From NCBI GenBank assembly GCA_018812245.1, contig JAHJDW010000032.1:1095-65094 (forward strand): a stretch of DNA of 64,000 bases, in the 5' to 3' direction. The notes beneath the pieces were generated by a model. That model searched no databases and had not been told where the DNA came from. It saw only the letters and a program-made list of their open reading frames with translations. This document shows, one piece after another, positions 1 through 64,000 of this stretch; position 1 is the first letter of the stretch; each line of letters starts with the position of its first letter. Source of the DNA: Bacteroidota bacterium. GTDB lineage: Bacteria > Bacteroidota > Bacteroidia > Bacteroidales > JAHJDW01. Made by a program: the position numbers and the translations under genes.

Positions 1-746
1 TCTGTAATGCCAAAGTCTGCTAAATATTTCTGTTCCTTCACGAATGTATTATCTGGCAATGTTTCAAAAGAAAAGTGGTTATGTAAACGGGGTTTAAAAA
101 TTCCCAATTCTGTTGCAAGTGCAGAATATTCTTGTGCAGCGTCTGCTACCAAAAAAGCCAATTCATTAATTGATTTGTCAGAAACTATTAACTTTTCATC
201 GTTGATAATAACAGCTGAAAGAATAACGAATTCAATATAAAGGGAAGAGTTGACCCAATCTATGATTTTTTGCGCTGTTTCATCGTTTGGAATTCCATAA
301 GCAAGGGTTGCTAAAAGCTGTCCATAGGTAATAATAGGGAGTTGAGCTTTATTTGCAGCAAAACTATCTGCTGAAAAACCACCAGTTCCAATTAATGCAT
401 CAACCACTCGTTTGTTGCATCGCAATGAAAACATTATATTTTCGGCTAAAATTTCTAATCTTGGGTTTTCTTGAAGTGCTTTCATTTGCGGATAAACTTC
501 TTCAAACATTTCAGAAATGTCAAATCTTTCTTCCTCTATTATCCATTTGATGGCTTTAATGCGAACATTAAATATTCGAGGTAATAAAGCGTCTAAACCT
601 GTTTTTATTTTTTTTGAAGCAGTCAAAACAGATTTAATTTCAGTCAGTAACTTGCTTATTTCTTTTTGCAAAGAAGATTCCAAATGAGGCATGTAGTTTC
701 TCATTTGCAAGCAAATTACATCATAATTCTTGACCGTTGCTAACAT
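1..746 (-). CDS. hypothetical protein; 3' end lies beyond the window edge (at least 248 codons); no family recognised
   Basis: Absent from the supplied ORF track because there is no stop inside the window. I checked every minus-strand codon from the ATG at 746-744 down to position 3 and found no stop. It begins MLATVKNYDVICLQMRNYMPHLESSLQKEISKLL. It lies 53 nt downstream of ORF 800-1387 on the same strand. Confidence 0.6.
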   Translation of the reverse strand, partial: MLATVKNYDVICLQMRNYMPHLESSLQKEISKLLTEIKSVLTASKKIKTGLDALLPRIFNVRIKAIKWIIEEERFDISEMFEEVYPQMKALQENPRLEILAENIMFSLRCNKRVVDALIGTGGFSADSFAANKAQLPIITYGQLLATLAYGIPNDETAQKIIDWVNSSLYIEFVILSAVIINDEKLIVSDKSINELAFLVADAAQEYSALATELGIFKPRLHNHFSFETLPDNTFVKEQKYLADFGIT

Positions 747-799
747 AGTACAAATGTATGAATTTTTTCCTATATCATGAATTTTTATAACTGTGATTT

Positions 800-1387
800 T
801 TAAAATTCGCAGACAAGAAAATCGGACTTCACTTGCTTAACTTCGGGTATGTCTTTACCGTTAATTTTCTTAACCAAATAGTCAAACGCTTCTACATTGC
901 AAATTGTGCTTTGAAAACCTTGCGTCTTTAAAAGTTGCCCGCTTAAATTGTCTACAAGTAGTTCGTTACCTAAAATGTCTGTGCAACGCCACTTTTCTTT
1001 TACATAACGCAATTTTAATTCTGTTCCCTTGCCTTTAAATTTATTGGTAGCAAAGCACCACCAAAGTCGTTGTTTATAAAATGTAATCCAAAGAACAGTT
1101 TCGTCTGTTTGGTAAAAGTTTTTGATTTGGTTTTCGTAAATCGTAACCCACGGTGCAGAAGTTCTTGTTTTGTAGTAGTTTCGAACAATTTTAAATTTAC
1201 CTGCGATTAAGTCATCGTGAAAAAATTCACGAAAGCCGAGTCGCAAAGTTCCATTTGTGATACATTCATCTTCCCATTCTCCACCTTGTCCAAACTTAAT
1301 AAAAAGTGCCGAAGTCGGGTTAATTGGTTTTAATTTTTCCACAATGAAAACAACCGTAGTTTGACAAAATGGCCAAATTATTTTCAA
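800..1387 (-). CDS. hypothetical protein (195 aa as tracked, TTG start at 1387; alternative GTG start at 1342)
   Basis: Long ORF in a visibly AT-rich stretch. It has Trp/aromatic-rich blocks (LWITFYKQRLWWCF, KEKWRCTDILGNELL) and a GQGGEWEDECITNGTLRLGF block near the N-terminus. I can name no catalytic motif. Confidence 0.55.
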   Translation of the reverse strand: MKIIWPFCQTTVVFIVEKLKPINPTSALFIKFGQGGEWEDECITNGTLRLGFREFFHDDLIAGKFKIVRNYYKTRTSAPWVTIYENQIKNFYQTDETVLWITFYKQRLWWCFATNKFKGKGTELKLRYVKEKWRCTDILGNELLVDNLSGQLLKTQGFQSTICNVEAFDYLVKKINGKDIPEVKQVKSDFLVCEF

Positions 1388-1462
1388 CGCTATTTTTATT
1401 CACCGTAAGGCTGATTGAATTTAACCGCCGCCGCGGGTCGGTTCTGGTCAAGCGAAGCTACT

Positions 1463-1486
1463 ACTGAACACTGAACACTGAATACT
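1463..1486. repeat. short tandem heptamer repeat ACTGAAC ACTGAAC ACTGAAT ACT
   Basis: Read directly in the 186-bp gap between the HTH gene and ORF 800-1387. Related copies (CCGAACAATGAATACGAA) follow. Confidence 0.6.
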
Positions 1487-1573
1487 CATTTCACACCGAA
1501 CAATGAATACGAATTTTACTGATTACTGCCGTCAGGCGAGATAAGCTTTGTCAGCGAAATTATCGCACCAGTA

Positions 1574-1948
1574 CTACTTCCGTTTTCTGATTTTATCTTT
1601 CAGCAACTGGATGATTTCGTTCTGGTACTGGACTTCCTTATGCAATTCCTTGACTTTGATTTCGAGAATGGTTTTCTCCTCAGTGAGTTTCCTGACTTGC
1701 TCTTTCAGCCCGTAACTTCCGCGTTCTTCCTCTACAATGGGCAATTCAATACCTTCCGACTGGTAATATTGAAAAAAATCGTGGTTGAGTACATGTCCAA
1801 TCTTTGTCAGCAGCTTGGTATCAATTGTCCTTCTGCGAAAAATATTGTACACATTTCTCCGGTTGGTTGGAACGGCATCAGCAAAATCAGTGATCTTCCA
1901 TTTCTGCTCCCGCACCACTTTTTGAATCATTTTTCCAATATCCACCAT
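1574..1948 (-). CDS. small HTH-type DNA-binding protein with a C-terminal coiled coil
   Basis: MVDIGKMIQKVVREQKWKITDFADAVPTNRRNVYNIFRRRTIDTKLLTKIGHVLNHDFF has a helix-turn-helix layout. A heptad-like segment, KLTEEKTILEIKVKELHKEVQYQNEIIQLLKDK, follows. I prefer the ATG at 1948 to the tracked start at 2044. Confidence 0.6.
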   Translation of the reverse strand: MVDIGKMIQKVVREQKWKITDFADAVPTNRRNVYNIFRRRTIDTKLLTKIGHVLNHDFFQYYQSEGIELPIVEEERGSYGLKEQVRKLTEEKTILEIKVKELHKEVQYQNEIIQLLKDKIRKRK

Positions 1949-2146
1949 GCCGCCAAAATTATCAGATAAATGATGCAACAGTACAACACAGATGTGTGTA
2001 ATACTTAGACACAGTGTGATATATTTGTTCTCATTTCCGGACACAATTTATTAGCGAATTGACTGTTGGGGTTTCAGAAATCAAAATCTTCCGCCCGCTT
2101 TCTTGCGGATTTCCATTATATTTGTCTGATAATTTCAACGAACCCG

Positions 2147-4057
2147 ATGGCATTGCATCTCAAACGTCTTCTCTTCCGGTTTCTAATGTGTCTGGTTGCG
2201 ATATGGACAACCTTTTCGTATTGCGAAGCCCAGCGTGGAACCCGAGGTATGCCGATCCTCACCAACGAACCTGAACCTGGCGAGGTTTATGCGCTGGTCA
2301 TCGGAATTTCGGAATACCAGAATGTGCAAAGTCTTGAATACGCCGACGACGATGCGATATTTTTTGCCGATTTCCTGAAATCAGAAGCCGGCGGTGCGCT
2401 GGATTCGTTGCACATCAAGGTTCTACTTAATAAAGAAGCAACTACCGGAAGAATTGATGCCGGTTTTGGCTGGCTCAGCGATAATACCAAAGCTGGTGAT
2501 ATTGCCATCATCTATTTTTGTGGTCATGGCGATGTGGAAACCCGCACTTCGCGCCAGAACGGATACCTGCTCAGCTACGACTCGCCGGCGCAGGTTTATA
2601 TCGCCGGGGCAATTCCGGTTTCGTATCTCAACGATTTTGTGTCAACGCTCTCGGAGCAAAACACCCAGATCATTCTGATTACTGATGCCTGCCGTTCCGG
2701 GAAACTGGCTGGTGGCATCGAAGGCGCCAAACAAACTTCCTCGATGCTCATGAAACAATGGAGCAACGAGATCAAAATTCTGTCGTGTCAGGCTGGCGAG
2801 CTTTCTCAGGAAGGGAAACGGTGGGGCGGCGGACGGGGCGTGTTCTCCTATTATCTTGTTGACGGGATGCAGGGATTGGCTGATCAGAATCAGGATTCGG
2901 TGGTTACTCTTGCTGAAATATATTCGTATCTTGTGTCAAATGTCTCAGCCGAAACCCAGCCCATGGAGCAAAATCCGGTGGTTTACGGCAAAATGCAGAC
3001 TGTAATGTGCAAGGTTGATTATCCTGCGCTCGAGAAACTAATAAATACACGAAAAAAAGATCAGGAAATCCTTGCTCCTGTAGATCTACGCGGTCTCGAC
3101 ATTATGCTGCTGAGCACTCTCGACTCCAGCATTGCGCGGCAATACAAGGAATTCGAAAAAGCAATTGAAGAAGGGCGACTAACAAAACCAGCCGGAAATT
3201 CAGCCTGGGACTACTACCAGTTGCTGATCGGGAATCAGGAAGCAGTCAAACTCCACGGACTAATCCGCCGCAACCTTGCCGCGGCATTTCAGGACAATGC
3301 ACAGCAGGTCATCAACCAATATCTCGCCGGAAAGAGAACGTCGCTGGATCTTTTGCAATGCAATTACAACGCAGAACTTCTAACAAAAACAGCCGGATTG
3401 ATTGGCGAAAAGCACTTTTTGTACAACTCAATCAGGGCAAAATGCGCTTTTTTTGAAGCATTATCAATTCAATTCAACGCCTATCTGAAAAACGACACGC
3501 TGGGAGCCGGCAAAGTTATCGCGAAACTCAAAGAGTGCATCAGTATTGAGCCTGCTGCTACTTATGCATACAACGAATTGGGATGTCTTTATCAGGAAAT
3601 TAATTGTTTCGACAGCGCCATTGTCGCTCTGAATCAGGCAGTTGAACTTAGCCCTTCGTGGGTGTTTCCCTACATAAACCTGGGTATCGCCTGTTATCAT
3701 TCCGACCAGAAAACCAAGGCAATTGCATATTTTGAAAAAGCCAGAATGCTCGATTCATCGAATGTAATGGTGTATATCAATCTGGGGACATTCTACAGCG
3801 AACTGCGTTATCATAAGAAGGCACACAAGTATCTGGATGAGGCAATCCGCCTCGATCCGGATTTCTATCCGGCATATCTGGCAAAAGCCAGAGCTTCCAT
3901 TATGCAGGGCAAAGTAATAAAAGCATTACGGTTCTTCATTAAAGGGACAAAAAAGTTTCGGAAAAATCCGGACTGTAATGGTACAATGCTGACGAAAGGC
4001 TGGTCGTTGGCCCGCATGGTGATGAAACCAGTCGAAAATATTGATTATGACCAATAA
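2147..4057 (+). CDS. secreted caspase-family (peptidase C14) protein with C-terminal TPR repeats
   Basis: The internal ATG at 2147 gives the signal peptide MALHLKRLLFRFLMCLVAIWTTFSYCEAQ. The caspase His/Cys dyad context is present: IIYFCGHGD and ILITDACRSGKL. The C-terminal half has TPR-like repeats (AYNELGCLYQEINCFDSAIVALNQAVELSP, YINLGIACY, YINLGTFYSELRYHKKAHKYLDEAIRLDP). Confidence 0.8.
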   Translation: MALHLKRLLFRFLMCLVAIWTTFSYCEAQRGTRGMPILTNEPEPGEVYALVIGISEYQNVQSLEYADDDAIFFADFLKSEAGGALDSLHIKVLLNKEATTGRIDAGFGWLSDNTKAGDIAIIYFCGHGDVETRTSRQNGYLLSYDSPAQVYIAGAIPVSYLNDFVSTLSEQNTQIILITDACRSGKLAGGIEGAKQTSSMLMKQWSNEIKILSCQAGELSQEGKRWGGGRGVFSYYLVDGMQGLADQNQDSVVTLAEIYSYLVSNVSAETQPMEQNPVVYGKMQTVMCKVDYPALEKLINTRKKDQEILAPVDLRGLDIMLLSTLDSSIARQYKEFEKAIEEGRLTKPAGNSAWDYYQLLIGNQEAVKLHGLIRRNLAAAFQDNAQQVINQYLAGKRTSLDLLQCNYNAELLTKTAGLIGEKHFLYNSIRAKCAFFEALSIQFNAYLKNDTLGAGKVIAKLKECISIEPAATYAYNELGCLYQEINCFDSAIVALNQAVELSPSWVFPYINLGIACYHSDQKTKAIAYFEKARMLDSSNVMVYINLGTFYSELRYHKKAHKYLDEAIRLDPDFYPAYLAKARASIMQGKVIKALRFFIKGTKKFRKNPDCNGTMLTKGWSLARMVMKPVENIDYDQ

Positions 4058-4080
4058 TCTGCTCATCAATCCCTTCAATC

Positions 4081-6414
4081 TCAGTCTTTTATGCACCGTA
4101 CTGAGAAACCTCTTGTTTTGAAGTCATTTCCAATTCTCAGATCAACATAGTTGTATTCAATGCGCTTATATGCTGACTTTGTTGCATCTGATTCTGTAGC
4201 TGCCCACCATGTGCCGGTTGTGCCGAGCCCGTAAAAATCGCCATAAACCTGATCCCTGTCGCCGCCGGCGAGACCAGAAAAACCACTCATATTGTTTAAT
4301 GTGAGGTTTTCGCCAGGCGCACCAGTTGTTGCTGTTGTATTCCAGCCTGCGTTCGCAGCCATTGATCTTGCAATCTTATTGCCTGTGGTTGTCCCATCCC
4401 AGTTGTAGCCACTGTCAATAAGGAATATCGCCAGCTCTGTCCATTCCAGATTTGTTGGAATGTGCCAACCAGCCGGGCAAATTCCTTGGGTAGTACCCGG
4501 ATCTCCTGCATCGGATGGGGAATATTGCATCATCTCAGTCCATTCATACAAGCCTCCATAAGTAACGCAATACGAAGCCATATTTGCCAAACAGTACTTT
4601 TCTATCAACGCGTTATTGGTTTGCAATTGTCCGCCCGCTACTGAGGTAATCATAGTACCCACATTCAGATTTTTTGCCATCCAGCACTGATCACCTAGTT
4701 GTACTGTAGGATAAGATTGTCCATCGCGAATGTCGGTAAAAATGGTTCCACAGCCCACAATCAGCGCGGCCGGATTCGATATCTCCGTCCCACACGCATT
4801 TGTGATATGGCATTTGTACAAGTACCCGGTCTGGGATACTGAAGCATTCAGAATCATCATTGTATCATTTCTTACACCAGAATATTGCGGACTTGTTCCA
4901 CCATCGGTCAAAAATCGCCAGGTAATTCCGTTGTCAGGACTTTCCATCCATTTATAATACAGCTTTGAGCCAGTGGCCAAGACCGAAAACGTAACATCTC
5001 CTCCCGGCCAGAGCGCCTGATTCACAGGCTGATCCACTATACTGGGATACACGCAATTCATGGGTGTACACCAGATACTTTCCCAATATCCAAGAAATAT
5101 TTGCAAACAGCTATCTGTTGTGTTAAAAATCATTGAACTTAGTCTCGGAGATAATATCGCATCACGCTCAGTAGTAGTAAGATACACTACATTAAACCCT
5201 TCGCGGTCGGCTTGCATAACAAGGCTGTCTGCATTGCCCACGACTTCTCTGAATCCACCAACTCCAAACCCTTTTCGCTCATCCGGAGGAACCGAGTCGT
5301 CGGTATCAATATAAACTCTTACGCTATCAGGAGTAACACGCAAATATTCGTTACTCAATGATTTATTTGGTGCTTTTCCGGAAACTGCAAAACCGCCACG
5401 ATTTGACGACTTTGAACCGCCATCATCCATCACATAAAACCGGATGCTGTCTTCCGTAATTTTCATCCACTCTGTTTCGGTAGCTCCATCTCTTCCGAAA
5501 ACGCTAAATCCTGAGTTTGAAGTTGTTGAGCCTTCCTGAATAAAAACTCTTGCACCTTCGGGATACACCGCGAAAACAGTATTTCCATCTTTGTCTTTCA
5601 CTTCAAAAAGCGGAACATTGGCTGAATCGGTAACTTCGCCCTGCACTTCCAGTTTTCCCGACGGAGAAGTAGTTCCTATCCCAATGTTGTTTCCGGTATT
5701 GTACAATTTTGATGAAGCTTCCCAATCCGTTCCGTTGTGCCTGAGCGTTTGTCCGGTGGCGCCTGGGATGGAACCCGTCGCACTCGTACCGGTTGGACCC
5801 GTAGCTCCGGTAACGCCCGGCAAACCATCATCGCCTGTGGCACCCGATGGACCAGTCGCGCCGTCATTTCCCGAAACTCCTGCGGGACCTGTTGCACCAT
5901 CAATTCCGGCTGGACCAGTAACGCCATCAATTCCGGCAGGTCCCGTAACACCATCACTTCCGGACAGACCTGTCGGACCAGCAATTCCGGTTGGTCCGGT
6001 TGGTCCTCCATTCAGCGAATAAAGAGCGTAGGGAACTGCCAGCAACTCCGATGTTCCCATGAAAATATATGTGCTCCCCCCTGTTAAATCTGCCTCAACA
6101 GAAATGAAGTGCGAAGCTGTTGCCCAACTGATGGTATCAAAATCGCCTGAAACTGGTGTTCCCCTCCCAACTTGTAAGTTGACAATTCCGTACATGTTTG
6201 TCTGCAGACTATGAGTCTCCTGATACACTTGAGTACCCGAAGAAGACCCTTCCAGAATGCTGATTCTGATTGATACTTGCTGGTCAACCAATAAGGTTCC
6301 TGATTGATCGCGAATAACGGCCTGATAATTAAAAGATTGTGGCTGAACTTGCGCCAAAACTGGAAATGTTAACAACAACATTGCAAACAAAGAGAACAAA
6401 AATGTCCGGTTCAT
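4081..6414 (-). CDS. secreted mosaic protein: collagen-like Gly-X-Y tract, Ig-like region and a C-terminal FISUMP (Fibrobacter succinogenes major paralogous) domain
   Basis: The ATG at 6414 gives the signal peptide [23 protein letters not shown] Gly-X-Y run follows ([73 protein letters not shown]). The C-terminus matches the FISUMP pattern: [66 protein letters not shown]. Confidence 0.8.
5752..6009 (-). repeat. collagen-like Gly-X-Y coding repeat (about 85 codons)
   Basis: The triplet periodicity GGN-NNN-NNN is visible in the DNA. It generates spurious long ORFs in other frames and on the other strand (5591-6022, 5676-6011, 5737-6087). Confidence 0.85.
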
Positions 6415-6633
6415 AACAATTGCGTATTTGGGTTTCGAAATCACAAAGATTTGATAAAAATAGGAAAAATTGCATTTCCTTCGATCGAAAAATTTAAAAC
6501 GAATAAAAATAATTGCTGGCATTACATCAATGATGTCGTCTGAGGTTAAGGATTGATAATAATTTTAGGGTTTTTTTATAAATTGCATCCCCATAATCAA
6601 ATTTTGTAGCACGCTCTTTCAAAAAAAAATCTC

Positions 6634-6641
6634 TACTTTTG
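6634..6641 (+). promoter_or_regulatory. candidate Bacteroidota -7 promoter box TACTTTTG (TAnnTTTG) upstream of dnaX
   Basis: Exact match to the TAnnTTTG consensus, 24 nt upstream of the dnaX ATG at 6665. There is no well-spaced -33 TTTG. Confidence 0.4.
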
Positions 6642-6664
6642 CCTTGTAGGAAAGAAACACCCGA

Positions 6665-8380
6665 ATGGAGAATTTTATCGTATCGGCACGTAAGTACAGG
6701 CCTGGCAATTTCAACAGTGTTGTTGGGCAAGACCATGTTTCCGTTACCCTAAAAAACGCGATTAGCAAGAATCATCTCGCACAGGCATTTCTGTTTTGCG
6801 GCCCGAGAGGCGTTGGAAAAACGACCTGCGCCAGAATTTTAGCCAAAACGATCAATTGCGCAAACCCAACTTCCGATACTGAACCCTGCAACGCGTGCGA
6901 AAGCTGCATCAGCTTCAACGAATCGCGCAGCTTCAATATTCACGAGTTGGATGCCGCTTCCAACAATTCGGTTGACGATATCCGCTCGCTGGTTGACCAG
7001 GTTCGCTTCGCGCCACAAACCGGCAAATACAGTGTGTATATTATTGATGAGGTTCACATGCTCAGTCAGGCTGCTTTTAACGCCTTCCTGAAAACGCTGG
7101 AAGAACCGCCGGCTTACGCAAAGTTTATCCTTGCCACGACCGAAAAACACAAGATTCTGCCGACCATCCTCTCGCGTTGTCAGATTTTTGACTTCCGGAG
7201 AATTACAGTCGAAGATATAGCCCTGCACCTGAAATACGTAGCCGATCAGGAAAAAATCACAGCCGATCCGGATGCCCTTCATATCATTGCATTAAAAGCC
7301 GACGGCGCCCTCAGAGATGCCCTTTCGATATTCGATCAAATTGTAAGTTTTACTGGAAATGAATTAACGTATGACGCTGTAATTCAAAATCTTAACGTTC
7401 TTGATTACGAGTATTATTTCAAAATTACAAATCTGATTCTTGCTGGAGATATCCCTGGCGTTTTGACTATTCTTGACGAAATTTTCTTCCTCGGATATGA
7501 TGCTCAGAATTTTCTGTTAGGACTCGGTAGTCATTACCGCGATTTACTGGTTTGCAAAGACAAATCAACCTTTAAACTTCTTGAAGTTGGAGAAAACATC
7601 AAAGGTCGCTACATCGAACAATCCGGAAAAACCGGGCTGATGTTTCTGGTTCAAAGCCTTGAACTGATCGCCAAAGCTGATGTCCAGTATAATGCCAGTC
7701 GCAATAAGCGCCTATTGATTGAACTTACTCTGATGCAATTGTGCAGCCTCGATACTACTGCCCAACCGGCTCTTGATCCTCCGATCAGACAAGTTGAGAA
7801 ACCCGCTGAAAACCAATCATTACATCAACCACAGAAGCCTCAACCAGTGGCAATGCCGGTTCAGTACATGGAACCTGATAAGAAAAAAGAGGATGAAAAA
7901 CCAATGATTGTTCCTGGCACTGGAATCAAACGCTCTGTGTCGTTGAAAAAGACAAAAGAGCCTTTGAATCAGGAAAATGATAACCCTGAACCCAAAAAAA
8001 CAGCGATCAGCCTTTCGAAACCTTTTGACGAAAGCAGTTTTATTGATGCCTGGAAAAAATTTGCTGATCAGCTTTCAACCGATTCGCCTAGTTTTTCAGC
8101 TACCTTACACAACCACCTGCCACAGTTCAATGAGAATAAAGAAATCACCGTCCGGCTCAACAATAAAGCGCAGATGGCCGAATTTGCAGAAAAAAAACAG
8201 GAATTGCTGGATTTTCTCCGGAAAAAACTTTCCAATACTTCGATTGTGATCAATCAGGAACTGAATGAAGATAATGGCGAGAGAATTTTGACCAATCGCG
8301 AAAAAATGATGAAAATGTCGGCCGAAAATGAGAACCTGAATGAGTTCATTTCTCAGTTAGGCCTTGAATTCGATTATTAA
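6665..8380 (+). CDS. dnaX: DNA polymerase III subunit gamma/tau
   Basis: The N-terminus is SARKYRPGNFNSVVGQDHVSVTLKNAISKNHLAQAFLFCGPRGVGKTTCARILAK (clamp-loader AAA+ Walker A). It also has a CNACESC zinc module, YIIDEVHMLS (Walker B) and ILSRCQIF (sensor). Confidence 0.95.
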   Translation: MENFIVSARKYRPGNFNSVVGQDHVSVTLKNAISKNHLAQAFLFCGPRGVGKTTCARILAKTINCANPTSDTEPCNACESCISFNESRSFNIHELDAASNNSVDDIRSLVDQVRFAPQTGKYSVYIIDEVHMLSQAAFNAFLKTLEEPPAYAKFILATTEKHKILPTILSRCQIFDFRRITVEDIALHLKYVADQEKITADPDALHIIALKADGALRDALSIFDQIVSFTGNELTYDAVIQNLNVLDYEYYFKITNLILAGDIPGVLTILDEIFFLGYDAQNFLLGLGSHYRDLLVCKDKSTFKLLEVGENIKGRYIEQSGKTGLMFLVQSLELIAKADVQYNASRNKRLLIELTLMQLCSLDTTAQPALDPPIRQVEKPAENQSLHQPQKPQPVAMPVQYMEPDKKKEDEKPMIVPGTGIKRSVSLKKTKEPLNQENDNPEPKKTAISLSKPFDESSFIDAWKKFADQLSTDSPSFSATLHNHLPQFNENKEITVRLNNKAQMAEFAEKKQELLDFLRKKLSNTSIVINQELNEDNGERILTNREKMMKMSAENENLNEFISQLGLEFDY

Positions 8381-8396
8381 CCTAAATCCAATAATT

Positions 8397-11309
8397 ATGA
8401 TAAAATCACTGAAATCACTACTGGCAATCTTCGTCGCCATTCTTGTGACTACGGGAAGTTTTGCCCAGAAGCAATACAAATACCAGAGCGTTCCGGGCGA
8501 TCCGATGAATGCGCGAATTTACACACTCGATAACGGACTGAAGGTTTATCTGACCGTTTACAAAGATGAACCCCGCATTCAGACCTTCGTGGCTGTTGCA
8601 GCAGGAAGCAAAAACGACCCTGCCGACGCAAAAGGTCTGGCTCACTACTTTGAACACATGATGTTCAAAGGCACACCCAGCTTTGGAACCAACGACTGGT
8701 CAAAAGAAAAGCCGCTGATTGCCAGTATAGACAGCACTTTTGAAGTATATCGAAAAATTTCTGATGACAATGATAAGAAACAGGTTTATCACATCATTGA
8801 TTCGCTTTCTTTTGAGGCATCTAAGTACGCAATCCCTAATGAATACGACAAACTCATGAGCATTATCGGCGCCAGTGGCACTAATGCTTATACCAGTCTG
8901 GAACAAACCGTTTTTATTGAAGACATTCCATCGAATCAACTGGAGAACTGGGCGAAAATAGAGTCTGATCGTTTTATGAATCCCGTTCTTCGTCTTTTCC
9001 ACACAGAACTTGAAACGATTTACGAAGAATACAATATGGGAAAGGCAAATGATGATCAGAAAATGTATCATACGTTGCTGGAAACTCTTTTCCAAAAACA
9101 CACTTATGGCGTTCCCACAATTGGTTATCCGGAAGACCTGAAAAACCCATCGATGAAGAGAATTCGTGAATTCCATTCTCAATACTATGTTCCTGGCAAT
9201 ATTGCCATTTGCATGTCAGGAGATCTTGACTTCGACAAAACGATTGCCCTGATTGACAAGTATTTTGGAGCTTTCCCCAGCAAGCCTGTACCACCATTCA
9301 CTTTTGAAAAGGAGGAGCCTATCACCTCGCCGATTGTTAAAGAAGTTATGGGAAATGATGCCGAACGCATTGCTCTGGCTTTCCGTTTTGGCGGAGCTGC
9401 AAGCAAAGATGCTGATATGATTACGATGATCGACATGATTATGAATAACAGTGCCGCTGGTCTGATGGATTTAAATCTTCTGCAAAAACAGACAGTGCTG
9501 GAAGCATACAGTTACTGCATGATTAACAAAGACTATAGTGCGCAGATTTTTGCTGGGAAACCAAAAGAAGGACAAACGCTGGAGCAATTAAAAGACCTGC
9601 TTCTTGAGCAACTTGACAAATTGAAAAAGGGTGAATTCGACGACTGGTTGATTCCTGCCATTATCAACGACATGAAACTGCGCAAGATGAAGAGTCTTGA
9701 GAAAAACAGCTCCCGCGCACGTCAGTTTGTTGAATCATTTGTTCTTGGTGTTGACTGGAAAGACTACATCAACGAAATTCACGATCTGGAAAAAATCACA
9801 AAGGAAGATGTTGTGAAATTTGCCAATGAACATTTTAAAGACAACAATTACGTAGTTGTTTATAAGCGGGTTGGCAAAGACGAAAGCATCAAAAAGATTA
9901 AGAAACAGAAAATTACGCCTGTTAAGGTTAACCGTGAAATGCAATCCGATTTCCTGAAAGGTATCGAAGATGCGAAAATTGATGAAATCGAACCCGTATT
10001 CCTTGATTTCGACAAAGACATACAGAAACTAAAGATTAAGAGCGATATTGAAGTACTCTATACGCCAAACATTGAAAACAAAACGTTTGAACTGTACTAC
10101 GTATATGAAATGGGTTCAAACCACGATAAACTATTACCACTGGCTATTGACTACCTCGAATACCTCGGAACTTCAAAATTCTCGCCCGAAGATGTTAAGA
10201 AAGAATTCTACAAACTTGGTACATCTTTCTCTGTCTTCAACAGCGACGATCAGGTTTACGTGAGTCTTTCCGGACTTTCTGAAAACATAGATAAATCGCT
10301 TGAACTGTTTGAAAGTCTTTTAAGCGATCCTCAACCCAATCCGGAAGCACTCACCAATATGGTTTCTGATGCCTTGAAAGAGCGTGCCGACAATAAGATG
10401 AACCCACAGGCAATTCTGGGATATCTCTTTGCCTATGGCATGTATGGTGAAATAAACCCCGGCACTTATGTTCTTTCTGAAAAGGAACTAAAAGCGCTAA
10501 AGCCCGAGGAACTGTTACCAAAAATCAAGGAACTGAACTCATATAAGCATACTATTCTATATTATGGAAGCCATAGCTCAGATGAAGTAATAGCAGCACT
10601 AAATAAGTACCACAATGCACCGGCTACACTAAAAGACCTGCCAGCAGAAAAGGATTTCCCAATGCTGCCTACCGACGAGAATAAAGTTTACTTTGCCCAA
10701 TACGATCAGAAGCAACTTCAGATCATTATGGTTACGCGTGGCGATCAGGGATTCGACAAGACACGGAAACCGATCATTCAGCTCTTTAACGAATATTTTG
10801 GCGGCGGAATGAACTCCATTGTTTTTCAGGAGCTCAGAGAAGCTCGCGGTTTGGCATACACTGCATTCAGCGGCTATTTTGAACCTCAAAAACTCAACAA
10901 ACGCTACTATGGATTGTCATTCATTATGGCACAACCCGATAAAATGAAGGATGCGATGGATGGATTTTTTGGTCTGATGAACGACATGCCAGAATCAGAA
11001 AAAGCATTTGGGTTGGGTAAGAAAGTGATCCTCCAACGACTCAGAACTGAACGCACAACCAAAAAATCAAAGCTATTTGCGTATCTCGGCGCCAAGAAAC
11101 TCGGACTTGATTATGATATCAGAAAAGATATTTACGCCGCTGTTCCAAATCTTACAATCGCTGATGTGAAAATTTTTGCAGATAAATACATCAAAAACAA
11201 AAAGCAAACGATCTGTATTATCGGGAACAAGGACGATGTTGACATGAAACTCCTGAAAGAATACGGAAAAATCAAGATGGTTGACCTGAAAACAATCTTT
11301 GGTTATTAG
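8397..11309 (+). CDS. large secreted M16-family (pitrilysin/insulinase-like) zinc peptidase
   Basis: The ATG at 8397 gives the signal peptide MIKSLKSLLAIFVAILVTTGSFAQ. The inverted zinc motif HxxEH is present as HYFEHMMFKGT. The tracked start at 8364 overlaps the end of dnaX. Confidence 0.85.
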   Translation: MIKSLKSLLAIFVAILVTTGSFAQKQYKYQSVPGDPMNARIYTLDNGLKVYLTVYKDEPRIQTFVAVAAGSKNDPADAKGLAHYFEHMMFKGTPSFGTNDWSKEKPLIASIDSTFEVYRKISDDNDKKQVYHIIDSLSFEASKYAIPNEYDKLMSIIGASGTNAYTSLEQTVFIEDIPSNQLENWAKIESDRFMNPVLRLFHTELETIYEEYNMGKANDDQKMYHTLLETLFQKHTYGVPTIGYPEDLKNPSMKRIREFHSQYYVPGNIAICMSGDLDFDKTIALIDKYFGAFPSKPVPPFTFEKEEPITSPIVKEVMGNDAERIALAFRFGGAASKDADMITMIDMIMNNSAAGLMDLNLLQKQTVLEAYSYCMINKDYSAQIFAGKPKEGQTLEQLKDLLLEQLDKLKKGEFDDWLIPAIINDMKLRKMKSLEKNSSRARQFVESFVLGVDWKDYINEIHDLEKITKEDVVKFANEHFKDNNYVVVYKRVGKDESIKKIKKQKITPVKVNREMQSDFLKGIEDAKIDEIEPVFLDFDKDIQKLKIKSDIEVLYTPNIENKTFELYYVYEMGSNHDKLLPLAIDYLEYLGTSKFSPEDVKKEFYKLGTSFSVFNSDDQVYVSLSGLSENIDKSLELFESLLSDPQPNPEALTNMVSDALKERADNKMNPQAILGYLFAYGMYGEINPGTYVLSEKELKALKPEELLPKIKELNSYKHTILYYGSHSSDEVIAALNKYHNAPATLKDLPAEKDFPMLPTDENKVYFAQYDQKQLQIIMVTRGDQGFDKTRKPIIQLFNEYFGGGMNSIVFQELREARGLAYTAFSGYFEPQKLNKRYYGLSFIMAQPDKMKDAMDGFFGLMNDMPESEKAFGLGKKVILQRLRTERTTKKSKLFAYLGAKKLGLDYDIRKDIYAAVPNLTIADVKIFADKYIKNKKQTICIIGNKDDVDMKLLKEYGKIKMVDLKTIFGY

Positions 11310-11330
11310 TCTGATATCATCCAAAAAGAT

Positions 11331-11370
11331 AGCCCGACAGATATAATAATCTGCCGGGCTCTTTTTTTTG
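11331..11370 (+). terminator. rho-independent terminator after the M16 peptidase gene
   Basis: AGCCCGACAG-loop-CTGCCGGGCT stem (9 of 10 pairs) followed by CTTTTTTTTG. Confidence 0.7.
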
Positions 11371-11385
11371 CCAAGTCCCCTACCG

Positions 11386-12888
11386 CTATTGAACAATCAG
11401 CTTTTTGCGTGAAATCACTGCTTGTTCATTATTTTCAATTACCACCAGATAGATTCCTGCACCAATATTGGCCAAAGCAACCGATTTACTATTTGTTTCA
11501 AGAATTTTGCTCCCATCAATTGAATACAGTGAAACAAATACATCCTCATCAAAACCTACAGAAAACACATCAGTAGCCGGATTAGGATATATTCTGCACT
11601 TTTCATCGGAAATCAAATGCAAAGTCTGTACATCAGTAATGTACGATTCAAAAGTAGCCGAAACATTGTCGAAGTACATATTAACATCATCACCATGCGT
11701 AAATAGTGCTGCCTGAAAATATGCTTCATCAAAAGCTACTATTGTATCGAACATTTCAACGCCCTGCCACCATATTGTTACATCTTTGTTCAACCCTGAA
11801 CCATCAATCTGTACCTTGCATGGGTAAACGTTCCCTGGAATTGCACTCACTGGCGTTTCAAACAAAATAGTGTAAATTTCAGTGTTGTAGTTTCCAGAAA
11901 CCAATTGCAGAGTTGTCCCTTCAATTATGTGGTATTCAAGCACATAACCATTTGCTTCAACAAATGCACAACCCGTTGCCTCTGCACCTGAGCTTCCCGC
12001 TTTAACATCTGCCTGCAGGGTGATATTGTTCACGGCACCAATAGGAAGAACCATTTCACATCCAGTTGCTTCGGTTGATGTATATTCAACGTGCATTTCC
12101 TGACTTACTATTTCAGGGGTGATTTCCCAGCCATTACTGAAGAAATTCCATCCACTGAAATACCCGGCTGAGAAATCATCATCAAATTGATTCGTTGTTA
12201 CCATTTTATCAAAATCCATGGTAACATTGTCAAAATGCATTTCGAAATTACTCCCCCAAGCCAGAAAGCCTACATTTCCATAAGTATCTGCAGCGCCAAG
12301 GGAATATAGTTGACCAGTATATTTCTGCACACCATCAAACCAGATGGTTACATCCTTTGTAGGAAACGTTCCCGATACTTCAATTTTCATGGTGTGCCAG
12401 CTCGTTCCGATATTCACTGATTCTGAATATTCAACCTGATATGTACTGTTAATAAAATCGCCTGAAATGAGTTGCAGAGAAGTACCATTGCTTGCAACAT
12501 GATACTCAAGGTACTTCCCCCCGGGTGTCCCTACCAGAATCCCAATGGCATTATCTCCTGATGCCGATATTCGTTTAACATCAACTTCGTAGGTGAAGTC
12601 ACCAACAGCACCAACCGGAGAAAACATTCCGAGTCCATTGTCTGTGATTCCGGGATAAACGACTGAAACTTCTCCATTTGAATATGTTGGAACAATATCC
12701 CAATCGGAACTCCATGGAAGACATCCTTCAGCGTTTCCATCATTGAAGTCTTCGGAATACGTATTGCTACGAATGTTATCCAGAGTTTGTGCATCTCTGG
12801 CTTCCTGAGAAAATACATTCATCACCGTGAAGCTCAGTATTGCAACAGGAAGAAGTAGCCAGCGGTAATCGTAAAATTTCTTTTTCAT
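11386..12888 (-). CDS. T9SS-secreted protein with two tandem concanavalin/LamG-like (DUF1080-like) modules
   Basis: Signal peptide MKKKFYDYRWLLLPVAILSFTVMNVFSQ. There is an internal duplication; each module ends in ...MHFDNVTMDF or ...MYFDNVSATF. The C-terminus matches the T9SS sorting domain: CRIYPNPATDVFSVGF...GIYLVVIENNEQAVISRKKLIVQ. Confidence 0.8.
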   Translation of the reverse strand: MKKKFYDYRWLLLPVAILSFTVMNVFSQEARDAQTLDNIRSNTYSEDFNDGNAEGCLPWSSDWDIVPTYSNGEVSVVYPGITDNGLGMFSPVGAVGDFTYEVDVKRISASGDNAIGILVGTPGGKYLEYHVASNGTSLQLISGDFINSTYQVEYSESVNIGTSWHTMKIEVSGTFPTKDVTIWFDGVQKYTGQLYSLGAADTYGNVGFLAWGSNFEMHFDNVTMDFDKMVTTNQFDDDFSAGYFSGWNFFSNGWEITPEIVSQEMHVEYTSTEATGCEMVLPIGAVNNITLQADVKAGSSGAEATGCAFVEANGYVLEYHIIEGTTLQLVSGNYNTEIYTILFETPVSAIPGNVYPCKVQIDGSGLNKDVTIWWQGVEMFDTIVAFDEAYFQAALFTHGDDVNMYFDNVSATFESYITDVQTLHLISDEKCRIYPNPATDVFSVGFDEDVFVSLYSIDGSKILETNSKSVALANIGAGIYLVVIENNEQAVISRKKLIVQ

Positions 12889-12936
12889 TTTCAGCGAATT
12901 TATAGTTAATAGGTTTGCAATTTAAGTTATCGCAAG

Positions 12937-12944
12937 CAAAACTA
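12937..12944 (-). promoter_or_regulatory. candidate -7 box (TAGTTTTG on the minus strand) for gene 11386-12888
   Basis: Plus-strand CAAAACTA is TAGTTTTG on the minus strand, matching TAnnTTTG about 49 nt upstream of the ATG at 12888. There is no good -33 TTTG at the expected spacing. Confidence 0.45.
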
Positions 12945-12976
12945 TACTGTAATCGCCACTGAAACAAGCACTTATT

Positions 12977-13006
12977 AATATTCGCGGTGAGTGATCGAAT
13001 ATTCGC
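12977..13006 (-). promoter_or_regulatory. candidate LytTR-type operator: two identical 9-bp direct repeats AATATTCGC separated by 12 bp
   Basis: AATATTCGC occurs at 12977-12985 and 12998-13006, 21 bp start to start. This is immediately downstream of the LytTR regulator gene and about 33-62 bp upstream of the candidate -7 box of the next gene. Confidence 0.55.
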
Positions 13007-13039
13007 AGGTAGAATTCTAATTTTCGTTTTTATATGACC

Positions 13040-13789
13040 TTAAATGCTACCCAGTATTTGGAGCAGACTGTCTTTTTTTCGCATCGAAACCGGAACCGTT
13101 GCACCATCTTTCATTACAATGAACCCACCATCACCCTTTTTATAATAGTCGATGAAATCCATATTGATCATGTGCGACTGATGGTTTCGGAAAAAGCGAT
13201 ATCCGGAGAGCATATCTTCAAACTCTTTGAGTGTCTTTGTAACCAGTAGTTTTTTCCCATTCACAAAAAACAACCTTGTGTAATTCTTATCGGCTTCGCA
13301 CCTGATAATATCCTTGACTTTTACAACGAAAATCTCTTTAACAGTTCTAAGAACAATTTTTTTGTTTTCTTTCGAGTCTGATTGAATATTGGCAAAATAT
13401 GTATCCAGCTTGATGTCAATATTCTCGAGACTGATATATTTTTCAGCTTTTTCAACAGCCTCTTCAAGGTCTTTGGGATCAACCGGTTTCAGAATATAAT
13501 CGAGGGCACTGAAGCGAAAAGCTTCTGCAGCGAATTCTTCATGGGCCGTTATGAAAATTACTTTAAAATTGACTGTCTGCAGTTTTCTCAACAAATCGAA
13601 TCCGGTTCCATCATGCATTTTCACATCCAGAAACACAATGTCAGGCTCAAATTCTCTAATGGCTTTGCAGCCTGATTCCACACTTTCGGCTTGTGTAACT
13701 ATCCTGATATCAGGACAATGAAGGTCAATAATAGCGGCAATTGTTTTTCTTGCGCGTTCTTCATCGTCAATAATTATCGCATTTAGCAT
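13040..13789 (-). CDS. LytR/AlgR-family response regulator (receiver plus LytTR DNA-binding domain)
   Basis: Receiver domain: MLNAIIIDDEERARK...DIVFLDVKMHDGTGFDLL...KVIFITAHEEF. LytTR domain: IVLRTVKEIFVVKVKDIIRCEADKNYTRLFFVNGKKLLVTKTLKEFEDML..FFRNHQSHMINMDFI. Confidence 0.9.
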   Translation of the reverse strand: MLNAIIIDDEERARKTIAAIIDLHCPDIRIVTQAESVESGCKAIREFEPDIVFLDVKMHDGTGFDLLRKLQTVNFKVIFITAHEEFAAEAFRFSALDYILKPVDPKDLEEAVEKAEKYISLENIDIKLDTYFANIQSDSKENKKIVLRTVKEIFVVKVKDIIRCEADKNYTRLFFVNGKKLLVTKTLKEFEDMLSGYRFFRNHQSHMINMDFIDYYKKGDGGFIVMKDGATVPVSMRKKDSLLQILGSI

Positions 13790-13808
13790 GATGTGTAGTT
13801 TTCGTTAG

Positions 13809-15686
13809 CTATTTCAAATACATTAATGGTAACTTAAAAACAACCTTTGTCCCGATGGGATTCAGCTTTTCGTCCTCCAGATCAATAATTTCGAAGCTTA
13901 TATTTTGCCATACTTTTTTCTTCATTCCGGCAAATCGTTCTTTCGTAATTTTGGTGGCAAGAGATTCATGATCAGAAGACCCCTCCTTCCCGATTTTTGC
14001 CGCATTTTTTCGCCCGATCCCATTGTCCTCAATTGAGAGAACAAGTATATGATTTTCCCGTGAAAAATTTATGTCAATAATTCCCTTATTATTTTTATGA
14101 AACAGACCGTGTTCCAATGCGTTTTCAATAAATGGCTGCGCCAGCATCGGAGGAATAGCAATATTGGTAGTGTCCAATTCCGGGTCAATATGCACCGAAT
14201 ACTCAAATTTATTCTCAAATCGAAGCTCCTGAATTTCAAGATAATAATTCAATGTTTTGATTTCCTGATCAAGTGAAATATACTCCTCCCGCGAATTATC
14301 CAGAATCAGGCGGATCAATTTTGCAAACCCCGATAAATAACTGCTGGCTTTTACAGCGTCTTTCTCATAAATATAACTTTGAATAGCAACCAACGAATTA
14401 AAAATAAAATGAGGATTCATCTGCAAACGCAAGGTGTGTTCTCTCGCAGACAACACTTTCTGCTGCGATCGCATATTACTTATTCTGTACAGTAAAAATC
14501 CGGAAACACCAACAACAACAAGGAACACAAATAGTATCACCAAAATCAGGCGGTTGTTTCTGATTTCTAATTCATGAATAATGTTTTGTTGCTCAAGTGC
14601 GCTGATCTTCTGTGCACTTTTTTCCGTTTCATATTTGGTTTGCAAATCAAGGAGCTGTCGGTGCTTCTCCGCATTAAATACGGAGTCATAAAATCCAATA
14701 TATAGGTCAAAATGCTTTCTGAAATTTTCATGATCCTCCATGGCTGCGTAATTCAGTACCATGTTCTCGTACACGGTGATAATCATTTTCGTGAGTTTTA
14801 ATGAAAGCGCAATACTTAATCCAGCCACAAAGCAAGTATCTGCATCAGAATACTGTTGCAGATTCATGTAAGTATTTCCAATGGCGTTTAATGAAACTGC
14901 AATTTCATGTCTGGCATTAAGCTTCTCTCTGATCTCCATCGCCTGATTGAAGTAATCAAGCGCTTTTTCATATTCCGCTATTGCATTGAAAACAACTCCC
15001 ATGTTATGCAATGATGTTGCGATTTTTATTTCATCGCCTTCCTTCTGCCTGATTTGCAATGAATGTCCGAAACAAACCAGCGCGCTATCATATTTCTCTG
15101 TATATCGATAAACAAGACCAATATTGTTTAATACATCAGCACGTTTAACTTCATTCCCAGTTCCTGAAAATATTTTCAACGCCTGATGAAAATATGACAA
15201 CGCTTTGGGATAGTCGTTCCAGGCCATATACAAAATTCCTATGCTGTTGGATGTCTGAGCCACACCTTCCTCATTGCCCATGCTTTCCTGAATATCCAAA
15301 GCCGATTGGAATTTCTCCAGAGCCTCTGCATAATTTCCTTGCTCACGTTGTATTATCGCAATTCTGTTAAGCAATTCCCCGATTTGGATCGAGTCGCTAA
15401 GCTTTTGATAGCAATCCAAAGATTGATGAAAATACTGCAAGGCATTATCAAAATCGCCGTTTGCATAATAATTATCAGCAGTATCATACGATGTCCTTGC
15501 GTTTGAAGCTAATGACCCATTTCCATTCTGGCAGGTTTCACATATTGCCAAATGTGGGGAAATAATGAGTACCAATAGTGCAAACCACAAAAATCGCGAA
15601 GAATGTAGTCGCCTGACAATCAAACCATTAAAATCAATTATTAAGATTTTTTGAAGATAATTGTATGCTTTGGCAATAGTTTGCAT
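13809..15686 (-). CDS. TPR-repeat sensor histidine kinase (LytS/YehU-type His_kinase plus HATPase)
   Basis: The N-terminal TPR array has repeated G.YAEALEKFQSAL-like units. It is followed by a coiled coil (LQTKYETEKSAQKISALEQQN), a TM helix (LILVILFVFLVVVGVSGFLLY), the LQMNPHFIFNSL H-box typical of LytS-type kinases, and PPMLAQPFIENALEHG...DNGIG. Confidence 0.85.
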   Translation of the reverse strand: MQTIAKAYNYLQKILIIDFNGLIVRRLHSSRFLWFALLVLIISPHLAICETCQNGNGSLASNARTSYDTADNYYANGDFDNALQYFHQSLDCYQKLSDSIQIGELLNRIAIIQREQGNYAEALEKFQSALDIQESMGNEEGVAQTSNSIGILYMAWNDYPKALSYFHQALKIFSGTGNEVKRADVLNNIGLVYRYTEKYDSALVCFGHSLQIRQKEGDEIKIATSLHNMGVVFNAIAEYEKALDYFNQAMEIREKLNARHEIAVSLNAIGNTYMNLQQYSDADTCFVAGLSIALSLKLTKMIITVYENMVLNYAAMEDHENFRKHFDLYIGFYDSVFNAEKHRQLLDLQTKYETEKSAQKISALEQQNIIHELEIRNNRLILVILFVFLVVVGVSGFLLYRISNMRSQQKVLSAREHTLRLQMNPHFIFNSLVAIQSYIYEKDAVKASSYLSGFAKLIRLILDNSREEYISLDQEIKTLNYYLEIQELRFENKFEYSVHIDPELDTTNIAIPPMLAQPFIENALEHGLFHKNNKGIIDINFSRENHILVLSIEDNGIGRKNAAKIGKEGSSDHESLATKITKERFAGMKKKVWQNISFEIIDLEDEKLNPIGTKVVFKLPLMYLK

Positions 15687-15822
15687 AAGCCCAAAGTTAA
15701 AGAGAAAAAATAATTACGGTTGATTTTTTTCTTTACTTTTTGCCTACTGTGAATTCGATTCAGATGCTTGATTCCTAACCTGCTAACCTCAGCAGGCCTG
15801 TTATGACCTTAAAATCGCCGGT

Positions 15823-16383
15823 TCACCGCTTATCAGGGAAATTATCATACGGCCTGCGACGACCACATGGATGCGGGCAACTGCCGCAATTGTGATTACA
15901 ACCACTGGTTTGAATAACTTTGGCCTTCCTGACGATCGAGAATGTGCCAACCGCCGACCATTCCGACCGCTTACGTTTTGCATTCACTGATTGGACACGC
16001 CAGAATGCCTGCCCGTATTCTTTGCCAAGCTTCACCGAAATCATTGTATCAGCAGTCTCATATTTATCATAGTCAACGAATGCATTGCCTGTCGAAATTT
16101 GGATTTCAAAACTGACATACTTGCCAGCACATGACCATTGCAAAACCAACGAGGGGTCGAAGAAAACATAGTCGTTAGCTGGTGACTTAAGAACAGGAAC
16201 TTGCGGAATAACTTCTCTTTCCGCATCCGATTTCGTGGTGTCTTTGTGGACAACAGCAAGAGAGGCATAAACCGGTTCGTGGGTGCCGGAAGCACAATTA
16301 CAAAACAAGAAAACCGCAAAAACCGACAAAACTGTCAGGCTTAATAATGCGGCTATTCGGGCAGGGGTAAAAATTCTATTCAT
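15823..16383 (-). CDS. hypothetical lipoprotein with a Cys/His-rich basic C-terminus
   Basis: Signal/lipobox-like N-terminus (ALLSLTVLSVFAVFLFCNC). The C-terminus is SGCNHNCGSCPHPCGRRRPYDNFPDKR (a CX3CX2CX3C pattern). Confidence 0.55.
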   Translation of the reverse strand: MNRIFTPARIAALLSLTVLSVFAVFLFCNCASGTHEPVYASLAVVHKDTTKSDAEREVIPQVPVLKSPANDYVFFDPSLVLQWSCAGKYVSFEIQISTGNAFVDYDKYETADTMISVKLGKEYGQAFWRVQSVNAKRKRSEWSAVGTFSIVRKAKVIQTSGCNHNCGSCPHPCGRRRPYDNFPDKR

Positions 16384-16458
16384 ATCGTGGTATTTTTCCT
16401 TTGCTTCATCAAAAACTCTGCCAGTATATTGTTAATGAGTGAATTACATTCGGTACTA

Positions 16459-17067
16459 TCATTTACATTTTGTTACCTCAGCTTCTGTATCTTCCTCCTC
16501 ACCAAACCAAACAACAGCAAAATTCTTGTACATACCAATACCAATGGCTTTCCATTTTACATCTTTCCAGATTCCTTTGTTTAGAATCACTTCGTTATGA
16601 GAAGTACTTCCCTTCCACCCTGTAAGTGCAAAATCCGGAGTTACTACATAGTATTCGTCGCCACCATGGCTGATTTCGTATCCATTACCCGGATAGGAAG
16701 TCATTTCGCGGGGTTTGTCCCACATGCACGAAGCTTTCTTGTGATCTGCCGAATAACAGCATGATGTCCAGTTGCCTTTATCTGACCAGGTGTGCATATT
16801 ACACCTGGATGAAAACTTAAAATATAATGATAGGTCTTCAGCATGTTTCTGCGCAACATAAGTCAGGCTGCGCGAAAGCGGAATTGCAGGAAGGCGTTTC
16901 TGTTTTCGGTATTCGTTAATCATTTGCCACAATTTGTATTCATCGGCTGAGAGGCAAATTGTGTCATTTTCAGCGCTGAGCACTGAGTAGGTTACTTCTG
17001 AATTGTCCTGCGCAAATGTGAAAAGCACCGAGAGCAAGGCAGCAAGAATCAGGATAAATCGCTTCAT
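16459..17067 (-). CDS. secreted CAP/SCP (PR-1-like, YkwD-like) domain protein
   Basis: The ATG at 17067 gives MKRFILILAALLSVLFTFAQ. CAP-like blocks are present: INEYRKQKRLPAIPLSRSLTYVAQKHAEDL and GWKGSTSHNEVILN...WKAIGIG. Confidence 0.7.
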   Translation of the reverse strand: MKRFILILAALLSVLFTFAQDNSEVTYSVLSAENDTICLSADEYKLWQMINEYRKQKRLPAIPLSRSLTYVAQKHAEDLSLYFKFSSRCNMHTWSDKGNWTSCCYSADHKKASCMWDKPREMTSYPGNGYEISHGGDEYYVVTPDFALTGWKGSTSHNEVILNKGIWKDVKWKAIGIGMYKNFAVVWFGEEEDTEAEVTKCK

Positions 17068-17089
17068 TGAGTTCACAATTAGTAACGTT

Positions 17090-18880
17090 TCAAGCTATAG
17101 GTTTCACACATTCTCCCTTCCAAAAAGAATACCACTTTTCAAGTACAGCAAGTTTCCAGAGTCTCCATTGCTCATTATTATTGATCATCGCATCAATAGC
17201 CTCTCTGCGAATGATCTTGTCTTTTAGCAGAGCGGAATCTGCAAATACTCTCCGGTACCAATCCATCTGTCCGTAGAATGAATCAGGACCAACAAATCCC
17301 TGTTTTTTGCGATTCAACACAGCGTCAGGAATATTTCCATGCAAAATTTTCCGGAGCAATGGTTTGTGTTTATCTTTCGAGAAGTATGCTTGTACTGGCT
17401 TTCTGAACATAAACTCAATAAAAGTATGATCCAGAAATGGAACCCTGACCTCCAGACTGCTGGCCATGCTTGCACGATCAACCTTTGTGAGCACGAGTTC
17501 GCCCATAAATGATTTGATATCAAGCTGTTGGAATCTTTTTATGGGAGGAAGTGATGATTTGAAATTATCATCATAAAACAGATTCTCTGCCTTGTAGATA
17601 AATCTGTGATATTCAGGCTCAAATAGTTGTGTCAGGCTGCCAATATTGAATTTCCCGTTCGACATTGCATAGCTGTACGCGTTGACAGAAAAATCGGTCT
17701 TTTGTCGCTTCAGATAACCCCTAATACCAATAGGTTTGAAGAAATCAGGTTTATACCAGTCGTACCCGGCAAAGATTTCGTCGCTGCCCTCCCCGCTCAG
17801 GACCGCTTTTACTTTACCAGCAGCGAAACGGCTTACTTGCCGGGTTGGAATGATTGAAATATCGGCAATCGGCTCATCATAATGGTACATCAAACTTTCG
17901 AGCAAATCAACTCCTTCGTCCCTGATCATCAGTTCATTGCACTTGATTCCAAGCGATTTTGCTACACTTTGGGCTGCATGATGCTCGCTTTTCTCCCAGC
18001 CTTCAAAACCGATGGTAAACGCTTCAGTTTCAGGCTGGACTTTTGCCATCATTAAAGCAAGGGTGGAACTGTCGTAGCCCCCGCTCAGAAATAATCCAAC
18101 AGGCACATCAGCCATCAGGTGACTTTTCACCGATTCTTCAAGCCTTGATTTCACTTCTTCCTCAAAATCCTTTTGATTGAAGCCAACATTACAATCCTCG
18201 TATTCAGGTAGTTCCCAGTATTTTTCAAATTCAACATCTCCATTCAGACGATAGAGTAGAAAATGAGCTGGGGGAATTTTCAACACATTCTTCCAGGCGG
18301 AACCCGGACTCGGAACAAAACGATATTGCAAAAAGCGGGCTAACGCTGCCCAATTGAATTCCGGATTGAAACCCGGGTATTTCAGTATGCCCTTTATCTC
18401 AGATGCAAACAGAAAAGAGTTCTTTGCCTCGCCTACGTACAAAGGTTTAATTCCAAAACGGTCGCGTGCCAAAAACAACTGTTTCTTATGATTGTCGTAG
18501 ATACCAAATGCAAACATTCCATGCAAACGCTGTAGCACTGCAGTACCCCACTCCTCATACCCATGCAGAATTACTTCGTTATCAGAACCTGAAATGAAAG
18601 TGTGACCTTTTTGCTCCAATTCATGTCTCAGACTACGGTAATTATATATTTCGCCGTTACAGGTTAGAAAAACGCTGCCATTTTCATTCACAAAGGGTTG
18701 TTTTCCCTTTTCCGAAAGGTCCATGAATGCGAGACGGCGGTGCCCAAGTGCTACGGTGTCGTGTTCCAGAAAAGTACTTCCCTCCCCATCAGGACCACGG
18801 TGAACCATTGTGTCGCGCATGGCATTAAATATCCTTTTCTCAATTGGACTTTCGCCCCAATATCCAATAATACCGCACAT
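17090..18880 (-). CDS. asparagine synthase (glutamine-hydrolysing) family amidotransferase
   Basis: The N-terminal nucleophile motif is MCGIIGYWG. It also has GHRRLAFMDLS, the PP-loop-like FLSGGYDSS and EVRVPFLDH. It sits directly next to a GT2 glycosyltransferase gene. Confidence 0.85.
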   Translation of the reverse strand: MCGIIGYWGESPIEKRIFNAMRDTMVHRGPDGEGSTFLEHDTVALGHRRLAFMDLSEKGKQPFVNENGSVFLTCNGEIYNYRSLRHELEQKGHTFISGSDNEVILHGYEEWGTAVLQRLHGMFAFGIYDNHKKQLFLARDRFGIKPLYVGEAKNSFLFASEIKGILKYPGFNPEFNWAALARFLQYRFVPSPGSAWKNVLKIPPAHFLLYRLNGDVEFEKYWELPEYEDCNVGFNQKDFEEEVKSRLEESVKSHLMADVPVGLFLSGGYDSSTLALMMAKVQPETEAFTIGFEGWEKSEHHAAQSVAKSLGIKCNELMIRDEGVDLLESLMYHYDEPIADISIIPTRQVSRFAAGKVKAVLSGEGSDEIFAGYDWYKPDFFKPIGIRGYLKRQKTDFSVNAYSYAMSNGKFNIGSLTQLFEPEYHRFIYKAENLFYDDNFKSSLPPIKRFQQLDIKSFMGELVLTKVDRASMASSLEVRVPFLDHTFIEFMFRKPVQAYFSKDKHKPLLRKILHGNIPDAVLNRKKQGFVGPDSFYGQMDWYRRVFADSALLKDKIIRREAIDAMINNNEQWRLWKLAVLEKWYSFWKGECVKPIA

Positions 18881-18881
18881 T

Positions 18882-19859
18882 TTAGTGTTTTTTCATCAGA
18901 TAAAAAGTTTCAAATAAAGAATTCAGCATTTGATGCCACAAGAACTTCCTGAGAGTGGCAGCTTTGCGAAAAAAGGATAACGACTGCACCTTAGGATTAT
19001 GCAAAATTTGCCTGTACTCGTTTGCAATCGTCTTATGGATATGAATTTTCAATTTCCCATAGTAGCGATTTCTCCGGATAATCTTTAGCATTGCAATGTT
19101 GGTATGCTTGAACGGATTTTCATCCACTTTTTTGCTCAACCCCTGCGGATGATCGCGATAAACCGACCATACTTCATTAAAATAGCAAAACTTACTATCC
19201 TGAATCAAAATCAGTTGCAACGCCCAACTGATCGAAAGCCCGAATGTTGAAAAATCCATGAAAAATGACTCCAGATTCTTATACCTGAACACGAGCGATG
19301 CGGTAGGAATGATATTTCGTTGCAATAAATCCCAGGGAAAAAATTCTGGTCTGTAGTGGTTAAACTGACTATACTGGTTATACCACTTATACGACTGTCG
19401 TACAATTTGTTGCGAATTTTCCGAATCACCGGAGGTGCAAACAATTTCCGCATCGTGAAAACAACCTGCATAGTCAGGATTTTCTTCCAGAAATCGAATC
19501 TGCCGATCCAACTTTTCAGGAAAAGTCCAGTAATCATCGCCATCAAGCCAGGTAACATATTTTCCCTTGCAGGCTCTGAAAATGTTCATAGCGGTCTGGT
19601 TTGGTCCTACCCGCTCCTCCGGTCTGATCAGTTGAATAATTTCAGGATATTTCGCCACATATTCATCCACAATATCCGAAGTGCCATCATCCGATGCATC
19701 GTCATGGATAATGACATGGAAGTGGTATTCCGTTTTTTGTTCAAAAACAGAGTTTACACAAACACGGATAAAATCCTTGTGATTGCATGTTGCAATTCCA
19801 ATCGAAAGTACAGGTTGCTCTTTATTCATATTGAAATTTGAACAATTAAAAGGCGACAT
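18882..19859 (-). CDS. family 2 glycosyltransferase
   Basis: LSIGIATCNHKDFIRVCVNSVFEQ...HVIIHDDASDDGTSDIV...WLDGDDYW (GT-A DxD context). The alternative ATG at 19829 (MNKEQPVLSIG) would remove the 14-nt overlap with dapD. Confidence 0.8.
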   Translation of the reverse strand: MSPFNCSNFNMNKEQPVLSIGIATCNHKDFIRVCVNSVFEQKTEYHFHVIIHDDASDDGTSDIVDEYVAKYPEIIQLIRPEERVGPNQTAMNIFRACKGKYVTWLDGDDYWTFPEKLDRQIRFLEENPDYAGCFHDAEIVCTSGDSENSQQIVRQSYKWYNQYSQFNHYRPEFFPWDLLQRNIIPTASLVFRYKNLESFFMDFSTFGLSISWALQLILIQDSKFCYFNEVWSVYRDHPQGLSKKVDENPFKHTNIAMLKIIRRNRYYGKLKIHIHKTIANEYRQILHNPKVQSLSFFRKAATLRKFLWHQMLNSLFETFYLMKKH

Positions 19860-20658
19860 TGTGTGTCCTCAGTGCCTCATTCAGTGAGGTTTTCCGGTCG
19901 GTGCTTTCGTTTCTTTTCCCGATTATCAATGCACAGGGCACATTGAAAGTGCCAGCCGCGAATGTTTTCGGGTAACTCCCGGGAATAACAACGGAAAAGG
20001 CCGGAACAAATCCTTTATATTCAACAGGTTCGGAATTCGTTACATCAATAATATGCGTACTCCCGGTGATAACCACATTGGCGCCCAATACAGCTTCCCG
20101 CTCGATGTGAGCACCTTCAACAATTATGCAGCGTGATCCGATAAAGCAATCGTCTTCAATGATCACGGGTGCAGCCTGAACGGGTTCGAGCACGCCGCCA
20201 ATTCCAACGCCCCCGCTCAGATGCACATTTTTCCCGATCTGTGCACACGAACCTACGGTCGCCCAGGTGTCAACCATAGTTCCGCTATCAATATATGCAC
20301 CAATATTGACGTACGATGGCATCATCACAACACCGGGAGCAATATAAGAGCCATACCGCGCAACGGCGTGCGGAACAACCCTGACACCAAGCGCTTTGTA
20401 ATCGGTTTTTAAAGTAATTCTATCGTAAAACTCGAGCACTCCGGCTTTACTGACTTCCATGCCGCAAATCGGGAAATACAGCAGCACTGCTTTCTTCACC
20501 CATTGGTTCAACTGCCACTTCCCATCCGCTTTTTCGGCAACGCGAAGTCTTCCTTTGTCAATTTCTTCTATCGTTTGGCGAATAGCATCCTGCACTGCAA
20601 TATCAGTCAACAATTCGCGGTTTTCATAAGCCTGATCTATAAGTTCGATGGTATTCAT
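19846..20658 (-). CDS. dapD: 2,3,4,5-tetrahydropyridine-2,6-dicarboxylate N-succinyltransferase
   Basis: The ATG at 20658 gives MNTIELIDQAYENRELL. The hexapeptide-repeat core MPSYVNIGAYIDSGTMVDTWATVGSCAQIGKNVHLSGGVGIGGVLEP matches DapD as I remember the Bacteroidota sequences. Confidence 0.9.
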   Translation of the reverse strand: MNTIELIDQAYENRELLTDIAVQDAIRQTIEEIDKGRLRVAEKADGKWQLNQWVKKAVLLYFPICGMEVSKAGVLEFYDRITLKTDYKALGVRVVPHAVARYGSYIAPGVVMMPSYVNIGAYIDSGTMVDTWATVGSCAQIGKNVHLSGGVGIGGVLEPVQAAPVIIEDDCFIGSRCIIVEGAHIEREAVLGANVVITGSTHIIDVTNSEPVEYKGFVPAFSVVIPGSYPKTFAAGTFNVPCALIIGKRNESTDRKTSLNEALRTHNVAF

Positions 20659-20719
20659 TTTCCTCAATAGTTTATTCCGGGATAAAGATAGGGATTGTTG
20701 ATGAAACGAAAGCGAAATA

Positions 20720-21028
20720 TTATAGAAAGCCGCTAACCGCAAGATAGCCAAATAACGCTGTGAAATACATTAGCAAAAGCAGGATCAGACCTGACAACAA
20801 TAGTATTTTCGGCTTTCCGGAAAGAAACTGTCTGTAAATGCAAAATAGTGAAATCGCGCTACCACAAAGCCCAAAAAACATCAGTAGGTTTCTGAAGCGG
20901 ACAACAGAAGTTTGGTTAATATCAGGGGCATCTGACTGAAAGCTGGTCATTGATATGTATATCATGCAAGCCACCATAACCGGAAACAGGGCAAAAGAAG
21001 CAATATTTAGCAATCTGTCAGTTCTCAT
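20720..21028 (-). CDS. small integral membrane protein (about 102 aa, three predicted TM segments)
   Basis: The ATG at 21028 gives MRTDRLLNIASFALFPVMVACMIYISM...LLMFFGLCGSAISLFCIY...LLLSGLILLLLMYFTALFGYLAV. Its start overlaps the stop of the upstream ORF by 11 nt. Confidence 0.55.
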   Translation of the reverse strand: MRTDRLLNIASFALFPVMVACMIYISMTSFQSDAPDINQTSVVRFRNLLMFFGLCGSAISLFCIYRQFLSGKPKILLLSGLILLLLMYFTALFGYLAVSGFL

Positions 21029-21713
21029 CCGGGTTATCGTTGATTGTGATATTGTCGTTACCTGAAGGTTTTGCAATTGATTCCGATGCAATAGCAGTTG
21101 GTTCGAAACCTCTGCCCATCGGATCAAAGAAGCCCTGCATTCGCAAATTGGCTGAATTTACCGCCTCTTCAACCGTATATCCTGCTAACCACCGCCTGAG
21201 GAAATAAACGTAGAACACCGGTGATGCGCTATGCGCACCCGGATGAGCAACGTAAGAGTCGGCACCCAGATTCAGCCATTCGTCGGCTTGTCGGAAGCTA
21301 TTACACCCGGAATTATAGACCATGCGAATCTTTTGCCGACAATCTTCTGGCAAATTGCTCACTGTATTAACATAGTAATTTCCATGTGCAAGCAGGAATA
21401 CATCAACCTGATCGTAGTTTTGGGTCAAAATAAGGAGGCTGTCGTAGATCTGCCGGCTGTTATCGTCTGAAAACGACGTTACATAACACGAGTGGTCATA
21501 TTTTTTTTCGAGGTTTAGTTTTGTAAACAACATTGTTCCCATCTTCTGAAATGGAATCACATTGTCGCGAATGGCAAATGCGGCAATACTCGTCTTATTC
21601 TTGCTATGCGCACATTGAAGAAACGGTCGGTCGGTCAGTCCGAAAACCAGCATCGCACAATAAACGGCAACCGCCAAGGTTTTCATAATAGCCCGGATTT
21701 TTTTCATTCCCAT
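21018..21713 (-). CDS. hypothetical secreted protein with a clan-CD-like His-Gly / Cys arrangement
   Basis: Signal-like MGMKKIRAIMKTLAVAVYCAMLVFG. A hydrophobic strand plus HG (VDVFLLAHGNYY) is followed 27 residues later by a hydrophobic strand plus Cys (IRMVYNSGCNSF), then LGADSYVAHPG. Confidence 0.5.
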   Translation of the reverse strand: MGMKKIRAIMKTLAVAVYCAMLVFGLTDRPFLQCAHSKNKTSIAAFAIRDNVIPFQKMGTMLFTKLNLEKKYDHSCYVTSFSDDNSRQIYDSLLILTQNYDQVDVFLLAHGNYYVNTVSNLPEDCRQKIRMVYNSGCNSFRQADEWLNLGADSYVAHPGAHSASPVFYVYFLRRWLAGYTVEEAVNSANLRMQGFFDPMGRGFEPTAIASESIAKPSGNDNITINDNPDEN

Positions 21714-21724
21714 TGTACTTGCAG

Positions 21725-22339
21725 TCAATCCAGAGGTTTCCTTTCTACTTCTCCACCACTTTTATTATAGCTGACCCTATAATTCACTTCGCTTTCAGTC
21801 AAACGATTGATGAAATAAACGTATTTTACCTTCGGTATTGTCGTGTTTTCCCAATACTCAAATTGTTCTTTGTGATATGGGCAATAATCAACCGTCAGAT
21901 TATCCTTTTCGCTGACCGAGCACCCCATGTATAGGATTCTCTCTTTCAGCACATCATTTTTGAAAATAAAAAGTGTAAAGTTTGGGGCTGATACTGTTAA
22001 TCCGGTGACTTCGCACTTCATTGTATCATTGAATATTGAATAAACTTCTGCTCTTAATTCTGAAGGACTTGAAATTAGTTCTATCCTGTACAACTGATTT
22101 TCGGAATAAAAGAGCGCAATGTGTTTTGTATTCTCTGCCGGAGTACTGATCGGCTTCAGCGTTTTCGTCCACTTTGTTAATTCCGCTTTTGAGTAAATTA
22201 TCTCCGGAAAATCAGCAAATTCATAGTATTTCTTTTGAATATCGTTGACCACAACCTCCTCCTGAGCCATAACACTCAAATAACAAGAGTTCACCAATTG
22301 TATGATAATCAGTAATATTATTGTTCTGGGTGGTTTCAT
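21725..22339 (-). CDS. hypothetical secreted protein
   Basis: The ATG at 22339 gives MKPPRTIILLIIIQLVNSCYLSVMAQ. Its stop is 12 nt upstream of the likely ATG (21713) of the next ORF, and overlaps that ORF's tracked TTG start (21728) by 4 nt. No motif recognised. Confidence 0.5.
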   Translation of the reverse strand: MKPPRTIILLIIIQLVNSCYLSVMAQEEVVVNDIQKKYYEFADFPEIIYSKAELTKWTKTLKPISTPAENTKHIALFYSENQLYRIELISSPSELRAEVYSIFNDTMKCEVTGLTVSAPNFTLFIFKNDVLKERILYMGCSVSEKDNLTVDYCPYHKEQFEYWENTTIPKVKYVYFINRLTESEVNYRVSYNKSGGEVERKPLD

Positions 22340-22401
22340 ACATTCTGTCAAATCTCACTGACAAAAATATGTTTTTTTTCTATCAGATATGTATAATTCC
22401 T

Positions 22402-22409
22402 TATCTTTG
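22402..22409 (+). promoter_or_regulatory. candidate -7 box TATCTTTG upstream of ORF 22427
   Basis: Exact TAnnTTTG match 18 nt upstream of the ATG. Confidence 0.4.
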
Positions 22410-22426
22410 AAAAAAGGTACAATACT

Positions 22427-23311
22427 ATGCGATACATTCTCATCCTTCTTCTGTGTGCAATGCAATGTGCAAGCATTCAGGCACAACAACAAGACAGCAC
22501 TATTTCAGATACGGCAATGGTTACAATAATTGCCACAGGTGCGAAGACCACTTTCGTCGGACAGATTTCGTGGGAAGATGACCGGGAGGTATGCATAAAT
22601 ACGCTTGAAGGTGAAAAAGTTATTATCCCAAAATATTCTATCACATCAAGAGAAACGATGACGCACAAGGAGTATTTTGCATCGTTGAGAAAGCAATTGC
22701 GCAACAATCAGATTATCACTTTGCCAGGTCTGTCAACTCTAAAAAGAGGGCAATCAACCCTTGATATTCTTGAGTTATCATCAGTTCATTATGAATATGG
22801 AACAACTGACAAACTATCACTGGGGGTCACTGATATTGGTATATTTGCGGGCATATTTGGAAGTTTAAAATACAGGGTAAAGATTAGCGAAGGAGCAAAC
22901 CTTTTGTGTATTGCGCGAGTCGGCACATCAGTATTAAACCTTGTTGGTGCAATTACAGGCGATGCTTTTCCATTTTTCGCATACCCGGGCGTTTACGTCT
23001 CTGCAGGTCGAAACAGTACATTTATTACTGCAGGAGGAGGTGTTATGGTATGGGGTCCCCAATTGCCCGTTGCAGTCTTGAATGTCGGAGGACAAGTAAG
23101 ACTGAACAATTCAATTGTACTATGTGTTGAGTCCTATGGCGTGAGAATAGACGATGATCAATGGGGAGGAGCATTGATGCCAGGAATCAAATGGATTAGC
23201 AAAAAATGGCATCTTGAGATAGGGATTCCCGTCGCTGTTGAAATCTGGAATGCTGAAATTTCACCTTTTGCAGCTTTCCCTCTGGTCGGAGTTGGTTTTA
23301 ATGTAAAATAG
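22427..23311 (+). CDS. hypothetical secreted, possibly outer-membrane, protein
   Basis: Signal peptide MRYILILLLCAMQCASIQAQ. The C-terminal two thirds is Gly/Val/Ala-rich with alternating hydrophobic residues, consistent with beta strands. No named motif. Confidence 0.5.
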   Translation: MRYILILLLCAMQCASIQAQQQDSTISDTAMVTIIATGAKTTFVGQISWEDDREVCINTLEGEKVIIPKYSITSRETMTHKEYFASLRKQLRNNQIITLPGLSTLKRGQSTLDILELSSVHYEYGTTDKLSLGVTDIGIFAGIFGSLKYRVKISEGANLLCIARVGTSVLNLVGAITGDAFPFFAYPGVYVSAGRNSTFITAGGGVMVWGPQLPVAVLNVGGQVRLNNSIVLCVESYGVRIDDDQWGGALMPGIKWISKKWHLEIGIPVAVEIWNAEISPFAAFPLVGVGFNVK

Positions 23312-23333
23312 CACTCATCAGGGAATGTATTTT

Positions 23334-23364
23334 TGTGTAAAATAAGTTATTTTCATTTTGCACA
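23334..23364. promoter_or_regulatory. 31-bp imperfect palindrome TGTGTAAAAT-N11-ATTTTGCACA
   Basis: The arms match at 9 of 10 positions. It overlaps a TATTTTTG (TAnnTTTG) box at 23328-23335 and lies 67-97 bp upstream of the DnaQ/GIY-YIG gene. Confidence 0.45.
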
Positions 23365-23430
23365 TTTCCATCACAAATCCGTATCTTGGCATCTGTAATT
23401 TCAGGTTGATTTTGGAGGAGAATCGAAGCA

Positions 23431-24795
23431 ATGTATGCCATCATAGATGTTGAGACAACAGGGGGAAGTCAGCTTAGGACTAAGATTACAGAGTTATCTA
23501 TCGTAATATTTGACGGTGAAAAGGTAGTTGATACTTTCAACACATTGTTGGACCCGGAGTGTCTGATTCCGCCATTTATCAGCCGGCTGACAGGAATCAC
23601 CAACGCAATGGTGGCAGGGCAACCAAAATTCTTTGAAGTTGCGCGGAAAATAGTCGAAATTACAGACAACAGGATTTTCGTGGCACACAATGCCCAGTTT
23701 GACTATTCGGTCATCAGGCAGGAATTCAAAAATCTGGGCTACAACTTCGTCAGGAAAACCTTGTGTACCATACGACTTGCGAGAAAAGTACTTCCTGGTA
23801 GAAAATCGTACAGCCTCGGTAACATTTGCAAGGAGCTTGAAATTGAGCACAACAACCAGCACCGCGCTTATGGCGATACTGAGGCTACGCTGAAACTTTT
23901 CAAGCTACTGCTGGACCTCCGGCCGGATGTCGGACTTTTTGAGGACATATCAACACGTTCGGGCGGAATGCAGCTTCAAAAATGTTTCGACCGCGAAAAC
24001 CTCCGGAAAATCCCTGAAGCAACAGGAATCTATTACTTCCTGAACGAAAGTGGTGATGTGATATATGTCGGAAAAAGCAAAAATATCCGCAGGCGGGTAA
24101 TGAGCCATGCGCGAGCAGGAATAACCGCCCGCAAAGATGAAATGCTGTACCGTACGCACTCCATTTCGTACGAGATTATGGGAAGCGAGCTTGTTGCTTT
24201 TTTGATTGAAAGTGAGAAGATAAAAACACTGCGACCACTGTTTAACCGCGCACAACGGCGCATTTCGCACAACATTGGTTTGTATGCCGAAAAAACAGAC
24301 AAAGGTTATGGGCGATTGATTATCAAGGCGATAGACAAACAGTTGCCGCTCACCACATTTTCATCGCGTGCTGAGTCGAAACGCCTGCTGTACGCGCTGG
24401 CTGCCGAATTCGAACTTTGCCATTCGCTCTGCAATTTATATCAGTCAGCCGGACCATGCTTCCAATATCAGATCGGAGAATGCAAAGGCGCATGTGCGGG
24501 CGCGGAAAAACCGGCTGACTACAACAAACGTTTGCGGGCAGCTATCGAAAAGATCAGATTCGGCAACAAGAGTTTTTTCATTATCGAAAAAGGTCGTGTT
24601 CCGGGCGAAACAGCAGTTGTGCAGGTGCAAAACGGCAAATATATTGGCTTTGGGTTTACTTTCGATACGATTGCACCCACCTCCAGCGACCTTCTGTCCG
24701 GCTACATACAACCCTATTCCGACAACCGCGACGTAAGACTTATCCTCCAATCATACATCCGCAAGCCGGATAGGACCAATGTGGTGTATTATTAG
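23431..24795 (+). CDS. DnaQ-like 3'-5' exonuclease fused to a GIY-YIG (UvrC/Cho-like) nuclease domain
   Basis: Exo I motif at the N-terminus (YAIIDVETTGG), FVAHNAQFDYSV (Exo II) and HRAYGDTEAT (Exo III). The GIY-YIG block GIYYFLNESGDVIYVGKSKNIRRRVMSH follows. Confidence 0.85.
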   Translation: MYAIIDVETTGGSQLRTKITELSIVIFDGEKVVDTFNTLLDPECLIPPFISRLTGITNAMVAGQPKFFEVARKIVEITDNRIFVAHNAQFDYSVIRQEFKNLGYNFVRKTLCTIRLARKVLPGRKSYSLGNICKELEIEHNNQHRAYGDTEATLKLFKLLLDLRPDVGLFEDISTRSGGMQLQKCFDRENLRKIPEATGIYYFLNESGDVIYVGKSKNIRRRVMSHARAGITARKDEMLYRTHSISYEIMGSELVAFLIESEKIKTLRPLFNRAQRRISHNIGLYAEKTDKGYGRLIIKAIDKQLPLTTFSSRAESKRLLYALAAEFELCHSLCNLYQSAGPCFQYQIGECKGACAGAEKPADYNKRLRAAIEKIRFGNKSFFIIEKGRVPGETAVVQVQNGKYIGFGFTFDTIAPTSSDLLSGYIQPYSDNRDVRLILQSYIRKPDRTNVVYY

Positions 24796-24856
24796 GTCAC
24801 CCGCTCCCCCACTGCTTATGGAAATTTTGTAATTTTGCTGTTATGAACCTTCTGTT

Positions 24857-27103
24857 TTGGCTGAAACTTTTGAAATAAAAATCACCGGACTGGTACAAGG
24901 CGTAGGATTTCGCCCTTTCGTGTATCGGATTGCCACGCAAAACGGGCTGATGGGTTGGGTCAACAACCGCAGCGACGGCGTGGTAGTTCGTGTGAATACC
25001 GACAAAGATGGCGTGGAACGTTTCATCAGTCAGATTCGAGGTGAAGCGCCTCCGGCTTCTGAAATTAATCATACAGAGTACGTTCAGATTGATAATGAAT
25101 TATTTACAGAATTTTCAATTATTAAAAGTGAAGCCATTTCGGGAGAAATTACCGAGGTTAGTCCTGATATTGCACTTTGTGTTGATTGCCTGAACGACAT
25201 GAAACATCAGAAACATCGCATCAGATATCCCTTTGTCAACTGCACCAATTGCGGTCCGCGCTTTACTATTATTCGTGACCTCCCCTACGACCGGCCAAAA
25301 ACAACGATGAGCAGTTTCGAAATGTGTGATACGTGCAATAAAGAATACACCGATATTCTCGACCGCCGTTTTCATGCACAGCCTGTGGCATGCAACACTT
25401 GTGGCCCGCAACTGATGCTGCTTCCGGAGTCAGAGTTGAGATCAACCGATGAAATTGTCAGTTATGTAGCTGCCCGGATTGATGATGGAGAAATTGCGGC
25501 AATAAAAGGTATGGGCGGATTTTTCGTAGCCTGTGATGCCGAAAACCAAAGTGCAGTGGTTCGCCTTCGTGCCGGAAAGCAGCGTGAATCAAAACCTTTT
25601 GCGTTGATGTTTCGTGATACCGAAACCCTGAAACACTACGCCAGAGTTTCGCCAAGCGAAGAAGCACTGTTGCAGTCGTGGCGCCGGCCTGTCGTGTTGC
25701 TCGAAAAAATCAAAGAACCCGCTCCTGCTGCCTTAAACGGCTTGAAATACATCGGCGCCATGCTGCCCTATATGCCAATTCACTACCTGCTTTTCGAAAA
25801 GTTGAAATGCAGTGTATTGGTAATGACTTCCGGGAACATCAGCGACGAACCCATTGTGATTGATGATAAAACGGCGCTCAGCACGCTGAAACCTGTTGCA
25901 TATCTGGTTTTGGGATACAATCGCGAGATTCATAACCGAGTTGACGATTCAGTAGCGTTTTGCATCGGCGAAACTGTGCATCTGATGCGGCGTTCACGAG
26001 GGTACACGCCCTCCCCGGTGCGACTGCCAATGAGAACTGAAGGTATTTTTGCTGCCGGAGCGGAATTGGTGAATTGCTTTGCCATCGGTAAAGGCAATCA
26101 AGCCATTATGAGTCAGCATATTGGTGATCTGAAAAATGCGGAAACGCTTGATTTTTATACTGAATCCGCTGGCAGATACTTGCGCCTTTTCCAGTGCGAA
26201 CCCGAAGTGTTTGTCGCTGACCTTCACCCCGATTATCTCTCAACGCGTTTTGCCCGTGAAAGCGGAAAGCCCGTCATTTTCGTACAGCATCACCATGCCC
26301 ATATTGCATCGGTAATGGCAGCCTGCGGTATTTCCGACAAGGTGATTGGCGTTTCGTTCGATGGAACCGGTCTGGGAACCGACGGCACTATTTGGGGTGG
26401 CGAGTTTATGGTAGCCGATTTCAATGATTTTGAGCGACTATTTCACCTTGAGTACATTCCATTACCGGGTGGCGACAGCGTTACAAAGCAACCCTGGCGT
26501 ACAGCCCTTTCGTGGATTATCAAATGCTACGGGGCGCTGTGGGAAGAAAGGTTCAGTAAACTTTTTCCGGAAATACAAATTCAGGAAGCGCAAATATTGG
26601 CACAAGCTATCCACCTGAAAATCAATTCACCCGTTTCGTCGGCAGCCGGCAGGTTGTTTGATGCAGTAGCCGCCATTATCGGAGCATGTACCGAGGCATC
26701 GTTCCACGCTGAAGCGCCCATGCGTCTGGAAAATCTGGCAAGCGCTGAATGCAGCGAAATTTACCCGTTTCAGGTCAATGGAAGCGAAATAATGTGTTCA
26801 GACATTATCTCGGCAATAGTGTCTGATCGGATGAATGGAATCCCGGTAGAAGCAATTTCCACACAGTTTCATCACACGATGGCGATTATGATTCAGAATA
26901 TCTGCGAGCAGATTCGAGCCACAAACGGAATCAGCGAAGTGGCACTCACCGGAGGCGTTTTCCAGAACAGGATATTATTGCAGTCAGCAACCACCTTGCT
27001 CACCCGTTCAGGCTTTCAGGTGCTTCAGCAATCGAAAGTCCCACTCAACGATGGCGGCATCGCATTAGGGCAATTGGCGATAGCCGCAGCACGGAGAGGA
27101 TAA
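24857..27103 (+). CDS. hypF: carbamoyltransferase HypF ([NiFe]-hydrogenase maturation family)
   Basis: TTG start. Acylphosphatase-like ITGLVQGVGFRPFVYRIA. Two zinc-finger pairs (CVDCLNDM...NCTNCGPRFTII and CDTCNKEY...CNTCGP). YrdC-like IAAIKGMGGFFVACDA and a Kae1-like C-terminal half (VALTGGVFQN). Confidence 0.9.
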   Translation: MAETFEIKITGLVQGVGFRPFVYRIATQNGLMGWVNNRSDGVVVRVNTDKDGVERFISQIRGEAPPASEINHTEYVQIDNELFTEFSIIKSEAISGEITEVSPDIALCVDCLNDMKHQKHRIRYPFVNCTNCGPRFTIIRDLPYDRPKTTMSSFEMCDTCNKEYTDILDRRFHAQPVACNTCGPQLMLLPESELRSTDEIVSYVAARIDDGEIAAIKGMGGFFVACDAENQSAVVRLRAGKQRESKPFALMFRDTETLKHYARVSPSEEALLQSWRRPVVLLEKIKEPAPAALNGLKYIGAMLPYMPIHYLLFEKLKCSVLVMTSGNISDEPIVIDDKTALSTLKPVAYLVLGYNREIHNRVDDSVAFCIGETVHLMRRSRGYTPSPVRLPMRTEGIFAAGAELVNCFAIGKGNQAIMSQHIGDLKNAETLDFYTESAGRYLRLFQCEPEVFVADLHPDYLSTRFARESGKPVIFVQHHHAHIASVMAACGISDKVIGVSFDGTGLGTDGTIWGGEFMVADFNDFERLFHLEYIPLPGGDSVTKQPWRTALSWIIKCYGALWEERFSKLFPEIQIQEAQILAQAIHLKINSPVSSAAGRLFDAVAAIIGACTEASFHAEAPMRLENLASAECSEIYPFQVNGSEIMCSDIISAIVSDRMNGIPVEAISTQFHHTMAIMIQNICEQIRATNGISEVALTGGVFQNRILLQSATTLLTRSGFQVLQQSKVPLNDGGIALGQLAIAAARRG

Positions 27104-27110
27104 TATTCTA

Positions 27111-30100
27111 CTACAATTCCCAATTAACCGAAATCTCTGGCAATCCGGTCAAAAATGCATTATTGTCACCGATCACTACGGTGTGGCCTCCGTCAGTTAG
27201 CAAACTGAGCGAAAGCACCAACTGCTCAACATCAAAAGGATGAAGACCGGCTGTAGGATTATCCATCAGGTAAAGCACATGACCGCTGGTTTCTGTGCGA
27301 ATTTCACGAAGCAGATAAAGTCGCTGAAACTCCCCTCCACTCAACTCCGATGTCAACTGATTCATCTTCAAATAATCAATGCCAAGTTTGGCCGATAATT
27401 TCATGGATTTCGCAATTTTCATAATGTCGGCAAACTCAATCGCCGCTTCGCGCATTTCCATCCTGAGAATATCAGTGATGGATTTGCCTTTTCGCAACAC
27501 CTGAAGCACTTCACTTCTGTACATACGTCCTTCACACACAGGGCATTCGACCCATAAGTCTGGCAAAAAATCCATATTGAAGCGTACCTTGCCAAGTCCA
27601 CTGCATTGATTGCAACTTCCTGACTTTGAGCCAAATAAAAATTCTCTTGAGGAAAAGTCAAACTGCTGAATTTTGGCTATTGCTGCAAACTCTTCTGCAA
27701 TCAGGCTATGAATTCCGGAATACGTGCTTACAAGACTTCCCGAGGAAGCTCTGGCTGTTGAACTGTCAACAAAAACAACTTTGCTGAATTTCCCTGTATT
27801 TCCGACATATTTTCGAAGCATTCCCTTTAGCATCGCAGTTCCTGCCCTTCCCCGAACCAGATATATTGCCCCAAAATGCAAATCGCTGCGGGGTTCTTTC
27901 TGCGAATTTCCATCGGCAGGAATCAATGATTGCTTTTCAACAATCTCTTTCAACTTCCAATAATACCGCGAAGTCAGATTTTCTCTGGAAAGAATCTCTT
28001 CACGTGTACCAAAATCAACAATTTCGCCACCCGAGCTGCCAGCTCCTGGCCCTGTTTCAATGATGAAATCGGCATTGTCAACCATCAGCGGCGAATGATC
28101 GATGACCAGTACGGTGTTGCCTTTCGCTTTTATCTCGCGCAAAAAACCTGCGGTAACCGCGATTTCATCTGCCTCCAATCCCAGCGAAAGCTCATCGAAA
28201 ACACATATCATTCCCGACAAATCGGTTTTTAGCAATCGAAGCATCTGGAGTTTCCGGAACTCACCTGCCGACAAACAATCTGTAGGGCGATCCAGTGGAA
28301 GACCTCCCAAACTGATCTTCAACAACAACTTCGATATGTTTAGAATGCTGTTGTAAAGTGACGAAAAATGGCCGACGGATGAAGTATTCTGTGAGCTGAT
28401 TATCTCATGCAAATCACGGACCGGCATTGCCGAAATCTGACCAATATTTAAACCATTATATGTAAATGATAACGCATAACGGTTTAGTCTATATCCATTG
28501 CAATCACTACATTTTTGTTCTTTCATCAGTGGATTAATAATATCAGCCCGTGCATCGGCGTGCTTTCTTGCATATTCATCATTAATATATCCACTAAACC
28601 CCTTCCATACACCGCTGAACTTGTGCGTTCCTGTTCGGCCTTTCCGGTCGTAATGCCATTCCACATCGTACTTTTCTTCTCCGGTACCGAGAGTAGCAAT
28701 TTTTCTGGCATCTTCATCCAATTGATTCCACGCCACACTGAAATCAATGTTTTTCGATTTGCCAACTGCAATCAGAGTATTCACATACTGCCCGCTTGGA
28801 TCACCATAAAAACTCCCGGTTTTTGTCCCCTGCAATGCGCCATTAATCAGCGGGAACTCCGGATTTGTGATATACACATCCGGATCAGCGGAAAGTTGGT
28901 ATCCCAAACCGTCGCAATATATACAGGCTCCTTTTTCGTGATTAAACGAAAAAACAGATGAAAGCAGGGTTTCATTCTGATCGTTTCCTCTGGCAAACAA
29001 CAGCCTGAGCAAATCATAAACCTCGGTATATGTTCCAAGCGTTGATCTTTTCCCTGACCGGGTACTCCCCTGTTTCAGCGCAACGGCAGGTCGGATATTC
29101 TTAACATCCTCGTACTCCGCTTGCGATAGTTTCGGAAGCATAGAACGTACATACGTTGAAAGGTTCTCGGTAAAAATTCCGCTGCCTGCACTAAATACCG
29201 TATCATAAGCTATGGAAGATTTCCCGCTACCTGAAATTCCGGTCAGTAGAGTAATTTTGTTCTCAGGTATCGTTATGTCAATATTTCGGAGGTTGTTAGT
29301 AGAAACGCCGCGAAATGTGATATTTCGATCACCAATCAACTTTGGCGGTTGCGATTTTACTACAAAAGAGGCATCATCGGAATTGAGTTTTGACAGAAAC
29401 CGACCAATTGCTGAATGTGACAACTTCAGAAAGGCTGAAACCGGACCTTGAGCAATCAGATATCCGCTATTATTGTCACTGTCCATACCTAATTCAACAA
29501 TATGAGCCGCACCAGCCAGAAAAACCGGATGATGTTCAATAGCAATCACCGTATGTCCCAATTCCGTCAGGCGTTTCAGAATTTCCAACAGTCTGACTGC
29601 ATCATCCGCATGTAAACCTATTGTGGGATGATTGATCACAAACAGCTTCTCGCCAGCAGTTTTTCTGGCCAGCTCGGTGGCGAGCTTAATTCTTTGCGCC
29701 TCACCTCCTGAAAGTGTTGTGGAAGGCTGACCCAACGAAAGGTAGCCCAGACCGATGTCCTTTAACACCTTAAGCACAGCGGTAATCTTATTCTCGTGCG
29801 TAAAAAAGCCAAGCGCTTCTTCAACTTTCATCTCCAGCACCTCACTGATATTGTTGCCCCTATATTGTACCGTGAGGGTTTCGTCGTTAAATCTTTTTCC
29901 CTCACAACCTGGGCAAATGCTATGCATAGTTCCCAGGAAGTGCATTCCAACGCTGATCACTCCTGCACCTTCACATTTTTCGCACCTTCCGCCTTTCACA
30001 TTGAAAGAAAACCTGCTTTTCCCAAAACGTTTGGCTTTGGCGACAGGCTGACGGGCAAACAAGTCGCGGATTTCGTCAAACACTTTTGTGTATGTTGCGG

Positions 30101-31781
30101 CATTGCTGCGAGGTGTTTTTCCTATCGGATTCTGCGAAATATTAACCAATTGCATGTTTTCAACACCGCGTATTTCGTCGCAACCTACAGGAGCTTCGGC
30201 TTGAATACTCCCACACAACACTCCGCCTACCAGGCTTTTCCGACCGGAGCCACTGATTCCAGTCACCAGATTAATCGCTCTTTTGCAAAATTCCACCGAT
30301 ACTTTCCGCAGGTTTTGCAAGTCGGCATTGATAATCGAAATTTTCTCATCCCCTGGCGGTTGCAGAGGTTTGATTTCCCGAAATTTCTCACCACAAACCC
30401 ACGATCGCGTAGTAATTTTGTTTTGATGGTTGAAAAACTCGCTTGCTGGTCCGCTGAAAACCACTTCCCCGCCTTTATCGCCGGCTTCGGGACCCAATTC
30501 GATGATATAGCTTGCCCTCCCAATTATCTGCAAGTTATGCTCCACTGCAATTACGCTGTTTCCGCGGGCAACCAGATTCTCAATGATCTGAATTACGCTA
30601 CTTACCTCATCGGGATGCAGTCCGGCGCCCGGCTCATCAAGAACAAAAAGCACATTCGTGATTTTGGAATCAGCAAGATTCGCCAGTCTTAACCGCTGCA
30701 CTTCACCCCCGCTAAGCGAAGAAGTTAGCCTTGAAGGAGAAAGATAACCCAGTCCGAGCGACATGATCGCCGATGTTTTCTTCAGAATTTCGTTACTGAT
30801 TGCGGCGTCAACTTCCGAAATTTTATGAGACAAATGAGTAGTAAACAAAGAATGAATCGCTTCGAGCGACAATGCGTTCAACTCTGCGATATCTTTTCCC
30901 TTGAATGACACAGAAAGAGCAGCATCGGAGAGCCTTTTCCCGGAACATTTTCGGCAAGTAATCGTTTTGCAGAATCGCAGAATACCCGGATTTTTCTCTC
31001 TGTTGAGAATTACCTGCATCACCGGGATTATTCCTTTGTAAAAACCTTCTTCACGTGGTTTTGCGGTAATCCCTGTCCAGGTCATGCGACTTTCAAGCGT
31101 ATGCTTTCCGAACGGGATTATAATATTCTCGCTTCCGTATAACACGACGTGTTTGTCGGCTTCAGTGAGTTGGTTCCATGGAATGTCGATCGAAAAACCG
31201 TTGACCACACACACTTCATTCAGCACATCAAGTGTTACTTGCGAATACATGATGTAACCGTTTGGGGTTGTGATACTCATGCAACCTTCGCGCAGCGATT
31301 TATTGGCATCTTCGATCAACATTTCCGGATCAATATAATACTCGGTACCGATGCCTTCGCAAGCCGGACAAGCGCCCGGAGGTGCATGAAACGAAAACAG
31401 ACTGCGTGACAAGGGTACATTCTGATCGCCGGTTTTTTCGCCACAACGGGCATACAGCAACCGGAACAAATCATATATTCCGGTGTATGTGCCAAGCGTT
31501 GAGCGTGGATTGCTGACTGCTGTGTGCTGGTTGATCGTGAGAACCGGTTTCAATCCGGAAATTTCATCCACATCAGGTCGCGATAGTCGCTGCATATACT
31601 GCCTGATATGGGCGCTGTATGTTTCAAAGAACCGGCGACGGCTTTCCCGGGCAATAATGTCGTAAACCAGCGATGATTTGCCACTTCCGGAAACTCCGGT
31701 AACACAAATAAACGTATTGTGTGGCAATTCGATATCAATGTTTTTCAGATTGTTATGCCTCGCTCCTTTTATTCTGATCAT
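27111..31781 (-). CDS. giant tandem double UvrA-like ABC ATPase (1556 aa, four nucleotide-binding modules)
   Basis: Two UvrA-like halves. P-loops: GVSGSGKSS, GISGSGRKS (Lys displaced), GISGSGKSS, and none recognisable in module 4. Signatures: LSGGEVQRL, LSGGEAQRI, LSAGEFRKL, LSGGEFQRL. Walker B: LFVLDEPGAGLH, LFVINHPTIGLH, ICVFDELSLGLE, LYLMDNPTAGLH. UvrA-type CxxC zinc modules: CPAC...CRKC, CEKC...CPGC, CIYC...CSDC, CNQC...CPVC. Confidence 0.85.
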   Translation of the reverse strand: MIRIKGARHNNLKNIDIELPHNTFICVTGVSGSGKSSLVYDIIARESRRRFFETYSAHIRQYMQRLSRPDVDEISGLKPVLTINQHTAVSNPRSTLGTYTGIYDLFRLLYARCGEKTGDQNVPLSRSLFSFHAPPGACPACEGIGTEYYIDPEMLIEDANKSLREGCMSITTPNGYIMYSQVTLDVLNEVCVVNGFSIDIPWNQLTEADKHVVLYGSENIIIPFGKHTLESRMTWTGITAKPREEGFYKGIIPVMQVILNREKNPGILRFCKTITCRKCSGKRLSDAALSVSFKGKDIAELNALSLEAIHSLFTTHLSHKISEVDAAISNEILKKTSAIMSLGLGYLSPSRLTSSLSGGEVQRLRLANLADSKITNVLFVLDEPGAGLHPDEVSSVIQIIENLVARGNSVIAVEHNLQIIGRASYIIELGPEAGDKGGEVVFSGPASEFFNHQNKITTRSWVCGEKFREIKPLQPPGDEKISIINADLQNLRKVSVEFCKRAINLVTGISGSGRKSLVGGVLCGSIQAEAPVGCDEIRGVENMQLVNISQNPIGKTPRSNAATYTKVFDEIRDLFARQPVAKAKRFGKSRFSFNVKGGRCEKCEGAGVISVGMHFLGTMHSICPGCEGKRFNDETLTVQYRGNNISEVLEMKVEEALGFFTHENKITAVLKVLKDIGLGYLSLGQPSTTLSGGEAQRIKLATELARKTAGEKLFVINHPTIGLHADDAVRLLEILKRLTELGHTVIAIEHHPVFLAGAAHIVELGMDSDNNSGYLIAQGPVSAFLKLSHSAIGRFLSKLNSDDASFVVKSQPPKLIGDRNITFRGVSTNNLRNIDITIPENKITLLTGISGSGKSSIAYDTVFSAGSGIFTENLSTYVRSMLPKLSQAEYEDVKNIRPAVALKQGSTRSGKRSTLGTYTEVYDLLRLLFARGNDQNETLLSSVFSFNHEKGACIYCDGLGYQLSADPDVYITNPEFPLINGALQGTKTGSFYGDPSGQYVNTLIAVGKSKNIDFSVAWNQLDEDARKIATLGTGEEKYDVEWHYDRKGRTGTHKFSGVWKGFSGYINDEYARKHADARADIINPLMKEQKCSDCNGYRLNRYALSFTYNGLNIGQISAMPVRDLHEIISSQNTSSVGHFSSLYNSILNISKLLLKISLGGLPLDRPTDCLSAGEFRKLQMLRLLKTDLSGMICVFDELSLGLEADEIAVTAGFLREIKAKGNTVLVIDHSPLMVDNADFIIETGPGAGSSGGEIVDFGTREEILSRENLTSRYYWKLKEIVEKQSLIPADGNSQKEPRSDLHFGAIYLVRGRAGTAMLKGMLRKYVGNTGKFSKVVFVDSSTARASSGSLVSTYSGIHSLIAEEFAAIAKIQQFDFSSREFLFGSKSGSCNQCSGLGKVRFNMDFLPDLWVECPVCEGRMYRSEVLQVLRKGKSITDILRMEMREAAIEFADIMKIAKSMKLSAKLGIDYLKMNQLTSELSGGEFQRLYLLREIRTETSGHVLYLMDNPTAGLHPFDVEQLVLSLSLLTDGGHTVVIGDNNAFLTGLPEISVNWEL

Positions 31782-32047
31782 TTCTGACTTTTTCCTTTCA
31801 ACTATCGCTGCCGTAAAAGTACAAAGTTTGTTGAAACAAAGCGAAAAGTGACGATTTCAATGCCAGGTTCCTGTATTACAGCACTTTTCTAATAGATATT
31901 TTTATTTATTCCATCGGGAAAAAGCAAAGTTTTGTCAAATTTTTATTTTATTATTTTAATTATTTGATAAAAAATTCAAAAAAAACTTGACAAAGGCGTT
32001 TTTAGTATTATTTTAGTCGCAACAAAAAACAACCCGGAACTACCGAT

Positions 32048-32842
32048 ATGAAAGGAAGTATCATCCGTAAGTATTTCAGATTGCTTATTCTGCTATTTTT
32101 CTTGTCAACTACCATTATTTCAGGCACTTATGCCGGAAATTCTGTCTATGGCGGATACTACACTGACTACCAGCCCCAATATACAGTTCAGAACAATCTG
32201 ATTTCGCTCGATAAAATCGAATATTGCGATAATGCTACTGTTTTCTTTTTCAGGTTTCGTGATGAAGATGGAACCGGTGCGGTATTTTGCGGAAAAAACA
32301 AAGTAGGAAGTTGGCAATTGATTTACGGAAATGCCCAGTTGAATGCTGTCAGAATTGGTAATGTGAGAGTTAACGGAGAACTTCGCATCCACGAAGTGAA
32401 TCCGGAAAGCGAAATCAGACTTGATGCCGAAGAGGGTGACGTATTTACGTGCGAAATACAGTTTCCTGCTGTTCCTTCCACCGCTGGATTCGTTAATCTG
32501 GTGCAGGGCGGCGGCGGCGATCTGTTCAATTTTTTCTCAATAAAAATAAAGAGTGCAAACAACGAAGAACTTGGAAGCGAAGAAACTGCTCCCGCTCCCC
32601 CTGTTGCAATACGCGCTGCTCCCATCGAAGATTTTGCTGTAAGTACTGAAGTAATTGAAGATAGCGATGATGACGAAGGACAGTCATATTCCAAACAAAA
32701 CTCAATGCGATTTACCCTATATAGTTCAAAAGGAAGATTCAGGAAAATAAAAGGAATCCAAAAGAAACAAGGACGCGGGTTCGAGACTAAGAGGAAACCT
32801 GTAAAGTTCAAAGGCACCTTCCGCAAATCATTTGGGAGGTAA
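32048..32842 (+). CDS. hypothetical secreted protein with an acidic linker and a very basic C-terminal tail
   Basis: Signal-like N-terminus KYFRLLILLFFLSTTIISGTYAG. Acidic stretch EDSDDDEGQ. The tail is KGRFRKIKGIQKKQGRGFETKRKPVKFKGTFRKSFGR. Confidence 0.5.
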   Translation: MKGSIIRKYFRLLILLFFLSTTIISGTYAGNSVYGGYYTDYQPQYTVQNNLISLDKIEYCDNATVFFFRFRDEDGTGAVFCGKNKVGSWQLIYGNAQLNAVRIGNVRVNGELRIHEVNPESEIRLDAEEGDVFTCEIQFPAVPSTAGFVNLVQGGGGDLFNFFSIKIKSANNEELGSEETAPAPPVAIRAAPIEDFAVSTEVIEDSDDDEGQSYSKQNSMRFTLYSSKGRFRKIKGIQKKQGRGFETKRKPVKFKGTFRKSFGR

Positions 32843-32906
32843 TCAAGACCACTGAACAGAACTTCTGCTGACCTTCATTTTTATTTTTTTCTACTCGTAA
32901 ATGCGC

Positions 32907-32914
32907 TACTTTTG
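32907..32914 (+). promoter_or_regulatory. candidate -7 box TACTTTTG upstream of the second M16 peptidase gene
   Basis: Exact TAnnTTTG match 19 nt upstream of the ATG at 32933. The tracked TTG start at 32912 falls inside this box, which argues for the later ATG. Confidence 0.45.
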
Positions 32915-32932
32915 CCGCCTATTAATTGTGAG

Positions 32933-34165
32933 ATGGAGTTTGAACTGTTTACACTGCCCAATGGAATTCGCGTAATTCACAAGCCGGTCGAAAGCCCGGT
33001 AGCCCATCTGGGCGTAATTCTCAATGCGGGATCACGCGACGAAACTGACAAGGAATCAGGAATTGCGCATCTGATTGAACATTGCATTTTTAAGGGAACA
33101 ACCCGTCGCAAAGCCTTTCACGTGCTTTCCCGACTTGATGACGTTGGCGGCGACCTCAATGCTTTTACCACCAAGGAAGACACCTGCATCTTCGCTTCTT
33201 TCACATCTCAATACTACGAACGCGCTATTGAACTCATCAGCGATATCATTTTTAATTCATCATTTCCGGATAAAGAAATTGAGAAGGAAAAAGAAGTGGT
33301 TGTTGATGAAATCAATTCATACAAAGACAATCCTTCTGACGAGATTTTTGAAGAATTTGAGGAATTAATGTTTGCTGATCATCCATTGGGAGCACGCATT
33401 ACAGGCACTCCGGAATCAGTGAAATCCTTTTCCAGAAAACAAATTCTGAGTTTTGTAAAAAAACACTATTTCCGTCGCGATATGGTAATCAGTTCTGTTG
33501 GTACCATCAACATCAGCAAGCTGAAAGCAATGCTCACAGAGCACTTCGGGCAATTCACAATGAGTGCGGCATCAAATCATCGCATACCTTTTGCTGACTA
33601 CAAACCTTTTGAGAAAAAAGTAAAGCGGAATAATCACCAGTCGCATTGCATCATAGGAAATCTGGCGTACTCGCTTGACCACGAGCTTAAAACACCCATG
33701 TTTCTGCTTTCCAATGTACTTGGCGGTCCCGGGCTTAACACGCGACTTAACCTGAATATCAGAGAGAAATACGGTTTCTGTTACAACATCGAAGCTTCTT
33801 ATACGCCATATTCCGACGGGGGCATGTTCTCAGTTTATCTGGGCACCGACGATTCGTATCTTGATCGCAGCATCAATCTGGTTCACAAGGAATTACGCAA
33901 ACTTCGCAAGGAACGATTGGGAACACTACAGCTTCACAAAGCCAAGCAACAACTGCTCGGACAAATTGCCATTGCACAGGAAACCAACGCCAACGAAATG
34001 CTTTCGATCGGAAAGAGTCTGCTTGTTTACGACAAAGTTGACACTTTTAAAGAAATCCGCGAGCGCATTGAGGCTGTATCGGCTGAACAGATGCTCACTG
34101 TTGCCAATGAGGTTTTCGATTCTGGTCAATTGAGTACCTTTGTGTATGAATTGGCTGAAAAGTAG
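32933..34165 (+). CDS. M16-family zinc peptidase (about 410 aa, PqqL/pitrilysin-like)
   Basis: MEFELFTLPNGIRVIH, then the HxxEH motif as HLIEHCIFKGT, then the typical EKEVVVDEINSYKDNP block. Confidence 0.85.
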   Translation: MEFELFTLPNGIRVIHKPVESPVAHLGVILNAGSRDETDKESGIAHLIEHCIFKGTTRRKAFHVLSRLDDVGGDLNAFTTKEDTCIFASFTSQYYERAIELISDIIFNSSFPDKEIEKEKEVVVDEINSYKDNPSDEIFEEFEELMFADHPLGARITGTPESVKSFSRKQILSFVKKHYFRRDMVISSVGTINISKLKAMLTEHFGQFTMSAASNHRIPFADYKPFEKKVKRNNHQSHCIIGNLAYSLDHELKTPMFLLSNVLGGPGLNTRLNLNIREKYGFCYNIEASYTPYSDGGMFSVYLGTDDSYLDRSINLVHKELRKLRKERLGTLQLHKAKQQLLGQIAIAQETNANEMLSIGKSLLVYDKVDTFKEIRERIEAVSAEQMLTVANEVFDSGQLSTFVYELAEK

Positions 34166-34930
34166 TTCGGCCTTTCATGGCAATTCAATCCTTATGCCCG
34201 CTGTTATCAACAATTGCCAATAAATCGCCATAAAGCCGTGGTAAATGGTGATGAAAAATATCTAATCTTTATTATCCATATCGAAGCAACGACACAGACT
34301 CCATTTTCACCGCTGATAGCCTGTCTTCATAAAACAATTACCACAGAATCATGTTTGTGGCCATGTGGAAATTGCCAATCTTTTCATCCATAAATAATTA
34401 AGGTCTTAGAATAACCAAAGTTGCCCATCTATAGTCCAACAGCAAAGACAGATAAACAAAATACTCAATGGGAAAATACAAAAAAACAGCAATGTTTAGA
34501 GTTTAATACGTACTACAAAGACACAACACATATTATTTGAATATCTATCTCATGCTTATTGAAAAACATGACAATGATTCTGAAAAGTGGCAGAGTTATC
34601 GAATAACGAGAAATAATTATTTAGTACAACTCCATGAATACTTGATGTTCTTGGTTTCCCGGTGAAATATTCTGCGCTGAACTCACTCGATAGCATTGTA
34701 ATGAAGCTAAAGAGCCATTTTGAAAACAATCAGGAAAACAAAGCATGGCGCAAAATCATTCGATCGCTTTGCCTCACAGCAAGGCCACTCCTGCAATAAG
34801 GCGCTTGTGGTAAATAGTTGTAATTGGCTTTATGTTCCTACCAATCAAGCCAAAAAAGTGCGTTTATCGTTGTGAATATAAAATGGCGGGTTCGTTCTTG
34901 TGTGAATATAGGGGAATTGTATGCAAATAA

Positions 34931-34964
34931 AAAGAGTTACAAGTTATTAATCTTGTAACTCTTT
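34931..34964 (-). terminator. rho-independent terminator downstream of tRNA-Arg
   Basis: Minus strand reads AAAGAGTTACAAG-loop-CTTGTAACTCTTT followed by TTTATTT. It lies 10 nt past the tRNA 3' end. Confidence 0.65.
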
Positions 34965-34974
34965 GATTTCCAAG

Positions 34975-35048
34975 TGACTCCGGAGGGATTCAAACCCCCA
35001 ACCTTCTGATCCGTAGTCAGATGCTCTATTCAATTGAGCCACGGAGCC
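34975..35048 (-). tRNA. tRNA-Arg (anticodon ACG)
   Basis: Folded by hand as GGCTCCG-TG-GCTC-AATTGAATA-GAGC-A-TCTGA-CTACGGA-TCAGA-AGGTT-GGGGG-TTTGAAT-CCCTC-CGGAGTC-A. It has a 7-bp acceptor stem (one G-U pair), a 4-bp D stem, a 5-bp anticodon stem with loop CT-ACG-GA, and a 5-bp T stem. It is 74 nt with no encoded CCA. Confidence 0.9.
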
Positions 35049-35102
35049 GTTTTGCGGGTGCAAATATACAGGTAAAATCTGAACTTTGCAATCGCAAAAT
35101 TG

Positions 35103-36113
35103 TTACTTAGGCTGGTTTGGCTGTTTGCCCGGCTTACTAATGCTGTCGCGCATAGTAGTATCAGCCTGGATATTCTGCAGCTTATAGTAATCCATGATAC
35201 CAAGATTTCCTGCACGGAAAGCTTCTGCAATTGCCATCGGAATCTGAGCCTCGGCTTCAATTACCTTTGCACGGGCTTCCTGTGCCTTGGCGATCATTTC
35301 CTGCTCGTTGGCTACTGCCATTGCACGACGCTCTTCGGCCTTGGCCTGAGCTACATGCTTATCGGCTTCCGCCTGATCCATCTGGAGAACAGCTCCGATG
35401 TTCTTTCCAATGTCAACGTCTGCAATATCAATCGACAAGATTTCAAACGCGGTTCCTGCATCCAGTCCTTTTCCCAAAACAACTTTGGAAATAGAATCCG
35501 GGTTCTCAAGAACGCTCTTGTGACTTTCAGCCGAACCAATAGACGAAACAATACCTTCGCCAACACGCGCCAGCACAGTTTCTTCTCCTGCCCCTCCTAC
35601 CAACTGTTTGATGCTGGCACGAACCGTTACACGGGCTTTACAAATCAACTGAATACCATCTTTCGCAACGGCCGTAACCGGAGGAGTATCAATTACTTTC
35701 GGATTTACCGACATCTGAACCGCTTCAAACACATCGCGACCGGCAAGGTCAATCGCCGCGGCTGCTTTGAAATCGAGCGGAATGTTTGCCTTATCGGCAC
35801 TGATCAGCGCATTTACAACTGACCTGACGCGACCACCTGCCAGAAAGTGGGCTTCCAACTCGTTGCGCGTGAGTTTTAGTCCGGATTTCTCAGCGCTAAT
35901 CATAGCTGTTACAATAACCTTTGGCGGTACTTTTCTCCAGCGCATAAACACGAGCTGGATCAGCGATACCCTTACGCCGCTGAGCAATGCGGTGAACCAT
36001 AATCCTACAGGCACAAAGTAAAAAATCAGCCAGAGCAGGATCAATGCCGCAACGGCAATCCCTACGAATATCATGGGCTGTGTGTTTTGTAATTCCAAAA
36101 TCAGATTGAGCAT
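35103..36113 (-). CDS. floA: flotillin-like protein FloA (UPF0365/YqfA family)
   Basis: Near-colinear with B. subtilis FloA as I remember it: [102 protein letters not shown] prefer the ATG at 36113 to the tracked TTG at 36137. Confidence 0.9.
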
Positions 36114-36120
36114 AGTGTTA

Positions 36121-36582
36121 TTATTTAGGTTTAACAATTATCTTATTTCCATCTAAATGAAAAATTTCGATCGGAGTACCCGGATCAATAAGTCCTTCGT
36201 ACGACTGAACTTCGAAATATTCATTATGAAACATGGCTTTTCCCATAGGTACCAGACGACCCACAGTAACCCCTTCGTCGCCAATATGGAGCTTCCCCTC
36301 TTCTATCGTGTTAACACGGCTGTCTATTTTCTCTTCCAGCATCGCGTTTTTCCAGGTTTTTGATTTAAGTGAGAAATAAACTCCTACTGCTGTCGTAATC
36401 AGCGTTGTAGCAAGTGTATAGTGCCCCACCTCTTCACCATGCTCAGTATATGATGCGTAAATGGCGCCTCCCATCATCAATACGCCCAGCAAACCAACAA
36501 CACCGCCTGGAAGTATCAGAATTTCCAGTACCAGAAAAAACAATCCGGCTGCAATTAATGTAATAATGATAGTTAATGACAT
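36121..36582 (-). CDS. NfeD-family membrane protein (short form)
   Basis: N-terminal TM helices ([42 protein letters not shown]) and a C-terminal OB-like block [27 protein letters not shown]. It lies immediately upstream of floA, the canonical NfeD-flotillin pairing. The ATG at 36582 is 2 nt after the clpS stop. Confidence 0.8.
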
Positions 36583-36584
36583 AA

Positions 36585-36872
36585 TCAAACGATTTCAGCC
36601 GATAACCCGCGATCAGACAGGCTGGAATACATAGGTTTCAGGTCATCAACCTGACCTGTTTTTACGGTACATTGCCCTTTGAAATGCGTCAGCAGCGCAC
36701 ACTGCTCAGCCTGCAATTCGTCGTGTCCGCAAACATCAACAAGGGTTTCGATGACATATTCGAATGTGTTTACCTCATCATTATACAAGACTAACTCGTT
36801 GTTGCCCGATTCAAGTTCTTTTCCGGTTTGATCAGGTTTCAGGCGAGGATGTTTTTTTACCATAGCGTGCAA
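36585..36872 (-). CDS. clpS: ATP-dependent Clp protease adaptor ClpS
   Basis: The core LVLYNDEVNTFEYVIETLVDVCGHDELQAEQCALLTHFKGQCTVKTG matches the ClpS fold signature (vvLhNDdvntmefVi..L......a......vH..G.a.v). Confidence 0.85.
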   Translation of the reverse strand: MHAMVKKHPRLKPDQTGKELESGNNELVLYNDEVNTFEYVIETLVDVCGHDELQAEQCALLTHFKGQCTVKTGQVDDLKPMYSSLSDRGLSAEIV

Positions 36873-36961
36873 AGTTCATGATTCCAACATGCGAAAATAC
36901 TTTTTTTTTCGATAAAACCCGATGAAACAGAAAAAGTTTTCAACAGAAGGGAGGATAGGCA

Positions 36962-38425
36962 TCAACAATTTATCGCCTCTTTCTTCCTGATCAACGCAAG
37001 CAGTCCTGCAAAGGTCAGCAACCCATTGAGAATCAACAACTCAAATCCAAATACATATCCATTGAAGAGTTCAATGCTGAAATAGCTCAACAAATAACAA
37101 ACAATAGGTGAAACGACAGCAACAATCGGAACCAGCCGGTCGTGAACCGAAAAACGCGTATAAAGTCCAAATGCAAACAAGCCAAGCAAAGGACCATAAG
37201 TGTAACCGGCAGCAGTGAATATAGCGCTGATAACGGCTTCGTCGTTTACCTCGTGGAAAATCATGATCACAACCATCATAACAACCGCCATCAGCAAATG
37301 AATGAAAGTCCGCACGCGCTTTTTCATTTTCTCGTTCCAGTTTTGCCGGTTTCGGATGTCAAGAATATCAATGCAAAACGCTGTAGTTAAAGCAGTTAAC
37401 GAGCCGTCAGCACTACTGTATGCCGCACTGATCAAGCCGATTACAAACACAATGGCCGCCACCGACCCCATTTTCTGCATGGCAAGCATGGGAAACAGGT
37501 TGTCGGTTGTGGTTGGTGTCGAAATTCCTGTTTCGTTGGCAAAAATGTAAAGAGCCGCTCCCAGAAATAAAAACAGCAAATTGATAAACATCATTACCCC
37601 GCTGAGTGTCAGCATATTTTTTTTTGCATCACGCAACGATTTGCATGTCAGGTTTTTCTGCATCATGTCCTGATCGAGGCCAGTCATTACAATGGCAATA
37701 AACACTCCACTGGCAAACTGCTTCCAGAAGTATTGCTTACTCTGCCAATCCCATTCAAAAATTTTCGTGTATCCCCTTTCCTTTGCCAGGCCGATCAAAT
37801 CAGGCAAACTGATGTCAAGGGAATTAAGTATGATAAAAATCGAAATCACCACAGCCGCGAGCATAAAAGTGGTTTGCATGGTATCTGTCCACACTATCGT
37901 TTTTATTCCTCCTTTGAATGTGTAAAGAAGAATGATTCCGGTAAAAATCAGAATCATCAGCCAGAATGGAATATTCAACGCATCGAATACAAATATATGC
38001 AACACATTGATAACCAAAAACATACGAAATGCAGCGCCAATCATTCTGCTAAGAATAAAAAACGCAGAACCGGTACGGTAGCTCGATACGCCAAAGCGCT
38101 GGCCAAGGTATCCATAAATGGAAGTCAGGTTGAGACGATAATAGAGTGGCAGCAAAATCAATGCAATCACGAGGTAACCGATAAAATATCCGAACACCAC
38201 AGCCATGTACGAAAATTGCGTACTCCCCACCCATCCCGGCACCGACATAAAAGTAACTCCGGAAAGCGAAGCGCCAATCATACCATACGACACCACGTAC
38301 CAGGGCGAAGCCTTATTGCCCGTATAATAGCTTTCGCTATCGGCTTTGCGCGTTGTGAACCAACTGATAAAGAAAATCAGAAGTGTATAGGCAACAAAAC
38401 TTATCAGCACAATTGAATTGTTCAC
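36962..38425 (-). CDS. sodium:solute symporter family transporter
   Basis: 487 aa and highly hydrophobic, with about 12-13 TM segments. The N-terminal block YYTGNKASPWYVVSYGMIGASLSGVTFMSVPG is typical of the SSF family. Confidence 0.75.
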   Translation of the reverse strand: MNNSIVLISFVAYTLLIFFISWFTTRKADSESYYTGNKASPWYVVSYGMIGASLSGVTFMSVPGWVGSTQFSYMAVVFGYFIGYLVIALILLPLYYRLNLTSIYGYLGQRFGVSSYRTGSAFFILSRMIGAAFRMFLVINVLHIFVFDALNIPFWLMILIFTGIILLYTFKGGIKTIVWTDTMQTTFMLAAVVISIFIILNSLDISLPDLIGLAKERGYTKIFEWDWQSKQYFWKQFASGVFIAIVMTGLDQDMMQKNLTCKSLRDAKKNMLTLSGVMMFINLLFLFLGAALYIFANETGISTPTTTDNLFPMLAMQKMGSVAAIVFVIGLISAAYSSADGSLTALTTAFCIDILDIRNRQNWNEKMKKRVRTFIHLLMAVVMMVVIMIFHEVNDEAVISAIFTAAGYTYGPLLGLFAFGLYTRFSVHDRLVPIVAVVSPIVCYLLSYFSIELFNGYVFGFELLILNGLLTFAGLLALIRKKEAINC

Positions 38426-38489
38426 TATGTTGAATTTTTTGGAAAATTACACCATAATTTATTACTGATAGTTGAAAGTGGCTGCAACT

Positions 38490-38511
38490 TTTGCACATCG
38501 AAATGTGCAAA
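38490..38511. promoter_or_regulatory. perfect 8-bp inverted repeat TTTGCACA-TCGAAA-TGTGCAAA in a divergent intergenic region
   Basis: Read directly. It lies between the SSF transporter start (38425, minus) and the lipoprotein gene start (38580, plus). The half-site resembles the 23334-23364 palindrome. Confidence 0.4.
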
Positions 38512-38579
38512 GCGGCGAAATGATGGCGGATTGCATTTCTTTGTTAATTTTGCAGCCGAAATACATCAGGAAAATAAAA

Positions 38580-40073
38580 ATGGATTATTCCCGTTTCCAA
38601 GCCATGTTCAGATTTTTTGTTACGATTGTGATTGTTGCACTGATCGGGTTTTCATGCCGAAAAGAAACGCTGTTGGAGGACAATGGGGCTACGCTGGAAT
38701 TTTCGACTGATACCATTGTTTTCGACACAGTATTCTCAACAGTTGGCTCTGCCACACAATTGCTGACCATTTACAACCCATACAATAAAACCCTGAGAAT
38801 CAAATCAATAACGCTCGCCAGAGGACCATCTTCTCAATTCTCTATTAATGTAAACGGAACTGCGGGAGTAAGTTTCAAAGACATTGATATCGCGGCGAAA
38901 GACAGCCTGTTTGTTTTTGCCCGGGTGACGATTGACCCCGGAAACATGAACAATCCGTTTGTAGTTACCGACAGCATCATTTTCGAGACCAACGGGCAAC
39001 TTCAGGATGTTGACCTTGTGGCATGGGGGCAGGATGCGTATTACCACACTCCTGATCACTTTTTTCCGAACTTTCCGCCATATTCCATCATTGACTGTGC
39101 CTTGCCATGGACAAACGATAAGCCACACGTGGTTTATGGCTGGGCAGTTGTTGATTCCGGAACTGTGCTAACAATGAATCCCGGAACCCGCGTGTATATG
39201 CACAACGAATCGGTGCTATGGGTTTATAGCGACGGCAGTTTAAAGATAAACGGTACAAACGACGATCAGGTTATTATTCAGGGCGACCGTCTGGAGCATT
39301 ATTACGATGATGTTCCCGGACAATGGGGCAGAATATGGCTTTCGGCAGGCAGCAAAGACAACGTGATTGACCACGCCCATATAAAAAACGGCACTATCGG
39401 GCTGCTTGTTGACACATTAGGCGCTTCAGCATCGCCAACATTGACAATCCGAAATTCAATTGTTGAAAACATGAGTTTTGCCGGGCTATACGCACAAGGA
39501 AGCGTCGTTTTGGCCGATAACTGTGTATTTGCAAATTGCGCACAATACTGTGTAGCATTGGCTTTGGGAGGCTGGTACGAGTTTACGCATTGCACAATAG
39601 CCAATTACTGGAAATACCAGAACCGTACTACTCCTGCACTCATTTTGAACAACTATTACGAAGACGTAAATGGAGCCATTCAGGTGCGTACGCTTGAGAA
39701 AGCCTGGTTTGGAAACTGCATCATTTTCGGGTCGAACGAAACAGAAATCGGATTTGACCAGTTCCCGGCCGGCACATTCTCCTATTTGTTTGATAACAGT
39801 CTGATTCAGATTGACCCGGAGATCAACACCTCTGATGCAAATTTCTACAACAATATCATTAAAAACCCTACCGCATTTATTATTGAAGATGTGCTGCACG
39901 ACCCGGTTTTCAATGATCAGAGCAAATATGACTTTCGTTTGTTTGCCGACAGCAAGGCGCGAAACGCCGGCAACATGTCAATTGCCACACCTTTGCCCGA
40001 CGATCTGGAGGGCAACAGTCGCCTGCAGGATGGACAACCCGATCTGGGCGCATACGAATTTCAGCCTGATTAA
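38580..40073 (+). CDS. lipoprotein with right-handed parallel beta-helix repeats
   Basis: The ATG at 38580 gives MDYSRFQAMFRFFVTIVIVALIGFSC (lipobox). It has repeated N/G-rich turns (IKNGTIGLLVD, IRNSIVENMSFAGLYAQGS, LADNCVFANCAQYCV) and a C-terminal DLGAYEF typical of beta-helix proteins. Confidence 0.65.
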   Translation: MDYSRFQAMFRFFVTIVIVALIGFSCRKETLLEDNGATLEFSTDTIVFDTVFSTVGSATQLLTIYNPYNKTLRIKSITLARGPSSQFSINVNGTAGVSFKDIDIAAKDSLFVFARVTIDPGNMNNPFVVTDSIIFETNGQLQDVDLVAWGQDAYYHTPDHFFPNFPPYSIIDCALPWTNDKPHVVYGWAVVDSGTVLTMNPGTRVYMHNESVLWVYSDGSLKINGTNDDQVIIQGDRLEHYYDDVPGQWGRIWLSAGSKDNVIDHAHIKNGTIGLLVDTLGASASPTLTIRNSIVENMSFAGLYAQGSVVLADNCVFANCAQYCVALALGGWYEFTHCTIANYWKYQNRTTPALILNNYYEDVNGAIQVRTLEKAWFGNCIIFGSNETEIGFDQFPAGTFSYLFDNSLIQIDPEINTSDANFYNNIIKNPTAFIIEDVLHDPVFNDQSKYDFRLFADSKARNAGNMSIATPLPDDLEGNSRLQDGQPDLGAYEFQPD

Positions 40074-40091
40074 CAAGCAGATAAAAACAAC

Positions 40092-40505
40092 TTAGTGCGA
40101 AACTGTCATCACTAATCTGCCGTGTGTGATTCCTTTCAGCCCGATAAGATTGTCGGCAAGTAACTGAAGCTCACGCGCTTTGCCCTTAACCGCAATTGTT
40201 TCAAGACAATGATCATGATCGAGGTGAACATGCTGAACCGAGAGAATGAGGTGGTGAAAATCATGTTGAACATGCGTTGATTTTTTCTGCAACTCCCGTT
40301 TGTGATGATCATAAACCAAAACGATAGCACCAGCAACCATTTCGTCGTCGCTCCATTTCTCTTCAACCATGTTCTTTTGCACTAGATATCGTATTGCCTG
40401 CGAGCGGTTTGGGAATTTGTGATTCGCTACCAGACCGTCGAGTTCATTGAGCAGGTTTTCGTCGAGCGAAACTCCGAAGCGTTTAATTGTTCCTTTTTTT
40501 GCCAT
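40092..40505 (-). CDS. nikR: nickel-responsive transcriptional regulator NikR
   Basis: The ATG at 40505 gives [42 protein letters not shown] (ribbon-helix-helix). The ACT-like metal-binding domain follows, with its His cluster ([10 protein letters not shown]...[25 protein letters not shown]). Confidence 0.85.
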
Positions 40506-40510
40506 AGCGA

Positions 40511-40549
40511 CAAAAATAACACATTTTTGCAAAAATGAAACGCATTTTG
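40511..40549. promoter_or_regulatory. cluster of CAAAAAT/ATTTTTG half-sites, including a perfect 14-bp palindrome ATTTTTGCAAAAAT (40523-40536)
   Basis: CAAAAAT-AACAC-ATTTTTG-CAAAAATG-AAACG-CATTTTG, read directly in the 58-bp nikR / MBL-hydrolase divergent region. Confidence 0.4.
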
Positions 40550-40557
40550 TATCTTTG
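40526..40557 (+). promoter_or_regulatory. Bacteroidota-type promoter: -33 TTTG (40526-40529), 20-bp spacer, -7 TATCTTTG (40550-40557)
   Basis: Both consensus elements are present with canonical 19-21 bp spacing. The ATG of the MBL-fold gene is at 40564. Confidence 0.6.
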
Positions 40558-40563
40558 TCAATA

Positions 40564-41331
40564 ATGAAAATCAGCTTTCTTGGCACCGGCACCTCTACAG
40601 GAGTTCCTGTAATCTCATGCACCTGCGAAGTATGTACGTCGGCAGACCCACGCGACCAGCGACTGCGCTCCTCCCTTCTGCTGGAAAACGCCGACGATAA
40701 GATCATCATCGACTGCGGTCCGGATTTTCGTCAACAGATGATTAGTATCAACATGGATTTCCCGACAGGCATAATTATTACGCACGGTCATCGCGACCAC
40801 ATTGCCGGGCTGGATGATATCCGCGGATTTAATTTCATTCATCGCAAACCAGTCGAAATATTTATTCCTCAACATTCATTACATGCAATCCAAACGGAAT
40901 TTCCGTACATTTTCAACCCTGGCAATTACAAAAGAGCGCCATCTGCAAACATCCATACGCTGAAAGGCGAGAATTTCACTGTGGGAAGCACTACTTTCAC
41001 GCCTCTGCCATGTTTGCATAATTTAGAGGAGGTTTGGGGATATAAAACCGGGAACTTTGCCTATATCACCGATGCCAGCTCCATCTCTGAAGAGACCATT
41101 GATCTTCTGTCAGGCATCGACTATCTGGTGCTTAATGCGCTACGTATTAAGCCCCATCCAAGTCATTTCTCTCTCGAACAAGCCATTGATCTGGTATTAA
41201 GAGTAATTAAGCCGGGCAAGGTCTGGTTTACCCACATCAGTCACTTCATGGGACTTCATGCCGATGCCTCCGAATTTCTCCCCGAAGGAATTTCATTGGC
41301 TTACGACGGGCTATCTGTTGAGTTGAGCTGA
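40564..41331 (+). CDS. MBL-fold metallo-hydrolase (PhnP/GPDQ-like)
   Basis: [26 protein letters not shown] (Cys-rich N-terminus as in PhnP-like enzymes) and the HxHxDH motif as [14 protein letters not shown]. Confidence 0.8.
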
Positions 41332-41390
41332 TTTTCCTTTTGTTCAAACAAAAAGACGAACTCTATTTCGTTGCAATATTTCCGGCAATA

Positions 41391-42248
41391 TTAGTTCATC
41401 AAAGCAGCCGGAAAATAATCGTTTTGGTTGGAGTACAGCTTAATGAAACTGATTTCAGGAGGCATTCCGATTCTGGAAGGCATGCCGTGGAAACCAAACC
41501 CACGATTTACAAATAAATATTGGTCTCCCTCTTTATATAAACCATCCCAATGGCGATACAATAGTCTGGCAGGGCTTATTTTATTCAGGTTGCGACCTGC
41601 GCCAATCTGAAAACCATGAGTATGACCACTGAAAGTAATATCAACATCCAGATGCTGACCCAATATTTCGTTTTTCCAATGAAAAGGGTCATGGGTTAAT
41701 AACATTTTGATACTGCACGTTTCAGTCCCGGCAAGTGCTTTATCAATATCCGCCCTGCGGGGATGACGCTTAAGTTTGCCCTGATTTTCAACACCTATTA
41801 TGGCAATCTTCTCCCCTTCAGCTTCAATAATATGATTCTCATTTACCAAGAGGTTCCAGCCCAACGCATGATTCAGACGTAGAAGCTCCTCAAGACCCAA
41901 CTCCGCGTTGCCAAAGCGTTTCTGCGGATAATCATGGTTGCCAGCGACGGTATATACGCCGTATTTGGATTCAATACTTCCGAAAATCGGCAACAAATCT
42001 GAAATTTCACTGATTCGCTTATTCACAAGATCGCCGGTAAAAAAAACGATGTCTGGTTCAAGCTCATTTACTGAATCAATTCCCTTCAATACCGAATCGT
42101 AATCTCGCAAACTACCCGCGTGAATATCAGAAAGATGCACAATGCGCAACCCGTCGAATACCTCAGGTAAATCCTCAAGAACAATAGAAGCGGTTCTTAT
42201 CTGGTATTTGTAAACACCCGTGACTTTATGGAGCAGTTTTACCAGCAA
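41391..42248 (-). CDS. calcineurin-like metallophosphoesterase
   Basis: LRIVHLSDIHAGS, FFTGDLVN, VAGNHDY, LLTHDP and FSGHTHGFQ are the five canonical metallophosphoesterase blocks. TTG start as tracked. Confidence 0.85.
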   Translation of the reverse strand: MLVKLLHKVTGVYKYQIRTASIVLEDLPEVFDGLRIVHLSDIHAGSLRDYDSVLKGIDSVNELEPDIVFFTGDLVNKRISEISDLLPIFGSIESKYGVYTVAGNHDYPQKRFGNAELGLEELLRLNHALGWNLLVNENHIIEAEGEKIAIIGVENQGKLKRHPRRADIDKALAGTETCSIKMLLTHDPFHWKNEILGQHLDVDITFSGHTHGFQIGAGRNLNKISPARLLYRHWDGLYKEGDQYLFVNRGFGFHGMPSRIGMPPEISFIKLYSNQNDYFPAALMN

Positions 42249-42332
42249 TGAAAGAAGGTTTTTGCAAAGTTAATATTTTTGAGAACTTTGCCGGAGTTAA
42301 TTTTGACTTTTTTCGTATAATAATCAATATTC

Positions 42333-43568
42333 ATGTTTAATTATTTGTCAATCAAATCAATAACGGGCACTCATCTCCTATTTTTATTAGTATCAGCACT
42401 TTTCAGTAGTTGCTCAGGTGATCAGAATGCAAAACCAAAGCCTACATGTACATATCAGTTTGAAGCTATCGACAGCATTAATACAATTCGTCAGGTTGAG
42501 AATCAACACCTTGCGTTTCCGGACATTCAGCTACTTCCTGATGGCAGAATTGTAATGGTTTATAGAGAAGGTGACATACACGTTGACAAGTCAGGAAAAA
42601 TCGTGATGCAGATCAGCAGCGACAAAGGGAAAACATGGTCGGAACCCGCTACGGTAATTGACGACCCGGAATCAGACGACCGTGACCCTTCAATATCTTA
42701 TGGTAACGATAGCCTGTTGCGAATCGTCTATTTTCGATATGTCAGAAACATCAAGACCGATTTGCCTAAGGCTATTTCGCAGGTTTACTTTGCTACTTCT
42801 GACAAATCGCTGGTTTCATTTCCGAATAGTATCAAAACTTCGACCGACAGCTTAACTCTTGAAAGTGCTTTTGTTAAAGACAGCCTGTATTGGTGTTATC
42901 CCGATAGCACGCCCATCAAAACACGCGGCGTCAGCAGCAGAGCCATCGAAGACAACGACCATTGGATTATACCAGTTTATGGTGGAAATCCGGCAGTAAC
43001 CGACACTACCGGGAAATGGATATCGCCATGCAGCCGCATCAGCTTTATTGAAGGAAATGAGAAAAAATGGACTGAAAGATATGTCAACGAAAAACTGCTG
43101 CAGAAAGTCTGGTTGCAGGAACCGTCGGTATTGAAGATCACCAACAGCCTTTGGGTTATGCATATCCGCACTGCCAAAGGAAATCCATTCGACAACGGCA
43201 TGATGGCGCAATCTATTTCGAACGACGGTGGTATAACCTGGTCGGCATGGTTTTACCTAGGATTTACCGGACACTCACCTTTCCTTTTCAAGTGCAGCAA
43301 TGGACTGATCGTAAGCGCATTTCGCTGGCTCGACAAGGATTTCAAAAATGAGAGCACCGCATTTATATGGTCTGCCGACTCGTGCATGAACTGGAGCGAC
43401 GTAGTTCAGGTGGAACCAGCCGGCTCGTGGGACTGTGCTTACCCAAGTATTGCCGAAACAGGAAAAGATACACTGCTATTCGTGTGGTATTCAGAAAATG
43501 GCACCAAACTCAAAGCCAGAAATTACAGGATTGTCAGAAATATCACTTCTCCATACTTCTTACCTTAA
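42333..43568 (+). CDS. BNR/Asp-box repeat protein (sialidase-like beta-propeller), lipoprotein
   Basis: Lipobox-like LVSALFSSCSG. Asp-box motifs SSDKGKTWSE and SNDGGITWS. Confidence 0.7.
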   Translation: MFNYLSIKSITGTHLLFLLVSALFSSCSGDQNAKPKPTCTYQFEAIDSINTIRQVENQHLAFPDIQLLPDGRIVMVYREGDIHVDKSGKIVMQISSDKGKTWSEPATVIDDPESDDRDPSISYGNDSLLRIVYFRYVRNIKTDLPKAISQVYFATSDKSLVSFPNSIKTSTDSLTLESAFVKDSLYWCYPDSTPIKTRGVSSRAIEDNDHWIIPVYGGNPAVTDTTGKWISPCSRISFIEGNEKKWTERYVNEKLLQKVWLQEPSVLKITNSLWVMHIRTAKGNPFDNGMMAQSISNDGGITWSAWFYLGFTGHSPFLFKCSNGLIVSAFRWLDKDFKNESTAFIWSADSCMNWSDVVQVEPAGSWDCAYPSIAETGKDTLLFVWYSENGTKLKARNYRIVRNITSPYFLP

Positions 43569-43582
43569 ATTTTCTTAAATAG

Positions 43583-43613
43583 TTTGCAATTATCATTTCT
43601 ATTTATACTTTTG
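43583..43613 (+). promoter_or_regulatory. Bacteroidota-type promoter: -33 TTTG (43583-43586), 19-bp spacer, -7 TACTTTTG (43606-43613)
   Basis: Both elements are present with canonical spacing, upstream of the S9 peptidase gene (ATG at 43677). Confidence 0.55.
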
Positions 43614-43676
43614 AAGCGCCTACACAACTAACCAGGGTTGATCAATAAGAATTTATCAACCTAAATAATAATTTGT

Positions 43677-45611
43677 ATGAAAAAAAACCTGACATTCTTG
43701 CTTACTATGGCAACCGGACTTACTTTGATATTGAGCGGTTGCGGTGGCGGTGACAAAACTACTGCCGACAACAAAAAAGACACGGTTCGCACCGTTCCAC
43801 TGGAGGATTTCTTCAAAAATCCAGACAAAAACAGCTTTTCAATCTCCCCCGACGGGAAATACCTGTCGTATCTGGCACCTTATGAAAAGAGAATGAACAT
43901 CCATGTTCAGGAAATCGGAAATGAAGCAGTAGTACGATTAACCTCTGAAACCGAACGAGATGTTGCAGGATATTTTTGGGGCAGCGACAACCGTATTCTT
44001 TTCCTGAAAGACAGCGGTGGTGACGAAAATTACAAACTTTTCGGAGTAAATGCCGATGGCACTAACTTGATTGGTCTTACAGATTTTGAAGGAGTTTTGA
44101 CGCAGGTTATCGATGATTTGCCTGACCTTCCTACAGAAATGATTATTGGATTGAACAAACGCAACCCACAGGTATTTGATGCATATCGCCTGAATATTGA
44201 AACAGGCGAAATGAATATGATAGCTGAAAATCCAGGCAACATTCAGGGCTGGATGACCGACCACGATGGAAAACTCAGAGTTGCCATTACTACCGACGGT
44301 GTAAATACCACATTGATGTTCAGAGACAAGGAATCAGATCCGTTCAAGCCGGTAATCACAACTTCTTTTAAAGAAACCCTGAGTCCTTCGTTTTTTACTT
44401 TCGATAACAAAAATCTGTATGCCGTTTCAAATCTCGGTCGCGACAAAGCTGCCGTTGTTGAGTTTGACATAGCAACCGGCAAAGAGATTAAAACGCTATA
44501 CGAAAACAAGGATTACGATGTGTCGGGGCTGTATTTTTCCAGAAAAAGAAAAGTCTTGACAGCCGCTGGATTCCAGTCATGGAAACGAGAGCGCTTTTTC
44601 TTTGACAAAGAAATTGAAGCAATTTTTGACAGGCTTCAAAAGGAATTCCCGAATCTTGAAGTTGGTATTGTTAGCACAACCAGAGAAGAAGACAAATATA
44701 TCATACGTACATACTCCGACAGAACCAAAGGTGAGTTTTATCTGTACGACGTAAAAACTGAGAAACTGGATAAAATCCACGAAGTAAGCCCGTACCTCAA
44801 AGCCGATGAAATGGCCGAGATGAAGCCAATCGAATACAAATCAAGAGATGGACTTACGATTCACGGTTACCTGACATTGCCGAGAGGTGTTGAAGCCAAA
44901 AACCTGCCAGTTGTAGTTAATCCTCACGGAGGTCCCTGGTATCGCGACAGTTGGGGATTCAATCCGGAAGTTCAATTCCTTGCAAATCGCGGATTTGCTG
45001 TATTGCAAATGAATTTCCGCGGATCGACCGGTTATGGACGCGAGTTCTGGGAAGCTTCGTTCAAACAGTGGGGTCTGAAGATGCAGGACGACATCACCGA
45101 TGGTGTTAACTGGCTCGTTGAACAGGGAATTGCCGATAAAGATCGCGTAGCCATTTATGGCGGAAGCTACGGCGGCTATGCAACCCTGGCTGGGCTTACA
45201 TTTACTCCCGACCTGTATGCCTGCGGAGTTGATTATGTAGGCGTTTCGAACCTGTTCACTTTTATGAAAACTATCCCACCATACTGGAAACCAATGCTCG
45301 ACATGATGTATGAAATGGTTGGCGACCCGGTTAAAGACAGTGTGCAATGGAAAGAAACTTCACCGGTGTTCCATGCCGATAAAATCAAGGTTCCATTGTT
45401 TGTTGCTCAGGGACGAAATGATCCGCGTGTCAATATTGACGAAGCCGACCAGATGGTTAAAGCCATGAAAGATCGTGGCGTTGACGTTGAATATATGGTA
45501 AAAGATAACGAAGGTCACGGTTTCCACAACGAGGAAAATCGCTTCGACTTCTATCGGGCAATGGAAAAATTCCTCGAGAAACATCTCGCAAAGAAAGAAA
45601 AACAGAGTTAG
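43677..45611 (+). CDS. S9-family serine peptidase (prolyl oligopeptidase / dipeptidyl-peptidase-like), lipoprotein
   Basis: Lipobox LTLILSGCGG, an N-terminal beta-propeller region, the nucleophile elbow GGSYGGYATL, then GRNDPRV and EGHGF (Asp and His). Confidence 0.85.
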   Translation: MKKNLTFLLTMATGLTLILSGCGGGDKTTADNKKDTVRTVPLEDFFKNPDKNSFSISPDGKYLSYLAPYEKRMNIHVQEIGNEAVVRLTSETERDVAGYFWGSDNRILFLKDSGGDENYKLFGVNADGTNLIGLTDFEGVLTQVIDDLPDLPTEMIIGLNKRNPQVFDAYRLNIETGEMNMIAENPGNIQGWMTDHDGKLRVAITTDGVNTTLMFRDKESDPFKPVITTSFKETLSPSFFTFDNKNLYAVSNLGRDKAAVVEFDIATGKEIKTLYENKDYDVSGLYFSRKRKVLTAAGFQSWKRERFFFDKEIEAIFDRLQKEFPNLEVGIVSTTREEDKYIIRTYSDRTKGEFYLYDVKTEKLDKIHEVSPYLKADEMAEMKPIEYKSRDGLTIHGYLTLPRGVEAKNLPVVVNPHGGPWYRDSWGFNPEVQFLANRGFAVLQMNFRGSTGYGREFWEASFKQWGLKMQDDITDGVNWLVEQGIADKDRVAIYGGSYGGYATLAGLTFTPDLYACGVDYVGVSNLFTFMKTIPPYWKPMLDMMYEMVGDPVKDSVQWKETSPVFHADKIKVPLFVAQGRNDPRVNIDEADQMVKAMKDRGVDVEYMVKDNEGHGFHNEENRFDFYRAMEKFLEKHLAKKEKQS

Positions 45612-45642
45612 TCTTCTCTATGCTTTTTTTGTCCTCTGTACC

Positions 45643-45671
45643 GGGCTGTTCGCAAGAGCAGCCCTTTTTTT
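45643..45671 (+). terminator. rho-independent terminator after the S9 peptidase gene
   Basis: GGGCTGTTC-GCAA-GAGCAGCCC (9-bp stem, GNRA loop) followed by TTTTTTT. Confidence 0.75.
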
Positions 45672-45710
45672 GCCAATTATTTTGATATTCTCGTACTCTT
45701 TCTGTAAAAA

Positions 45711-47420
45711 TCACGTTGTGCCAACAAGCCCGCATAGCGCAGTATAAGGACAGTAGGAGCAACGGCGGCTCTCGGTAGTGGGCAGAAAGGGCTGCGAAGG
45801 ATTGCGAATTTCTGAGACAAGTTCAAACAACATTTGTTCAAGCGAATCCAGGCTCTCTGGCGTTACCCGGTTACCGGGCGTATCAGTAAGCAACGGCAAC
45901 ACATATTTCGACGGATTGCGGAAAGAAATTATTCCGGCTGATGCTTGTGTGTTGTCTGTTTTATCAAACATCCAGCAATATACCATCAACTGAAACGCCT
46001 TTTCAAAGTCCTCAATCTTTTTCTCCGGAGTGATTGAAGACACCTTCAGCGATAGAGGGTCAACTTTTCCGGTTTTGTAATCGAGTATCCGGATGTTTCC
46101 GTTACATGCATCAATGCGGTCAACTGTTCCCCTGATATTCACCTGTACATCTCCAACCTGCAAGGCGGCAATCAGTTTTCGTTCAAGTTCGCGGATTTCG
46201 ATAGTAGCCTTTGTATCTTCAATATATGTAGCCTCGGCTTCAAGGAATTCGCGGAGCGCTTTTTCAGCAATCTTGCGCAAAAGAAGATTTTTGCCAAAAG
46301 CAATGTCGCCACCGGGGTAATGTTCGGCAATTGCACTTTCGATCTGCTCCGATATTCCTTTCTTTGCATCGCGTAACGCTGCAGCAGTGAGCGCGGTATT
46401 TCCAAAGCTGCCATACAAAGTTTCAAGTACCTGATGAACAATAGTGCCCACCGTAGCGGCGTCCATTGTTTCCTCAATTTCGGCGACTTCCTGAATGCCA
46501 AGAATGTAACTGTAGTAAAACCGCAGATTGCATCTCAGGTATGTTGACAAGGATGTAGGGCTGTATCCCTTTTGCTCAATCTGATTGATCTTTGCTAATA
46601 TTTCGGGCGTCTTCGCAACTTCCTCGATTCGTGTCCCTCCTATTTCACCCGGAAACGCATGGATAAATGATTCCTTGATGGAAATATCCTTGTTGTAACG
46701 CGGGAGTTCGTGGAGAATCTGTGTAATAAAACGGCTCTTCTCCCCTGTTTTCATTCCGTCTGAAATATCAGTATTGTAAAGAATAAATGCTTTCTGCGCC
46801 CGCTGGATCAGGCGATAAAAATGATAAGCGAAAATTGCATCTTTCTCGCGGTATGCCGGCAAGCCAAATTCCTGACGAATGTCAAGCGGGATAAATGAAT
46901 TGTGGGCTTTCCCGGTAGGCAAAATACCTTCGTTGGCCGAGAGCAGAATGACATTTTCAAAATCAAGACCACGACTTTCAAGCATTCCCATGATCTGCAA
47001 TCCTTCAAGTGGCTCACCGCTGAACGGTACCCGCACGCCCTGCATTGTAGTTGTTAGTACTTTGCGAAAAAAACTAACATTCCAGTCGGGCTGATATTGC
47101 TCAAAAAACGAGCGAAACTGGTTAAACATGGATACGCAGGAACTAAGAAATCCGAGTTCAATGCTATCAGCAGTTTCTTTGCTATTGCTGATGATGGAGG
47201 CAAACATTTCGCTACAAATGGCAATCACCTGCCCTGTGCGCGGCACAATTTCCGGGAAAACAGAACTGAAACAACCCGCCACGAAATCCGAAAGCGCAAG
47301 AATATCGTCCCGTGTGAAAAACACTCTGTTTGTTGATGCGAATGCCGCTGAAACTGCAGCAACAAAGCTTACCTGATTCATTTCGGGTGCAGCAAGCATA
47401 CGGGTGTATGGATGTTGCAT
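45711..47420 (-). CDS. C-terminal part of an AddB-like PD-(D/E)XK nuclease (RecB-type nuclease plus Fe-S Cys cluster), separated from the N-terminal part by one in-frame TAA
   Basis: Nuclease motif GTVDRIDACNGNIRILDYKTGK. Terminal Cys cluster CSYCPYTALC, together with an upstream Cys in LSTYLRCNLRFYY, as in AddB-type iron-staple nucleases. It is in the same frame as ORF 47475-48545. Confidence 0.75.
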   Translation of the reverse strand: MQHPYTRMLAAPEMNQVSFVAAVSAAFASTNRVFFTRDDILALSDFVAGCFSSVFPEIVPRTGQVIAICSEMFASIISNSKETADSIELGFLSSCVSMFNQFRSFFEQYQPDWNVSFFRKVLTTTMQGVRVPFSGEPLEGLQIMGMLESRGLDFENVILLSANEGILPTGKAHNSFIPLDIRQEFGLPAYREKDAIFAYHFYRLIQRAQKAFILYNTDISDGMKTGEKSRFITQILHELPRYNKDISIKESFIHAFPGEIGGTRIEEVAKTPEILAKINQIEQKGYSPTSLSTYLRCNLRFYYSYILGIQEVAEIEETMDAATVGTIVHQVLETLYGSFGNTALTAAALRDAKKGISEQIESAIAEHYPGGDIAFGKNLLLRKIAEKALREFLEAEATYIEDTKATIEIRELERKLIAALQVGDVQVNIRGTVDRIDACNGNIRILDYKTGKVDPLSLKVSSITPEKKIEDFEKAFQLMVYCWMFDKTDNTQASAGIISFRNPSKYVLPLLTDTPGNRVTPESLDSLEQMLFELVSEIRNPSQPFLPTTESRRCSYCPYTALCGLVGTT

Positions 47421-47474
47421 AAAGGGAATCAGGTCTTTGTGATAGTACCGGGCTTTGCTTTGATTGTTGAGTCC

Positions 47475-48545
47475 TTAGAATTTTTCAGCGTTACTGAACA
47501 GGCGCAGCAAAATACCGGTGTACTGTGCAGCCATTGTTGTTTTGAGCGGATACCCCATGGTAATGTTCATCCGGTCAACATTATCGGGAATACTGTTAAG
47601 CATGGGAATCAGAATATTTTCATCCGCAAGCACTACAGCAATATTCCCGGGCTGTATGCCTTGGCCCGTGAGTTCTTTTATGATATTCCCCGCGGCTTTT
47701 GCCTGTCCGGTAGAGCCAGCGACTCCTATTACTGAGATTTCCCTTTCGCGTTCTTTGAAGTAATCAAATTCCCATTGGAAAGCATCTTTGCTGAAGTCTT
47801 TTTTATGTTGTCGAAAATATCGTCCGGCTTCCTGTGCAGGATTTTGCGTGTAATATTTATCGCCATCCCAAAGGGTTTGCGTTGTAACAAGCGGCTCCAG
47901 TTCTCTAATAATGCGATTTTCGGCAGTATTGAGAGCATTGAAACCAGCGAAAATCACTTTCGAGTACGATTGAATGCCGCGAAAAGCAACAGGCATATTT
48001 TCGGCCACCTGACGATAGAGCATTCCCTGGTATGCCAGCCCTTTCTGCTCAAGTCGCTCTCTGAATGCCAGATAAACGTCATATAACGAGCGGAAGAATT
48101 CCAGATACTGCTGTTGAATTGATGTAAGCGGTGTGCCGTCAGGATTCCAGTACGCGATTGCTTTTGCTTCGGTAAGGTGGGTAAACAGCTCCTTCGGATC
48201 GGCGAGGTAGAGGTCGGTATCGTTAAAATCTTTTAGAATCAGCTCTCCCCAACCAACGAAGTCTTCGTAGGGCATAATTTTCTGACTTGCCAGTTTGTGG
48301 GCTTCGTAGAGTTCGAGCATCAGCGTAAGGTTGTCGGCAACACGTTTTCCGGATAATGTTTCCACAAAATCAATGATGCTGAATATTCCGGGCGACCAAA
48401 CAGGTTTCGTTACAACAGTACCGAGGTATTTTTTCAGAAACAGCCCGGATCGCCGGTTCGGGAAAACGATGCAGGTAGCTGATATTTCATCAGGAGGCAT
48501 TGCCGCGATCATTCCGGCTATTTTACCAAGAAAGGTCTCCATCAT
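47475..48545 (-). CDS. N-terminal part of the same AddB-like protein (inactivated helicase-like domain)
   Basis: MMETFLGKIAGMIA...CIVFPNRRSGLFLKKYL, with no Walker A. It ends at TAA 47475-47477. The next 18 codons are open and run straight into the ATG at 47420. Its start overlaps the murU-like stop by 4 nt. Confidence 0.7.
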   Translation of the reverse strand: MMETFLGKIAGMIAAMPPDEISATCIVFPNRRSGLFLKKYLGTVVTKPVWSPGIFSIIDFVETLSGKRVADNLTLMLELYEAHKLASQKIMPYEDFVGWGELILKDFNDTDLYLADPKELFTHLTEAKAIAYWNPDGTPLTSIQQQYLEFFRSLYDVYLAFRERLEQKGLAYQGMLYRQVAENMPVAFRGIQSYSKVIFAGFNALNTAENRIIRELEPLVTTQTLWDGDKYYTQNPAQEAGRYFRQHKKDFSKDAFQWEFDYFKEREREISVIGVAGSTGQAKAAGNIIKELTGQGIQPGNIAVVLADENILIPMLNSIPDNVDRMNITMGYPLKTTMAAQYTGILLRLFSNAEKF

Positions 48546-49279
48546 GCTTTCATAACATCGTTCATATCAATACTCGCAGCCGTTGCCAAATCAGCAGGTT
48601 TGCCCAGATCCATCCAGAAGCGGCCAGTGTGGTCGTAGCCAAGGATCTTTTGCTCCGCAGCCAGTTTCAGATAGACATCTGTAATCGAGAACCTGCCTTT
48701 TTCGTTGATCATTGGAAAAATATCTGGTTCGATGATGTGAATGCCGCTAAAAGCAAAGTGTTGCAGCGGTTTTTCGGGACTCCTGACGATCAGCCTCTTT
48801 CCTTCTTTGGTATTCTCCCAACCCGACAGCCGCATATCCTCGTCGAACAGAAAATACCGTGAAGTGTTGCGATGACTGACGGCAAGGGTTGCCAGTGCTT
48901 GCTGTTCTTTGTGCCAACGAAGCATTTCACCCAAATCAATATTGCTTACTACATCAACATTGCACACCAGAAATGGCTCCCAACCGTCTAAAAAATCACG
49001 TGCTTTCCACAGGCCGCCTCCCGTCTCAAGAAGCATTTCAGTTTCGTCTGAAACTTCAATATTAGCATGAAAGTAATGCTTCTCTTCAAGGAACTCAACA
49101 ATCTGATTTCCATAGTGATGAATATTAACAATAATGTCTTTACAACCAGAGGCAAGCAGCTTCTTTATTGCAATTTCGAGCAAAGGAATTCCCTGAACTT
49201 CAACCAGGGCTTTTGGAATATTGTCGGTAATGGGCTTGAGCCGGGTTCCCAGTCCGGCTGCGAATATCATGGCTTTCAT
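48542..49279 (-). CDS. sugar-1-phosphate nucleotidyltransferase (MurU-like)
   Basis: MKAMIFAAGLGTRLKPITDNIPKALVEV is the G-x-G-T-R-L nucleotidyltransferase signature. At about 245 aa it is directly downstream of, and overlapping, an AmgK-like kinase gene, the known AmgK-MurU pairing. Confidence 0.75.
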   Translation of the reverse strand: MKAMIFAAGLGTRLKPITDNIPKALVEVQGIPLLEIAIKKLLASGCKDIIVNIHHYGNQIVEFLEEKHYFHANIEVSDETEMLLETGGGLWKARDFLDGWEPFLVCNVDVVSNIDLGEMLRWHKEQQALATLAVSHRNTSRYFLFDEDMRLSGWENTKEGKRLIVRSPEKPLQHFAFSGIHIIEPDIFPMINEKGRFSITDVYLKLAAEQKILGYDHTGRFWMDLGKPADLATAASIDMNDVMKA

Positions 49280-50712
49280 TTCTCTTTCCCTTTCATTTCA
49301 CGAAACTCCTGTTCTCTATGTCTCAGGTTTACTTCAATATCATATTTGGTTCTGATATGTTCTGCCATTTTTTCTGCACAAAAAACAGATCTGTGCTGCC
49401 CGCCTGTGCATCCGAAACCGATCATCAGGTGGGTAAATCCGCGCTTTATATACCGGTCAATGCTATGGTCGGCCAAAGCAAAAGCATGATTCATCCAATC
49501 ATTCGCGGTAGTGTGGGTTTCGAGAAATTCCTGTACTCCCGGGTCTTTGCCGGTGAGTTCTTTGAACTCATCATATTTCCCCGGATTGTGGATGGCCCTG
49601 CAATCGAAAACAAATCCACCACCGTTGCCGCTCTCGTCAACCGGAATTCCGCGCCGGTAGCTGAAACTATTAATATTTACCTTTAGTACAGGACGAGCAA
49701 GCTGCTGCAAATACTTTGACTCTGTAAGTTGCTGCAAAACCTTCATCAGTGTGGGCAGTTTCACCGGAAGACTGATATTTCCGAGCAGCCATTCAAGATT
49801 ACTCAGCGCGTACGGAATGCTTTGCAGAAAATGATCTTTCTTTTCATAAACACCACGAAAACCATAAGCACCCATCGCCTGCATAATTCGAATCAGGATA
49901 TAGCCCTGATAGAAATCGGTGAATTGCTTTCGATCAACAGAAATGTGTTCCGACAATTTATCGAGATATTCCTCAAACAACATATTCCTGACTTGCTGTG
50001 GAATGTCAGCTTTTGCATCATAGAGCAGCGAGGCAATGTCGTACTGCAAAGCACCCTTTCTGCCACCCTGATAGTCGATAAAATGAATATCTCCGTTGTG
50101 AATCATTACATTTCTCGACTGAAAATCACGATACAGGAAATATTCGGCACCAGCCTGAAGCAGGTAGTCGGTAAAAGTCTGGAAGTCGTCTTCCAGCAAC
50201 TGCTCATTATAGGTGGTTTTGCTGAGTTTCAGGAAATAATATTTAAAGTAGTTCAAATCCCACATCATTGATTGCTTGTCGAAGGCCGGTCTGGGATAGC
50301 AAAGAGAGTAGTCGAGTCCGGTGGACGCTTTAACCTGAAACTCAGGAAGCCGGGCGATAACCTGTCGGTATAACCCGATGGCTTCCTCTGGGAAGTCGCC
50401 CTGAATTCTTTTCTCAGAAAGATACGAAAACAGTGTTGTATCCCCAAGGTCTTCAAGCAGATACCCTGTTTTCTGTTCATTAATTTTCAGAATTCCCGGA
50501 ACCGGCAATCCGCATTTTAGAAAGTGTTGCGTAAAGCCGATAAAAGCCTCGTTTTCTTTAATATCCGGATTATAGACCGCAATAATTGAACAGTTACCTG
50601 CCTTGATTCTGAAATATTGCCTGTCGGACCCTGAGCGGGGGAGTGTGATTACTTGATAATCGTTGTTCCCAAACCATTCACTGCAAAGACTTTTGATTGT
50701 TTCCTGTACCAC
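49276..50712 (-). CDS. fusion protein: AmgK-like (APH-fold) sugar kinase N-terminal domain plus RapZ C-terminal-like domain
   Basis: APH/AmgK block: FLYRDFQSRNVMIHNGDIHFIDYQGGRKGALQYDIASLLYD. The C-terminal 130 aa (GGGFVFDCRAIHNPG...LTGKDPGVQEFL...MIGFGCTGGQHRSVFCAEKMAEHI) parallels the E. coli RapZ C-domain as I remember it (FVFDCRFLPNPHW...IGCTGGKHRSVY). GTG start. Confidence 0.75.
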   Translation of the reverse strand: MVQETIKSLCSEWFGNNDYQVITLPRSGSDRQYFRIKAGNCSIIAVYNPDIKENEAFIGFTQHFLKCGLPVPGILKINEQKTGYLLEDLGDTTLFSYLSEKRIQGDFPEEAIGLYRQVIARLPEFQVKASTGLDYSLCYPRPAFDKQSMMWDLNYFKYYFLKLSKTTYNEQLLEDDFQTFTDYLLQAGAEYFLYRDFQSRNVMIHNGDIHFIDYQGGRKGALQYDIASLLYDAKADIPQQVRNMLFEEYLDKLSEHISVDRKQFTDFYQGYILIRIMQAMGAYGFRGVYEKKDHFLQSIPYALSNLEWLLGNISLPVKLPTLMKVLQQLTESKYLQQLARPVLKVNINSFSYRRGIPVDESGNGGGFVFDCRAIHNPGKYDEFKELTGKDPGVQEFLETHTTANDWMNHAFALADHSIDRYIKRGFTHLMIGFGCTGGQHRSVFCAEKMAEHIRTKYDIEVNLRHREQEFREMKGKEK

Positions 50713-50777
50713 GATATTGTTTTTTTCAGGTGTGAAATTAATTAAAATCTATATATTAGCATGGAAATTTTTCAGGT

Positions 50778-52988
50778 ATGAGGATACTGATTACGTTTTT
50801 GCTGGGATGTAGCCTGTTGTTGAGTAAGGCAGTTGAGGGACAATCGAATAAACCGGATAGTCTGCTGCAACTGTACAATTCCGTGTCGTCTGATAGTTCA
50901 AGACTGGATGTTCTTTCGCAGCTATTCGAGTACTCCATGGAATCAGGTGATGCCGAGAAAAGTGCTGCATACTCATATCGGCTCATTGCAGAATCGGATA
51001 GTCTGAAAATCACACTCAATTCTTCGATTTACTCACGCATGGGTGACATTTTGAAGTTTGTCGGCGATTTCGACTCTGCCATTCTAATGGGGAGAAAATC
51101 GGTTGAGGTTGCTGCCGGTGAAGGTGATGCGCTTGGTGTCACAAAAGGTCTGGGACGTCTTGGCTATACCTACTACAATCGAGGAAACTATACATTTGCC
51201 GCAACATGCATGATGCAAGCCTTGAAACTGGCGGAGAAAAATCAGTTTGAAAAGGAAATTCCTTACATATATTGTATTCTGGGTTTTATTTACAGAGACT
51301 ATCCTGATCTTGAAAGGTCAAAGAAGTACTTTACACTGTCATGGAATAAAGCTTTAGAACAAAACAATACACCTTATGTGTCAACTTCGATCAGTGAAAT
51401 TGGCAACATATACCAGTTGGAAGGAAAATCAGATTCAGCGATCAGGTATTTGCAAGCAGCCCTTGCACTTCGTTTGAAGAACGGGGAGACTATTTCCGTT
51501 GGATATTCATACAACGATATCGGGAATTATTACATCGTGAAAAAGAATTACCGGGAAGCTTTGAATTACATGAAGAAGTCGCTTGACCTGTGTGAAAAAT
51601 CAGGTGAAAAATGGGGGCTTCCGATCACATATTCCAACATCGGATACGCGTATCAGCAATTGGGAGAGCTTTCTCAGGCAAAATATTACTACGACAATGC
51701 CATTTCAAGGTCGAAGGAAATGAATACGCTATCTCAGATTGCCAATTCTTATCTGGTGATTTCAGATTTCTATTCCAGTCAGAAAGAGTACAAGATGGCT
51801 TACGAGTTACTCTCGCTACATTTGTCATACAGGGATTCCCTTATGAATAGTGAAAAGCAACAGCAGATTGAAGAACTCAACACAAAGTACGAGACTGAGA
51901 AAATAGCAAGCCGGAATGAGATTCTGGAAAAGGACAAAGCACTCAGAGATGCTGATCTTGCGCGAAAAAACACACTCACTCAGGCTCTGATCGGAGGATT
52001 GTTGCTACTTGGAATTTTGTTTGTGGTGAGCATTAGAGGGTATCGTGCAAAAAAGAGAGCAAACACCATACTGAGAAGACAGCAGGGTGAAATTCTTGAG
52101 AAAAACGAAGAATTGCAACAGCAAAAAGAAGAAATTATTGCACAACGTGATGAAATTGAGAAACATCGCGATGAAGTTGAGCGACAGCGTCTGGTTGCAG
52201 TAAATCAGCGTGATGAAATCAAGGAACAGAAGAAATTGGTTACTGATTCCATTCAATACGCGCTCAGAATTCAGCAAGCGATTTTACCCCCTAAAAACAT
52301 GTTATCGGGCATGTTTTCTGACAGTTTCATATATTATCAGCCGAAAGACATTGTGAGTGGCGATTTCTACTGGATCGAAAACCAACATGGGAAGAGATAC
52401 TTTGCAGCGGTTGATTGCACCGGACATGGCGTTCCTGGTGCATTCATGAGCATTATGGCTACATCGTTGCTCAATCAGGCAGTTAACGAGAAAAACATTT
52501 CCGATCCGGGGGAAATACTGGATTTCATCAACGAACAGCTCAATTTCACAATCCGCTCACGCGGTGAGGACATTTCTGTTAAGGATGGAATGGATCTTTC
52601 GGTTTGCGCTATTGATAACAATCAGGTATTAGAAGCCGCTGGTGCTTTCAATTCGGTATATATTATCCGCAGCGGGAAATTATTTACCGTCAAAGGCGAC
52701 ATTCACCCGCTGGGGACGCCCTTTGAAGAGGAGTTCAACGGATACAAAACGACCGCCGTTCAATTGGAAAAAGACGATGCGGTATATGCGTTTACTGATG
52801 GCTACATAGACCAGATGGGCGGAGTAAAACGAAAACGATTTCTGACCTCGCGTCTGCGTGAGAAGCTGATCGCCATTCATGGGTTGAAGATGGAGGAGCA
52901 GTATCTTATTCTGAAAAACACGATCACGGATTGGAAATCAGACAATGAGCAAACCGACGATATACTAATAATGGGGATAAGAGTGTAA
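50778..52988 (+). CDS. TPR-repeat membrane sensor with a C-terminal PP2C/SpoIIE-type phosphatase domain (paralogue 1)
   Basis: Signal peptide, TPR array, coiled coil (LNTKYETEKIASRNEILEKDK), TM helix (LIGGLLLLGILFVVSI), second coiled coil (QQQKEEIIAQRDEIEKHRDEVERQR). PP2C blocks: ALRIQQAILPP, VSGDFYW, AVDCTGHGVPGAFMS, FTDGYIDQ, TDDILIMGIRV. Confidence 0.85.
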   Translation: MRILITFLLGCSLLLSKAVEGQSNKPDSLLQLYNSVSSDSSRLDVLSQLFEYSMESGDAEKSAAYSYRLIAESDSLKITLNSSIYSRMGDILKFVGDFDSAILMGRKSVEVAAGEGDALGVTKGLGRLGYTYYNRGNYTFAATCMMQALKLAEKNQFEKEIPYIYCILGFIYRDYPDLERSKKYFTLSWNKALEQNNTPYVSTSISEIGNIYQLEGKSDSAIRYLQAALALRLKNGETISVGYSYNDIGNYYIVKKNYREALNYMKKSLDLCEKSGEKWGLPITYSNIGYAYQQLGELSQAKYYYDNAISRSKEMNTLSQIANSYLVISDFYSSQKEYKMAYELLSLHLSYRDSLMNSEKQQQIEELNTKYETEKIASRNEILEKDKALRDADLARKNTLTQALIGGLLLLGILFVVSIRGYRAKKRANTILRRQQGEILEKNEELQQQKEEIIAQRDEIEKHRDEVERQRLVAVNQRDEIKEQKKLVTDSIQYALRIQQAILPPKNMLSGMFSDSFIYYQPKDIVSGDFYWIENQHGKRYFAAVDCTGHGVPGAFMSIMATSLLNQAVNEKNISDPGEILDFINEQLNFTIRSRGEDISVKDGMDLSVCAIDNNQVLEAAGAFNSVYIIRSGKLFTVKGDIHPLGTPFEEEFNGYKTTAVQLEKDDAVYAFTDGYIDQMGGVKRKRFLTSRLREKLIAIHGLKMEEQYLILKNTITDWKSDNEQTDDILIMGIRV

Positions 52989-52999
52989 TAAACAGCAAT

Positions 53000-55228
53000 A
53001 TGAAAAAAGCAAAGTGCATATTCTTCCTGATGTTTATTTTCCAGCTCGTGATCCATCCGGGCTATGGCACTGAAAAAGACACCTTGCCGGAGGTTTACAA
53101 GGCTTGCAATACAGATACGTGCCGGGTAAGGATTTTGCTGGAAATCGCCAATGGATTTGCCGGAAAGAAAAATGATAAAGCCGAAGCTTATGCAATAATG
53201 GCGTTGGATATTGCCAAAGAGAACAAACTTCTGGCAGAAGAATCGAATGTCAGAACGACGCTGGGAATGATATACGGTAGAGGTGGAAAATACCGGGATG
53301 CCATCACGCAATCATTGATTTCAGCCGACATCAAAAGAACTATTAACGATCTGGAGGGTTTAGCGAAAACGTACAACAATCTTGGAACAACATATTATTA
53401 CAAAGGCGACTACGACAGCGGCATAGCTTTTCATATTAAATCCATTTCGATCAAAGAAGAAATTGGCGATTCGATCGGAATGGCGAATTCATACAATAAT
53501 ATAGGAAACATTTACAATGAGACCGACCGGATTGAGGATGCCCGTAAATACTACAACCTATCATTGGATGTTGCGAGGAAAATCGGGGATATCAGCGCAG
53601 AAGCAAGGGCAGTGAGCAACCTCGGACTTGTTTTTTATGACATGAAAGAATTCGAAAAAGCCATTGAATTCTTCAACAAGTCGATTGATCTTAAGCTTGC
53701 AATGAACGACGAAAAAGGTTCTTCAACATCGCTGAATAATCTTGCTGTGGTTTACCGTGATATGGAAGAAAATGAGAAAGCACTCCGGATTTTTGAAAAA
53801 GTATTGGATATTAAAACGAAATACAACGATCCCTGGGGGCAGGCAAATACGCGTAATAATCTTGCCAGTTGCCAAACGAAGCTGGGAAATCATAATGGCG
53901 CAATCAAAAATTGCAGCATTGCATACGATCTGGCTGACCAATTGGGATCACTTCCCGTAAAGCGTGACGCATGCCAGGGATTGTTTATTGCCTACGCACA
54001 GTCAGGCAACTTTGAAAAAGCATTTTTAAACGCTGAGGAATTCATTATTCTGAACGACAGCATCATGAATACGGAGCGGGACAAAACGATTGCCAATTTC
54101 CGTGAAAAATATGAGACCGAAAAGAAGGAAAAGGAAATCCAGCTTTTGAATAAAGACAAAGAATTACAGGATGCCGAGATAAAAATGCAGCAGGTTGATC
54201 TGGACAACAAGCGACTTCAGCGCAACGGCTTCATCATCGGGTTTATTTTTGTCGGGTTGCTGGTAATTATCGCCATATACGCATATATACAAAAGCGAAA
54301 AGACAACAGGAAATTAGCACAGCAAAGAGACGAAATCACGATCAAGAATCAGGAACTGGAGCAGCAGAAAGAGGAAATCTCAGCCCAACGTGATGAAATT
54401 GAAAAACAGCACGGAATTGCTATCATTCAACGCGACGAGATTCAGCACCAGAAAACGATGATCACTGATAGCATCAGCTACGCACAGCGGATTCAGCAGG
54501 CTATCCTCCCTCCCATTGATGTGATAAAATCAGTGCTTCCCGGGTCATTTGTTATGTTTCAGCCCAAAGATATTGTGAGCGGTGATTTTTACTGGGTTCA
54601 GAAAGTACAGGCATCAAACGGAGATGACATTGTAGTTGCAGCAGCAGCCGATTGCACAGGACATGGTGTTCCCGGAGCATTCATGAGCATTTTATGTTCA
54701 AATATTCTGAATCAGGCAATCAAGGAACGGGATGTGAGCGATACCGGCGGACTAATGAATTATCTATCAGCAGAAATCCGGCGTTCTTTGCGCAGAGATT
54801 CTTCAATGGAAGAAGTGAAAGACGGCATGGATCTGACGCTGGCAGCCATTAACAAGCAAAAAATGGTAATGGAATACTCAGGAGTTCACAATCCGCTTTA
54901 CATTGTACGCGATGAAAATGTTATGACACTCAAAACCGACGATCACCCTCTTGGAGAGCCGTTTTCTGAAGAATTTCCATCATATACAAAATACCATCTT
55001 GATTTGTTGTCTGGCGACTGGCTTTACATGCTCTCCGACGGATATCCCGACCAGTTTGGTGGAGAAAACAGGAAGAAATTACTCCGGAAGCGATTCAGGG
55101 AATTAATAAGCAGGGCAGTTAAACTTTCCGGAGAACAGCAGGAAAACCTGCTTCGGGAAACTTTTAACACCTGGAAAGGAAATGTGGAACAGTACGATGA
55201 TGTACTTGTTTTTGGAATTAAAATATGA
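53000..55228 (+). CDS. TPR-repeat membrane sensor with a C-terminal PP2C/SpoIIE-type phosphatase domain (paralogue 2)
   Basis: Same architecture as the upstream gene: KYETEKKEKEIQLLNKDK, TM helix IIGFIFVGLLVIIAIYAYI, EQQKEEISAQRDEIEKQ, AQRIQQAILPP, VSGDFYW, AADCTGHGVPGAFMS, LSDGYPDQ, YDDVLVFGIKI. Confidence 0.85.
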   Translation: MKKAKCIFFLMFIFQLVIHPGYGTEKDTLPEVYKACNTDTCRVRILLEIANGFAGKKNDKAEAYAIMALDIAKENKLLAEESNVRTTLGMIYGRGGKYRDAITQSLISADIKRTINDLEGLAKTYNNLGTTYYYKGDYDSGIAFHIKSISIKEEIGDSIGMANSYNNIGNIYNETDRIEDARKYYNLSLDVARKIGDISAEARAVSNLGLVFYDMKEFEKAIEFFNKSIDLKLAMNDEKGSSTSLNNLAVVYRDMEENEKALRIFEKVLDIKTKYNDPWGQANTRNNLASCQTKLGNHNGAIKNCSIAYDLADQLGSLPVKRDACQGLFIAYAQSGNFEKAFLNAEEFIILNDSIMNTERDKTIANFREKYETEKKEKEIQLLNKDKELQDAEIKMQQVDLDNKRLQRNGFIIGFIFVGLLVIIAIYAYIQKRKDNRKLAQQRDEITIKNQELEQQKEEISAQRDEIEKQHGIAIIQRDEIQHQKTMITDSISYAQRIQQAILPPIDVIKSVLPGSFVMFQPKDIVSGDFYWVQKVQASNGDDIVVAAAADCTGHGVPGAFMSILCSNILNQAIKERDVSDTGGLMNYLSAEIRRSLRRDSSMEEVKDGMDLTLAAINKQKMVMEYSGVHNPLYIVRDENVMTLKTDDHPLGEPFSEEFPSYTKYHLDLLSGDWLYMLSDGYPDQFGGENRKKLLRKRFRELISRAVKLSGEQQENLLRETFNTWKGNVEQYDDVLVFGIKI

Positions 55229-56361
55229 TCGACTTAAAAATTATTGAGAAAGCAACACTTTTCAGACAAACGTTGCACCAACATCCTGAGTTATCGGGAG
55301 GAGAAGAAAAAACATCGACCAGAATCCGTAATTTGCTAAAGGATTATCCAAATCTGGAAGTGATCGAATTTCCGGGAACCTTTAGCCTTTTGGTGGTTTG
55401 CGATTCCGGAAAACCGGGAAAAACAGTGGTATTCAGGGGCGATATTGATGCGCTTCCGGTAACTGAGTCAGAAAAAAATCAGGTAGTATCGAAAACTGAA
55501 GGCATTAGTCATGCCTGCGGGCACGACGGACATTCTGCCATACTTGTTGCTACTGCAATGCACTTTTCGGCATTCCCGCCTCTATCAGGCAAGGTGGTTT
55601 TGCTGTTTCAGGCAGAAGAAGAAACTGGCCAGGGTGCTGTAAAAGTTGTTCACGACGAGGTTTTTACGACTTTTCAACCCGATTTCATTTTCGGCATTCA
55701 CAATTTGCCTGGATTTCCGTTAGGCGCAATTGTGGTTCGCGAGCAATCGTTTGCCTGCGCTTCGGCAGGAATAATATGCCGTCTGATCGGGAAAACAAGC
55801 CATGCCGCCGAGCCGGAGCTTGGAATCAGCCCGATACCGGCAATTTCTGATATGATTATTTCGTTCAAAGCCTTGAATGAGAATAAAACATTCTTTGAAG
55901 ATTTTGTACTGATTACCCCCATTCACATTCGAGCCGGAGAGGTTGCGTTTGGCACAAGTCCGGGTGATGCCGTATTTATGCTCACGCTACGAGCCGCCAC
56001 CGAGAAGGACTTTATGATGTTGAAGAGCATGGTGTCGGCCATTGCAATACAAACCGCTGAATCGTACAAGCTGGAATCAAAAATCTCGTACGTTGAAGAA
56101 TTTCCGGCTACAGTCAATCACCCTGATTGTGTGGCCATTCTGAAATCAGCGGCTGGGGAGGTTATTGTTCCCGAAGGACCTTTCCGTTGGTCGGAAGACT
56201 TTGGATACTACGGTCGGATGGCTCCGGCAGCTCTGTTTGGAATAGGTTCCGGCGAAGACTGCCCGGTACTGCATAGCCCGGAATATTCTTTTCCTGATGA
56301 AATTATCCCAAAAGCTGTAGAAGTGATTGTGAAAACCGCGCTTGTAGCTGGGATGGTGTAA
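55225..56361 (+). CDS. M20-family amidohydrolase (aminoacylase/hippurate-hydrolase-like)
   Basis: FRQTLHQHPELSGGEEKTS, VFRGDIDALPV, HACGHDGH and LLFQAEEE are the M20D signature blocks. The ATG overlaps the upstream stop (ATGA). Confidence 0.8.
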   Translation: MIDLKIIEKATLFRQTLHQHPELSGGEEKTSTRIRNLLKDYPNLEVIEFPGTFSLLVVCDSGKPGKTVVFRGDIDALPVTESEKNQVVSKTEGISHACGHDGHSAILVATAMHFSAFPPLSGKVVLLFQAEEETGQGAVKVVHDEVFTTFQPDFIFGIHNLPGFPLGAIVVREQSFACASAGIICRLIGKTSHAAEPELGISPIPAISDMIISFKALNENKTFFEDFVLITPIHIRAGEVAFGTSPGDAVFMLTLRAATEKDFMMLKSMVSAIAIQTAESYKLESKISYVEEFPATVNHPDCVAILKSAAGEVIVPEGPFRWSEDFGYYGRMAPAALFGIGSGEDCPVLHSPEYSFPDEIIPKAVEVIVKTALVAGMV

Positions 56362-56394
56362 AAAAAAGGCTGCCAGAAACCCGACAGCCTTTTC
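56361..56394. terminator. bidirectional terminator between the convergent M20 and ppdK genes
   Basis: AAGGCTG-12 nt loop-CAGCCTT stem, flanked by an A8 run on one side and TTTT on the other. Confidence 0.55.
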
Positions 56395-56397
56395 GAA

Positions 56398-59202
56398 TTA
56401 TTCAACAACGACTAATTTCTTCCCTTTTGCCTTTGCTTTTGCTTTTGGCTTTGATGCTTTCTTCGCAGCAGCCGCAGGTTTCCTCGGGAAACGAATCGCA
56501 GCCTGTGCAGCAGCAAGACGAGCTATCGGAACGCGGAACGGCGAGCAACTCACGTAATCCATGCCCACAATATGGCAGAATTCAACAGAACCTGGTTCAC
56601 CACCATGTTCTCCACAAATACCAATTTTCAGCTTCGGACTTGTGGTGCGACCTTTTTTCACTGCCATTTCAACCAATTGTCCTACACCTTCGCGGTCGAG
56701 TACCTGGAAAGGATCGTGCTTCAGCAAGTTCTTTTTCAGATAAACCGGCAGGAATTTCCCGGCATCATCACGCGAGTAACCAAAGGTCATCTGCGTTAAA
56801 TCGTTTGTGCCAAATGAGAAAAACTCGGCTGATGTGGCAATCTCGTCGGCAACCAGCGCAGCACGCGGAACTTCAATCATAGTCCCCACCAGGTATGGGA
56901 TGCGGTCTTTCATCTCAGCGAAAACCTTTTCGGCAGTTTCGCGAACAATTTTCTCCTGCAGCTTCATTTCAGCCAGCGTACCGGTAAGCGGAATCATAAT
57001 TTCCGGAATGGCACGAATGCCTTTTTTCTTCAGCTTTAACGCGGCCTGAATAATAGCCCTGGCCTGCATTTCAGAAATTTCAGGATAAGTATTTCCCAAA
57101 CGACAACCACGGTGACCGAGCATCGGATTGAATTCGTGAAGTGATTCAACCAGTTCTCTAACTTTGGCGAGCGTAATGCCCATTTCTTTTGCCATCTCCT
57201 TTTGTTCCTTTTCTTCATGAGGAACAAACTCATGGAGAGGCGGATCGAGCAGGCGAACAGTAACGGGGAGATCTTTCATGGCTTTGAAAATGCCTTCGAA
57301 ATCTTCGCGCTGTATCGGCAGCAGTTTATCCAGTGCTTTGCGGCGTCCAGCCTCATCGTTGGCAAGGATCATTTCACGAACGGCCATGATCTTATCGCCA
57401 CCGAAAAACATGTGCTCAGTACGGCAGAGACCGATACCTTTGGCACCAAATCCACGGGCAACTTCGCTATCGTGCGGAGTGTCAGCATTTGTGCGCACGT
57501 ACATTTCAGCGTGCTTGTCAGCCAGTTTCATCAATTCACCAAAATCGCCACTTAATTCAGGATCGCGGGTACCGATTTTTCCTTCATACACTTCGCCGGT
57601 TGAGCCGTTAAGCGAAATCCAGTCGCCTTCCTTCAATTTTACGCCGTCAGCTTCAATTGTCCTGGTTTTGTAGTCAATTTTTATCGCACCGGCACCGGAA
57701 ACACAGCATTTTCCCATTCCACGGGCAACAACAGCCGCATGAGAGGTCATTCCTCCACGAGCCGTTAGAATACCGTTGGCAAGGTTCATCCCTTTCAGGT
57801 CTTCAGGCGAAGTTTCGATTCGCACGAGAATGATACGTTTCCCTTTTTCAGCCCATGCTTCTGCGTCGTCGGCGTGAAAAACGATCTGACCAGTAGCAGC
57901 ACCCGGGGAAGCAGGAAGTCCTTTTGCCAGCACTTTTGCTTTTTTTATCGCCGCAAGGTCGAATACGGGATGAAGAAGTTCGTCAAGCTTATTAGGTTCA
58001 ACGCGTAATAATGCTGTTTTTTCGTCAATCATCTTTTCGCGGAGCATATCCACTGCGATTTTCACCATAGCTGCACAAGTGCGTTTTCCACCACGGGTTT
58101 GGAGCATCCACAACTTACCCTCCTGAATGGTAAATTCGATGTCCTGCATGTCTTTGTAATGCTTTTCCAGTTTTTTCTGGGTAGTATCCAACTCCTTGTA
58201 GAGTTTGGGCATGCTTTCTTCAAGCGAAGGGAATTTGGTTTTCCTGTCCTTTTCAGAAACAGTAGCCAGTTTTGCCCATCTGCGGCTGCCTTCGATGGTT
58301 ATCTGCTGCGGTGTGCGTATTCCTGCCACCACATCTTCGCCCTGCGCATCAATCAGATATTCACCATTGAACAGATTTTCGCCGGTTCCGGCATCACGTG
58401 TGAATGCAACACCTGTCGCAGATGCTTGTCCCATATTTCCGAAAACCATAGCCTGAACTGTAACGGCAGTGCCCCATTCAGAAGGAATGTTATTCAACAT
58501 GCGATAATAAACAGCACGATCATTCATCCAGCTATCAAAAACTGCCATAACTGATCCCCAAAGTTGTTCCCATGGGTCAGTCGGGAAATCTTTCTTTGTT
58601 ACTTTCTTAACTGCCTTTTTGAAACGGGTAACCAGTTCTTTGAAATCAGCAGTAGTGAGTTCAGAATCGTTTTCGATTCCTCTTTCATGCTTCAGTTTTT
58701 CGATAATTTCTTCAAACGGATCCGGGTCTTCTTTCGACGCGGGTTTCATCCCCATTACAACGTCGCCGTACATCTGAACAAACCTTCTGTATGAATCCCA
58801 AACAAAGCGGTCGTTTCCTGTCTTAGCGATCAATCCTTTAACAGCATCTTCGTTCAAACCAAGATTCAACACTGTATCCATCATACCGGGCATTGAAACC
58901 CGGGCGCCAGAACGAACCGAGAGCAAACATGGGTTTTTGGAATCGCCGAATTTTGTTCCCATTACTTTTTCAACTTTCTTCACAGCATCAATCACCTGGG
59001 TTTTGATCAGCTTAACCGCTGCCGCCTGGCCTTTCTTCGTGTATTCCGTACACACCTCTGTTGTAATGGTAAATCCGGGAGGAACCGGAACGCCAATCAG
59101 GTTCATTTCGGCGAGGTTTGCACCTTTTCCGCCCAACAGATTTTTCATGCTTGCATTGCCTTCGGCTTTTATGTTGCCAAAGAAATAAACGTACTTTGTC
59201 AT
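56398..59202 (-). CDS. ppdK: pyruvate, phosphate dikinase with a Lys/Ala-rich C-terminal extension
   Basis: MTKYVYFFGNIKAEGNASMKNLLGGKGANLAEM, the phospho-His region GGMTSHAAVVARGMGK, and the PEP-utilising C-domain GICGEHGGEP...SCSPFRVPIARLAAAQAA. The tail RFPRKPAAAAKKASKPKAKAKAKGKKLVVVE follows. Confidence 0.95.
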   Translation of the reverse strand: MTKYVYFFGNIKAEGNASMKNLLGGKGANLAEMNLIGVPVPPGFTITTEVCTEYTKKGQAAAVKLIKTQVIDAVKKVEKVMGTKFGDSKNPCLLSVRSGARVSMPGMMDTVLNLGLNEDAVKGLIAKTGNDRFVWDSYRRFVQMYGDVVMGMKPASKEDPDPFEEIIEKLKHERGIENDSELTTADFKELVTRFKKAVKKVTKKDFPTDPWEQLWGSVMAVFDSWMNDRAVYYRMLNNIPSEWGTAVTVQAMVFGNMGQASATGVAFTRDAGTGENLFNGEYLIDAQGEDVVAGIRTPQQITIEGSRRWAKLATVSEKDRKTKFPSLEESMPKLYKELDTTQKKLEKHYKDMQDIEFTIQEGKLWMLQTRGGKRTCAAMVKIAVDMLREKMIDEKTALLRVEPNKLDELLHPVFDLAAIKKAKVLAKGLPASPGAATGQIVFHADDAEAWAEKGKRIILVRIETSPEDLKGMNLANGILTARGGMTSHAAVVARGMGKCCVSGAGAIKIDYKTRTIEADGVKLKEGDWISLNGSTGEVYEGKIGTRDPELSGDFGELMKLADKHAEMYVRTNADTPHDSEVARGFGAKGIGLCRTEHMFFGGDKIMAVREMILANDEAGRRKALDKLLPIQREDFEGIFKAMKDLPVTVRLLDPPLHEFVPHEEKEQKEMAKEMGITLAKVRELVESLHEFNPMLGHRGCRLGNTYPEISEMQARAIIQAALKLKKKGIRAIPEIMIPLTGTLAEMKLQEKIVRETAEKVFAEMKDRIPYLVGTMIEVPRAALVADEIATSAEFFSFGTNDLTQMTFGYSRDDAGKFLPVYLKKNLLKHDPFQVLDREGVGQLVEMAVKKGRTTSPKLKIGICGEHGGEPGSVEFCHIVGMDYVSCSPFRVPIARLAAAQAAIRFPRKPAAAAKKASKPKAKAKAKGKKLVVVE

Positions 59203-59361
59203 AGATTCAAAAGATTTATAATTGTAAGACTTTGTTTTTCAGTCATTTATGGTACTTTCCCATTTTTTGGAATCCAAAATTACAATTTTTTTGAATAGAA
59301 TGGCATTAAAAACATGTTTTTGAGGTAGTGCTATTGGCATCTTTGATAGAATGCGAATAAC

Positions 59362-59760
59362 TCAGAGTTTTTGGGAAAGAATTTTAACATTATTATCAAT
59401 GCCCCAAAAATCTTTGGTATTTGCAGTGAACAAATCCGCTCCCATTTTATGAGCAGTAGCCATGACAATTGCATCAGGGAGTTTAATTTTTTTCTTTCGT
59501 CTATACGTGATTACCAACTGTGCAATTTCCTCGTCAGAATGAACAACTTCAAAAGAGCCTACCAATTGCTCAGCAAGTTCCATTTAAGCGCCAGATGCAA
59601 AAGGAAAACCAAGAACTTCCATTTGAGTAATCACGGAAATATAGACAAAAGGATATGATACTATCGTTTTGAGAACTTCAGGTGTCCCCGTTAAGCCTAT
59701 TTCCGTCCCGCTACGGAATGAGCCTTCTTTGGTGGAGTTGAAGATGAAGATATAGGCGAA
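59362..59760 (-). pseudogene. degraded PIN-domain (VapC-like) toxin gene interrupted by an in-frame TAA
   Basis: The tracked ORF 59362-59583 carries the PIN C-terminal half (LPDAIVMATAHKMGADLFTANTKDFWGI). The codon directly upstream of its ATG is TAA (59584-59586). The same frame continues upstream as ...VYISVITQMEVLGFPFASGA, the typical middle PIN block. I found no credible start and no N-terminal DTN-type acidic motif. Confidence 0.6.
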
Positions 59761-59820
59761 CTTTACGAAGAAAAAAAGTAATTTTGTCAGGTCATCTCGT
59801 TCTTTGATGATTTTTTTGAA

Positions 59821-59828
59821 GGGGGGGG
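59821..59828. repeat. G8 homopolymer tract (preceded by T7)
   Basis: TTTTTTTGAAGGGGGGGGCA, read directly. It lies just upstream of the degraded PIN gene, within the same open frame. Confidence 0.8.
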
Positions 59829-60223
59829 CAACATCACCAGAATATTCACATTATATACTATGACATCAAAAGCCGCAATGGAAAATAATTAGCAAATCAT
59901 AGCCTTTCTATAGAAAAAATTTGTGTTCCCCGAATGACGAATAAAAAAACGCTAAAGCCTTGATTACAAAACAGATGCGTCATGCTGAAATTCAAGTTGT
60001 GTTACATCTTTTCTTCAACAAGTGAATTTTTCAAGACACTCCACATTCCCCGCCAATCCCAGATATCTCCCTCTTCAACCTCACAAGATTTACACAACTG
60101 AAATTATTCCGGATATCGAAACGGGTTGATTTTTCAAACATTCCGATAATAATTCAAGATGCTTGTTTCAAGTAGCTACACCGAGAAAATCACGGCAAAT
60201 TTTTAATATTCGCTATAAAAAAT

Positions 60224-60231
60224 TATATTTG
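60224..60231 (+). promoter_or_regulatory. candidate -7 box TATATTTG upstream of the Rpn-like gene
   Basis: Exact TAnnTTTG match 22 nt upstream of the ATG at 60254. Confidence 0.45.
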
Positions 60232-60253
60232 TACCTTTGTCCTAAATCAAAAG

Positions 60254-61168
60254 ATGATGACAGAATTTCGGGAAAAATACGTAAATCCATTCACCGATTA
60301 CGGTTTTAAGCGACTTTTTGGCGAAGAGCCAAACAAGGATTTATTGCTCGACTTTCTCAACCAGTTGCTAAAGGAAGAACAGGGCGAAATTACCGAACTG
60401 ACTTATCTGAAAAATGAGAACCTTCCGGCTACTGAACTAAACAGGAAGGCCATATTTGACCTGTATTGCACCAATGCAGCGGGTGAAAAATTTATCGTTG
60501 AACTGCAAAAAACAAAGCAAAAGTTTTTCAAAGACAGAACCGTCTATTATTCCACTTTTCCCATCCAGGAGCAGGCGGTATCAGGCAGCGAATGGAGTTT
60601 TGAGCTAAAAAAGGTGTACACCATTGCCATTCTGGACTTTGTGTTTGACGAAGACAAAAACCAGCCTGATAAATACCGATATGATGTAAAACTGAGCGAC
60701 ATTCAAACGAAAAAGGTGTTTTACGACAAACTGACATTTATCTATCTGGAAATGCCGAAGTTCAATAAAGCTTTTGATGAGCTTGAAACCAGGTTCGACA
60801 AATGGCTGTACGTGATAAAGAACCTGAATAAACTGGATAGGATTCCCGGGACTTTCAAAGAAAAGGTTTTCCTCAAACTATTTGAAACTGCCGAAATCGC
60901 AAAGTTCAGTCCGGTAGAATTTCAGGAATACGAAGACAGTTTGAAATACTATAGAGATCTAAAAAATTCATTGGATACGGCAAGAGAAGAAGGTATGGCT
61001 GAAGGAATAGAGAAAGGTATAGCAGAAGGAATAGAAAAAGGTATAGCAGAAGGTGAAAGAAAAAAGCAAATTGAAATTGCCAAAGGCATGATTGCTAAAG
61101 GATTAGATGTGTCTCTGATTATGGAAATTACCGGGTTGGACAAACAGGAAATTGAAGCCCTATTATAG
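60254..61168 (+). CDS. Rpn/YhgA-like PD-(D/E)XK nuclease family protein (putative transposase-like, recombination-promoting nuclease family)
   Basis: The N-terminus is YVNPFTDYGFKRLFGEEPNKDLLLDFLNQLL, followed by FDLYCTNAAGEKFIVELQK (D...E-x-K nuclease core) and FIYLEMPKF. The C-terminus has an EG-rich repeat, EGMAEGIEKGIAEGIEKGIAEGERKK, typical of this family. Confidence 0.75.
   Translation: MMTEFREKYVNPFTDYGFKRLFGEEPNKDLLLDFLNQLLKEEQGEITELTYLKNENLPATELNRKAIFDLYCTNAAGEKFIVELQKTKQKFFKDRTVYYSTFPIQEQAVSGSEWSFELKKVYTIAILDFVFDEDKNQPDKYRYDVKLSDIQTKKVFYDKLTFIYLEMPKFNKAFDELETRFDKWLYVIKNLNKLDRIPGTFKEKVFLKLFETAEIAKFSPVEFQEYEDSLKYYRDLKNSLDTAREEGMAEGIEKGIAEGIEKGIAEGERKKQIEIAKGMIAKGLDVSLIMEITGLDKQEIEALL
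61001..61056 (+). repeat. 24-bp tandem repeat, about 2.3 copies, inside the Rpn-like gene
   Basis: GAAGGAATAGAGAAAGGTATAGCA / GAAGGAATAGAAAAAGGTATAGCA / GAAGGTGA, encoding EGIEKGIA repeats. Confidence 0.85.
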
Positions 61169-61452
61169 ACAACAAAATTTATGGTAGCGAGCGGCGCATC
61201 CGTGCTGGCATACAAAGGCAAAGCAAACGTTAATCAGCCAAAATCCCTGACTGACTTTGACGGCATTACCGACCCGCTTGATCTTTTCGCCTCTCCCCGC
61301 ATGTACCCTGTAATGGTACTTTACATTGCCAACCGCCTGAAATGGGATTTGTAAAGAAGGGCATTTATGGAAACGCAGGTTCATTCCCTTCGGGAAATCG
61401 TGAAACGCAAGCCGCATCTGCAATCTGAATGATATGCAGGGTTCAGTGCATC

Positions 61453-61485
61453 AAAAAACCCCTCACGGTTTCCGCAAGGGGTTTT
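61453..61485 (-). terminator. rho-independent terminator after the PKD-repeat gene
   Basis: Minus strand reads AAAACCCCT-loop-AGGGGTTTT followed by TT, giving a 6-T run overall; the first four Ts also pair in the stem. It lies 20 nt past the stop at 61505. Confidence 0.7.
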
Positions 61486-61504
61486 ATGTTATGCCGGTTA
61501 AATA

Positions 61505-64000
61505 CTACCTCCCAATCACAAAACGCAGGGTTTTGGTATGTGAGCGGTTTTCAGCGCGAACGAAATAGGTTCCGGATTCAAGATTTTCGATATTGATCCG
61601 CACAACGCCATCAGTTGCTCCACCAAAATCAGTAGAGGTTGCAAACAGCACTCTGCCCGCGATATCGATCACTTCAATATTCACATCCGATACCTGATCG
61701 AGGCTGATCTGAACGCTCAATTCTGTAGTAGCGGGATTCGGGAAAATCTTCATCGTCATTAGTTCAAACTCAGGAAGCTCAAACACAGACATAATTTCGT
61801 TTACCTCCACATCCTGACAATAGGAGTCAGAGGCTCCGGTAATCGGGTCAGAAATGGAGAAGCATACATTGTACGTCCCTGCCGAATCGTAGATATGTGT
61901 TGGTTTCAGTGTGGATGAATCGGTTGAGCCATCACCAAAATCCCAACTGATTACCGCGGGGTCGCCAAAAGCAGCGCCTTTGAAGTCAACCGGATATTGA
62001 TTTGATTTGCTCGTAGAGTCAACAATATAACCAAAAGCCGCCTGCAATCCCTGATCGCCGGCACCCGCATTCACATAATCAAAATAGTAGTCGAAACAAC
62101 CAGTGGTTGAGTTTTCAACTTCCAGAAATGCAATGTAGAAATCGGGCGTTCCATAATTGTGAACCGGACTTTTCAGTGCTGAAGTCGCACCATCACCAAA
62201 ATCCCAGGCGTAGTCAGTGATATTGACCGAAGATGCATTCACAAATTTCACTTTGGTTGTATCAGTGATGTAGAAAAACCCTGCATAGCAGTCAGCATCC
62301 GGATCGCCGGCAATAACATTATCGCAGTAGATGTTGTAACACCCTGTAGCAGCATTTTGTATCGTGAGGCAAACATCATAATATCCACCCGATGCGAAAG
62401 TATGAACAGGATTCTGTACCGTTGAGGAAGTGCCATCGCCGAAGTTCCACTTCACACTCAACGAGGCAAGATTACCACTTGTATTGTGAAAGATCACTTC
62501 GTTTGAAGTTTCGTTGCTTATATAGCTAAAGTCAGCTTCACAGTCCATCGAAACATCACCAATCATCACAATATCCTCATAATACCCCCAGCAACCATCA
62601 ACAGTATCCTCGATATAGATGCCTGCATAAAAATAACCAGGATGTCCGTAGTTATGAGTAGGATTTACAGCAGCAGAGTATGCTCCATCACCAAATTCCC
62701 AGTAGTACAATAGATTTTGCCCTACAGAATTATTCTGAAAATGAACTGTATTATTTAATGAATCAACGTACAAACCGAAGCTAGCCTGGCAATTGAGATC
62801 ACCAACTGCAACGTAATCACAATATTCGTCAATACATGCGCCCAAAGAATCGCTAACCACAAGGCAAACCGAATAGTAGCCTCCGTCAGGGAAAATATGA
62901 ACAGGGTTTTTCTGGTGAGAGAAAGTTCCATCATCAAACGACCAGTAGTAGAGACTGGCATCGCTTCCGGAGGAGCAGACAAAAGTCACCGAATTGCTTG
63001 TTGGTGAAGGATAATAGTAGAAATCAGCATAGCAATCTGTAGTACCAACCTGAATCTGAATTTCGATCTCATCATAGCAATCAGCGAGTGTATCAAACAC
63101 TGAAAGAAATACATCATAGAATCCGTCGGCATTGCATGTATGAACCGGGTTCATCTCAGTAGAAGTAGCACCATCGTCGAAATACCAGTAATGCTGGTTT
63201 GACTGTGAAGAATTGCTGAAAAATGAAAACACGTAACCAGTAGTATCAACATCAAACCAGAAATCGGCATAAGCCATGCAGTAGTCCATTTCCGTTATTT
63301 CAATATTCAGACATTGCTGCTCGCTGCAACCTGAAGTATAGTCGCTCACATACAGACAAGCATTGTAGATTCCAGTATCACCATATTCATGAGAGATCTG
63401 GGTCATCTGGCCATATTCGTAGTCACCATCTCCAAAATTCCAATCCATATTAGCTCCAGGTGCAACTCCCGACAAGCCGGCATTAAACAACACGGTATTA
63501 TGATCAATTGTATAGCTCAGATTAACCTGAAAAGAGTTATCAACTATTACTTCTTCTTCGTAATAGGCAGTGCAAGAGGGATCCAGAGGGTCTTCCACGG
63601 TTACAGATACAATGTATGTTCCCGGTACAGCAAAAGTGTGCTCAACATCGGCTGTGTCCTGATATGTATTTCCATCACCCATATCCCAGAAAATATTAAC
63701 CATCCCACCAACACTTTGGTAGTAAGCAGAAAAATTGCGGGTCAGCGTACACGATGAGGTATTGTCGAAAAAATATGTACTCAGGTTACAGCCATCAGTT
63801 GTAAGAATCTCAGCGGTATTGCATACATAGTAAGTACAGTAATAATTTTCCTGATCAGTAACAGTCAAGCAAACGGAATAATTTCCGGTATCTATATAAG
63901 CGACCTCAACATATTCCAGATTGCTCACATTGTACCCATTGCCAAAGTCCCAAGTGTAATTGAAGTCTCCACTTCCACCAGTAATTCCCATTGCGTCCAC
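61505..64000 (-). CDS. T9SS-secreted protein with at least 9 tandem PKD-like repeats (N-terminus beyond the window)
   Basis: Repeated units of the form WDFGDG.....NP.H.Y...G.Y.V.L.V.D...C. The C-terminus is a T9SS sorting domain: KIFPNPATTELSVQISL...GTYFVRAENRSHTKTLRFVIGR. Confidence 0.85.
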   Translation of the reverse strand: MDAMGITGGSGDFNYTWDFGNGYNVSNLEYVEVAYIDTGNYSVCLTVTDQENYYCTYYVCNTAEILTTDGCNLSTYFFDNTSSCTLTRNFSAYYQSVGGMVNIFWDMGDGNTYQDTADVEHTFAVPGTYIVSVTVEDPLDPSCTAYYEEEVIVDNSFQVNLSYTIDHNTVLFNAGLSGVAPGANMDWNFGDGDYEYGQMTQISHEYGDTGIYNACLYVSDYTSGCSEQQCLNIEITEMDYCMAYADFWFDVDTTGYVFSFFSNSSQSNQHYWYFDDGATSTEMNPVHTCNADGFYDVFLSVFDTLADCYDEIEIQIQVGTTDCYADFYYYPSPTSNSVTFVCSSGSDASLYYWSFDDGTFSHQKNPVHIFPDGGYYSVCLVVSDSLGACIDEYCDYVAVGDLNCQASFGLYVDSLNNTVHFQNNSVGQNLLYYWEFGDGAYSAAVNPTHNYGHPGYFYAGIYIEDTVDGCWGYYEDIVMIGDVSMDCEADFSYISNETSNEVIFHNTSGNLASLSVKWNFGDGTSSTVQNPVHTFASGGYYDVCLTIQNAATGCYNIYCDNVIAGDPDADCYAGFFYITDTTKVKFVNASSVNITDYAWDFGDGATSALKSPVHNYGTPDFYIAFLEVENSTTGCFDYYFDYVNAGAGDQGLQAAFGYIVDSTSKSNQYPVDFKGAAFGDPAVISWDFGDGSTDSSTLKPTHIYDSAGTYNVCFSISDPITGASDSYCQDVEVNEIMSVFELPEFELMTMKIFPNPATTELSVQISLDQVSDVNIEVIDIAGRVLFATSTDFGGATDGVVRINIENLESGTYFVRAENRSHTKTLRFVIGR

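Follow-up and report, generated by a model that had tools for sequence, protein, structure and literature searches.

A tandem double class II UvrA paralogue from a Bacteroidota genome with predicted loss of both distal ATP sites

A protein that resembles UvrA twice over in one chain raises the question of whether it is a component of nucleotide excision repair (NER) at all and, if not, what a covalently joined pair of UvrA units might do. The gene lies on the minus strand at 27111..31781 of the window, meaning the whole 64-kb stretch of DNA that was analysed, and encodes 1556 amino acids plus a stop codon from an ATG start; translation of 27111-31781 on the plus strand gives stop codons throughout. 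An earlier note, made from the sequence alone and naming no strand, described two UvrA-like units fused head to tail at about residues 1-815 and 816-1556. The fusion is borne out, each half aligning to solved UvrA structures, while the boundaries are placed here at about 1-798 and 821-1556.

Gene integrity and domain architecture

Half A (29388..31781, minus strand) aligns end to end with Deinococcus radiodurans UvrA2 (2vf7, E 2e-165). A 22-residue linker (LNSDDASFVVKSQPPKLIGDRN, residues 799-820, 29322..29387, minus strand; model pLDDT about 63) joins it to half B (residues 821-1556, 27114..29321, minus strand), whose domain set is the same and whose ATPase core has diverged further. Aligned with each other over 769 columns, the halves share 30% identity (E 1e-113); each contains two ABC nucleotide-binding domains (NBDs), an insertion domain with zinc module 2 on either side of it, and a C-terminal zinc finger. 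The UvrA model TIGR00630 scores 1245.9 bits against a cut-off of 729.8, with matches in five stretches over both copies, and NF001503 scores 1243.7 bits against a cut-off of 1147. The best PDB matches of an AF2 model are UvrA and UvrA2; the model covers only residues 357-1556, with a mean pLDDT of 81.5 and a pTM of 0.66, of which half B alone could give about 0.55. Promoter-like sites number 11 against 8.3 +/- 2.6 in shuffled sequence, a count made with a sigma-70 consensus unsuited to Bacteroidota, and terminator-like sites number 10 against 6.0 +/- 2.5.

Mis-assembly, which the earlier note had named as grounds for dismissing the gene, is not borne out. That the protein is an artefact joining two adjacent uvrA-like genes might be argued from metagenome-assembled genome (MAG) GCA_018822935.1, where two contigs each carry part of the gene and proteins of 810 and 742 amino acids were called, but the contigs share a 69-bp overlap, and one continues in frame through the linker. 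The exact protein was also assembled independently from run SRR2540949 (Logan), where a single assembly spans the whole gene with 1 mismatch in 7837 nt. With the junction between the halves read through in three assemblies and the fused layout conserved in hundreds of genomes, chance is excluded and an artefact is scarcely credible.

The earlier note had proposed that one of the two insertions of the first NBD is missing from each half, and structure alignments agree: in those of both halves a stretch of about 140 residues in the 2r6f and 9gxk chains is passed over, and that of half A with Bacillus stearothermophilus UvrA (2r6f) jumps chain residues from about 138 to 279. Mapping the domains, a check which that note had suggested, identifies the retained insertion as the DNA-contacting one and the missing part as the UvrB-binding domain with zinc module 1. 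Matches to the insertion domain PF17755 lie at residues 151-231 and 966-1060, and both halves likewise keep zinc modules 2 and 3. No match to PF17760, the UvrB-binding domain, was found in the 1556-residue protein at E <= 0.01, although the model detects it in three control double UvrAs (P0187, P0137, and P0146).

In half A, zinc module 2 and the insertion domain (C138/C141...C276/C279) occupy 30945..31370 on the minus strand (PF17755 E 4e-12), and the C-terminal finger, zinc module 3 (C600/603/623/626), lies at 29904..29984 on the same strand, its ligands kept in at least 254 of 255 relatives. The corresponding regions of half B are at 28500..28925 (C953/C956...C1091/C1094; PF17755 E 1.4e-9) and 27534..27614 (C1390/1393/1413/1416; kept in 254 of 255 relatives), both on the minus strand. 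The CxxC pairs of module 2 are thus present as the earlier note reported, and the third module of each half had been overlooked; altogether 16 of 16 zinc cysteines are retained in four CxxC...CxxC modules.

The two insertion domains differ in how far the family has conserved them. Nowhere is the family more conserved than in the half A region, at 60-74% identity, and the family profile of this region corresponds to residues 280-447 of the 2r6f chain. Its signature (YSQVT, GKHxLExR, and W-x-G-x-x-A-x-PR) is present here, with 52 of the region's 55 conserved positions kept. The region in half B is among the family's least conserved.

These features place each half within class II UvrA; the classes found in the literature are I, IIa, and IIb only (Marszalkowska 2013). 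The domain set per half is like that of the class II proteins D. radiodurans UvrA2 (2VF7/2VF8), Ecm16 (7SH1), and DrrC. However, class II UvrA is a homodimer of an 800-840-residue protein, whereas here two units that are 30% identical share one 1556-residue chain. Class I proteins from B. stearothermophilus (2R6F), Thermotoga maritima (3PIH; match E 5e-185), and Clostridium thermocellum (9GXK series) share the ABC core, insertion domain, zinc modules 2 and 3, and composite sites, but the UvrB-binding domain of about 140 residues is absent here, so coupling to UvrB is not expected.

Composite ATP sites

Module 1 has a canonical Walker A motif, GVSGSGKSS (residues 29-37, 31671..31697, minus strand), in proximal site A, and module 3 has another, GISGSGKSS (residues 848-856, 29214..29240, minus strand), in proximal site B. 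In distal site A both motifs of module 2 are degenerate: the Walker A reads GISGSGRKS (residues 508-516, 30234..30260, minus strand; K514R and S515K) and the Walker B reads LFVINHP (residues 713-719, 29625..29645, minus strand; D717N and E718H). For module 4, the lost Walker A position is an alignment gap at residues 1306-1325 (IYLVRGRAGTAMLKGMLRKY, 27807..27866, minus strand), and the earlier claim that this module lacks a P-loop holds at the aligned residues (IYLVRGRAGTAMLKG). The strand-loop-helix of this region is kept with the loop shortened, to three residues in the model (pLDDT 55-65). The Walker B of module 4 is LYLMDNP (residues 1503-1509, 27255..27275, minus strand; E1508N), and its H-loop carries H1540N (27162-27164, minus strand). 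The signature of module 3, LSAGE (residues 1170-1174, 28260..28274, minus strand), contributes to distal site B, and following the assignment in the Ecm16 and UvrA papers it is part of the second half's dead distal site.

All of the motifs quoted in the earlier note (Walker A, Walker B, and LSAGE) are therefore present at aligned positions. Three losses had escaped it, namely H1540N in the module 4 H-loop, Q1340S in the module 4 Q-loop, and S515K at the Walker A serine of module 2. Its description of alternating intact and degenerate sites fits this protein but is not a property of the architecture, since all four sites are canonical in about 80% of relatives; it belongs to this lineage. Given the composite nature of ABC sites, a better description is proximal sites intact and distal sites dead: both proximal sites are canonical and both distal sites have had their catalytic residues replaced, so that two competent and two incompetent ATP sites are predicted. 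Canonical Walker A and B motifs in every proximal and distal site, which mark class I NER proteins, are not what is found here. Losing both distal sites also sets the protein apart from class II UvrA.

Single degenerate, non-hydrolytic composite sites are familiar from ABC proteins such as CFTR and TAP1/TAP2, membrane transporters that have two sites altogether. As in those proteins, degenerate elements meet in one site, the Walker A, Walker B, and H-loop of module 4 pairing with the LSAGE of module 3. The present protein differs in being soluble and predicted to bind DNA, with four sites of which two are degenerate.

What such losses would do in UvrA is informed by class I proteins, in which both types of site are essential and nucleotide binding at the distal site gates the proximal site. 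When the distal Walker A lysine of canonical UvrA is replaced (K647A), both sites are empty and the dimer is stuck in its basal conformation. What the proximal sites and the distal sites each do is still debated and has been studied mainly through point mutants.

A family of fused double class II UvrAs

Homology searches return thousands of homologs, the best-scoring ones being 1550-1700 amino acids long. The family is defined here by a length of 1450-1700 amino acids, no insert the size of a UvrB-binding domain in either half, and a linker of about 20 residues; the present protein has 1556 amino acids, no such insert in either half, and a linker of 22. Members are labelled P0001-P0120 and loci L008-L087. 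The double class II layout is found in 176 of 256 long aligned sequences, this protein included, so that 175 aligned relatives share the fused arrangement with a linker of about 20 residues. The linker keeps to a narrow range of lengths (median 20, IQR 19-24), while its sequence is poorly conserved. The protein shares with this Bacteroidota-type family its length class, linker, highly conserved N-half motifs (Y-x-x-YSQVT and GKHxLExR), and invariant zinc ligands. The family insertion domain occurs in at least 581 places in GTDB species-representative genomes, mostly MAGs of Bacteroidales, environmental members of that order being the centre of the family, and members are annotated simply as UvrA or "excinuclease ABC subunit UvrA."

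The earlier note knew of no characterised member with this architecture, and literature searches likewise found no characterised duplicated or "class III" UvrA; the architecture itself is nevertheless widespread, and public data contain a large family of such proteins. Two units are also fused in tandem in the Chlamydia-type double UvrA of 1809 amino acids (NF001885/PRK00635), but the present protein scores only 792.2 bits with NF001885 against a cut-off of 3054. The control double UvrAs P0187, P0137, and P0146 carry PF17760 in one or both halves, unlike this protein. Porphyromonas gingivalis PG1036 was considered as a double UvrA and rejected as a paralogue of single length.

Four canonical ATP sites are present in 208 of 255 relatives, compared with two in this protein. 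Failures of the Walker A or B pattern among the 255 number about 30 in module 2, 3 in module 1, and 7 in module 3, and on inspection only about 2 of the 10 failures in modules 1 and 3 are genuine losses of a proximal site. About one relative in nine has only the first-half distal site altered, and P0268 is the only other sampled member in which both distal sites are lost. Across the family, then, the distal sites appear to be the dispensable ones.

Close relatives of this copy were not found. The best full-length identity to any family member is 44%, the C-terminal half has no match above 41% identity among 1.84 billion cluster representatives, a scan of genome contigs for close relatives found none, and the 90% cluster consists only of fragments of the same gene.

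The gene has ordinary chromosomal neighbours, including hypF, a DEDD exonuclease/GIY-YIG (Cho- or UvrC-like) nuclease, an M16 peptidase, FloA/NfeD, dnaX, and pyruvate phosphate dikinase (PPDK). The 64-kb window contains no biosynthetic cluster or defence island and no canonical uvrA, uvrB, or uvrC. Two ORFs considered as canonical uvrA were rejected: that of 934 amino acids at 56398-59202 is pyruvate phosphate dikinase, and that of 663 amino acids at 2066-4057 is a caspase/TPR protein. No conserved neighbourhood was found on three long homolog contigs or when the window neighbours were searched by tblastn against 86 other loci, where hypF was found in 2. The family gene stands alone in unrelated chromosomal contexts.

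Function and alternative explanations

The explanation favoured here, with moderate confidence, is that the protein is a stand-alone, UvrB-independent, DNA-binding ABC ATPase in which two class II UvrA units would be driven by the proximal sites only. Loss of the UvrB-binding domain from both halves argues for a role outside UvrB-coupled excision repair, and the non-NER role suggested by the earlier note is to that extent supported. Without that domain the protein would not load UvrB and would act outside UvrABC incision, like the class II protein Ecm16, whose UvrB-independent activity has been shown experimentally. Double-stranded DNA is probably bound in a groove between the two halves, arranged as protomers are in a UvrA dimer, and an abnormal DNA state is probably sensed by the two insertion domains, which are not equivalent. 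Clamping, remodelling, or release would be driven by ATP turnover confined to the two proximal sites, with the dead distal sites serving as fixed structural interfaces; distal site A might still bind nucleotide without hydrolysis.

Another explanation would make the protein the organism's working NER UvrA, simply fused into one chain. The NCBIfam equivalog UvrA models do score above their cut-offs, and the DEDD/GIY-YIG nuclease gene lies only 2.3 kb away. However, neither half has the UvrB-binding domain or zinc module 1 even though the Pfam model detects the former in other double UvrAs, the nuclease neighbour occurs in 0 of the 86 other loci, and class II Ecm16 does not complement an Escherichia coli uvrA mutant; an NER role is very unlikely. 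Better founded, but still improbable, is a resistance protein of the DrrC/Ecm16 type, which would recognise DNA loaded with an intercalating or otherwise DNA-binding natural product and dislodge that compound, a particular form of UvrB-independent function. In class II architecture each half resembles Ecm16 and DrrC, and Ecm16 works without UvrB, UvrC, or UvrD while requiring its insertion domain and ATPase. That same requirement tells against the comparison, as there is no report of an Ecm16-type protein whose distal sites are dead. The drug-displacement role raised by the earlier note also finds no support in context, the window being 64 kb of ordinary chromosomal genes with neither a biosynthetic cluster for a DNA-binding drug, as accompanies the resistance subtype of class II UvrA, nor a neighbourhood conserved across the other 86 loci. 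Finally, the N-half insertion domain is the part most conserved in the family (60-74% identity), contrary to what a drug-specific adaptor would show; in Ecm16 and DrrC, the insertion domains that define the substrate are only 32% identical to each other. Membership of an anti-phage defence system related to MADS has the least to commend it among the proposed functions and is most improbable. PADLOC profiles match modules 1 and 2 (mad3 E 4e-77, mad8 E 9e-31), but such matches would be expected from shared ABC/UvrA-type nucleotide-binding domains. MADS is an eight-gene operon in which MAD6-8 are required for detection, while the adjacent genes include no methyltransferase, nuclease, or other mad-like gene, and here and in the relatives examined the gene is alone among ordinary chromosomal genes.

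The protein may instead be a decaying paralogue under relaxed selection, its ATP-site losses an early stage of pseudogenisation and its useful work gone. The terminal branch is the sixth longest of 256 in the family tree, and NBD3b and NBD4 have diverged at an accelerated pace (29-32% identity to relatives, compared with 48-49% among relatives), both of which would also fit relaxed selection. Distal site B has lost five separate elements, the ATP-bound conformation of canonical UvrA requires nucleotide binding at the distal site, and in one assembly 67 nt of unrelated sequence abuts codon 788, which might represent an interrupted allele. Against this, the 4.67-kb ORF is uninterrupted with an in-frame codon signal that is uniform to the C-terminus, and 245 of 264 family-conserved positions (93%) are retained along with every zinc ligand. 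The substitutions cluster on catalytic residues rather than being spread over the protein; the second NBD of half A has changes at only two conserved positions, the Walker A lysine and the Walker B glutamate. Moreover, the distal variants GSG[RK]KS and LNEP recur in other intact family members. The distribution of changes thus reads as targeted loss rather than decay, and decay is unlikely.

If the protein were wired like canonical UvrA it would be inert without its distal sites, because the K647A dimer is stuck in the basal conformation; a working protein would imply a different allosteric wiring, because in canonical UvrA nucleotide must occupy the distal site before ATP can load at the proximal site and the basal conformation can be left. 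A bolder proposal, and a tentative one, is that this is a natural single-chain UvrA pseudo-dimer running on proximal ATP sites alone and that the family is an asymmetric DNA sensor. If so, the invariant N-half insertion domain would read one conserved DNA state or partner, and the variable C-half insertion domain would do something else.

The label "excinuclease ABC subunit UvrA" probably misstates the role of the family, because its members are predicted from domain loss to be unable to bind UvrB, and inferences of NER capacity from Bacteroidota MAGs could be affected. Should the protein prove ordinary, the practical outcome is a correction of annotation. Fusion lets the two "protomers" of UvrA diverge, which makes the family a natural library of asymmetric variants. 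This protein is the extreme case, with both distal sites lost and the rest preserved, and as such it is a natural test of the roles of the sites; if active, it would show which steps of DNA clamping and release need ATP at the proximal sites alone.

The double UvrA gene and its two class II units

The gene is an uninterrupted open reading frame of 1556 codons with an ATG start at 27111..31781 on the minus strand. The earlier note had these coordinates correctly and did not state the strand; read on the plus strand, the frame is full of stop codons. Every motif it quoted is present in the 1556-aa translation: GVSGSGKSS (residues 29-37, module 1 Walker A), GISGSGRKS (508-516, degenerate module 2 Walker A), LFVINHP (713-719, degenerate module 2 Walker B), GISGSGKSS (848-856, module 3 Walker A), LSAGE (1170-1174, module 3 signature) and LYLMDNP (1503-1509, degenerate module 4 Walker B). 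Comparison of the two halves finds no P-loop in module 4 at the aligned position, 1306-1325.

Mis-assembly of two adjacent uvrA-like genes would produce such a frame, and the 90% cluster of double UvrA does include an 810-aa and a 742-aa protein, both from the metagenome-assembled genome (MAG) GCA_018822935.1. Two contigs of this MAG match window positions 36747-29350 and 29418-17111, with an overlap of 69 bp, and the second stays in frame as it passes out of half A (the N-terminal UvrA unit), through the linker and into half B (the C-terminal unit), which rules out separate genes. Mis-assembly is also countered by an independent Logan assembly of run SRR2540949, which carries the identical protein and has 1 mismatch to the window in 7837 nt. 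The in-frame codon-usage signal is even along the whole gene, including the diverged C-terminal third. In GCA_018822935.1 the break between contigs falls close to the linker (window about 29350-29418, about codons 788-810). Abutting codon 788, the second contig opens with 67 nt of unrelated sequence with in-frame stops (L089 positions 1-67); either the contig end is chimeric or a minority allele carries an insertion or rearrangement where half A ends.

Halves A and B are clearly paralogous (30% identity over 769 aligned columns, E 1e-113). Both UvrA equivalog models match, in five stretches: TIGR00630 with 1246 bits (cut-off 730) and NF001503 with 1244 bits (cut-off 1147). For the missing-domain question each half was compared separately with PDB sequences. 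Residues to about 115 match the first 137 chain residues of Bacillus stearothermophilus UvrA (2r6f) and the alignment restarts at 280, with the same jump in half B, while half A aligns end to end with Deinococcus radiodurans UvrA2 (2vf7), a class II UvrA. Pfam places the DNA-binding/insertion domain PF17755 in both halves (residues 151-231 and 966-1060) and finds no UvrB-interacting domain PF17760 in double UvrA, with a model that works on three double-length UvrA controls. The jump, the two PF17755 matches and the missing PF17760 establish the domain architecture: neither half has the UvrB-binding domain or zinc module 1. One insertion domain is therefore missing from each half, as had been suspected, and it is the UvrB-binding one. 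Each half retains its insertion domain along with Zn2 and the C-terminal zinc finger (Zn3). A profile built from the N-half insertion region across the family falls on chain residues 280-447 of 2r6f, the stretch made up of Zn2 and the insertion domain. The DNA-binding modules are clearly conserved; all 16 zinc cysteines are present, and at least 254 of the 255 relatives share each of them. A truncated AF2 model (pLDDT 81.5, pTM 0.66) matches UvrA folds with target-length-normalised TM scores of 0.6-0.72.

Proximal and distal ATP sites

The alternation of intact and degenerate ATP sites described in the earlier note holds for the motifs. ABC ATP sites are composite, and considered as such both proximal sites are complete and both distal sites degenerate. 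The first proximal site combines Walker A1, Walker B1 and H1 with the LSGGE of module 2, and the second combines Walker A3, Walker B3 and H3 with the LSGGE of module 4. At distal site A four catalytic residues are replaced: Lys and Ser of Walker A (K514R, S515K), and Asp and Glu of Walker B (D717N, E718H). Five elements are lost at distal site B: the P-loop is shortened (strand and helix remain in the model, joined by a 3-residue loop, pLDDT 55-65), the Q-loop Gln is now S1340, the Walker B Glu and H-loop His are replaced (E1508N, H1540N), and the partner domain carries LSAGE in place of a canonical signature.

Walker A and B motifs are kept in all four modules in 208 of 255 relatives. Motif changes are concentrated in module 2 (about 30 relatives), with GSG[RK]KS and LNEP recurring, and the proximal modules have seldom suffered genuine loss. 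Of the relatives, P0268 (1515 aa) alone has lost both distal sites as double UvrA has; distal sites are independently degenerate in the long-branch members P0268, P0159, P0155, P0141, P0139, P0123 and P0199. Several long-branch members have an odd GSGRK[ST] P-loop in module 2 alongside an intact Walker B, so this variant may not be simply dead. The architecture is widespread yet unstudied; loss of the two distal sites together is rare.

The distal-site changes bear the signature of selective inactivation rather than drift. At 264 positions conserved in at least 93% of the family, double UvrA retains 245, and in half A NBD-II the Walker A Lys and Walker B Glu are the sole differences; changes so confined to catalytic residues indicate selective inactivation. 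Against this, the branch of double UvrA is among the longest in the family tree, and its NBD3b and NBD4 regions are unusually diverged. Part of the divergence is explained by lineage: the window's PPDK has at most 81% identity to anything else in the database, indicating an unsampled Bacteroidota-like lineage.

Family and neighbourhood

A word-indexed search returned thousands of homologs, the top-scoring being 1550-1700 aa and none exceeding 44% identity to double UvrA; where a source is named, it is mostly a Bacteroidales or Bacteroidota MAG, and the annotation reads "excinuclease ABC subunit UvrA". With the C-terminal half as query, exhaustive HMMER searching matched 2801 cluster representatives at E <= 1e-30, of which none exceeds 41% identity. 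Scanning GTDB species representatives with the family-specific insertion domain gave at least 581 places, mostly in Bacteroidales, with some in Chlorobiota, Aminicenantes and Acidobacteriota. Among 256 aligned sequences of at least 1400 aa, double UvrA included, an insert the size of the UvrB-binding domain is found in neither half in 176, in both in 72 and in a single half in 8; tandem fusion of UvrA gave rise to several architectures. The 72 representatives with both inserts are 1560-2340 aa, mostly 1750-1960, and the representative library holds two forms of about 2340 aa, P0146 and P0168 (2334-2343 aa). The three compared with Pfam, P0187, P0137 and P0146, all have PF17760, but only P0146 has it twice.

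The N-half insertion domain (query residues 145-272 in the family alignment) is the family's most conserved part, with mean pairwise identity of 60% among diverse representatives and 74% among top hits, against 30-45% and 46-64% for the ATPase regions. The C-half insertion domain (960-1088) is among the least conserved (33% and 52%), and this gap indicates that the halves are not equivalent and do different jobs family-wide. Ecm16 and DrrC share only 32% identity in the insertion domains that define their substrates; an N-half domain conserved this strongly argues for a single common substrate or partner rather than diverse drugs.

The double UvrA gene is a stand-alone unit. Neighbourhoods on three long homolog contigs resemble neither each other nor the window, which is ordinary chromosome (dnaX, asparagine synthase, hypF, FloA/NfeD, PPDK). 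A 454-aa fusion of a DnaQ-like DEDD 3'-5' exonuclease and a GIY-YIG/UvrC_M nuclease (23431-24795, +; NF005906, E 5e-76), its nuclease part Cho- or UvrC-N-terminal-like, is encoded 2.3 kb away with hypF in between. That two repair-type genes lie so close is suggestive, yet the nuclease adjoins the double UvrA gene in none of 86 other loci and hypF in two. The carbamoyltransferase gene hypF (24857-27103, +; TIGR00143) converges on double UvrA with stop codons 7 bp apart; no further hyp genes were found among the annotated window ORFs, and a NikR-like regulator lies 13 kb away (40092-40709, -). Elsewhere are adjacent paralogues of about 740 aa with TPR/FimS-like regions and a SiaA-like PP2C phosphatase domain (50778-52988 and 53000-55228, both +), and a caspase-like protein of the EACC1-associated type with TPR repeats (2066-4057, +), adjoined by the gene for an 813-aa protein with collagen-like repeats and a FISUMP domain (4081-6522, -).

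Known systems and proposed working

Each half passes the class II domain test, and by analogy double UvrA is predicted to work like a class II UvrA, although it does not belong to the single-chain homodimeric class II group. Genuine nucleotide excision repair (NER) UvrA has a defining UvrB-binding domain, and its absence here, by Pfam and by the alignment jump, means that double UvrA is not a genuine NER UvrA, which bears out the view that it is no NER component. Nor is it a member of the NF001885 double UvrAs (792 bits, cut-off 3054). PADLOC profiles PDLC04135 (mad3; residues 4-444, E 4e-77) and PDLC04140 (mad8; residues 489-752, E 9e-31) match through shared domains, and no operon supports a MADS anti-phage system here; the matches suggest that MADS itself may include UvrA-like ATPases. 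In the literature available to this analysis no characterised double class II UvrA was found, in agreement with the earlier note.

Double UvrA would act independently of UvrB, by analogy with Ecm16, which needs none of UvrA, B, C or D to confer resistance and is unable to complement an Escherichia coli uvrA mutant. The two halves would be packed as in a UvrA dimer, around a single DNA groove, and the constrained linker length in the family (median 20 aa, interquartile range 19-24, sequence poorly conserved) fits such putative packing. ATP turnover is predicted at the proximal sites only. The main difficulty is the distal K647A mutant of Clostridium thermocellum UvrA, in which both sites are empty and the dimer is in the basal conformation; double UvrA is therefore either wired differently from canonical UvrA or largely inert. 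It is a useful natural experiment on the roles of the UvrA ATP sites, and the UvrA label that hundreds of genomes give to the family is probably an annotation error.
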